A program made the translations under genes and the position numbers. The notes under the pieces are model-generated. The model made no database searches. It was given only the letters and a program-made list of their open reading frames with translations, and was not told the DNA's origin. A stretch of 29,152 bases of DNA from an uncultured delta proteobacterium (GTDB taxonomy: Bacteria > Desulfobacterota > Binatia > Binatales > Binataceae): the NCBI GenBank assembly GCA_963765675.1, contig CAVXXK010000016.1, forward strand, positions 1 through 29,152, in the 5' to 3' direction. How positions within the stretch are numbered: position 1 is the first letter of the stretch; each line of letters opens with the position of its first letter. Below are positions 1 to 29,152 of this stretch, one piece after another.

Positions 1-670
1 CCCTGAAGATGATGATCGCGGGCCGGGACGAATCTGACGCCGGCATCATCCATACCATCATCGCGATGATCCAGCCCGCGAATAGTCCACGGAGCAGCAC
101 GGTGGCCCATTTTCCTTTTACGGTGAGCATCGCGACTTCCGCGAACGCTGCGTGAACTTCCGGCCTGAAGACATCAGTTCTGCCGATCGTATTGCCTATC
201 GCGGTAGGGATCAGGAAGGCGCCCACGCGATCATTCCCGCGCCGAACACGTTCGCGATGAGGACGATGCTCCACAAGCGGAGCATGGCCCACGGGGTTTT
301 TCGGTCTCGATTGGTAAGCAGCGGAAGCATGACGGTCAAAGTATTTTCAGTGTAGAGATGCTGACGGCCAAGAATCACTGCAAGGAAGCCAACTGTATAG
401 CCGAAATCGGTGATCAACGATCGCCACGGAGTATCCGGCAGACGAGAGTATAAGTCCCATCGCGGCCAGCGAGAAACCCATCGAAAGTCCCGCTGCGACA
501 CCAGACCAGATCAACGCGCTAGCCGGGCGCCGCAGCTCCGCTTCACCTTCGGTACGAATTGCCTCGTGGATTACCGCCGCTCGCAACGCGCTGCGTTCTT
601 TCGCTACGTGCCTCTCGGATGCGGAAAGGTCTCCGGCTGAATCGCCGATCTGCTCTTTGTCAGTGGACAT
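1..670 (-). pseudogene. YfdC-type formate/nitrite transporter (FNT) family gene with two frame disruptions; runs off the window edge
   Basis: Three frames join into one YfdC-like protein: EGEAELRRPASALIWSGVAAGLSMGFS (347..670 ORF), then GYTVGFLAVILGRQHLYTENT (211..501 ORF), then RTDVFRPEVHAAF...LRGLFAGWIIAMMVWMMP (1..187). The frame changes near 450 and at a 32-nt insertion at 188-219. Confidence 0.8.
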
Positions 671-676
671 CCGGCA

Positions 677-2986
677 CTACCGTCTTAAAGCGGAGCTATC
701 CCGCGCAACCGCGATCGCGGCCTGTCCGAGACTGACCCCGCCGTCGTTGGTTGGAACATTGTGATGGGTGAGCGTGCGAAAGCCTTGTTCCTTGAGCGTA
801 CGCACCGTCCGGTTCAAGAGAAGCATATTCTGAAAGACGCCGCCGCTCAGTGCTACCGTGTTATGTCCGGTGCGCGAGCGAACAATCCGGCACGTATCGG
901 CGATCATTTGTGCCAGCGTGTTGTGAAATCGAGCGGCAATTATTCCGATTGACACATTGTCGCGAAGATCTTCGACAACGGCACGGATCAGATCGGTTCC
1001 GCGCGGCAGCAACGCTTCGCCCGGATCGATATCGATCTCGTAGGAGGACGACTCGGACGCGATCGCATGCTGCTCAAGCTCGACTGCGGCCTGGCCTTCG
1101 TAGTCGATCGAATCGCGAATACCGAGTATCGCCGCAACCGCATCGAACAGCCGCCCCACGCTTGAGGTTGCCGGCGAATTAATTGGCGCACGAGCAAGCT
1201 GTACCACCTTGCGCCAGCGCATGGAATTGCGCTGAAACACCTCCAACCATTCGGGAATGGAATCGCCGAAAAGCAGATCAAGGTAGGCGGCCGCCATCCG
1301 CCACGGCTGTTTGATTGCGGCGGCGCCGCCAGGCATCAAAACGTTCTCGAAATGGCCAAGTCGCTTGAAGCATTTTAGATCGGCAACAAGAAACTCACCG
1401 CCCCAAAATGTCGAATCGATCCCATAGCCGAGTCCGTCCAGGGCTACCCCTATCGCAGGACCCCGCTCCTGATTGTCGGCCAGGCATGACGCGACGTGCG
1501 CGTGGTGATGCTGAATGCCGATCAGTTGGACACCCTCGAGCTCCATGGCGTACTTGGTGGAGAGATATTCAGGATGCAGATCATGCGCGACTACCTGCGG
1601 TTCGATTCCGAACAGGCTGCGAAAATGATCGATGCCATCGACGTAGGCCCGCAAGGTTTCGTAGTTTTCCAGATCGCCAATGTGATGCGACACAAAGGCA
1701 CGGTTGCCCTTCACCAGACAAAAAGTGCTTTTCAATTCGGCGCCGCAGGCAAGAACCGGGCGGCGGGCACTGAGCGGTGTCAGCAGCGGCTGAGGCGCAT
1801 AGCCGCGCGACCGGCGAATCGGATACTCCTGCCCGCGAACCAGTCGAATGACAGAATCATCGGTGCGGATGTGAATTGGTCGGTCGTGGATCAGGAAGCA
1901 ATCCGCAATAGCGCCCAGCCGCTCAGCGGCGTCGGCGTCGAGGTAAGCGATCGGTTCGTCGGAAACGTTTCCGCTGGTGAGTACGAGCGGTCGGGCGAGT
2001 TCCGCACACAGCAGATGATGGATCGGCGTATACGGCAGCATGAGGCCGATATCGCGATTGGCCGGGGCTACCGACGCCGCAAGATTTGTGTCCGCGACGC
2101 GGTGCAGAAGCACGATCGGCCGCCGCGCACCCGTTATCGATTGTTCTTCGACGCTATCGATTTCGGCTAGTTCACGTGCCGCGGCTATATCGCGCACCAT
2201 GACCGCGAACGGCTTGTGCTCGCGATACTTACGCCCGCGTAGCTCGGCGACCGTGCTTTCATTAGTGGCGTCTGCCGCAAGATGGAATCCGCCAAGTCCC
2301 TTGACCGCAACTATCTGCCCAGATCGCAATCGATCAGCGGCAGCCCGAATCGGATCTCCGGCAACGGAATTCCCGCCGCAATCGATCAGCCGTAACACCG
2401 GGCCGCATCGCGAACATGAGACAGGCTGCGCATGAAATCTCCGGTTCAGCGGATCGCTATATTCGCGAGCGCATTCGAGACACATCGCGAAGCGCGCCAT
2501 GGTGGTGAGCGGGCGGTCGTATGGCACACCAGTCACAATCGTGAAGCGCGGGCCGCAGTTGGTGCAGTTGTTGAACGGGTAGCGAAAGCGGCGATCACTG
2601 CGGGTAAAAATCTCTCGCACACAATCGTCGCAGGTGGCGATATCCGGTGCGACCAAAACTTCGCGATCGCCCGCGCCGTCGCTTTCGTTTATCTCGAACC
2701 GGCCTTCACCGGCCAAAGGGATCGCCAGGCTCTCGATAAGCTCTATAGCCGCGAGCGGCGGCGCTTCCGACTGCAATTTATCGATAAACTCGTAAAGTTG
2801 ATCCTGCGCTCCCTCGACTTCGATCACAACGCCGCGCGAATCGTTGCGTACAAAACCCGACAGCGCTATCCGCGAGGCCAGCGAATACACGAAGGGCCGA
2901 AAGCCGACTCCCTGCACGATACCGTCGAGGCGGATGCGCACGCGCGCTCGTCGATTGGCGCGCGCAGAATCGATTCCAGCGTCCAT
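677..2986 (-). CDS. hypF: Carbamoyltransferase HypF (full length)
   Basis: Acylphosphatase GIVQGVGFRPF, zinc fingers CDDC/CTNC/CLEC/CSRC, YrdC-like KGLGGFHL, and Kae1-like HDLHPEY, QHHHAH and NDGGVSLGQ. Confidence 0.98.
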   Translation of the reverse strand: MDAGIDSARANRRARVRIRLDGIVQGVGFRPFVYSLASRIALSGFVRNDSRGVVIEVEGAQDQLYEFIDKLQSEAPPLAAIELIESLAIPLAGEGRFEINESDGAGDREVLVAPDIATCDDCVREIFTRSDRRFRYPFNNCTNCGPRFTIVTGVPYDRPLTTMARFAMCLECAREYSDPLNRRFHAQPVSCSRCGPVLRLIDCGGNSVAGDPIRAAADRLRSGQIVAVKGLGGFHLAADATNESTVAELRGRKYREHKPFAVMVRDIAAARELAEIDSVEEQSITGARRPIVLLHRVADTNLAASVAPANRDIGLMLPYTPIHHLLCAELARPLVLTSGNVSDEPIAYLDADAAERLGAIADCFLIHDRPIHIRTDDSVIRLVRGQEYPIRRSRGYAPQPLLTPLSARRPVLACGAELKSTFCLVKGNRAFVSHHIGDLENYETLRAYVDGIDHFRSLFGIEPQVVAHDLHPEYLSTKYAMELEGVQLIGIQHHHAHVASCLADNQERGPAIGVALDGLGYGIDSTFWGGEFLVADLKCFKRLGHFENVLMPGGAAAIKQPWRMAAAYLDLLFGDSIPEWLEVFQRNSMRWRKVVQLARAPINSPATSSVGRLFDAVAAILGIRDSIDYEGQAAVELEQHAIASESSSYEIDIDPGEALLPRGTDLIRAVVEDLRDNVSIGIIAARFHNTLAQMIADTCRIVRSRTGHNTVALSGGVFQNMLLLNRTVRTLKEQGFRTLTHHNVPTNDGGVSLGQAAIAVARDSSALRR

Positions 2987-2991
2987 CGGCG

Positions 2992-3276
2992 TCAGCTCGA
3001 GGCCCGTAATTTCGGAGGAATCATCTCCGCAAGTGGTAGCACTTCGTACCGCGCGACGTTATAGACCGGCGACCGCGCGAGCAGCATATCCAACTCTTCG
3101 TTGGAGTCGACCTCGTATATCCAGGCGCCGCCATGCGCTCCCGGAATATGGTAGCGCGAGAGAACTTTGTGGCTTTTCTCCAGTGGCCCAGCGTAGTCGG
3201 CCATCTTGAGAACCGCATCGACGACGCCGCGCGACATCAGCGAAAGTTCGATTCGCCACATGACCAGGAATTTCAT
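2992..3276 (-). CDS. Muconolactone delta-isomerase-like / DUF3303-like small protein (dimeric alpha+beta barrel)
   Basis: MKFLVMW start, then G..GG..IYEVDSNEELDMLL..SP......EVLPL, a pattern typical of this superfamily. It lies 7 nt after the second hypC and 5 nt before hypF. Confidence 0.7.
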   Translation of the reverse strand: MKFLVMWRIELSLMSRGVVDAVLKMADYAGPLEKSHKVLSRYHIPGAHGGAWIYEVDSNEELDMLLARSPVYNVARYEVLPLAEMIPPKLRASS

Positions 3277-3283
3277 CGGCTTC

Positions 3284-3607
3284 CTATTCTTCCTCCGCTC
3301 CCGAATTCGAGCGTGTCATAAGCATTCTCTCCCAATCGAATTCGGTGTTCTCACTCGCGAGCCCGTCGTCATCCATAGGCGGACCGCCGGTATAGCGATT
3401 AAGCAGTTCCATTTGCGCTCGAGCGCGCTCCTCGTCGATGCGCTCGATCGCGAATCCGGACTGAATCAGCACCCAGTCACCGACGGATGGCCGGTCCGCG
3501 AGAATTCCGAGGTTGATCTTGCGCGTAACATCGGCGACCTCGACCTCGCCAAGATCGCAATGTTCCGTCTCGATCGAAATGATTCGCCCCGGAATTCCCA
3601 GGCACAT
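3284..3607 (-). CDS. hypC: HypC/HupF family chaperone, second copy, with an acidic C-terminal tail
   Basis: Start re-set to the ATG at 3607 gives MCLGIPG. VGDWVLIQSGFAIERIDE has Gln at the usual His position. Confidence 0.88.
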   Translation of the reverse strand: MCLGIPGRIISIETEHCDLGEVEVADVTRKINLGILADRPSVGDWVLIQSGFAIERIDEERARAQMELLNRYTGGPPMDDDGLASENTEFDWERMLMTRSNSGAEEE

Positions 3608-3627
3608 TAGTTTTTCCAGTCCCGTCG

Positions 3628-4806
3628 TCAGCAGATGCGCGGCAACGGATCTCCGATCAACAGATCCAGAATTCGAGTACCGCCAAAGCATGTCTTCAGC
3701 AGCACAATCCCCACCGGGTCGGCTTTCACTCGGCCGATGATGCTCGCGCCGTCGCCATAGGGCCCGGAGCGAATCGCCGTTAGGACTGCTTGCGCGGATT
3801 CGTCGCCGACGATTGCTACCAGCCTGCCTTCGCAGGCGACGTGAAGCGGATCGATTCCCAGAAGTTCACACGCGCCGGCTACTTCTTCACGAATCGGCAC
3901 GGCGGATTCATCGATCATAATAGCGACTCCCGAAGCCGCCGCGATCTCGTTGAGTACGGTCGCGACGCCGCCCCTGGTCGCGTCACGCATGCATCGCGCC
4001 TGCGGTGCCGCATCGAGGATCCGCTCCACCAGCGCGGCCAGTGGCGCCGTATCCGATGCTATATCGGCTTCGATTTCAAGCTCACCGCGCGCCAGCATGA
4101 TCGTGATCCCGTGCTCCCCGATCGGCCCCGACACAATCACCGCGTCGCCGGGACGGCAGCTCGCGGCGCTGAGGCTCACCGGCCGGTCGATCACGCCGAC
4201 GCCCGAGGTGTTGATGTAGCAGCCGTCGCCTTTCCCTCTTTGCACCACCTTGGTGTCGCCGGTGACGATTTGCATGCCGGCGGCCTGTGCCGCGGATTTC
4301 ATCGAGGTGACGATGCGGCTCAGATCACTAATCGGAAATCCTTCTTCGAGAATGAATCCTGCCGACAAGTAGAGCGGGCGGGCTCCGCCCACCGCGAGGT
4401 CGTTCACCGTTCCGTTTACCGCGAGGTCGCCGATATTTCCGCCAGGAAAAAACAGGGGCGAGACTACGAACGAATCTGTGGTAAAGGCGAGCCGTGCGTC
4501 CCCCACGTGCAGCACCGCTTGATCTTCCATCGCCTCCAGGATCGGATTGCGAAAGCCTTCGAGGAACATCGCCTCGATTAGCGAGTGCGTCGCTTTGCCG
4601 CCGGCTCCGTGTGCGAGCGTGATACGGTCCTCACGGATGCGTGCTTTCCTGGTCCTGGCACCCTCAAGCCGCGCAAGCACGTCGCGCTCCGTGATGCTAC
4701 GTAAATCGTTGGCGGCGTGGTTATGATTCGCGCAGTTTTCGCGAATCGCGTCTTCGGCTCGATCGCCAGACAGAGGATTCGCATCGATGGTGTTTAGCTT
4801 TTGCAT
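3628..4806 (-). CDS. hypE: Carbamoyl dehydratase HypE
   Basis: LAHGAGG, FTTDSFVV, GDTKVV, MRDATRGG and C-terminal LPRIC. The exact start is uncertain because of an N-terminal extension. Confidence 0.97.
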   Translation of the reverse strand: MQKLNTIDANPLSGDRAEDAIRENCANHNHAANDLRSITERDVLARLEGARTRKARIREDRITLAHGAGGKATHSLIEAMFLEGFRNPILEAMEDQAVLHVGDARLAFTTDSFVVSPLFFPGGNIGDLAVNGTVNDLAVGGARPLYLSAGFILEEGFPISDLSRIVTSMKSAAQAAGMQIVTGDTKVVQRGKGDGCYINTSGVGVIDRPVSLSAASCRPGDAVIVSGPIGEHGITIMLARGELEIEADIASDTAPLAALVERILDAAPQARCMRDATRGGVATVLNEIAAASGVAIMIDESAVPIREEVAGACELLGIDPLHVACEGRLVAIVGDESAQAVLTAIRSGPYGDGASIIGRVKADPVGIVLLKTCFGGTRILDLLIGDPLPRIC

Positions 4807-5948
4807 CGTGCGTCAACCGGGTTCGTACCATTCGCGGCGTCGCGAATTCTCTCGCGGGTAAACCGGCCGTAGTTGTAGTACGCGGCACACGCGCCTTCCG
4901 ACGACACCATGCAGCTGCCGATCGGCGTTTCAGGGGTGCATGCGGTTCCGAACACCTTACACTGCCACGGCTTCAACACGCCTTTGAGGACCTCACCACA
5001 CTGGCATGCCTTCGGATCGGCGATGCGCACTCCCGGCAACGCAAAAATTCGCTCGGCGTCATACTCGGCGTAGGCCGCCCGCAACGTGAGCGCTGAATAC
5101 GAGATAAAACCGAGGCCGCGCCACTCGAAGAACGGCCGCAGCTCCATGGTCTCGCTCAAAGCTTTGAGCGCGCGGGAATTGCCGTCCCAGTTCACGGCGC
5201 GCGTGTACTGATTTTCAACTTCAACGCGCCCGTCCGTTATCTGTTTGAGGATCATGTAAATCGATTGCAAGATGTCGAGCGGCTCGAATCCGCCGACCAC
5301 GATCGGTTTGCCATAGTTGCGCGAGATGAATTCATAAGGACGGCATCCGATTATCGTCGACACGTGACCGGGCCCAATAAAGCCGCTGAGCCGCAGGTCG
5401 GGCGAATCGAGGATCGCCTTGATCGCCGGAATGATAGTCACGTGATTGCAGAAAATCGAAAAGTTTTCGATTCCCTCAGCTTTCGCGCGCAGTAGAGTGA
5501 CCGCGGTCGACGGCGCAGTGGTTTCGAAGCCGATCGCGAAGAACACCACGCGCTTATCCGGATTGCGTCGCGCGATACCGAGCGCGTCGAGCGGCGAATA
5601 GACGATCCGGATGTCCGCGCCGCGCGCCTTCGCGTCGAGAAACGATCCGCGTCCGCCTGGCACCCTCATCATGTCGCCGAACGACGTGAAAATCACATCT
5701 TTCTGCTCCGCGATAAAGATGGCATCGTCCAGACGGCCCATCGGGATCACGCAGACTGGGCATCCGGGGCCGTGAACCAGCGTGATATTTGCCGGCAGGT
5801 AATCTTCAAGTCCGTGCTTGTAGATGGTGTGAGTATGGCCGCCGCACACTTCCATGATTTGATAGGGCCGACTTCCCGCGACCTCCGCGATTTGGGCGGC
5901 CAGCCGGTGCGCCAGCGGCTCGGAACGGAATTCGTCGACAAATTTCAT
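4794..5948 (-). CDS. hypD: Hydrogenase maturation scaffold HypD
   Basis: MEVCGGHTH, GPGCPVCV, GFETTAP, PGHVS and C-terminal Fe-S cysteines including CMVSSEGAC. Confidence 0.98.
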   Translation of the reverse strand: MKFVDEFRSEPLAHRLAAQIAEVAGSRPYQIMEVCGGHTHTIYKHGLEDYLPANITLVHGPGCPVCVIPMGRLDDAIFIAEQKDVIFTSFGDMMRVPGGRGSFLDAKARGADIRIVYSPLDALGIARRNPDKRVVFFAIGFETTAPSTAVTLLRAKAEGIENFSIFCNHVTIIPAIKAILDSPDLRLSGFIGPGHVSTIIGCRPYEFISRNYGKPIVVGGFEPLDILQSIYMILKQITDGRVEVENQYTRAVNWDGNSRALKALSETMELRPFFEWRGLGFISYSALTLRAAYAEYDAERIFALPGVRIADPKACQCGEVLKGVLKPWQCKVFGTACTPETPIGSCMVSSEGACAAYYNYGRFTRERIRDAANGTNPVDARCKS

Positions 5949-6628
5949 CGTGCTTCACTCGCCGGGTCGAGAAACGCCTGCGTCACTTCCCAGAGCATGT
6001 GGTAGATGGTGGTTTGGACTTCCTGGATACGATGTACGGAGGGCGAGGGCACTATGAACAGGAAATCCACAGTGCCAGCTTCGGCCATCTTTCCGCCATC
6101 GTAACCGGCGCTTCCGATAGTCATCATTCCGCGGCGATTCGCTGCCTCGAAGGCATTGAGGAGGTTGCGGGAATTGCCACTCGTTGAAAGGCCGAGCGCG
6201 ATATCGCCGCGGCGCCCCAACGCAGAGAGTTGGCGCGCGAATACCATTTCGAATCCGATGTCGTTACCGAGCGCCGTGATTACGGCGATATCCGCCGCGA
6301 GCGAAATCGCCGGTAGCGGCAGCTCGCGCGCTGGATTAAGAAACAAATGCGTAACCGCGTGCGCGTCGGTCGCGCTGCCGCCATTGCCGAAGGAGAACAG
6401 CCGGGCGCCGGCGGCGAACGCATAGGCCATCGCTTCTCCGCAATCGAGCATCCGATCGGAGAGCGCCGCAATAGTGGATTCGCGAAGAGATACTATTTCG
6501 CGGGCCTTGTGCGCGGTCGAAGTGCCCACCTCGGCGAGAACCTTTTCAACGTCATCCGCTTTCGCGTAAAGGAACGGATACAGCTGCTCGAGCCCTCCCG
6601 CGCCGTCTTTTTCGCCATTGCCGCTCAT
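5945..6628 (-). CDS. SIS-domain GmhA (phosphoheptose isomerase)-like protein, copy A
   Basis: GNGGS, GNDIGF, LSTSGNS and RIQE..TIYH are present. The His/Glu of the DAxHxxxE motif are absent (DAHAVTHL). Confidence 0.9.
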   Translation of the reverse strand: MSGNGEKDGAGGLEQLYPFLYAKADDVEKVLAEVGTSTAHKAREIVSLRESTIAALSDRMLDCGEAMAYAFAAGARLFSFGNGGSATDAHAVTHLFLNPARELPLPAISLAADIAVITALGNDIGFEMVFARQLSALGRRGDIALGLSTSGNSRNLLNAFEAANRRGMMTIGSAGYDGGKMAEAGTVDFLFIVPSPSVHRIQEVQTTIYHMLWEVTQAFLDPASEAR

Positions 6629-6846
6629 TTGATCAGTTTTGCTATCGCTTCGCGCGCGTGCACCAGAATCGAATCGCCCGGACCTGCGTCGACCAGCGCG
6701 ACACTCACGACCTCGATTTCGTCGCCAATCTCCACCCGCGCGAGATCGTCATCGAGCATCTCGATCACACGAGCTTCGATCGCGACGTCCGAGCAGGTAA
6801 TGCATACCTGGTCGTGACATTCTGGCGTTTTCGGAACCGCACGCAT
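6625..6846 (-). CDS. Atypical HypC/HupF-like OB-fold protein with a CITC motif
   Basis: ATG at 6846 with GAGG upstream. CHDQVCITCSD...VSVALVDAGPGDSILVHA resembles the HypC core but lacks the N-terminal Met-Cys. Confidence 0.8.
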   Translation of the reverse strand: MRAVPKTPECHDQVCITCSDVAIEARVIEMLDDDLARVEIGDEIEVVSVALVDAGPGDSILVHAREAIAKLIK

Positions 6847-6862
6847 CAGTTTAAGAACCTCA

Positions 6863-7504
6863 TTAGGCGAAGCTGGGGCCGAAAACACCCGGATGCTCGA
6901 AGAACACATGAACTAGCTCCCACAAGATGTGGTAGGTCGTCACCTGAATTTCCTTCGCGATCATCCGGTTGTCAGAATGTGCGATGAATTCGAAATCGAT
7001 CGCCGACCCGCCGCCGGGATGCTCGCTGGCGGTCATCGCGATCGTCAGAAGATTCCGCTCCTGCGCCGCCTGCAGGGCGCGCAGGACGCTTGCCGACAGT
7101 CCGCCCGAATCGATGCCAAGGGCGATATCCTCGGGCGCAGCAAGATGGTGGAGCTGATGCACGAACGCATCGTCGAAGCCGCGCGCGCTCGCGACACCGG
7201 TGATCGTGGCGACGTCGTTAGTGAGTGCGATCGCGGGAAGTGTACGTTTGCCGACGATCACCGGATGAAGGAATTCCACGGCGACGTGTTGTGCGTCGGT
7301 GCTCGATGAACCGGCGCCGAATACGATCAGCTTGCCACCGCGATGAAATCGTTCGGACATCGCATGGCACGCGCGGGCCACCCGTTCCGCATCGCGCGTG
7401 AGCAAACGACCGGCCTCAGATCGGCACGCGAGCGAACGGATCAGGCGTGCGCGCGCCGCGTCGCGGCTGTCAGTGCTCGCTCTCTGATAGAGAATGCTCG
7501 CCAC
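6863..7504 (-). CDS. SIS-domain GmhA-like protein, copy B
   Basis: GGKLIVFGAGSSSTDAQHVAVEF, LPAIAL, DIALGI and KEIQVTTYHILWE. The GTG start overlaps the hypC stop. Confidence 0.88.
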   Translation of the reverse strand: MASILYQRASTDSRDAARARLIRSLACRSEAGRLLTRDAERVARACHAMSERFHRGGKLIVFGAGSSSTDAQHVAVEFLHPVIVGKRTLPAIALTNDVATITGVASARGFDDAFVHQLHHLAAPEDIALGIDSGGLSASVLRALQAAQERNLLTIAMTASEHPGGGSAIDFEFIAHSDNRMIAKEIQVTTYHILWELVHVFFEHPGVFGPSFA

Positions 7505-7782
7505 TAGGCAATCTCGCTTTTCTCGAGGGCGCGAAGCTCGTCCGAATACGCGCTGTCCATTCCGTTTAGGAGCTTGAGCGTGGCCTCGGCTTCCTGTTCA
7601 TCGATTTTGCAGAGCGCGAACCCAACGTGAATCAGCACCCAGTCGCCGACCTGTACCGGGGAGGATTGGTCCTCGAGCAGTTGAATCGAAACGTTGCGCC
7701 TTACGCGGCCGACTTCGGCCTTGGCGATCGCCCGGTCGGCGTCGACGATTTCGATTATTTTCCCCGGTATTCCAAGGCACAT
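7504..7782 (-). CDS. hypC: Hydrogenase chaperone HypC (canonical copy)
   Basis: Start re-set to the ATG at 7782 (AGGAG RBS). MCLGIPG...VGDWVLIHVGFA. Confidence 0.95.
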   Translation of the reverse strand: MCLGIPGKIIEIVDADRAIAKAEVGRVRRNVSIQLLEDQSSPVQVGDWVLIHVGFALCKIDEQEAEATLKLLNGMDSAYSDELRALEKSEIA

Positions 7783-7873
7783 CGCGAATCGTCTCCTTGC
7801 CCCACCCAACCCGCGCGCTTGAGCATCAAGCGTGCTCGGACTTTCACAGAAGCATGCCGAAGCGCTCGACGCC

Positions 7874-7981
7874 CTACATCCGGCTGATGCGCACGTAGCG
7901 CGCGATATCCGGAATAGAGATCACGACGAGCACTCCAACAACGACCGCCACGGCGATTAGTATGCCTATGACACAGGACAT
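7874..7981 (-). CDS. 35-aa single-pass membrane microprotein (resembles the DUF6893-type PDIxRYxRxxxM family)
   Basis: Read directly from the sequence: AGGAGG RBS, then MSCVIGILIAVAVVVGVLVVISIPDIARYVRISRM-TAG. It is below the ORF-track size cutoff and fills the gap between the protease and hypC. Confidence 0.85.
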   Translation of the reverse strand: MSCVIGILIAVAVVVGVLVVISIPDIARYVRISRM

Positions 7982-8004
7982 CACGCCTCCTTGTGAGTTC
8001 CCAT

Positions 8005-8493
8005 TTAGCCTGAAGAAACGGAAACGCTAGCCATCCGTCCTTCAACAATTTCGCGCACTGCGCGGATCGCGTTAGGAATCGCGCGGCTCACAGGTTCGGA
8101 CAATCCTATTTTCTCGCCGAGGTCGGCGGGCTCGCATCCGACTATCAGAACACGCGGCGGCATGCTGTTTCCCAGCGTGCGAACCATAGCGAATACGTTA
8201 TCGAGAGCCATGTCGTGCGAGTCGGAAACGGCGCCGCATCTGACGCCTTCAAGATCCGGTTCGATGACGTAAATAGTTCCGGGCGCGGCACCGCGAGAAA
8301 CCGTATCGACAATGATCACCAGGTCATAGCCGGCGATAAGCTCGTAAGCGAGATGAACTCCGCGAATGCCGAAATCCGTGACGCTGACATCTGTGGACCA
8401 CATTTCGCAGGCGAGACGGCGCGCCACCTCGACACCGAATCCGTCGTCGCCAAGAAAAATATTACCCACGCCGGCGATCAGCACTCGATTCAT
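8005..8493 (-). CDS. Hydrogenase maturation endopeptidase (HupD/HybD/HycI family)
   Basis: GVGNIFLGDDGFG, IIVD, PGTIY, DSH, GCEP and GLSEPV. Confidence 0.95.
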   Translation of the reverse strand: MNRVLIAGVGNIFLGDDGFGVEVARRLACEMWSTDVSVTDFGIRGVHLAYELIAGYDLVIIVDTVSRGAAPGTIYVIEPDLEGVRCGAVSDSHDMALDNVFAMVRTLGNSMPPRVLIVGCEPADLGEKIGLSEPVSRAIPNAIRAVREIVEGRMASVSVSSG

Positions 8494-9821
8494 GTGGTGC
8501 TCTCCGTGAGCGGTTCGACCTCATCGGGCGAGAAATACAGATAACGCCCCTGCGCTTGATAGAGATCAGCGCCCGGATCGTCCTCGAGCGTTACGGCGAC
8601 GTAGTTGCGATTCTCGACATCCAGGAAAACGCCTTCCACCATGCCGACGCGGCCCTCCAGAAACATGTCTTGCGCATCGGCGCGGCGCGCTCCCGGACAT
8701 AAGCGCACGCGACACCCCTTGCGCACTGACACGCCATTAACCTCGACGCTGTCGGTTTCGGGCGACACCGAGGAGTCGGCGCCCGGATCCCACCAAGGCG
8801 CATCGGTAGAAGGCGGCGGCGAGCCCACTGAGCGCAGGGCTCCATGCAACTTGTCGAGCATCTCGGGCGGCATCGCATCGGCGCGTTCGATAATCGCCGC
8901 AGCTCTTTCGTCAGTGGCGCGCGCTTCGCGCTTTTCTTCATCCGTGAGCGTCATGGTGCGAAGCGTGAGAATTTCATCGATCTCGGTCCCATCGAACAGG
9001 TCGCCGGGGCTCTCCGGGGCAATCGCCGGATAGTCCTGAAGAATGATCGGTGACGACAGGAGCATGTCACGGGTGCCGCTTTCGCCAACCAGCACCGGCC
9101 AGGTGCGGACGTTGGAGCATTGCGCGGAGGCCGCACGCGCATACTCAGGCGGATCGGTGAGCGATACGAAATTCCCATCCGTTACCGCCAGCAGCGTATG
9201 CGCCCCGATAAATGAGCCGCGCAACGCTTCGTCGCGTCCCGATTCGATTTCGGGCCACGGAGTCTCGTTCTCGATTCTGATGGTCAGCTTGACGAGTCGA
9301 TCGCCGACGGCAACCGTCGCAAGCCGAATCACGCCGTTCAGAGCGACCATCTCTCTAACGATTCGTGCGACAATGACCCCGCGCAAATTTCCTATCGGTT
9401 CGATGGCAAGCGCGACAGGGAATTCGAAATGAATTTCACGTTCCGGGGCGTCTGTGCTGATCGGAAATTCGAAACCCACCTCTCGCTCGATTCCCTCATC
9501 CCACGAGGCAAACAGCTTTCCATCGATATCGACCGATTCCACTGCTCGGAATGAATCACCGTCGGCTTCTTCAACCGTTCGATGTTGCATCTGGAGAAAA
9601 CGAACGTTTCCGGAGACCCGCGCGTCCGGATGGGCCTCGGCGATGCATTCGGTGCTCATCCACCACTGCTCGCATCCGCCTGACTCGCTCCACTGACGCG
9701 GCGCCAGCAGGCCGAACTGGAAACGCAAACGATTCTTGCGGGCGGAGGCTCGATATGGATACAGGACGTATCCTTCATAGAGCACAGCGTCGGCGATCTT
9801 CTTAGCGCTCTCGAAGCTCAT
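8490..9821 (-). CDS. Conserved group 1h hydrogenase accessory protein (positional HhaC equivalent)
   Basis: ADAVLYEGYVLYPYR, LSSPIILQDYPAIAPESPGDLFDGTEIDEILTLR, LTDEEK; in the conserved position in the operon. Confidence 0.8.
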   Translation of the reverse strand: MSFESAKKIADAVLYEGYVLYPYRASARKNRLRFQFGLLAPRQWSESGGCEQWWMSTECIAEAHPDARVSGNVRFLQMQHRTVEEADGDSFRAVESVDIDGKLFASWDEGIEREVGFEFPISTDAPEREIHFEFPVALAIEPIGNLRGVIVARIVREMVALNGVIRLATVAVGDRLVKLTIRIENETPWPEIESGRDEALRGSFIGAHTLLAVTDGNFVSLTDPPEYARAASAQCSNVRTWPVLVGESGTRDMLLSSPIILQDYPAIAPESPGDLFDGTEIDEILTLRTMTLTDEEKREARATDERAAAIIERADAMPPEMLDKLHGALRSVGSPPPSTDAPWWDPGADSSVSPETDSVEVNGVSVRKGCRVRLCPGARRADAQDMFLEGRVGMVEGVFLDVENRNYVAVTLEDDPGADLYQAQGRYLYFSPDEVEPLTESTT

Positions 9822-10495
9822 CGCGCCGCTCCCTCACCATCGGCAAGAAGAACGTCGAAAACCTGATCCCAACTGGCAAGGGCGAGCGTGGTCTTGAGCC
9901 GCATCAGCTTGTCGAGCGTGTCGCGCCGAAGCCGCAACCATCCGGCGTTCGGATAGTAGAGATCCATCATCTCGCGCCATACGCTGACGGGCATTCGATA
10001 CGACGCCTCCGCATGCCACGGCACCTGACTGACCTGGAAGCCGCTGCCGTTACGGGCGAAAACGGTTCCGCTGAACAGGAGCAACAGCGGAATCTCGCCG
10101 TCGTCGAGTGAATGAAAATACTTGGCGGCGGCGATTTCGAGATCGTAGGTGCATGGCACCGGCAATTCGACCATTTGAGAGCGATCAAACGCAGGCGTCA
10201 GATGAGAGACGTTGGTCCACAAAAAGGGCTTTACGGTATCGCCCCAGCGCGGGGTGTTACCAAACAATTCCTCGAGCCGGCGCTCTTCCGCGTCGGAATA
10301 TCCGCGGCGATTTGGCTCGATTCGAATCTGGCATCGCAGCGCTATCGTATGGATCGGAGGGCCGCTCTCCTGGTCGACACGAATCACGAAGGTCAACGTG
10401 GGGACAGCCGCATAGCGTTCAGGACGCGCCGCTTCGACCTCGAAACGGAACTGTTGCGATAGCGGCGAATTGCCCGGTTGCACAGGACCAGTCAT
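9818..10495 (-). CDS. DUF6084-like group 1h accessory protein (positional HhaB equivalent)
   Basis: LRCQIRIEP.RR.Y, LFG.TPRWG, VPCTYD, KYF.SL.DGEIPLLLLFSGTVF, VPW. Confidence 0.8.
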   Translation of the reverse strand: MTGPVQPGNSPLSQQFRFEVEAARPERYAAVPTLTFVIRVDQESGPPIHTIALRCQIRIEPNRRGYSDAEERRLEELFGNTPRWGDTVKPFLWTNVSHLTPAFDRSQMVELPVPCTYDLEIAAAKYFHSLDDGEIPLLLLFSGTVFARNGSGFQVSQVPWHAEASYRMPVSVWREMMDLYYPNAGWLRLRRDTLDKLMRLKTTLALASWDQVFDVLLADGEGAAR

Positions 10496-11193
10496 CTGCC
10501 GATCCCCGGGCGCAGATCGCCATTGCGTAAGAGTTGTCTGCGGAATGCTGCGGGCTGGCTCCGTTTCCGGATCTTATCGAAGAAGGCATCCACGTCATTC
10601 CAGGCTTGCTCGCCGCCATCGAAGCCCTTCCAGCGACGTCGCATAGTCCCGGTTAGTTCGTAGCAAGCATCGATGGGAACAATGAAACAGTCGAATTCGC
10701 CGTTGCGATGGCCATAAACCAGCAGCGCCTCGACATCGGGCTGCATCGTTTCGAGCATCGGGTTGGCCGCGCGCAGATCGTTCCATGCCCGCAGGTCCAA
10801 CATCGATTCAGTCGCGCCGGCTGGACCGGGATAGAGCGCCACGATTCGCCCGATCAGTGAGTTGTGAAAGAAGAACGCGATTCGCACCGGAATCTGGAAG
10901 GCGTCCCAAGCCGATTGGGTGAGCGCGAAACCGGAATCGTGCAGATAGCGATCCGGGATCGCCCGATAGCGGCGTTGTCCTGCGACCTCCGCCGTGAAGA
11001 GCAGGTAACAGGCGCGGCAGCTGCAGATCAGGTTCCGGCTCTCCATGTTCACCAAATGGGAATGCTCCTCGCTGAGCGCAATGCGGCACATCTCGCATAC
11101 TTCGCCTGCCAGCTTGGTCTGCTCGCGAGAGACGAAAGCGCGCAGGGCGCGCAGATGGGGCGCGGCAGCGGAGATTCGAGGGGCGACGCTCAT
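10492..11193 (-). CDS. DUF5947-like Cys/His-rich group 1h accessory protein (positional HhaA equivalent)
   Basis: Start re-set to the ATG at 11193 (ATGA overlap with the upstream stop). CEMC...HSH...CSCRAC, YPGPAGATES, PDVEALL, VPIDACYEL, WKGFDGG. Confidence 0.8.
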   Translation of the reverse strand: MSVAPRISAAAPHLRALRAFVSREQTKLAGEVCEMCRIALSEEHSHLVNMESRNLICSCRACYLLFTAEVAGQRRYRAIPDRYLHDSGFALTQSAWDAFQIPVRIAFFFHNSLIGRIVALYPGPAGATESMLDLRAWNDLRAANPMLETMQPDVEALLVYGHRNGEFDCFIVPIDACYELTGTMRRRWKGFDGGEQAWNDVDAFFDKIRKRSQPAAFRRQLLRNGDLRPGIGR

Positions 11194-12086
11194 GCCGCGC
11201 CTCCCGCAATGGCGATTCGAACGCCGGAGCCACTCTCGAGCAAGGGAATCGGCTCCAGATGTAATTGTGTGTCGCCGATTGAGCGCCCGGCGAATCGGAC
11301 ATTGTAGCGCTCGGCGCATGACCGGCAGGTAAGCAAGTCGCCTTCCAGGCCTCCGTTTTCCAGTGCCGATCCACACGAGGGGCATCGTCCGCGGTATGCG
11401 TAGAGCTGCTTGCCTACGCGACAGAGCATAATGCGCTCGCCGGTAACTTCGGTCGCGAGCAATTCGCCGGATTGGCGAGGCGGTTGCTGCTCGAGCGCGA
11501 TCCATTCGGGGAGTTTGGCGGCGGCACTCCCATTGCCGTTAGTGCCGTTGACGTGCGATTTCGCGATCATCGAATTCAACGGATTCTTGTGCTCGGTAAT
11601 ACCTTCGACCTCAATTCTGGCGATTTCCGGAGCGAGTTCCTTGATCGCACTTTCAACGGTGAGCTTCACCGTCAAGGCTGACGACGGGCACCCGTCGCAA
11701 GTTCCGTCCAGGCGGAGCTTCACCACGCCGGCCGTCTCATCCACGCCCACCACCGCCACGTCACCGCCGTGCGATCCCAGATAAGGCCGCACGCGATCGA
11801 GAGCGCGCGCAACACGAGCGGCAGTGTCCTCCGGATGAAGTCCGTGAAGCAGCATGAGGCTCGCGAGGAGTTCGTCCTCCAGCACGCGCTCGCGCAATTT
11901 GTCGATTGTCAGATCCGTGTCGAGCAGGTCGACGAACCGGGTCAGGCCGGCTCCGTACAACTCTACCACCAGACGCATCAGCTCCTCGACGCGCGGCCAG
12001 GTCGATGGCTCGGCCATCGCGCGAAGCTCGTCGAGTAATTTCTCGATCCGTTCTCCAGCGCGCCGGAAATTATCATCAGAGTTCAT
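11190..12086 (-). CDS. hhyE: NifU/NfuA-domain Fe-S protein with a C-terminal Rieske-fold domain (HhyE-like)
   Basis: LLHGLHP, VRPYLGSHGGDV, LDGTCDGCPSS; C-terminal YAYRGRCPSC...LTCRSC; immediately downstream of the large subunit. Confidence 0.82.
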   Translation of the reverse strand: MNSDDNFRRAGERIEKLLDELRAMAEPSTWPRVEELMRLVVELYGAGLTRFVDLLDTDLTIDKLRERVLEDELLASLMLLHGLHPEDTAARVARALDRVRPYLGSHGGDVAVVGVDETAGVVKLRLDGTCDGCPSSALTVKLTVESAIKELAPEIARIEVEGITEHKNPLNSMIAKSHVNGTNGNGSAAAKLPEWIALEQQPPRQSGELLATEVTGERIMLCRVGKQLYAYRGRCPSCGSALENGGLEGDLLTCRSCAERYNVRFAGRSIGDTQLHLEPIPLLESGSGVRIAIAGGAA

Positions 12087-12099
12087 GGCTAGCGCTCGT

Positions 12100-13869
12100 T
12101 CACACGGTGTGAATCATCGACGGCGAATGGATTTGCTTAAGCACCCGGCCGTGACCCAGATGCATATGGACGCCGCACGGCAGACATGGATCGAAGCTAC
12201 GCACGGTGCGCATAATATCGATTCCCCGGAAAGCCGGACCGGGTCCGTTGTCCTCGAAAATCGGCGTGTTCTGCACTGCGTCTTCGTAAGGGCCGGGAAC
12301 GCCATGCGAATCGCGCGGACTCGCGTTCCACGGAGTCGGGGGATACGGATGGTAGTTCGCGATCTTCCCGTCCCGGATAACCATGTGATGAGAGAGCACA
12401 CCACGCACCGCCTCGGTGAACCCGCATCCGATTCCGTCCCGTGGAACCTTGAACTCATTCCAGGTCTTGGTGCGTCCTTGGCGGACTTCCTTCAGTCCCT
12501 GCTCGACGAAGTACAGCGCAGCCGCAGCGGCGTAGGCCTGGAAATAAGTGCGCGCGCGATCGCGCTCGATGGTGTTGCTCCACTTCGGAATTTTCCATTC
12601 CAGCGTAACCGGCCCTTTGGTCGCGGACTTGGGGAAATTGAATACCACGCTGTTGCCGGTGGATTTCACGTATCCAATATCGACCAGCTTCGCCAAAGCC
12701 GTCGCCCATAGGCGCGCGAGCGGGCCGCCGCCGGTGTCGAGGGGAAGATCGTCCTTTCCGTCGTTCCATCGCGGCGACATGACCCACGTGTATTTGTCGC
12801 CTAGCTGGCGCTTCTGCGGCCTCGGTATGGTGTGCTGATTCCACGGATGGCGCGGGTCGACCCTGTTGCCCAGCGGATCCTCGCGCACGAACATCTCCTT
12901 GCCTTCCCAGTCCTCGTAGTAAGAGCTGCCGAGCAGGATTCTGATTCCCAGGTTGATCTTGACCAGGTCGTTGGTGACCAGTTTGCCGTCGACCACCACG
13001 CCCGGCGTTACGAACATGTGCCGGCCCCATTCGGTCATGTCGCGATAGTTAAAGTTGCATACGTTGGGATCCTGAAATGCGCCCCAGCATCCGAGCAGTA
13101 TCCGCCGGTTTCCAACTTGCTCGTAGCCGGGCATCGCCTCGTAAAAGAAATCGAAGAGGTCATCGTGCATCGGAACCGCACGCTTCACGAATTCGACGTA
13201 GCGCATCAAACGCGACAGGTAATCGGTAAGCAGCTGCACCGATGGCACCGTGCCGACACCTCCCGGATACAGGGTCGAGGGATGAACGTGGCGGCCTTCC
13301 ATCAGGCAGAACATTTCACGCGTGTAACGGCTCGTCTGGAGCGCTTCGCGATAGAAGTCTCCCTCGAGCGGATTGACCGCTTTCATGATGTCGCCGATGG
13401 TTCGGTAGCCGTGGTCCGCGGCATGCGGAGCCTCGGTCTTGGCGGCTTTTTCCCAGACCCCCGGATTCGTCGCGCGGACCATTTTCTCGCAAAAATCTAC
13501 CGCGACCAGGTTTTCCTGGAAGATGCAGTGATCGAACATATACTCGGCGGCTTCCCCGAGGTTGACAATCCATTCGCCGAGATGCGGCGGTTGCACGCCA
13601 TACGCCATGTTCTGGCAGTAACAGGAACAAGTGGCGTGATTGTCGCCGCAGATTCCGCATATGCGGCTGGTGATGAAGTGGGCATCGCGTGGATCCTTGC
13701 CCTGCATGAAGATGCTATAGCCACGAAACACCGACGAGGTGCTATAGCATTCGGCAACTCTCCGGTTGGAGAAATCGATCTTAGTATAGATTCCGAGACT
13801 GCCCACGATGCGGGTGATCGGATCCCAGTTCATCTCGACCAGATTGCCTTGAGTTGAGGCAGCACTCAT
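12100..13869 (-). CDS. hhyL: Group 1h [NiFe]-hydrogenase large subunit
   Basis: WDPITRIVGSLG, L1 motif TSRICGICGDNH, L2 motif SFDPCLPCGVH followed by a cleavable C-terminal tail. Start re-set to the ATG at 13869 (GGAGG/GAGG RBS). Confidence 0.96.
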   Translation of the reverse strand: MSAASTQGNLVEMNWDPITRIVGSLGIYTKIDFSNRRVAECYSTSSVFRGYSIFMQGKDPRDAHFITSRICGICGDNHATCSCYCQNMAYGVQPPHLGEWIVNLGEAAEYMFDHCIFQENLVAVDFCEKMVRATNPGVWEKAAKTEAPHAADHGYRTIGDIMKAVNPLEGDFYREALQTSRYTREMFCLMEGRHVHPSTLYPGGVGTVPSVQLLTDYLSRLMRYVEFVKRAVPMHDDLFDFFYEAMPGYEQVGNRRILLGCWGAFQDPNVCNFNYRDMTEWGRHMFVTPGVVVDGKLVTNDLVKINLGIRILLGSSYYEDWEGKEMFVREDPLGNRVDPRHPWNQHTIPRPQKRQLGDKYTWVMSPRWNDGKDDLPLDTGGGPLARLWATALAKLVDIGYVKSTGNSVVFNFPKSATKGPVTLEWKIPKWSNTIERDRARTYFQAYAAAAALYFVEQGLKEVRQGRTKTWNEFKVPRDGIGCGFTEAVRGVLSHHMVIRDGKIANYHPYPPTPWNASPRDSHGVPGPYEDAVQNTPIFEDNGPGPAFRGIDIMRTVRSFDPCLPCGVHMHLGHGRVLKQIHSPSMIHTV

Positions 13870-13963
13870 CCTCGAAACCTCCAACGAAATTGGGGCCTGC
13901 GCCCCCCGGACCATGTGGCATACTGGTCGCGGGTCGTGACTGGTTGTTAAGACCTAAAGATCA

Positions 13964-15010
13964 CTATTCCGCGTACCAGCGCGGCCTATATCCGGTGCGC
14001 AACTGCTGGCCCGGCCTGCGCCACTTCGGCTCCTTGTTGAGAGTGTGCTGAGTAAGGCTGCGGAGCGACCGAATCAGGGCGCCATAGCCGCTGATCAAAG
14101 CGCTGGAAAGCTTGCCGCCTGGTGGCTCATCCATGAACGGCATGAATTTATCGGGGAATCCCGGCATGGTGCATCCGATACAGATTCCTCCCACATTGGG
14201 GCATCCGCCGATCCCACCCATCCATCCCCGTTTCGGCACGTTGCAGTTAACGACTGGGCCCCAGCACCCGATCTTCACTAGACATTTTTGCGAACCGTAC
14301 GCCTTGCCAAAATCGCCCTGCTCGTAATAGCCGGCGCGATCGCATCCCTCATGGACAGTCTGTTCGAACAGCCATTTCGGACGATGCTCCTTGTCGAGAG
14401 GAATCATCGGTGCCTGCCCCGCTGCCTGGTAGAGCAGGTATGCGATAGTCTCCGAAAGGTTATCAGGCTGAATCGGACATCCGGGCACACATACGATGGG
14501 AATTCCCGCGTGTGATTTCCAATCCCACCCGAGATAGTCGAGCACTCCCATTGCACCGGTCGGATTATTCGACATCGCATGGATTCCGCCGTACGTGGCG
14601 CAAGTGCCGACCGCCAGCACCAGCAAAGCCTTCGGAGCCAGGCGATCGATCCATTCGCTGGTGGTGATCGGTTGCCCGGTCGCTGGGTCGTTGCCGAAGC
14701 CCGACCAGTATCCCTCTTTTTTTATCTTCTCGTTGGGGATCGATCCCTCGATCACGAGCACGAACGGATTGATTTCTCCGCGTGCGCCCTTAAAGAACCA
14801 TTCGATGAAATCATCATTGCTGCCGACCGGGCCTGTCTCGGGCGCGATCAGCGGCCAATGGACATCGACCTTGGGGAGGCCCGGCAACGTGCCGAGCACG
14901 ATATCCTCAATGCTGGGTTGCATGGCCGCGGTCAGCGCGACGGAATCACCGTCACAACTCAGACCCGCGTTGATCCAGAGAACGTGAACGACGGTTTCTT
15001 TGTCGGGCAT
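13964..15010 (-). CDS. hhyS: Group 1h [NiFe]-hydrogenase small subunit
   Basis: LSCDGDSV (CxxD proximal ligand pattern), GTCATYGG, PGCP, VHEGCDR, CLVKIGCWGP, CPNVGGICIGC; no Tat signal peptide. Confidence 0.96.
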   Translation of the reverse strand: MPDKETVVHVLWINAGLSCDGDSVALTAAMQPSIEDIVLGTLPGLPKVDVHWPLIAPETGPVGSNDDFIEWFFKGARGEINPFVLVIEGSIPNEKIKKEGYWSGFGNDPATGQPITTSEWIDRLAPKALLVLAVGTCATYGGIHAMSNNPTGAMGVLDYLGWDWKSHAGIPIVCVPGCPIQPDNLSETIAYLLYQAAGQAPMIPLDKEHRPKWLFEQTVHEGCDRAGYYEQGDFGKAYGSQKCLVKIGCWGPVVNCNVPKRGWMGGIGGCPNVGGICIGCTMPGFPDKFMPFMDEPPGGKLSSALISGYGALIRSLRSLTQHTLNKEPKWRRPGQQLRTGYRPRWYAE

Positions 15011-15067
15011 GACATCTCACATGCGAAGTGGAGAAAGTTTGCGGTCGAAGGTCAGCTTCTAACGGGC

Positions 15068-15083
15068 AGCAATAGCGATGCCA
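15068..15083 (-). promoter_or_regulatory. Sigma54 (-24/-12) promoter for the hhySL operon
   Basis: The minus strand reads TGGCATCGCTATTGCT, matching TGGCA-N6-TTGC with exact GG-N10-GC spacing, about 58 nt before the hhyS ATG. A sigma54 activator gene is nearby. Confidence 0.85.
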
Positions 15084-15211
15084 TTGCCGAGCCATGTTCA
15101 GCCGAGCGTACGAGGCATGATCCGTTGCGCAAACGAGGAGTCGCGAAGCCAATGTCTGCGCTGAATTCGAACTTTTGCAAGTAGTAGCGTCCCGCGATGC
15201 GCGCGCTGTGA

Positions 15212-15228
15212 TGCGACACTATGCGACA
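15212..15228. promoter_or_regulatory. Tandem TGCGACA-N3-TGCGACA, candidate upstream activator sequence
   Basis: TGCGACA at 15212-15218 and 15222-15228 (10-bp period), about 130 bp upstream of the hhyS -24 element. Confidence 0.6.
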
Positions 15229-15322
15229 GCGAGCGCGTATAAATTTGGACAGATGGGGCTATATTTGATGGCCTAAACACCAGGTAGGAACACTCGATGA
15301 CTATGATCATGTTCGTGCGGAG

Positions 15323-15339
15323 TGTCGCAGGGTGTCGCA
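15323..15339. promoter_or_regulatory. Tandem TGTCGCA-N3-TGTCGCA, an inverted copy of the 15212-15228 site and candidate UAS
   Basis: TGTCGCA at 15323-15329 and 15333-15339, about 95 bp upstream of the plus-strand -24 element. Confidence 0.6.
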
Positions 15340-15433
15340 GCAACAGCACTTCGATCTCAGCCGTAATGTTGAACAATATTTCAGGACACGGCGGAGTTTT
15401 CGAAAAACTCGAATTCGAAGTGAGATTTGTGGC

Positions 15434-15449
15434 TGGAACACTTAATGCT
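15434..15449 (+). promoter_or_regulatory. Candidate sigma54 promoter for the pseudo-receiver-PAS gene
   Basis: TGGAACACTTAATGCT with GG-N10-GC spacing, about 66 nt before the ATG at 15516. Confidence 0.6.
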
Positions 15450-15515
15450 CCAAATCCGCGGACAGTTCCCGCTTCCCCAACAGAGCGCCACCTGGCGCAG
15501 CGCTAAAGAGCATGT

Positions 15516-16250
15516 ATGCGGTCGCGTCCTGCCCGAATTCTCTTATCAGAGGCGCCCGGCCCGTCCGCCGAGGCCATGAAGACCAGATTGATCAAGCGAG
15601 GATATCTGGTTGCGTGTAGCGGTTGTGACGAGGCACCTGAGACGCTTGATAGTCTGCGTCCGAACCTCGCAATCGTCAGGGTAGACCCGCTGAAGCCTCA
15701 CGATGCGACCGGGAATATCGAGGAGATCGGCGGACGGTTGGATGTGCCGGCAGTTTTCCTAGGGACACCCGCTGATCTAGCGCTTGTACGGCCCGTTAAG
15801 GGCTCGAATTTCTATGGATATCTACTGGAGCCGTTCGACGACTTGGAGCTGGACTTGGTCCTCGAGACCGCGCTTGACCGCCATCGAACCGAACGAAATC
15901 TTCGCGAGAGTGAGCAATGGCTAAGGGCGATTCTGCGCAGTATTGGACACGGTGTGGTCGCGACTGACGCCGCGTGGCGAGTGCGGTTTATCAATCCTGC
16001 CGCCGAAGAGCTCACCGGATGGATTGCGGACGAGGCAATTGGCCGTGCCCTTTCGGAAGTCGTGTCGGTGTCGATCTCAGCTCCGGAATTGATCCGCGGC
16101 GGCCGAGCGCAGGGTGTGTTGCACCATCGCGCTGGAAAAGAGGTCCCAATCGAGGAAAGCAGCACCACGATTCGCAATGAGGAGGGGAAGGTGATCGGCT
16201 CGGTGATTGCGATCGGCGCGGTGGCCGAGCCCTCACGCAACTGCAAATGA
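15516..16250 (+). CDS. Pseudo-receiver (REC-like) + coiled coil + PAS protein with no output domain
   Basis: REC-like N-terminus (RILLSE...GY.V...RPNLAIVRVD...VPAVFLG...YGYLLEPF), linker LRESEQWL, PAS SIGHGVVATD...FINPAAEELTGW...IRNEEGKVIG. Confidence 0.85.
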   Translation: MRSRPARILLSEAPGPSAEAMKTRLIKRGYLVACSGCDEAPETLDSLRPNLAIVRVDPLKPHDATGNIEEIGGRLDVPAVFLGTPADLALVRPVKGSNFYGYLLEPFDDLELDLVLETALDRHRTERNLRESEQWLRAILRSIGHGVVATDAAWRVRFINPAAEELTGWIADEAIGRALSEVVSVSISAPELIRGGRAQGVLHHRAGKEVPIEESSTTIRNEEGKVIGSVIAIGAVAEPSRNCK

Positions 16251-16261
16251 AATGGAAATTT

Positions 16262-17236
16262 CTATTGCTTGGACCTTATCTCACTGCGCAGCCGGCGATA
16301 GACCGTGGAGCGGTGGATTCCAAGGCGGCGCGCCGTTTCGGATACGTTGTGCTGGCTGGCGTCGAAAACCGCCTTCAGCGCGACGATCGCCCCATCGCTG
16401 GGATTGCTGCCTGAATCATTTTCGCTGCGCTTGATTCCCCTCGCGAGCTGAGTGCGATGCCACAACTCGGACGGAAGATCGGCAGGCATCAGTCGATCGC
16501 GCGATGAAACCAGAATAGTCCTGAGCAGGACGTTGCGCAGCTCGCGCGCATTACCCGGCCAAGGATAGGGACAGGACTCGAGCGCCTGCCACACCCCGTC
16601 GTCCACTTCGCCCAGGTAATGCAATTCCTCGCGCAGGCATTTTTCCGCTATTGGCCGGATGTCCTGGCGACGGTCGCGCAGCGCCGCAATTTCGATCGAG
16701 AGGCAATTGAGGCGGTAGATCAAATCGGAGCGGATCCGGCCGTCGCTCAATTCCTCGATTGGAATGTTGGTCGCGACCACCACCCGTACCCCGCAATGGA
16801 CTTGTTGGGTGCCTCCAACGCGAACAAAACGGCCGGTTTCCAAAAACCGCAGCAACACGCTTTGAGGGGTAGGTGGCAGATCTTGAAATTCGTCGAGGAA
16901 CAGCGTGCCTTCCCGCGCAGCGTCGAAAAACCCTTGATGGGCGTGTCGGTCGGCGCCGGTGAACGATCCCGGTTCATATCCGCACAGCTCCGGAATCGCT
17001 ATTTCTCCGCATAGCATTCCGCAATTCACGGCGACGAATGGACCGCGGCGGCGCGCGCTCGCGTTGTGGATCGCGTGGGCGATCAATTCCTTACCGGTCC
17101 CTGACTCGCCTACCAGCACCACCGGGTAGTCGGCCCGCGCGGCGTGGTGCGCAAGCTCGATGGTTTGGCGCAGTTGCCTGCTGACACCCAGGATGTCGTT
17201 GAAAGTGTAACGTGCGGTCCAAGCCTCGGTATTCAT
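16262..17236 (-). CDS. Sigma54-dependent enhancer-binding activator (AAA+ plus Fis HTH) lacking an N-terminal sensory domain
   Basis: Walker A GESGTGKE, GSFTGA loop, Walker B LFLDE, RSDLIYRLN, WPGNARELRN, HTH NVSETARRLGIHRSTVYRRL; the AAA+ domain starts about 10 aa from the N-terminus. Confidence 0.95.
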   Translation of the reverse strand: MNTEAWTARYTFNDILGVSRQLRQTIELAHHAARADYPVVLVGESGTGKELIAHAIHNASARRRGPFVAVNCGMLCGEIAIPELCGYEPGSFTGADRHAHQGFFDAAREGTLFLDEFQDLPPTPQSVLLRFLETGRFVRVGGTQQVHCGVRVVVATNIPIEELSDGRIRSDLIYRLNCLSIEIAALRDRRQDIRPIAEKCLREELHYLGEVDDGVWQALESCPYPWPGNARELRNVLLRTILVSSRDRLMPADLPSELWHRTQLARGIKRSENDSGSNPSDGAIVALKAVFDASQHNVSETARRLGIHRSTVYRRLRSEIRSKQ

Positions 17237-18186
17237 GTGAGACTCCGGAGGATGAGGCTGCGATTTAATCGGGGGCCGATTCCACCCCTAACGCTTCGGG
17301 CGCGTAACCACTGGTACCATGGATCAAGCCCGTCCCCTGTGCGAGCAGAGACGCGCATTATCTCGAGCTTGGGATTAACCTCGCGCGCAAATTGAGAGCA
17401 TCGCTCGATGTCGAATTCCAGATGCGGAATCAGATCGATCTTGTTGATCAGCATCACGCCTGCGGCGCGGAACATATGCGGGTACTTGAGCGGCTTGTCC
17501 TCGCCCTCGGTCACCGACATTATTACGACCTTTTCCGCTTCCCCCAGGTCGAACAACGCGGGACAAACGAGATTGCCAACGTTCTCGATGATCACCAGCG
17601 AGTGCGCGGGCGGAGCCAGCTTACGAAGCGCCGCGGAGACCATTTGGGCGTCGAGATGGCACCCGCTGCCGGTGTTGATCTGGATCGCCCGGGCGCCCGC
17701 CTTGCGAATCCGCTCGGCATCGCGCACGGTTTCCTGGTCGCCCTCGATCACTGAAAGCCGCACTTCTTTCGCGAGATCGGCGAGCGTGCGCTCCAGCAGC
17801 GTGGTCTTGCCCGCTCCTGGCGAGCTCATCAGGTTGAGCGCGAGGATTCCGCGGCCTTCGAACCATCCGCGATTTCGCTCCGCCATGAGATCATTCTTCG
17901 CTAAGACATTCTGTTCGAAACGAATAATGCGGCTCGCTTTGTGATCGTTCATCGCGCCGCCAGCGCGTGCGTCACCGGCGTGCTCTCGAGGATAGAGATC
18001 ATGTGCATGCCCATGATCATGTTCGTGTGCATGCTCCTGGCGGTGGTCGTGAGAGACGTCGGTATGGGCATGCGGGTGGTCGGGCCCAGGAGAGTGTTCA
18101 TGGGGATGGCCGTGCGCGGACGGTCTCTCGGCAGGATCGGTGATTTGCACAGACGAAGCATCGGAGCAGCCGCAGGTGTCACACAT
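17233..18186 (-). CDS. hypB: Nickel-insertion GTPase HypB with N-terminal CxxCGC and a His-rich region
   Basis: MCDTCGC, His-rich linker, SSPGAGKT, GCHLDA, ENVGNLVCP, EGEDKPLKYP, NKID. Confidence 0.97.
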   Translation of the reverse strand: MCDTCGCSDASSVQITDPAERPSAHGHPHEHSPGPDHPHAHTDVSHDHRQEHAHEHDHGHAHDLYPREHAGDARAGGAMNDHKASRIIRFEQNVLAKNDLMAERNRGWFEGRGILALNLMSSPGAGKTTLLERTLADLAKEVRLSVIEGDQETVRDAERIRKAGARAIQINTGSGCHLDAQMVSAALRKLAPPAHSLVIIENVGNLVCPALFDLGEAEKVVIMSVTEGEDKPLKYPHMFRAAGVMLINKIDLIPHLEFDIERCSQFAREVNPKLEIMRVSARTGDGLDPWYQWLRARSVRGGIGPRLNRSLILRSLT

Positions 18187-18517
18187 GGGAGGCTACCTCA
18201 ACTTCTTTGATTCGCAGCTCGGTGCCGCCACTAAATTCGAGGTTGGCACTGCCGCAGTGGCACAACGCGATGGGACCGTCGACTTCGATTCGCGCGCCGC
18301 ATTCGCGGCATCGAGCCCGTCCCGGCGTCTCAATGATGTCGAGCACGGCGCCGACAAGTGGCGTTCCGTGGGCCGCGATATCGAAGCAGAAGCGGACTGC
18401 ATCGGGAACCACGCCAGAAAGTTTGCCGATTTCGAGCAGTACCCGAGTCACCTTGGTATCACGGACACGGTCAGTTATCGCCTCAATGACACTCTCAGTG
18501 ATTGCGAGTTCGTGCAC
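18179..18517 (-). CDS. hypA: Nickel metallochaperone HypA
   Basis: Start re-set to the GTG at 18517 gives MHELAI. IGKLSGV, CREC, LCHCGS, GTELRIKEVEV. Confidence 0.95.
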   Translation of the reverse strand: MHELAITESVIEAITDRVRDTKVTRVLLEIGKLSGVVPDAVRFCFDIAAHGTPLVGAVLDIIETPGRARCRECGARIEVDGPIALCHCGSANLEFSGGTELRIKEVEVASHV

Positions 18518-18948
18518 CGCCAGGATCTCATCAGGGAAGTATCGGTTGTCTTTCCAGTCAACTCGCTTTTTGCGCGCGATGTCAAGAAGAATTTTGAGAA
18601 GACATTGCAAAGGCTTGCCTCGCCATGAATAAGCGAGGATTCGAGCGGGCTGCGGGGCGCAGCTTTCTGGATTTGGTCGCCGGGAAAAGGGAGCTGTATC
18701 GAATCAACCGGATTGCAAAGTTTGCACTACTCGCCGCCGTAATAGCTGTCCCTACCAAATATCTCATCTGAACGAGAATTAGGACAGGTGAAAGAGCCGC
18801 AGCTCCGTTAGCGGCTCTCTGACCATCACTGGCAACGCGTCCAATGGACAACAGGTCGTGAGTCTGAGTGGCACCGGCACCTGAGCCGGGCAGCAGTCGA
18901 GAGAGCCAGGCTAGCAAGCGGAACTGGCCAGCCGGCCCATCAATCGCG

Positions 18949-18964
18949 TGGACAAAAACTTGCA
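18949..18964 (+). promoter_or_regulatory. Possible sigma54 promoter for the right-hand cluster
   Basis: TGGACAAAAACTTGCA has GG-N10-GC spacing and a good -12 but a non-consensus -24. Confidence 0.3.
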
Positions 18965-19046
18965 AAAGCGCAACCATGCTCAGGCGCGACAGCGGACTTT
19001 GCGATGCCCGCATCGCGATTCGGCAAATTACAACGGAGGGAAGACC

Positions 19047-19457
19047 GTGAATACTGAAACCAGGGTGGGTCTTGTCCTGCCGGTCGACACCATTCGGGAT
19101 CGTCTGAATCGGGACCCGGAATTTCTATTGACGGCGCGCTTCTGGTACTGCGACATCCGTTTTTTCATCGGCGAGGACCCGTATTTCATGCGGATCGAGA
19201 ACGGCAAGGTCGATCGTTTTCAGTATGGCACCCAGGGCTTCGACCCATACACCATCAACATCGGTGGTCCCGAGGAAGTCTGGAAGAAGATGATGGAGCG
19301 GCGGCCGAAACCCTTCTATCACGACTGGTTCGCGGCTTCGTTCCATCATGGATTCACGTTCGGCGGCGATCTCGAATCGGCATACGCACACTACTACGCA
19401 ATCCGCCGGATCAACGCGATCATGCGCCAGGCGGTGATCGAATCGCGTGCCGCATAG
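19047..19457 (+). CDS. Hypothetical protein, SCP2-like fold
   Basis: GTG start with GGAGG RBS. The pattern LN.DPEF...ARFW...IENGKV...I.I.GP.EVW.K....GD is SCP2-like; it is paired with the hydrolase. Confidence 0.6.
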   Translation: MNTETRVGLVLPVDTIRDRLNRDPEFLLTARFWYCDIRFFIGEDPYFMRIENGKVDRFQYGTQGFDPYTINIGGPEEVWKKMMERRPKPFYHDWFAASFHHGFTFGGDLESAYAHYYAIRRINAIMRQAVIESRAA

Positions 19458-19471
19458 GGGGCACCAGGACA

Positions 19472-20329
19472 ATGGCAAAGTTTTCAGACATTATTGGCCG
19501 TTATGTTTACCTTGAAGTGGACGGCGTCGAGTACCGCGTCTATATCGAAGAGGCGGGCAAGGGAATTCCGCTGGTATGCCAGCACACGGCGGGATCGGAT
19601 GGACGCCAATATCGGCATATCCTTGAAGATCGCGACATCACGTCGCGCTTTCATGTAGTTGCCGCCGACCTGCCCTATCACGGCAAGTCGCTTCCACCGA
19701 TTTCCGTCAGGTACTGGGAACAGGAATACAAGCTCACCAAGGATTGGTTCATGCGTTACTGGGTGAAGCTTTGTCATGAGCTTGAACTCAATCGGCCCGT
19801 ATACATGGGCTGCTCGATGGGCGGTCATCTCGCGCCCGACCTGGCGCTCAACTATCCGAACGAATTCCGCGCCTGTATCGGGTTGGAGGCATCGATGTGG
19901 AGCGGCAATACCGATCGATTGGTGAACCAGTGGTTCCACCATCCCCGCTTATCGAACGAATCGAAGCCGGCTCTCATGCTGAGCCTGTGCTCGCCGAACG
20001 CGCCGGAAGAATACATCCGCGAGACGGTCTGGGAATACAGCCAAGGCGCGCCGCCGGTTTTCAAAGGCGACCTATACTACTACGCCTTCGAGCATGATTT
20101 GCGGCAGACCGCGAAGAACATCGACACGCGCAAATGCGCGCTCTACGTGCTCAGCGGGGAGTACGATTGGTCGGCATACCCGGCGGCGGCGAAGGCCCTG
20201 GCGGATGCGGTGCCCGGAGCGACCTATACGTTGATGGAAGGGATGGGACACTTTCCGATGGCTGAGGATCCGGTTCAATTCAAGAAATATCTGATGCCGG
20301 TCCTCGCGGACATTCAGGCCAAATCCTAG
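19472..20329 (+). CDS. Alpha/beta-fold hydrolase
   Basis: QHTAGSD, DLPYHGKS, nucleophile elbow GCSMGG, GEYD, GHFPM. Confidence 0.92.
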   Translation: MAKFSDIIGRYVYLEVDGVEYRVYIEEAGKGIPLVCQHTAGSDGRQYRHILEDRDITSRFHVVAADLPYHGKSLPPISVRYWEQEYKLTKDWFMRYWVKLCHELELNRPVYMGCSMGGHLAPDLALNYPNEFRACIGLEASMWSGNTDRLVNQWFHHPRLSNESKPALMLSLCSPNAPEEYIRETVWEYSQGAPPVFKGDLYYYAFEHDLRQTAKNIDTRKCALYVLSGEYDWSAYPAAAKALADAVPGATYTLMEGMGHFPMAEDPVQFKKYLMPVLADIQAKS

Positions 20330-20390
20330 TTTCGGTTTCCGGCAACGGTTCAAGCCGGGAAAGATTCTCAGTCGGAGGGGAGAGGGGTCA

Positions 20391-20855
20391 ATGAGCACCA
20401 AGCGCAGCGCCAAATTGCAGCTCGAGGACATCGAAGCAATCAAGATGTTGAAGGCCCGCTATGGGTACTATTGCGACGATAGCTATAATCCCGACGGAAT
20501 CTCTTCGCTATTCATCGAAGATGGCGTATGGGACGGCGGGCAATTCGGGCGGCATGAAGGACGCCAAGCGATCCATACCTTCTTCCACGACCTCGGCCGC
20601 AACAAGATCGGTTTTGCGATGCATCTGTTTATGAATCCGCTGATCGAGGTCAGTGGCGACACGGCGATTGGTCATTGGTATCTGCTGTGTCCACTAACCA
20701 TGCTTGAAAACAACCTGGCGACCTGGTGCTCAGGCCGTTACTTCGAGGAATACGTCAAAGTAGGCGGCGAGTGGAAGTACAAGCTGCTGCGCTTCACCCC
20801 CTATTTTATCACTCCCTTTGACAAGGGCTGGGCGGAAAAGAAATTTATTTTCTAG
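20391..20855 (+). CDS. SnoaL-like/NTF2 family protein (LinA/BaiE/scytalone dehydratase-like)
   Basis: LEDIEAIK.LKARY...CD, LF.EDGVW, AMHLFMNPLIEVSGDTA, GRY.EEY.K.GGEWK. Confidence 0.85.
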   Translation: MSTKRSAKLQLEDIEAIKMLKARYGYYCDDSYNPDGISSLFIEDGVWDGGQFGRHEGRQAIHTFFHDLGRNKIGFAMHLFMNPLIEVSGDTAIGHWYLLCPLTMLENNLATWCSGRYFEEYVKVGGEWKYKLLRFTPYFITPFDKGWAEKKFIF

Positions 20856-21263
20856 ATAGGAATGTGGGCAGACCGGGCTTCATCGAATAGCTCAATTAGG
20901 GCGCGGGATGGTCGACGCGTCGGGGTCGAGAAGGCTTTGGTCGTTTCGGTTGTCGATTCTTAAAGCGGTCCGGCTTCACCTCCGACGATCCGTGCGCGCA
21001 CCTGATCTCGCTCGGCGAATTCCTGGCCATGTCGCCGCCTGCGCGCTTAGGCCTAAACGATGTTCCTAGCCGGTTAACGGTCTTACCGTCAGCTCCAAAA
21101 GACCGCTCCGCGCCACCACGAATTGCCGGGGTATTAAGTAGAATGGCCCATGGACAGTCGATCGCTTAACCGCGTCGACTATTCTCAGTTGCATGCGCTC
21201 AAGGAGTAAAGCTGTTGGCGGACCTCCGAACTTCGGTTTAGGGCAACCAACAAGGAGAAGCAA

Positions 21264-22043
21264 ATGGATCCAATTAAGAGACTCGATCGTTCAGTGAAGG
21301 GAAGGGCGGTACTAATCACCGGAGCAGCAAGCGGGATGGGCCGCGCAACCGCGCATGTGTTCGCCGCGGAAGGCGCGCTCGTTGCGATTACCGATATAAA
21401 TGAAGGCGGAGTCGCGCGCGTGCTCGATGAAATCAAGTCCGAGGGCGGGAACGCGCATGCCTGGCGTCTGGATGTTCTCGACCATGACGATATAAAGCGA
21501 GTGGTGAACGAAGCGGCGCGGCATTTCGGCCGCCTTGATATCCTCATCAACAACGCGGGATTCGGCGCCTTTCATCCGATTGATGCGACCGGTTACGACG
21601 AGGTCTGGGATCGTGCGATCAACGGGATGCTCACCGCGCAGCAGCGGCTCGTTCGTGCAGCGCTACCGCACCTGCGCAAATCGGATGCGGCACGAATCGT
21701 TAACATCGCCTCCACCGAAGGACTCGGCGCGACGCCGGGTGATAGTCCGTATGTGGTTGCGAAGACCGGGGTGATCGGTCTGACGCATGCGCTCGCTGTT
21801 GATCTCGGTCCGGAGGGCATCACCGTCAACTGCGTTTGCCCAGGCCCAATACGGACGAATCTGACAGACGCCATACCGGAGGAACATAAGACGATTTTTG
21901 CCAAGCGACGCACGGCGGTGAAACGCTACGGCTATCCGGAGGAAGTTGCACATATCACTTTCAGTTTGTGCCTGCCCGCGGCCTCATATCTGACTGGTGC
22001 GGTGATACCTGTGGATGGAGGATTGACGATCCGGAACGCGTGA
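21264..22043 (+). CDS. Short-chain dehydrogenase/reductase
   Basis: TGAASGMG, NNAG, NIAS, YVVAK, VNCVCPG, VDGG. Confidence 0.95.
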   Translation: MDPIKRLDRSVKGRAVLITGAASGMGRATAHVFAAEGALVAITDINEGGVARVLDEIKSEGGNAHAWRLDVLDHDDIKRVVNEAARHFGRLDILINNAGFGAFHPIDATGYDEVWDRAINGMLTAQQRLVRAALPHLRKSDAARIVNIASTEGLGATPGDSPYVVAKTGVIGLTHALAVDLGPEGITVNCVCPGPIRTNLTDAIPEEHKTIFAKRRTAVKRYGYPEEVAHITFSLCLPAASYLTGAVIPVDGGLTIRNA

Positions 22044-22306
22044 CAAGAGACGGCACTAGTCATGGAATTTTCTTCGATCATAGCCGGCCACTGCACCTTT
22101 TGCTGGGAAGTTCAGACTTTTTTGCGTTATAGATCTCATTCTAACGCGGTCGCCAGTCATTCGGAGGCTCATCGGGCGCGAGCGGGTTGATCGCCTAGCA
22201 TCTTGCTGCTGGCGAGGTGAAGTTTGTGAGAGCGTTGCCCTTCGCGCCTCTGGAACCGTTGCCGCAATCGGAAATGACAGCATAGTCGAATCAAGGAGAG
22301 GGCCGT

Positions 22307-23329
22307 ATGAACGTCGGACTCATGTTCTCGTTTCGCAACCCGCCCAAATGGAAGAAGCCTTGGGCGGACGTCTACGAATCACAGCTTGAACAAACGAAGC
22401 TCGCCGAAGATCTCGGCTACGACACGGTTTGGCTGACCGAGCACCACTTCGCCGAGGATGGCTACTCGCCATCGCTGATGACGCTCGCCGGCGCAGTCGC
22501 CGCCAAGACTAGCCGGGTCCGCATTGGTACATTTTTGCTCCTACTGCCGCTGCACAATGCCGTTCGCGTTGCAGAGGACGCTGCCACGGTCGACGTCATT
22601 TCGCGGGGACGCTTCGATCTCGGTATCGGCAAGGGATACGCGAGGCATGAATTTCTCGGCTATGGGATTCCCAGCAAGGAGCGTGCGTCGCGCTTCGAAG
22701 AGGGCATCGACGTGATGCGCGGCATCTGGACCCAGGATCCGTTCTCCTTCCAGGGAAAGCACTACAATTTGCAGGACATCCGACTTACGCCGAAGCCCGT
22801 GCAGCAGCCGCACCCGCCGCTCTGGGTGGGCGCTCTCAATCCGAAGGCTGTGGATCGCGCGGCACGACTCGGCTGCCACTACCTCGGCGTCGGCGATACG
22901 TCCGCTTACGATGAGGCTCTGCGACGGCACGGCCGTAATCCGTCCGACTTCAGCGTCGCGCAACTCGTCTGGGTGCATCTTGCCCCCTCGAAAGAGCAAG
23001 CCTGGGACGAGGTCCAGGAGCACGTGCACTGGATGCTCACGGTCTATGGTAAGTGGCTGAGCGACGCCGGTGAGCTCCAGGGCCCTCCCACGCTGTTCAA
23101 TCCGCCGCCGGCGTCGGAGCTACGGCGCACAACCGACCCGTTGCTGTTCACCCCGATCGTGGGAAACTCCGAAGATGTCGCGGAAGGACTGGAGCAGTTC
23201 ACGCGCAGGGTACGCACGACGCATCTCGTACTGGGCATGCATTTCCCTGGCATCGACCCGAAGCTCGCCAGGCGCTCAATGGAGACCTTCGCGCGAGAGC
23301 TTCTGCCCAATTTCAAGACGAAGTCGTAG
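22307..23329 (+). CDS. LLM-class (luciferase-like) flavin-dependent oxidoreductase
   Basis: AEDLGYDTVWLTEHHF, DGYSPS, RIGT, AEDAATVDVISRGRFDLGIG, PKPVQQPHPPLWVG. Confidence 0.93.
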   Translation: MNVGLMFSFRNPPKWKKPWADVYESQLEQTKLAEDLGYDTVWLTEHHFAEDGYSPSLMTLAGAVAAKTSRVRIGTFLLLLPLHNAVRVAEDAATVDVISRGRFDLGIGKGYARHEFLGYGIPSKERASRFEEGIDVMRGIWTQDPFSFQGKHYNLQDIRLTPKPVQQPHPPLWVGALNPKAVDRAARLGCHYLGVGDTSAYDEALRRHGRNPSDFSVAQLVWVHLAPSKEQAWDEVQEHVHWMLTVYGKWLSDAGELQGPPTLFNPPPASELRRTTDPLLFTPIVGNSEDVAEGLEQFTRRVRTTHLVLGMHFPGIDPKLARRSMETFARELLPNFKTKS

Positions 23330-23605
23330 GCGAAGCCAGGTGTAAGCTCAGTCTCCTGCGTCGGGCTGCTGTAAGAGTTTTTGAGCGCCGGAACAGGCGT
23401 CGCGCACCCTGCCACCACGCCGCACCGAGTACGCTGGATAACCTGAACGTTCGAAGGGCCGGAATCACGATACCGCTCCATCGTTTTGCGTTTGCAAGCC
23501 GACCGTTATCGATGCGAGCCTGAGTCCTGAATCATAACGGAAGTTTCGGTCCGAAGGCTTTAAAGAGGAGCGCTCGGCGGCGCGCCGACAAAGGAGACAG
23601 AACAA

Positions 23606-24604
23606 GTGGAATACCGTCTATTCGGTCAGACCGGCATCAAAATCTCCGCGATAGGTTTCGGCTGCTGGGAAATCGGCGGCGGTTACGGAAGTATCGAAGA
23701 AACCGAGTTCGTCAAAGCAATCAATCGGGCGCTCGAGGTTGGATTCAACAGTTTCGATACCGCCGAGGCCTATGGTATGGGTGCGTCGGAAAAATCGCTG
23801 GCCAAAGCCCTCGGATCGCGGCGCAAAGAGGCTGTGATCACGACAAAATTCGGAGTCGGATATCCGGATAAGAGGAACTATCGGGACAGCTCGCGCCAGC
23901 GCGTGATGGAGTCGATAGAGAGGAGCCTCAAGGCACTAAATACCGATTATGTCGATGTTTACCTGATCCACTGGCCCGATCGGACGGTGCCCTTCGAAGA
24001 GACGATGCGCGCGCTCGACGACCTCGTGAAACAGGGCAAAGTCCGCGCGGTCGGGCTCTCAAACTTCAAGCTCGACGAAATCAAAAGTTGCATGGCCGCG
24101 CGTCGCGTCGACGTCGTGCAGTACTGCTGGAATATGTTCGACCGGCGGATGCAGACCGAGATTTTCCCTTACTGCCGCGAGAACAAGATCGGGGTGATGG
24201 CCTACGGATCGCTGGCCTATGGAATGCTGACCGGCACGCTCAGCGAGGAGAAGGGTTTCGAAAAGGGTGACTGGCGGGCAAAGCGCGGGCAATTGATGAA
24301 CCTGAACCTGTTTCAGCATCTGTTTGGTTCGGAGCATTTCCTTAAGAATTTGCGGGCGGTTGAAGAACTGAAAGCGGTAGCGACACGCTACGGCAAGAGC
24401 CTGCCGCAACTTGCCCTGCGCTGGACCCTGTCAAATCCTGTAATCAGCACTGCACTGGTCGGATGCCGGAATCCCAGGGAGGTCGACGACAATGTCGGCT
24501 CATTGCAATGGTCGATATCCGATGCCGACATGAAAGAGATCGATGCGATTTTCGCCCGGCACCGGGCGGTCACTATGCCAGATGTCTGGCTGGAGACTAT
24601 TTAG
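23606..24604 (+). CDS. Aldo/keto reductase
   Basis: Catalytic tetrad in DTAEAYG, TKFG and IHWPD; GKVRAVGLSN; GTG start with AGGAG RBS. Confidence 0.95.
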   Translation: MEYRLFGQTGIKISAIGFGCWEIGGGYGSIEETEFVKAINRALEVGFNSFDTAEAYGMGASEKSLAKALGSRRKEAVITTKFGVGYPDKRNYRDSSRQRVMESIERSLKALNTDYVDVYLIHWPDRTVPFEETMRALDDLVKQGKVRAVGLSNFKLDEIKSCMAARRVDVVQYCWNMFDRRMQTEIFPYCRENKIGVMAYGSLAYGMLTGTLSEEKGFEKGDWRAKRGQLMNLNLFQHLFGSEHFLKNLRAVEELKAVATRYGKSLPQLALRWTLSNPVISTALVGCRNPREVDDNVGSLQWSISDADMKEIDAIFARHRAVTMPDVWLETI

Positions 24605-24652
24605 GGCTATCCAACCGATCTGCGTGAGTCGGTGAACCAATGGAGGCGGGTC

Positions 24653-26077
24653 ATGACGGTTCAGAAATTCCCACCGATGACAAAGAATTTCGCCATCTTC
24701 GACTGCGACGCTCATGTCACGGAGCCACCGTGGCTGTGGGAGCGCGCCAAGGACTGGCTTACCAAGGACGAGCTCGAAGCGCTCAAGAACACGATCTGGT
24801 TCGACCCCGAGAGCGAGCAGCTAATCGTAAATGGCAAGGCCGGAAGCGGACTCGGCTCGCAACGAATCCATGGCACGCCTGGCATGGTAAACGTGCTTTC
24901 CCTGGCCGGACCGGGCCTCAAGCACGATATCCAGCGTGCGTTGAACGTGCGCAATCTCAAGCGTGACACCGCACTAACCGCGGAACAGGCGGATTATCTC
25001 GATCACAAGGGATCGTACGAGCCCAAGCCGCGCCTGAGGGACATGGACGTCCAGGGGATCGATCAGGTGATGATCATTCCTACCGACATCGACACTTATC
25101 CATGGCTGCAAAATGCGGTTGGCGCCAAGGCGATGTGCAAGGCATACAACGACTGGGCTTATGAATATTGTCAGGAGAATCCGGAGCGGCTGTTCTTCGC
25201 GGCGATGTTGCCGATGCAAGATCCCAAATTCGCCCAGCAGGAGATTTATCGCGTCGCGGCCAAGCGTTGTCGTGTCGGACTGGTCCGCCCAATCGATGCC
25301 ATGGGCAATTATCCGATTCAGCCCAAGTACGAGCGCGTGTGGCGCGCGATGGAAGAAACAGGCGTGGTCTACGGGATGCATCCGTTCCCGGCCTTCGGGT
25401 CGCTGAAGCCGCCCGGGTACACCGAGCAACATTCGGGCGCAGAACTAATCGCGCTTACCGCTTCAACGGCAGGCCTGCCTCACTCCTTCCTGATAAACGT
25501 GCAGGATTTCCAGGCGGAGGCCTCACTATGGGTAGCGATGGTGCTGATGTCAGGCTTCTTTGAACGGTACTCAAAGCTGAGGGCTGCGGTCTTTGAGGCC
25601 TCCTCGACATGGTTGAGCTTTGTGCTCGACGAGTGCGACAAGCACTATCGCCTCTATCGCAATGATCGCCAATTGCCGCCCCTCAGGCGTCTCCCGAGCG
25701 AGACCTTTTTCGAGCATTGCGTAACCGGTTTCGAAGGCGACGAAGCGCCGCCTTCGCGCTTGCCGGAGTTTTACGAGAACATTCTGGCGTGGTCGTCTGA
25801 TGTCTATCATCACGACGGCGACGACGCGTGGCGGGCGATCGAGACCATGCGCAAGTGCGAGCTTCCGGAGAAGTATCAGGCGAAGTTCCTGGGTGAGAAC
25901 GCACGGAAGCTCTATAGAATCGATACGCCGAAAAACTTCATCCGTGACAGGGTAACCGAGATCGAGCGGCCCGATTGGTGGCCAACGGAGGAGGAGGTGA
26001 AGGCATCGCTCAAACCGGAGGCTGCGGTTCTGCGGACCCGAGCCGAATTCTCTCCAGGCGTCGGCGGCAGCCGCTAA
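24653..26077 (+). CDS. Amidohydrolase-2 family protein, copy 1
   Basis: FDCDAHVTEP, RLRDMD.QGID, AYNDW..EYC, GMHP, FEAS, WSSDVYHHD, GENARKLY; start re-set to the ATG at 24653 (GGAGG). Confidence 0.9.
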   Translation: MTVQKFPPMTKNFAIFDCDAHVTEPPWLWERAKDWLTKDELEALKNTIWFDPESEQLIVNGKAGSGLGSQRIHGTPGMVNVLSLAGPGLKHDIQRALNVRNLKRDTALTAEQADYLDHKGSYEPKPRLRDMDVQGIDQVMIIPTDIDTYPWLQNAVGAKAMCKAYNDWAYEYCQENPERLFFAAMLPMQDPKFAQQEIYRVAAKRCRVGLVRPIDAMGNYPIQPKYERVWRAMEETGVVYGMHPFPAFGSLKPPGYTEQHSGAELIALTASTAGLPHSFLINVQDFQAEASLWVAMVLMSGFFERYSKLRAAVFEASSTWLSFVLDECDKHYRLYRNDRQLPPLRRLPSETFFEHCVTGFEGDEAPPSRLPEFYENILAWSSDVYHHDGDDAWRAIETMRKCELPEKYQAKFLGENARKLYRIDTPKNFIRDRVTEIERPDWWPTEEEVKASLKPEAAVLRTRAEFSPGVGGSR

Positions 26078-26098
26078 ATCGAAAAGGGACAATCAGTC

Positions 26099-27388
26099 AT
26101 GGCCAACAAGCGCTTCCCGGTCTTTGATGGCGATTCTCACGTTGTGGAACCGCCGGAACTTTGGACTAAGTACCTGGAGCCTGAATACCGCACTTTAGGC
26201 AAACATGCTCTCTGGCGCGAAGAAGGGAAGTTCGGCTCCTATCTCAAGGTTAATGGCAAAGTTTTCCGGGATACGATGAACTCAAATATCCCGCGCCACG
26301 CGATCTGGCGGCCCGGGATGACCTGGGACAAAGTCGGTGAGCTCGATCCGCGCCGGCGTCATCCGATGTCCGAAGGGGCTTCAAACGCTCAGGCTCGCCT
26401 GAGCAATATGGACGCAATGGGTATCGACCAGGCCTTTCTCTATCCGACCTGGTTTGCCGAGGGTTTCCACCTGGTTGAAGATCCGGACGTGGCGTATGCG
26501 CTTGCCCGCGCGTACAACAACTGGATCGCGGACTTCTGCAGGACCGCGCCAGACCGACTGTTTGCGGCGGCTATGGTCCCACTCCAGAACATGGATTACA
26601 CGGTGGAGGAGCTGCGCCGCGTCGCCAAGATTCCATGTTTCCGCGGCGCGTTCATCCGGCCCATGTTTATCGAAGGGCATTACTTCACTCATCCCTACTA
26701 TGATCCCCTCTGGGCCGAGTTGGAAAGCCTCGGGATTAATGCGGCGGTGCATTCCGCAACTGGATTGTGGAATCCCGAATGGACGTCGCACGGACAGTTT
26801 TTTGAGAAGGTAAAGCGCCGATTGAATCAGCGGTCTATCATTGCTGACGCGGGAGGCGGGCCACATGCCGGAGGTGGCGGAGATCAGGGTTTCACTTTCG
26901 TCGCATCACCGCCCCTCGGTCATCCGATCGCTCCAATTCTATCGTACTGGCTCGACAACCATATGTTTGTCGCGTCGACCTTGATCGGTTTCACGGTGAT
27001 GCAGCGCTACCCTAAAATGAAAGTGGTGGTGGCCCACGGCAAGGCCTCATGGATGGAGGAGGTGCTCGAGAAGATGGAGGCCTCGACCCGCTCGATCCCG
27101 CTGCTCCATTATTATCCTGTCCGCACGGACACCGAAGAGTTGTGGAAAGAAGGACGTGTGATGCTCGGTTTCGATGCCGAAGAGCGCCAGATTCAGAAAC
27201 TGCCGAACGAGTTCGCTGAAAAGGTCGTTTGGGGATCTCGTTATCCGCATCACGATACCACCACCGCGATCGAGGCGATCGAAACGCTCACGCGCGCTCG
27301 GGTTGACGAATCCATTCTCGCGCGCATGTTGGGCGATAACGCTGCCAAACAGTTCGGCGTTGAACTTGCGCGGAAGGTGAACGGCTAG
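26099..27388 (+). CDS. Amidohydrolase-2 family protein, copy 2 (degenerate C-terminal motif)
   Basis: FDGDSHVVEP, MD.MGID, AYNNWIADFC, AVHS, WGSRYPHHD, GDNAAKQF. Confidence 0.9.
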   Translation: MANKRFPVFDGDSHVVEPPELWTKYLEPEYRTLGKHALWREEGKFGSYLKVNGKVFRDTMNSNIPRHAIWRPGMTWDKVGELDPRRRHPMSEGASNAQARLSNMDAMGIDQAFLYPTWFAEGFHLVEDPDVAYALARAYNNWIADFCRTAPDRLFAAAMVPLQNMDYTVEELRRVAKIPCFRGAFIRPMFIEGHYFTHPYYDPLWAELESLGINAAVHSATGLWNPEWTSHGQFFEKVKRRLNQRSIIADAGGGPHAGGGGDQGFTFVASPPLGHPIAPILSYWLDNHMFVASTLIGFTVMQRYPKMKVVVAHGKASWMEEVLEKMEASTRSIPLLHYYPVRTDTEELWKEGRVMLGFDAEERQIQKLPNEFAEKVVWGSRYPHHDTTTAIEAIETLTRARVDESILARMLGDNAAKQFGVELARKVNG

Positions 27389-27467
27389 TCCAATAGCGCC
27401 CTTCATCATCGAAGTCTCTCCCACGCGGCCTGGGATCGCACGCGCACTTGCGTGAACCGATAGCGCA

Positions 27468-27609
27468 TCACGCGCGGAGTGGTGGGCGTCCCAGCACGAT
27501 TCCGCCGTCCACCGCCATTACCTGCCCGGAAATATTGGCGGCACGATCCGAGCACAGAAATGCGACCAATGTTGCCGATATTCTCAGGCGTCGGCTCTCG
27601 CCCGAGCGC
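27468..27609 (-). pseudogene. C-terminal remnant of an SDR gene
   Basis: LGREPTPENIGN, then an extra base near 27570, then LVAFLCSDRAANISGQVMAVDGGIVL...stop; no N-terminal part upstream. Confidence 0.8.
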
Positions 27610-27676
27610 CCTTATAGTACGCCCTTCCGCGGAAGCCATCGAACGTCCTACGTAAAAAACGCCGGCTACCATGGTT

Positions 27677-28069
27677 TCAGTGAAGCATAGCGGATGATGG
27701 TTGACCGCCCTCTTGCTGCACAAACTTCATAAATTTGTGTCGCAACGGCTTGTCTGTTTGAACGAGCATCATCACGTGCTTGTATGCCAAAGGTTCCAAC
27801 CCCGCCTGCTGGACCACGGCTGCCTCGTCGGAATGGCTGACCGCTTTGCTGCTTGAGAGACGCTGCAGCCTGACATACGCCACGGCCGATTTGTGCAACG
27901 TCGTGTCGTTAACTGCGTCAGGGTTGTTTGCCGCACGGGGGTTATCAGGCGTCGCCCCGCCATGTTTCTGAGGATAATCGCTATTCATTTGCGCCAATAC
28001 CGGAGTCGACATCGGCATTACGATCATCAAGGCTGCGCAGACAGCGGCGCATACATCACTTGTTTTCAT
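27677..28069 (-). CDS. Secreted helical protein, DUF4168-like
   Basis: Sec-type signal peptide (MKT...PVLA|Q), GAGG RBS; L.K.A.AYV.LQ...VVQQAGL....Y......VQTD..LR.KF pattern. Confidence 0.65.
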   Translation of the reverse strand: MKTSDVCAAVCAALMIVMPMSTPVLAQMNSDYPQKHGGATPDNPRAANNPDAVNDTTLHKSAVAYVRLQRLSSSKAVSHSDEAAVVQQAGLEPLAYKHVMMLVQTDKPLRHKFMKFVQQEGGQPSSAMLH

Positions 28070-28156
28070 TGCAGAGCACCTCTTTTGTTTCTATGGTCGA
28101 ATTGTCTCGACTGGTTGTAAATATTGTAAGTACATGTCGAACAATCGATATGTAGT

Positions 28157-28172
28157 AGCAAATGATGTACCG
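28157..28172 (-). promoter_or_regulatory. Candidate sigma54 promoter for the secreted protein gene
   Basis: The minus strand reads CGGTACATCATTTGCT with GG-N10-GC spacing and a TTGC -12, about 88 nt upstream of the ATG at 28069. Confidence 0.55.
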
Positions 28173-28351
28173 TCGCTCTGACGACGAGAGCCTGAGGTTT
28201 GCCACTACAAAAGCCAAATCTGTTTCCGGGCTCGCACTAAAAGACTGCTAAAGGAGACTGGGCTTGCACGATGTGTGGCTTTAAACTGGTGCATACCTTA
28301 CCGTGCGAGTCTGATCAGAAAGGGCGACGCCGTTCCGTCGGGAGGAACCTT

Positions 28352-28774
28352 ATGAAAATTGAACCAGCTCAGCTGCGCGATTTTGCAAAGCGTTACACCG
28401 CGGCGTGGTGTAGCAGAGAACCCGCTAACGTGGCCGCGTGCTACTCACGCAATGGCTCGCTCAGCGTCAACGCTGAAGCTCCGGCGGTGGGGCGGAGTGC
28501 GATCAGCGAGGTCGCTCAGGGCTTCATGACCGCTTTTCCGGATATGGAGGTAACGATGGACGACGTCCGCGTTGAGGGCGACAGCATCGTTTACCATTGG
28601 ACACTCGCCGGTACGAACACTGGGCCGGGCGGGACCGGGAAGCGAGTTCGCATCAGCGGGTTCGAGACATGGGAGATGGGTGCTGACGGGCTGATAGCCG
28701 AGTCACGAGGCCATTTTGACAATGCCGCCTACCAGAGTCAGCTTAAACACGGGCTCGAGGAATCACAGCAGTAA
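28352..28774 (+). CDS. SnoaL-like polyketide/ester cyclase family protein
   Basis: Start re-set to the ATG at 28352 (GGAGG). RYTAAWCS, GRSAI, FMTAFPDM, WTLAGTNTGPGGTGKRVRISG.E.W...DGLIAES.G. Confidence 0.88.
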   Translation: MKIEPAQLRDFAKRYTAAWCSREPANVAACYSRNGSLSVNAEAPAVGRSAISEVAQGFMTAFPDMEVTMDDVRVEGDSIVYHWTLAGTNTGPGGTGKRVRISGFETWEMGADGLIAESRGHFDNAAYQSQLKHGLEESQQ

Positions 28775-29003
28775 TCCCGCCTCAGCGCAGTGGAGAGAGC
28801 GCTGTGATGAGTGGGAGCATGCTGGCCGGCCAGCCTACGGCGCCTGCTCCAAAAATTCACGGCTGGCCGCGCCACCGCGCGCCGCGACCCATCAAAGCCG
28901 CGTTTGAGGCCCCGGTTCAGCGTGGCGCAGGGAGGCCAGTCTCCTGCTGGCAGTTGCGCTTGAGTTCCTCCACCGATGTCGAGCTCTCGGATTGCGGGTC
29001 GGT

Positions 29004-29097
29004 GTCGGTCGAGGCCACCCATATCGAGCGTGAGCACGTTGTCGAAGCCGGCCTGTTTGGCAACCCACAGCGCGCCCGCGACGCCGCCCGCCGGTCC
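29004..29097 (-). pseudogene. Internal fragment of a hydantoinase A / 5-oxoprolinase family gene
   Basis: GPAGGVAGALWVAKQAGFDNVLTLDMGG, then a frameshift into STD, which together reconstruct the family motif DMGGTSTD; the flanks are unrelated. Confidence 0.75.
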
Positions 29098-29152
29098 GCC
29101 CTGCGGTGCACTGAGCAATACGCATCGCAGGTCAGATTGCGGGCCGACGGCA

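Follow-up and report, generated by a model that had tools for sequence, protein, structure and literature searches.

Two genes within a hydrogenase maturation operon are likely the halves of one duplicated GmhA-fold gene

GmhA builds its active site across subunits. According to structural reports, one subunit contributes His61, Glu65, and the C-terminal His, and its neighbor contributes the Gln (PMC5387315, PMC4697000); in a model, the phosphate loops also come from the neighboring subunit (PMC7705670). GmhA also shows half-site behavior (PMC5705639). Undivided SIS genes of hydrogenase operons appear in papers as the gmhA of group 1h/2a operons; the literature searched only notes gmhA in these operons and reports no function for the undivided genes. 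HypX is an aerobic CO-ligand synthase whose substrate is formyl-THF (PMC12134894).

We analyzed a 29,152-nucleotide stretch of DNA (the window) in which two GmhA-like genes, copy A and copy B, had been predicted between hypC and hypD (Table 1). We found both ORFs at the predicted positions, and both proteins match Pfam SIS_2. The placement between hypC and hypD was also correct, but the near-continuous coupling claimed for A and B had overlooked a gene. The 234-base gap between them contains Cx, whose start codon was placed on the basis of homologues and a GAGG upstream, and the gene order is thus hypC-B-Cx-A-hypD. hypC and B overlap by 1 base, and Cx/A and A/hypD each overlap at ATGA. The hydrogenase large subunit has HofG as its best PDB match (5AA5, 1085 bits), which we take to be of the group 1h type. 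As predicted, the 34 window ORFs scanned with Pfam include no heptose pathway genes and no hypX, nor did we find downstream sugar enzymes among them. Neither hypX nor a second GmhA was found in the whole assembly (G000, 95.6% complete).

Table 1. Features of the hyp and hydrogenase region of the window
Feature	Position	Strand	Length	Remarks
hypF	677-2986	minus		context
Second hypC	3284-3607	minus		canonical type; context
hypE	3628-4806	minus		context
hypD	4794-5948	minus		HypD clade tracked by the module; start overlaps A stop
Copy A	5945-6628	minus	227 aa	GmhA-like SIS protein, sugar-phosphate-pocket half
Cx	6625-6846	minus	73 aa	HypC-fold protein with three-cysteine motif
Copy B	6863-7504	minus	213 aa	GmhA-like SIS protein, metal-ligand half
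hypC	7504-7782	minus		canonical, N-terminus MCLG; stop overlaps B start
Hydrogenase small and large subunit genes	12100-15010	minus		context

A and B are 37% identical over 169 residues, and their closest PDB relatives are GmhA and DiaA chains. Both score below the TIGR00441 gmhA cut-off of 209 bits (A, 136 bits; B, 96 bits), as does an undivided protein of plasmid pHG1 (148 bits), and both are far below the cut-off of 352 bits for the DiaA model NF008138 (97 and 62 bits). A retains GNGGS (81-85), D88, N122-D123, STSGNS (148-153), and Q202-E203, which include the pocket residues N82, S85, N122-D123, S148-T149-S150, S153, and Q202, and has Ala91 and Leu95 at the positions of GmhA His61 and Glu65. 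B retains D70, H73, E77, and H192; it has SA for ND, DSGGLS for STSGNS, and Lys184 for the Gln. The family replaces GmhA NR with HP in the loop after the catalytic Glu (H80-P81 in B). The C-terminal His had been credited to B; it is indeed kept there, but A has one as well (H210). The suggestion that the shifted His residues of A (H90 and H94) serve as alternative metal ligands did not hold. Among the 12 commonest forms listed, DAHAVTH occurs in 2/80 A sequences, one of them (L001) 100% identical to the A gene here, and the commonest form at the lost-ligand motif is DAQDLASLF (36/80). The shifted His residues are thus not a family feature.

The original prediction was that A and B carry complementary half sites. 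We counted motif classes in 163 A domains, 187 B domains, and 12 undivided hydrogenase-family domains. Only the pocket set was found in 155/163 A domains and only the metal set in 174/187 B domains; no split domain (0/163 A, 0/187 B) kept both sets, and all 12 undivided relatives did. At some positions the division is less sharp: 147/163 A domains retain the C-terminal His and 56/187 B domains retain the Gln. The channel Asp is retained on both sides (158/163 A, 182/187 B), and His68 is found in 186/187 B domains and 11/12 undivided domains. An alignment of 46 A sequences had 58 invariant columns, and one of 67 B sequences had 30. We saw the same reciprocal losses throughout the related loci and proteins that we examined, far beyond what chance would produce.

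In 78 of the 79 loci found with A (L002-L080), B is located upstream of it, and the sole exception begins at a contig edge; Cx is present in 69 of the 79. Single-chain fusions also occur, always with B first. Among the loci we found 31 B-A fusions and 1 B-Cx-A fusion, among 150 library representatives 46 and 9, respectively, and in neither set a fusion in the order A-B. A B-Cx fusion with a separate A occurs in L108, L136, and L138. In a few fusions, P0222 and P0249 among them, neither half retains the pocket.

In a tree from a quick search, A formed one group (SH-aLRT, 98), B formed another (99) on long branches, as it diverges fast, and canonical GmhA stood apart (98). The undivided forms were placed between these groups. 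They share an EFxHP signature and include Cupriavidus necator pHG1 H16_RS31885, between hypC and hypD; other hosts are Bradyrhizobium, Mesorhizobium, Afipia, Methylocystis, and Sphingopyxis plasmids. Cx was found beside undivided forms in 0/9 loci. In L082 to L084, the undivided forms adjoin another HypD clade.

These comparisons strongly support an obligate A/B heteromer, as had been proposed. The undivided relatives keep both halves and split domains never do, B and A fuse in nature, and the residues are divided between the two proteins as they are between GmhA subunits. On this evidence from sequences, A and B very probably depend on each other. A predicted A2B2 assembly, or its fused equivalent, would rebuild the metal/sugar-phosphate active site. 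B would very probably supply the His/Glu/His ligands and the family-specific His, and A the phosphate pocket, Asp94, and the Gln. We expect with high confidence that each A-B pair has a single working site, so that the half-site behavior of GmhA would be hard-wired. The predicted fold of a natural B-Cx-A fusion (P0134; mean pLDDT, 89; pTM, 0.84) matches GmhA chains, and in this tethered protein the packing can arise from likeness to solved GmhA oligomers.

Cx matches Pfam HupF_HypC (E value, 7e-8), and the top six matches to its predicted fold are all HypC (best, 3VYU/3VYT/2Z1C; rmsd, 1.2 to 1.4; E value, about 1e-3). It keeps the HypC His and carries a C-x4-C-x-T-C-S-D motif with near-invariant cysteines, and it lacks the N-terminal Cys2 of HypC after the Met. 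In the predicted structure, confidence is low at the Cys segment. In B-Cx fusions the Cx segment is internal; some B-A loci lack Cx.

The original prediction placed A and B in cofactor assembly, a role that gene context and co-occurrence with one HypD clade support. Hydrogenase or hyp genes were found in the fetched, partial flanks of 121/135 family loci, and all six tested genomes whose B-A locus lacks such genes encode a 1h-type large subunit elsewhere. Among 301 Actinomycetota genomes, six of which were set aside, hypD was present in 39/42 genomes with the module versus 116/253 others. The module is present in 42/46 genomes with this HypD clade, with an A-like gene not found in the other 4/46; these co-occurrence counts span related genomes, and inheritance of the genes together as one cassette may account for them. 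A table in PMC5445863 lists M. smegmatis MSMEG_2706 (gmhA) as induced along with its hyp and hydrogenase neighbors. The module is dispensable in many lineages. G104 and G325 have 1h clusters with no match to the A profile, and gmhA is absent from Frankia group 1h syntons (PMC11879354).

We rejected a restriction of the module to group 1h. The large subunits near it fall into three identity bands (73, 2, and 6 loci), and G043 and G045 have only short large subunits of 445 to 450 aa. We also rejected a strict link to aerobic respiration. coxA is enriched (28/39 genomes with the module and hypD versus 24/116 other hypD genomes in Actinomycetota), with 11/39 lacking it. Three of these 11 have another PF00115 member and 10 have a full-length cytochrome bd match, a count that does not discriminate; the bd search covered only the coxA-less module genomes.

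The complex is likely to assist the HypC-HypD scaffold while the hydrogenase cofactor is assembled. We are fairly confident that it acts in maturation and that Cx, with its cysteines, is a HypC-like adaptor towards HypD. We lean slightly towards a catalyst, which would convert the phosphate of a ketose or an aldose at the metal via an enediolate, rather than a mere binder.

DiaA is a relative of GmhA that is not an isomerase, and the glucokinase regulatory protein is a tandem-SIS sensor; by analogy, the A-B heteromer might be a metabolite sensor or adaptor that, with a sugar phosphate bound, would gate the HypCD scaffold according to carbon status. In favor of this, DiaA chains rank with the closest PDB relatives, several lineages do without the module, and the window lacks downstream sugar enzymes. 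We nevertheless consider this role rather unlikely. All of the GmhA catalytic positions, including the channel Asp, are kept in the undivided forms (12/12) and in A and B together, whereas DiaA-like proteins have lost the catalytic Glu (PMC4697000, PMC7705670).

It is quite unlikely that the module is instead a metal-handling or protective scaffold that holds iron, nickel, or Fe(CN)2CO and passes it to HypD or the large subunit. The holders would be the His/Glu/His/Gln site, the extra His, and the three Cx cysteines, and the phosphate pocket would bind an effector such as carbamoyl phosphate. The HypC fold of Cx, with its conserved cysteines and His, and the retention of His68 in B and the undivided forms are consistent with this, and low model confidence in the Cys segment is expected of a metal-ordered loop. 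However, Cx is absent from the undivided forms (0/9 loci) and from some B-A loci and has no N-terminal Cys2, and the full sugar-phosphate pocket, which is conserved, would be superfluous for a pure metal carrier.

If the pair were a conventional sedoheptulose-7-phosphate isomerase that serves heptose or glycan synthesis and rides along with the hydrogenase cassette, this would explain the full GmhA residue set of A and B combined. The source assembly has no other GmhA, an HldE-kinase-like gene (311 bits, below the cut-off), and a weak GmhB match. We rejected such a housekeeping role as very unlikely, since 10/10 same-genus genomes have an HldE-like gene, yet a GmhA-like gene and hypD were not found in them. 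The family also scores below the TIGR00441 cut-off, has HP for NR, forms separate tree groups, and tracks hyp genes across several phyla. Finally, it is scarcely credible that either copy, or both, is a decaying duplicate whose function is independent or lost. Decay would fit the absence from each copy of residues that are essential in GmhA, the rapid divergence of B, and the few fusions with no pocket in either half, but conservation largely refutes it, as the invariant columns, intact frames, reciprocal losses fixed across phyla, and repeated fusion in one order show.

The best overall explanation is probably that of an obligate A/B heteromer that would rebuild the active site and serve HypC-HypD maturation. 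What such a heteromer would make is more speculative; where a Hyp set has no HypX, a possible but doubtful product is the CO of Fe(CN)2CO or the C1 unit for it. The C1 unit would be cleaved from the metal-bound sugar-phosphate enediolate and handed through Cx to HypD. We found hypX beside the family in 0/135 loci (partial flanks), and the family was absent from 3/3 hyp clusters that carry hypX. pHG1 has one Hyp set with hypX and no SIS gene and another with the SIS gene and no hypX. hypX was absent from 39/42 Actinomycetota genomes with the module, with an unlinked hypX-like gene in the other 3/42; it was also absent from 22/24 hypD+ coxA+ genomes without the module, and many genomes with oxidases contain neither one. 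A strict genome-level replacement of hypX is thus unsupported, as most other genomes carry neither. PMC6883350 mentions neither gmhA nor hypX. That the B-Cx-A module and the undivided form are a second, HypX-independent CO-ligand synthase acting by sugar-phosphate enediolate cleavage is an unlikely reading of these patterns; if true, many atmospheric-hydrogen oxidizers would build Fe(CN)2CO without HypX.

The module is a conserved, enzyme-like part of the maturation machinery encoded by many Hyp sets, those of group 1h and related hydrogenases. In split systems, a gene annotated "gmhA" would be only half an enzyme, and the partner of A is often annotated as hypothetical or as HypC. The single-chain forms (pHG1 and a Thermus fusion) offer an easy experimental entry. 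The family appears to be a clear natural example of duplication followed by complementary degeneration, with a half-site mechanism fixed in the genes as the outcome.

Compared with known systems, A and B have the fold of GmhA (PDB 2X3Y, 5I01, 1X92, and 2I22), with roughly 30 to 45% identity in alignments and structure matches, and only their sum matches its full zinc and phosphate residue set. GmhA builds its sites across subunits, as is predicted for A/B, but each chain of its homotetramer has H61, E65, Q172, H180, and the phosphate loops, which A/B divide between two genes. A/B further differ from GmhA in their subcut-off scores, in HP for NR, in the N-terminal LYPFL motif of A, and in their linkage to hyp genes and Cx rather than to heptose genes. 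The undivided SIS genes share the place beside hypC/hypD, EFxHP, and the same HypD clade; they differ in being one gene with both halves and no Cx. DiaA has the same fold in a single chain that has lost catalytic residues, whereas the losses in A/B are reciprocal and would be made good by the partner. Cx has the OB-type fold and conserved His of the HypC/HybG/HupF/HoxL chaperones but lacks the N-terminal Cys2, has a three-cysteine extension, and is often fused to B or intervenes between B and A. With HypX, the module may share only a niche, as an extra gene in Hyp sets; fold and substrate are unrelated. The GlmS isomerase domain, in which two SIS units divide one active site, also has tandem SIS units and is a weaker structural match to the P0134 fusion model, but it differs in its 8 to 13% identity and its SIS class, with no zinc-type His/Glu/His/Gln set implied.

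The minus strand of the window encodes a complete [NiFe]-hydrogenase cluster. The gene order is hypA, hypB, small subunit, large subunit, a NifU/Rieske gene, DUF5947, DUF6084, a gene for a 443-residue protein, the maturation protease, hypC, B, Cx, A, hypD, hypE, a further hypC, a small isomerase-fold gene, and hypF. A and B are GmhA-like SIS proteins. The best solved relative of the large subunit is HofG of 5AA5, of a type that we take to be group 1h, and the subunit is 76% identical to that of the cluster at 61 to 63 kb on the Cupriavidus necator plasmid pHG1. The original prediction placed only A and B between hypC and hypD and overlooked Cx, which has the HypC fold and a near-invariant three-cysteine motif. 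Because a second canonical-type hypC is present in addition, the cluster holds three HypC-fold genes.

Features of the hydrogenase cluster and its surroundings
Feature	Position	Strand	Remark
Muconolactone-isomerase/DUF3303-like gene	2992-3276	-	94 aa; 5' of hypF
Second canonical-type hypC	3284-3607	-	3' of hypE
hypD	4794-5948	-	
A	5945-6628	-	
LYPFL motif of A	6565-6582 region	-	N-terminal, residues 16-21
Cx	6625-6846	-	HypC-like, 73 residues; stop overlaps A start
B	6863-7504	-	
443-aa protein	8490-9821	-	No Pfam or NCBIfam match
PAS-domain gene	15516-16250	+	Convergent with the sigma-54 activator
Sigma-54 activator	16262-17236	-	324 aa, without sensor domain; coupled behind hypB

The sigma-54 activator and the PAS-domain gene possibly form a two-part regulator of the hydrogenase operon. 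The 443-residue protein is kept in the examined 1h-type clusters at 40 to 60% identity, sometimes in two pieces. In 10 actinobacterial loci, B is preceded on its own strand, at a distance of about 0.9 kb, by a homologue of the isomerase-like gene; this gene is possibly a further member of the module formed by B, Cx, and A.

The motifs of A and B are as originally described. The C-terminal His credited to B is indeed present there, but it is not specific to B, as A keeps one too. GmhA residue numbers used here are those of the E. coli protein. The His/Glu/His metal ligands of one GmhA monomer are exactly the set of B, and the Gln and phosphate loops of the neighboring monomer are the set of A (the pocket set). 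A study based on a homology model of the M. tuberculosis enzyme, not a crystal structure, puts the phosphate-binding Asn, Gly, Ser, and Thr on the Gln-bearing monomer (PMC7705670). Other reports describe a third chain that also contributes residues to each site (PMC11056994) and half-site behavior of GmhA, with just one site of each pair being productive (PMC5705639).

A scan of GTDB genomes with A as the query gave 242 loci, of which we retained the best 80. They are not independent: L001 matches the window exactly, and Amycolatopsis contributes many of them. In the 79 loci other than L001, B lay upstream of A in 78/79 and Cx lay between them in 69/79. The cassette travels as a unit, next to hypC/hypD, next to the small subunit gene, or alone. 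Eight Pseudonocardiaceae-type loci (L024, L045, L050, L053, L055, L061, L064, and L073) have B and A without Cx or nearby hyp genes. We then pooled domains from the A-found loci, 40 regions of an Actinomycetota sample, the plasmid loci, and the best 150 library representatives, leaving out domains of <160 residues and five distant hits. We found that the reciprocal losses are fixed: 155/163 A domains had the pocket set alone, 174/187 B domains had the metal set alone, and none of either class had both, with classes set by profile score rather than by the counted residues, whose alignment columns are nevertheless part of the profiles. His61 was kept in 0/163 A and 183/187 B domains, and Asp94 was kept in 161/163 A domains and 1/187 B domains. 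Gln172 was kept in 159/163 A and 56/187 B domains (Lys or Arg in 120 B), and the channel residue Asp58 was kept in 158/163 and 182/187, respectively. The LYPFL motif, possibly a docking peptide, occurred in 151/163 A domains and 6/12 undivided domains but in no B domain or canonical GmhA; in the library protein P0246 it is at the C terminus. Some Actinomycetota frames of 440 to 480 aa end in a GmhA-like domain (L139 to L141, L144, and L145); these domains form their own branch and show His/Gln changes near the C-terminal His.

Six proteobacterial plasmid clusters, including that of pHG1, carry one SIS gene with every residue kept directly before hypD, and three further undivided genes adjoin hypD in relatives of the source assembly (L082 to L084). 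Both residue sets were kept in 12/12 undivided domains. Undivided forms and B share a His-Pro signature at the third residue past the Glu, in place of the Asn-Arg of canonical GmhA. Fusions are common in nature: B-A was found in L066 (422 aa), on a Thermus plasmid (392 aa), and in 29/40 inspected Actinomycetota regions. B-Cx fusions accompanied by an unfused A also occur, as do B-Cx-A fusions, and the order is always B and then A. A glutaredoxin-like gene lies directly 3' of the fused gene in the Thermus plasmid cluster (L105:10644-10904); a glutaredoxin is also marked in acidobacterial clusters (PMC5900883). Where B and A are fused, Cx is often left in hypC-Cx-hypD-hypE, away from B-A (L110 to L135). 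At L180, Cx occurs with hypD in a genome in which we found no A-like gene, so Cx may act on HypD directly. In a 68-row tree (random subset, quick search, no bootstrap, midpoint root), A, B, and canonical GmhA each formed a group, with undivided forms between. This pattern would be expected from one duplication followed by complementary loss, a direction that we infer. The fusion P0134 was predicted to fold confidently as a whole (pLDDT 89, pTM 0.84). The model fits packed SIS domains, but its confidence could stem from similarity to GmhA oligomers of known structure.

Hydrogenase or hyp genes were present in the fetched flanks of 121/135 family loci, and a 1h-type large subunit was encoded elsewhere in 6/6 tested genomes whose loci lack them. 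The B profile matched in 75 of 301 Actinomycetota genomes. We assigned the module to 46 genomes: the region itself was read for 32, very strong B scores decided for 10 (their regions were read afterwards, G041 as L004), and 4 stood outside the strict count (G225 and G275, seen later, plus G098 and G170, both unpublished). Of the weaker hits, six whose regions were read were of canonical type, and 24 single weak hits, unread, were counted as no module. In the strict count, hypD was present in 39/42 module genomes versus 116/253 others; these and the following counts are patterns, not tests, because related genomes are not independent. Window-type HypD (65 to 80% identity) occurred in 46 genomes, 42 of them with the module (40/44 without G098 and G170, which underlie no other claim) and 4 without a detected A-like gene. 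Of the 113 genomes that carry a HypD of another type, G275 alone, with a frameshifted cluster, had the module. The proteobacterial undivided loci fall inside the HypD clade of the window (support, 97), and L082 to L084 fall in another. The window clade, which closely tracks the module, has 22 diagnostic positions (e.g., S147-T148, N168, L270-R271, F274, K313, and Q316), a candidate docking surface.

RibB and acireductone dioxygenase are precedents for C1 release from a metal-bound sugar-phosphate enediolate. The module might supply the CO ligand in Hyp sets without HypX, which we consider unlikely. According to PMC12134894, the CO ligand is synthesized by HypX in the presence of air, and the other source is unknown. 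hypX was absent from the whole source assembly and from the fetched flanks of family loci, three hyp clusters with hypX all lacked the family, and pHG1 has two Hyp sets, one with hypX and the other with the SIS gene. Among hypD-bearing Actinomycetota genomes, coxA occurred in 28/39 with the module versus 24/116 others. However, 22 of those 24 have no hypX either, coxA is missing from 11 module genomes, 3 module genomes have an unlinked hypX-like gene, and gmhA is absent from Frankia 1h clusters (PMC11879354). HypX-like genes with 35 to 48% identity to pHG1 HypX occur in five actinobacterial genomes (L173 to L178); the 14 to 18 kb fetched for these loci showed neither hyp nor hydrogenase genes.

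All 10 same-genus genomes carry an HldE-kinase-like gene, yet searches of them detected no GmhA-like gene and no hypD, which speaks against a heptose role for A and B; the source assembly also has this kinase-like gene and, throughout, no second GmhA that we could find.

We found no published function, split-site description, or mutant for the family, on which subscription papers, theses, and supplements may bear. We concluded that this is a real, widespread, uncharacterized Hyp accessory family and that the window holds its split three-gene form. The module resembles GmhA in architecture but is not a member by cutoff, single-chain completeness, or context.

Follow-up and report, generated by a model that had tools for sequence, protein, structure and literature searches.

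A candidate sigma-54 circuit for a group 1h [NiFe]-hydrogenase in Binatia, probably reduced from a hydrogenase-linked signalling cascade

Described systems and how the locus compares

The soil sink for atmospheric H2 depends on group 1h hydrogenases, whose regulators are, to our knowledge, largely unknown. The closest described systems are HoxBC-HoxJ-HoxA from Cupriavidus necator and HupUV-HupT-HupR from Rhodobacter and Bradyrhizobium, in which a sensory hydrogenase signals to a PAS histidine kinase, and the kinase to an NtrC-type activator. Other sigma-54 activators have no regulatory domain and are controlled in trans, as in the pairs PspF-PspA and HrpR/HrpS-HrpV. In the NifL-NifA pair, a PAS-containing anti-activator acts on the enhancer-binding protein (EBP) by protein contact. 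The general scheme of the Hox and Hup systems is given in the introduction of a 2026 paper (PMC13098282), whose conclusion still asks how Hhy is induced. A literature search found no description of the regulatory system reported below for group 1h.

The stretch of DNA analysed here (the window, 29,152 nt) probably encodes a reduced hydrogenase-linked signalling cascade, which would control a group 1h (high-affinity type) hydrogenase via sigma-54. As in the Hox and Hup systems, relatives of the window link a hydrogenase-type module genetically to a PAS kinase, and the output is an NtrC-family activator, predicted to drive uptake-hydrogenase genes; a fusion between small subunit and kinase in relatives mirrors the physical complex of HoxBC with HoxJ. 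Unlike in HoxBC-HoxJ-HoxA, the parts are group 1h-like and not group 2b, the relatives' kinase belongs to the HisKA_2/HWE type, the response regulator is divided between two proteins, REC-PAS and an AAA+-HTH protein with no receiver, and the target is a 1h enzyme; moreover, the window carries neither a kinase gene nor a gene for a second small subunit, and the receiver it encodes is dead.

The locus shares with PspF-PspA and HrpR/HrpS-HrpV an activator composed of AAA+ and HTH alone and a small partner encoded nearby; like pspA, the partner gene appears to be itself sigma-54-dependent in the window clade. However, the REC/PAS partner has no relation to PspA or HrpV, and the activator is not a PspF orthologue. 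As in NifL-NifA, a PAS sensor protein is encoded beside the EBP, and the generic structural neighbours of the partner's model include the NifL FAD-PAS domain. In contrast to the present pair, NifA keeps a GAF domain and NifL lacks a receiver and ends in a kinase-like region; the sequences show no specific relationship (scores below).

Organisation of the locus

The genes hypA and hypB and that of a 324-aa sigma-54 activator form a single unit, which lies tail-to-tail with a REC-like/PAS gene; the latter diverges from the group 1h hhySL-maturation operon (Table 1). The accessory part of this operon encodes NifU/Rieske, DUF5947 and DUF6084 proteins, a 443-aa ORF, a hycI-type protease, copies of hypC, SIS proteins, hypD, hypE and hypF; hypA and hypB are not present in it, and hypB is single-copy in the genome of the window (G000). 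By sequence comparison the hydrogenase is of group 1h (Hhy/actinobacterial type), with a large subunit closest to characterised 1h enzymes: HhyL matches its best solved relative with 1085 bits, versus 161 bits for the next structure. The start codon of hypA is a GTG; in the longer TTG frame, residue 33 is the first covered by the Pfam HypA match. The contig is a 29-kb member of a genome bin; a genome of the same genus (G044) has neither hhyL nor the EBP gene.

Table 1. Features of the hydrogenase locus and its predicted control elements (positions in the window)
Feature	Position	Strand	Basis or remark
Co-directional accessory/maturation genes	677..12086	-	Pfam
hhyL, group 1h large subunit	12100..13914	-	best solved relative 5aa5_C (HofG)
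hhyS, group 1h [NiFe]-hydrogenase small subunit	13964..15010	-	Pfam
Candidate -24/-12 promoter of the hhySL-maturation operon (TGGCAT-N5-TTGC)	15069..15083	-	58 nt before hhyS ATG
Candidate upstream activating array 2, TGTCGCA-N3-TGTCGCA	15209..15228	-	127-146 nt upstream of hhyS -24 element
Candidate upstream activating array 1, TGTCGCA-N3-TGTCGCA	15323..15342	+	93-112 nt upstream of REC-PAS -24 element
Candidate -24/-12 promoter of the REC-PAS gene (TGGAAC-N5-ATGC)	15434..15448	+	motif match and conservation
Pseudo-receiver/PAS protein (P0004)	15516..16250	+	convergent with activator (11-nt gap), divergent from hhyS
Sigma-54 enhancer-binding protein, AAA+ and Fis-type HTH only (P0001)	16262..17236	-	Pfam, motifs, alignment
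hypB (His-rich N-terminus, GTPase)	17233..18186	-	NCBIfam HypB, 354 and 293 bits
hypA (nickel metallochaperone)	18179..18517	-	Pfam HypA E 7.5e-29, translation; first gene of the unit

An initial annotation of this DNA saw the activator as made together with the nickel-delivery proteins through two gene overlaps. That between hypA and hypB is real (8 nt, 18179-18186). The TGA of hypB and the ATG of the activator also share an ATGA (17233-17236), but this second overlap is local: an indel in the hypB of the window shifts the frame of the final ~20 codons, and the six close relatives whose junction was translated (L093-L098, activator 86-95% identical to that of the window) all have a spacer of 24-29 nt between the hypB stop and the activator ATG. 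A GGAG is kept 7 nt 5' of this ATG in the window and in all the close relatives compared, so that co-transcription of hypB and the activator remains likely despite the non-conserved overlap. The hypAB-EBP linkage depends on the lineage: the window clade has it, and so does G032, where a weakly HoxN/NixA-like ORF lies between hypAB and the EBP gene, whereas genus g25 and L101 do not.

The activator

P0001 shows the features expected from a bacterial sigma-54 EBP, judging by its sequence: an AAA+ sigma-54 interaction domain (PF00158, residues 16-181, E 5.5e-51) followed by an AAA lid, with a Walker A motif (GESGTGKE), LFLDE and the GSFTGA loop, and a C-terminal HTH (HTH_8, residues 287-317), the segment of which is invariant in 19/19 family sequences. 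It is accompanied by candidate target promoters and upstream sites and by rpoN, found in G000 and in all five other genomes checked. The open frame spans 341 aa, with just 17 codons open 5' of the ATG, which leaves no room for a hidden N-terminal domain; the initial description of an intact core and HTH without a regulatory domain is therefore upheld. Pfam finds no REC domain on P0001, so the receiver that HoxA and HupR carry on the activator itself is missing here. Among the 120 listed clusters, about 80 (P0005-P0084) are 57-95% identical to P0001, likewise devoid of a regulatory domain and never longer than 368 aa; the next tier is at most 45% identical and mostly has REC or PAS domains.

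P0001 does not reach the cut-off of any of the 25 NCBIfam models listed. It is not a PspF orthologue (TIGR02974, 187.9 bits versus a cut-off of 443.55), and its score with the NifA model is 213 bits versus a cut-off of 528.85.

The REC-PAS protein

Pfam detects only PAS in P0004 and no REC; the receiver part matches the YycF receiver weakly (E about 1e-3). The AlphaFold2 model (pLDDT 78.7) has five strand/helix pairs followed by a long helix, and the N-terminal part is thus predicted to adopt the (beta-alpha)5 receiver fold. At the positions occupied by VEDE, LMD, LTA and KPF in canonical partners, members of the window clade carry SEAP, VRV, LGT and EPF. From this alignment, the acidic pair, the phospho-acceptor Asp, the Thr and the Lys are all lost, which makes P0004 a pseudo-receiver in the window lineage and agrees with its first label. 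The first strand of the receiver is further altered in L095 and L096.

With the near-identical pair L096/L095 left out, dN/dS is 0.09-0.19 in PAS and 0.22-0.43 in the REC-like part, which indicates strong purifying selection on the PAS domain. The ORF is intact in the window, L093-L096 and L103, and is found as two tblastn pieces in L098.

The REC-PAS gene adjoins the EBP gene in the window clade, g25 and L101, convergently in the first two and divergently in L101; in G032 both genes are present, on different contigs. The adjacency persists through three different gene orders. Conservation of the arrangement, which the initial annotation proposed as a check, is seen for the REC-PAS/EBP pair but not for hypAB, absent in g25 and L101. 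In L101, frame breaks are seen in both the REC-PAS and the EBP genes.

Homologues of REC-PAS are scarce (17 family clusters). The sole close orthologue (47% identity) in a search of five genomes is that of G032, which has the EBP. The other four have HhyL and no EBP: matches in G003 and G106 are just 31-34% identical and lie inside larger kinases, and G192 and G010 have no match at E 1e-15 or better.

Promoters and upstream sites

Two divergent candidate -24/-12 promoters point toward hhyS and toward the REC-PAS gene, as had been predicted, and the region between these genes is built as two mirror-image units, each with a tandem TGTCGCA array and then a promoter ~100-140 nt on. Over the whole window, sigma-54-like matches are at chance level (28 seen versus 27.9 expected), so the case for these promoters rests on position and conservation. 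The hhyS promoter is one of just two matches with a single mismatch in the window, and is kept at 72-74 nt in clade members; that of REC-PAS is kept in 5/5 clade members in a footprint alignment. In both cases the spacer varies. The tandem TGTCGC-N4-TGTCGC occurs three times in the 4.5-Mb genome, twice in this window.

All ten EBP-linked loci examined (window, L095, L096, L098, L103, L101, L089-L091 and G032/L141) carry a GG-N10-GC motif (at least 8 of 11 consensus positions matched) at 72-180 nt upstream of hhyS; they represent only four lineages, and kin are not independent. Clusters of TGTCGC/GCGACA half-sites are found upstream of hhyS in nine of these ten loci, L089 having one exact half-site. 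In 25 Acidobacteriota hhyS loci taken as a control, no promoter of this kind lies within 200 nt, and no pair of half-sites within 600 nt. In g25, there is no sigma-54 motif or half-site cluster upstream of the REC-PAS or EBP gene, and a feedback loop through REC-PAS is therefore not general.

Kinase and second small subunit in relatives

An EBP orthologue is found in 5 of 201 Binatia genomes and HhyL in 9. The five EBP genomes all have HhyL of the 81-82%-identity type; the four genomes with only the 70-73% type have no EBP. No EBP orthologue was found at E 1e-78 or better in the 301 Acidobacteriota genomes sampled.

In relatives, REC-PAS has a canonical receiver and is encoded directly behind a PAS-HisKA_2 histidine kinase, the gene of which follows, or is fused to, that of a second 1h-type small subunit. 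The order in g25 is hhyS-hhyL-kinase-REC-PAS; G032 has a small-subunit/kinase fusion, and such fusions occur in five further protein clusters. A kinase orthologue exists in all four other EBP genomes; in G000, with 33 candidates scored, no orthologue reached E 1e-40. The window has only one hhyS, with no second small-subunit gene, and G000 a single HhyL match. A sensor hydrogenase and a PAS kinase encoded with the regulator, as in HoxBC-HoxJ-HoxA, are thus seen in the relatives and not in the window.

Since the genome of the window has no kinase and its receiver no phospho-acceptor residues, the window system would be a reduced derivative. The initial annotation took the circuit to be sensor-less by design; these relatives argue against it, and the circuit appears instead to be what is left of a hydrogenase-linked signalling chain still complete in them. 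In the f4 genomes, a kinase and a REC-PAS-containing hybrid kinase are encoded near hhy, with no EBP orthologue, so the kinase/REC-PAS pair can work without this EBP.

Proposed mechanism and alternatives

The EBP would bind the TGTCGC arrays through its invariant Fis-type HTH and spend ATP to open sigma-54 complexes at both promoters, which would turn on the hhySL-maturation operon and the REC-PAS gene. Because relatives encode a canonical REC-PAS behind a kinase that itself follows, or is joined to, another 1h-type small subunit, the ancestral chain would have led from a hydrogenase-borne H2/redox signal to the kinase, REC-PAS, the EBP, sigma-54 and hhySL. In the window lineage, which lacks the kinase and the second hydrogenase and has lost the receiver residues, control would have to come from three sources: the amount of EBP made with HypA and HypB, the PAS domain, still strongly conserved, and an autoregulatory loop, as the REC-PAS gene appears to be itself sigma-54-driven. 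The activator would be expressed first and hhy afterwards, with feedback via REC-PAS. By analogy with PspA and HrpV, REC-PAS would most likely contact the EBP directly as an anti-activator, giving negative feedback.

It is possible, if somewhat doubtful, that REC-PAS is a novel type of adaptor in a three-piece split NtrC-like regulator. The small subunit, in some cases fused to the kinase, would pass its H2/redox signal to the PAS-HisKA_2 kinase, which would phosphorylate REC-PAS, and REC-PAS would gate the receiver-less activator by contact; in the window lineage, rewiring would have left an autoregulated PAS sensor that works independently of phosphorylation and is coupled to the expression of nickel chaperones.

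Alternatively, the activator could be constitutively active once made and governed by its own level alone, as some domain-less EBPs such as HrpR/S are, REC-PAS being a mere target that signals elsewhere or has no role in hhy expression. The dead receiver of the window lineage and the use of REC-PAS-type modules without this EBP in f4 genomes fit this reading, which we nevertheless consider unlikely: REC-PAS stays next to the EBP gene through three gene orders, its PAS domain is under strong purifying selection, and its few homologues include a close orthologue only in the EBP genome among those searched.

That the pseudo-receiver protein simply lost its function with the kinase, leaving an always-on activator to run hhy from its sigma-54 promoter, would account for the loss of every receiver signature residue, the further changes in L095/L096 and the frameshift at the 3' end of hypB. 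Yet such decay is hard to reconcile with an ORF that is intact in the window, L093-L096 and L103, with dN/dS values below 0.45 in the REC-like part and below 0.2 in PAS, and with a sigma-54 promoter kept in 5/5 clade members; we regard it as quite improbable.

Still less probable is a circuit whose core is the hypAB/activator arrangement, coupled translationally by design, with HypB telling the activator the nickel status. Both overlaps are real, hypB is single-copy and the linkage recurs in G032, but the overlap with the activator stems from a frameshift specific to the window, the EBP occurs without hypAB in g25 (three genomes) and L101, and no feature ties HypB to the EBP.

Least probable is feedback at the RNA level, in which the sigma-54-driven REC-PAS transcript would extend antisense into the activator gene facing it, and that of the activator likewise into REC-PAS, each gene interfering with transcription of the other: 11 nt separate the two stop codons, no fold resembling a terminator was detected between the genes (z 0.20, and a scan at chance level) and the order is convergent in the window clade and g25, but the genes are divergent in L101 and on separate contigs in G032, REC-PAS has no sigma-54 promoter in g25, and the conservation of the PAS protein is left unexplained.

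If REC-PAS is indeed such an adaptor, this would be the first control system dedicated to high-affinity group 1h hydrogenases and responsive to H2. The conserved promoter, enhancer site and activator are clonable parts with which 1h regulation could be tested in a heterologous host. The comparison with relatives would also illustrate the decay of a two-component pathway after kinase loss, with a dead receiver, a PAS domain that is kept and a new autoregulatory promoter, and the relatives' fusions between kinase and small subunit suggest that some 1h-type proteins serve as H2 or redox sensors.

The hypA-hypB-activator unit

Comparison of the window with its relatives identifies, at the level of sequence, a real and conserved regulatory module for the group 1h [NiFe]-hydrogenase genes hhyS and hhyL (small and large subunit), with defined parts and positions (see the table). 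Its activator is a 324-aa sigma-54 enhancer-binding protein (EBP, cluster P0001) encoded behind hypA and hypB. The window makes up the whole of a 29-kb contig from a bin of Binatia type (G000, 4.5 Mb), and its hypB is the only copy in that genome. The initial annotation described the activator as an AAA+ core plus HTH with no regulatory domain, and this is borne out: the domains are found, the Walker A, Walker B and GSFTGA loop motifs are all present, and no sensor domain is hidden upstream, since the open frame extends just 17 codons beyond the ATG.

Features of the hhy control region in the window (nt; empty cells, no entry)
Feature	Position	Strand	Remarks
Candidate hhyS promoter, TGGCAT-N5-TTGC	15069-15083	minus	58 nt before the hhyS ATG; one of two single-mismatch matches in the window
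GAATTCGAA-containing elements	15163-15176, 15403-15419		inverted pair; each element lies between a TGTCGCA array and that array's promoter
TGTCGCA-N3-TGTCGCA arrays	15209-15228, 15323-15342		20 nt each, between the two promoters
Candidate REC-PAS promoter, TGGAAC-N5-ATGC	15434-15448	plus	5' of the REC-PAS gene
REC-PAS gene (P0004), 244 aa	15516-16250	plus	tail-to-tail with the activator gene, 11 nt apart; diverges from hhyS
Sigma-54 activator gene, 324 aa	16262-17236	minus	AAA+ at residues 16-181 (E 5.5e-51), AAA lid, Fis-type HTH
hypB	17233-18186	minus
hypB C-terminus	17236-17300		~20 unrelated residues instead of the relatives' C-terminus, from a frame-shifting indel
hypA	18179-18517	minus
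GG-N9-GC near-match, 5' of hypA	18590-18625		one base short of sigma-54 spacing

The 8-nt hypA/hypB overlap and the ATGA common to the hypB stop (TGA) and the activator start (ATG), both reported in the initial annotation, are present in the window. Overall that reading is partly right; what falls is translational coupling of hypB and the activator as a conserved design. In six close metagenome relatives (activator 86-95% identical), the hypB stop and the activator ATG are separated by 24-29 nt, and comparison of the junctions reveals that in the window an indel close to the hypB 3' end has carried the final ~20 codons into the spacer. The stop/start overlap is thus, on this alignment, a local accident of the window. 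A single hypA-hypB-activator transcript is still likely, because a GGAG located 7 nt 5' of the activator ATG is kept in the window and in all six relatives.

No match to the sigma-70 consensus was found 5' of hypA in the window. A TTGACA box at this place, seen by eye in the alignment, is conserved in the window and loci L093-L096; the related locus L098 has instead, at ~8620-8640, a GGGCAT-N5-TTGCA element with correct sigma-54 spacing, 102 nt before hypA. In genome G032, of another family, a 232-aa ORF lies between hypB and the activator gene (L088, G032:C52, 2934-3632, minus strand); it weakly and partially matches nickel transporters of the HoxN/NixA type (E 6e-5).

Activator family and distribution

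The activator family comprises about 80 protein clusters (57-95% identity), none longer than 368 aa, and the next-best proteins beyond it are at most 45% identical; most of these have a REC or PAS domain. The activator scores below the cut-off of each named NCBIfam model, including that of PspF, and has the smallest open frame among the 18 sigma-54 activators of G000.

Among 201 Binatia genomes, five have an activator orthologue and nine have HhyL. All five activator genomes carry an HhyL type 81-82% identical to that of the window, and the four with only the 70-73% type have no activator; as kin are not independent, this describes a pattern and carries no statistical weight. A phylum-wide search around G000 found the activator in one of 401 genomes, namely G000, and it occurs in 3 of 25 genomes of family f9, all previously found. 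No orthologue was detected in 301 Acidobacteriota genomes at E <=1e-78. Scanning the genome collection with the family alignment returned generic patterns: all 80 loci are other EBPs (<=46% identity), none with hhyS or hhyL nearby.

Three cysteines of P0001 (C85, C200 and C222) are conserved across the family and absent from the five generic EBPs aligned. C85 lies within ELCGYE, where other EBPs read ELFGHE, and C222 within a 2-residue insertion preceding WPGN. Together, they may make up a metal or redox site.

Sigma-54 promoters and TGTCGCA arrays

Sigma-54-like matches across the window are at chance level (28 observed, 27.9 expected). Each of the two TGTCGCA arrays faces its own promoter, about 100-140 nt upstream of it, and two of the three genome-wide copies of the tandem motif are found here. 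The third (C1:1616445), within a 371-aa ORF, is probably due to chance. The two promoters and the two arrays stand out as unchanged blocks in a footprint alignment of four close relatives, but the promoter spacers differ.

More distant loci with an activator of 59-66% identity (three genomes of genus g25, metagenome contig L101 and G032) likewise have TGTCGC/GCGACA half-sites in clusters 5' of hhyS, along with a GG-N10-GC element. A promoter-like element is present 72-180 nt 5' of hhyS in all ten activator-linked loci, which stand for only four lineages, and a half-site cluster in nine of the ten. As a control, 25 Acidobacteriota hhyS loci (from 18 of 301 genomes, none with the activator) were scanned for a promoter of this kind up to 200 nt away and for two half-sites up to 600 nt away; none has either, and leaving out one unpublished genome gives the same result. 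The proposal that sigma-54 fires both hhySL and the REC-PAS gene thus gains conserved candidate -24/-12 elements at both, as well as rpoN, found in G000 and in 5/5 other genomes checked, all of this being sequence-level support.

The GAATTCGAA-containing elements are kept in the clade alignment, and the pair is possibly a site for a bending protein.

The REC-PAS partner

The C-terminal half of the REC-PAS protein is a PAS domain; its N-terminal half has a receiver fold and no Pfam REC match. Homologues are rare (17 family clusters). In g25, G032 and six metagenome clusters (P0147-P0152), the receiver is canonical and has the residues VEDE, LMD, LTA and KPF, except that one has VEDQ and one KPY. 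SEAP, VRV, LGT and EPF take their place in the window clade, which upholds the earlier pseudo-REC reading of this protein for that clade, and one homologue has lost the receiver wholly. Purifying selection is stronger on the PAS half (dN/dS 0.09-0.19) than on the REC-like half (0.22-0.43), these ranges excluding the near-identical L096/L095 pair.

The REC-PAS and activator genes are direct neighbours, convergent in the window clade and g25 and divergent in L101; no terminator was found between the convergent genes. In G032, REC-PAS is on a separate contig from the activator, behind the gene for a small-subunit/kinase fusion, itself divergent from hhyS, and the ORFs beside the EBP in that genome do not resemble it. 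The idea that REC-PAS was split by gene fission from a PAS-EBP is unsupported, the similarity being of a generic PAS kind (24-33% identity). Foldseek with the REC-PAS model returned generic PAS and REC neighbours alone, with no clue to a ligand.

Frame breaks occur in the activator and REC-PAS genes of L098 (10683-10687, 11165-11168) and L101 (578-898, 1202-1223); they are either sequencing errors or signs of decaying copies.

Kinases and small-subunit fusions in relatives

A PAS-PAS_3-HisKA_2-HATPase kinase is encoded upstream of the canonical REC-PAS versions. In g25 the kinase gene, found by tblastn, stands in the arrangement hhyS(B)-hhyL(B)-kinase-REC-PAS. In G032 (L141, G032:C80, 1699-4038, plus strand) a single 779-aa frame joins a 1h-type small subunit to a PAS_3-HisKA_2-HATPase kinase and is followed by REC-PAS. 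The small-subunit part has the Oxidored_q6 and NiFe_hyd_SSU_C domains and Fe-S cysteine motifs; no large-subunit gene adjoins the fusion. The same fusion was called in independent assemblies (P0157, 761 aa, 77% identical over full coverage), and four further, shorter small-subunit/PAS proteins were found (P0198, P0201, P0203, P0207).

Because no orthologue of the PAS-HisKA_2 kinase is found in G000 at E <=1e-40, while 4/4 other activator genomes have one, the window is best seen as a reduced derivative. Its layout matches that of G032 (hhyS, enhancer sites, divergent sensor operon), without the kinase gene and with a decayed receiver.

In two HhyL genomes devoid of the activator (L139, G003:C31, 7726-13345; L140, G106:C127, 3676-9477), the B-type hhy cluster ends in hypA-hypB. 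Next come genes for the PAS-HisKA_2 kinase described above, a hybrid kinase of 887-904 aa (REC-PAS-GAF-GAF-HisKA-HATPase) and a stand-alone receiver of 115-117 aa.

Proposed mechanism and comparison with known systems

The activator would bind the TGTCGC arrays and open sigma-54 complexes at both promoters, and contact with REC-PAS would modulate its activity. In the ancestral system, a signal arising from a hydrogenase may have passed through the kinase to REC-PAS.

PspF/PspA is a case of a domain-less activator controlled in trans, and the logic proposed here is similar. A further parallel, in general outline, is the control exerted by a sensory hydrogenase and a two-component system in C. 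necator (PMC13098282). Unlike the known ones, the present system is made of 1h-type parts, has a 1h enzyme as its target, divides its regulator between a REC-PAS protein and an AAA+-HTH protein, and has a kinase of the HisKA_2 type. No description of sigma-54 or EBP control of 1h hydrogenases was found in the literature searched; titles and abstract openings on Binatia hydrogenases give no sign of regulation, and the conclusion of PMC13098282 names Hhy induction as an open question.

Genomic setting of the hhy operon

The large subunit of the window clearly belongs to group 1h; compared with solved structures, it matches HofG (5aa5) at 1085 bits, and the next structure at 161 bits. The maturation genes behind hhyS-hhyL, spanning about 12 kb, do not include hypA and hypB. 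The block from hypA to hypF looks like an accessory island, because neither hhyL nor the activator was found in G044, of the same genus, and the sequence 5' of hypA differs between the window and its relative L096. The GC content is level along the whole contig.

The g25 Binatia and several Acidobacteriota have two adjacent, paralogous pairs of 1h small and large subunits (L089-L091; L110-L134). By identity to the window HhyS, they fall into two types, A at about 71-74% and B at about 63-69%, and among these pairs the sigma-54/TGTCGC signature is found with the A type only.
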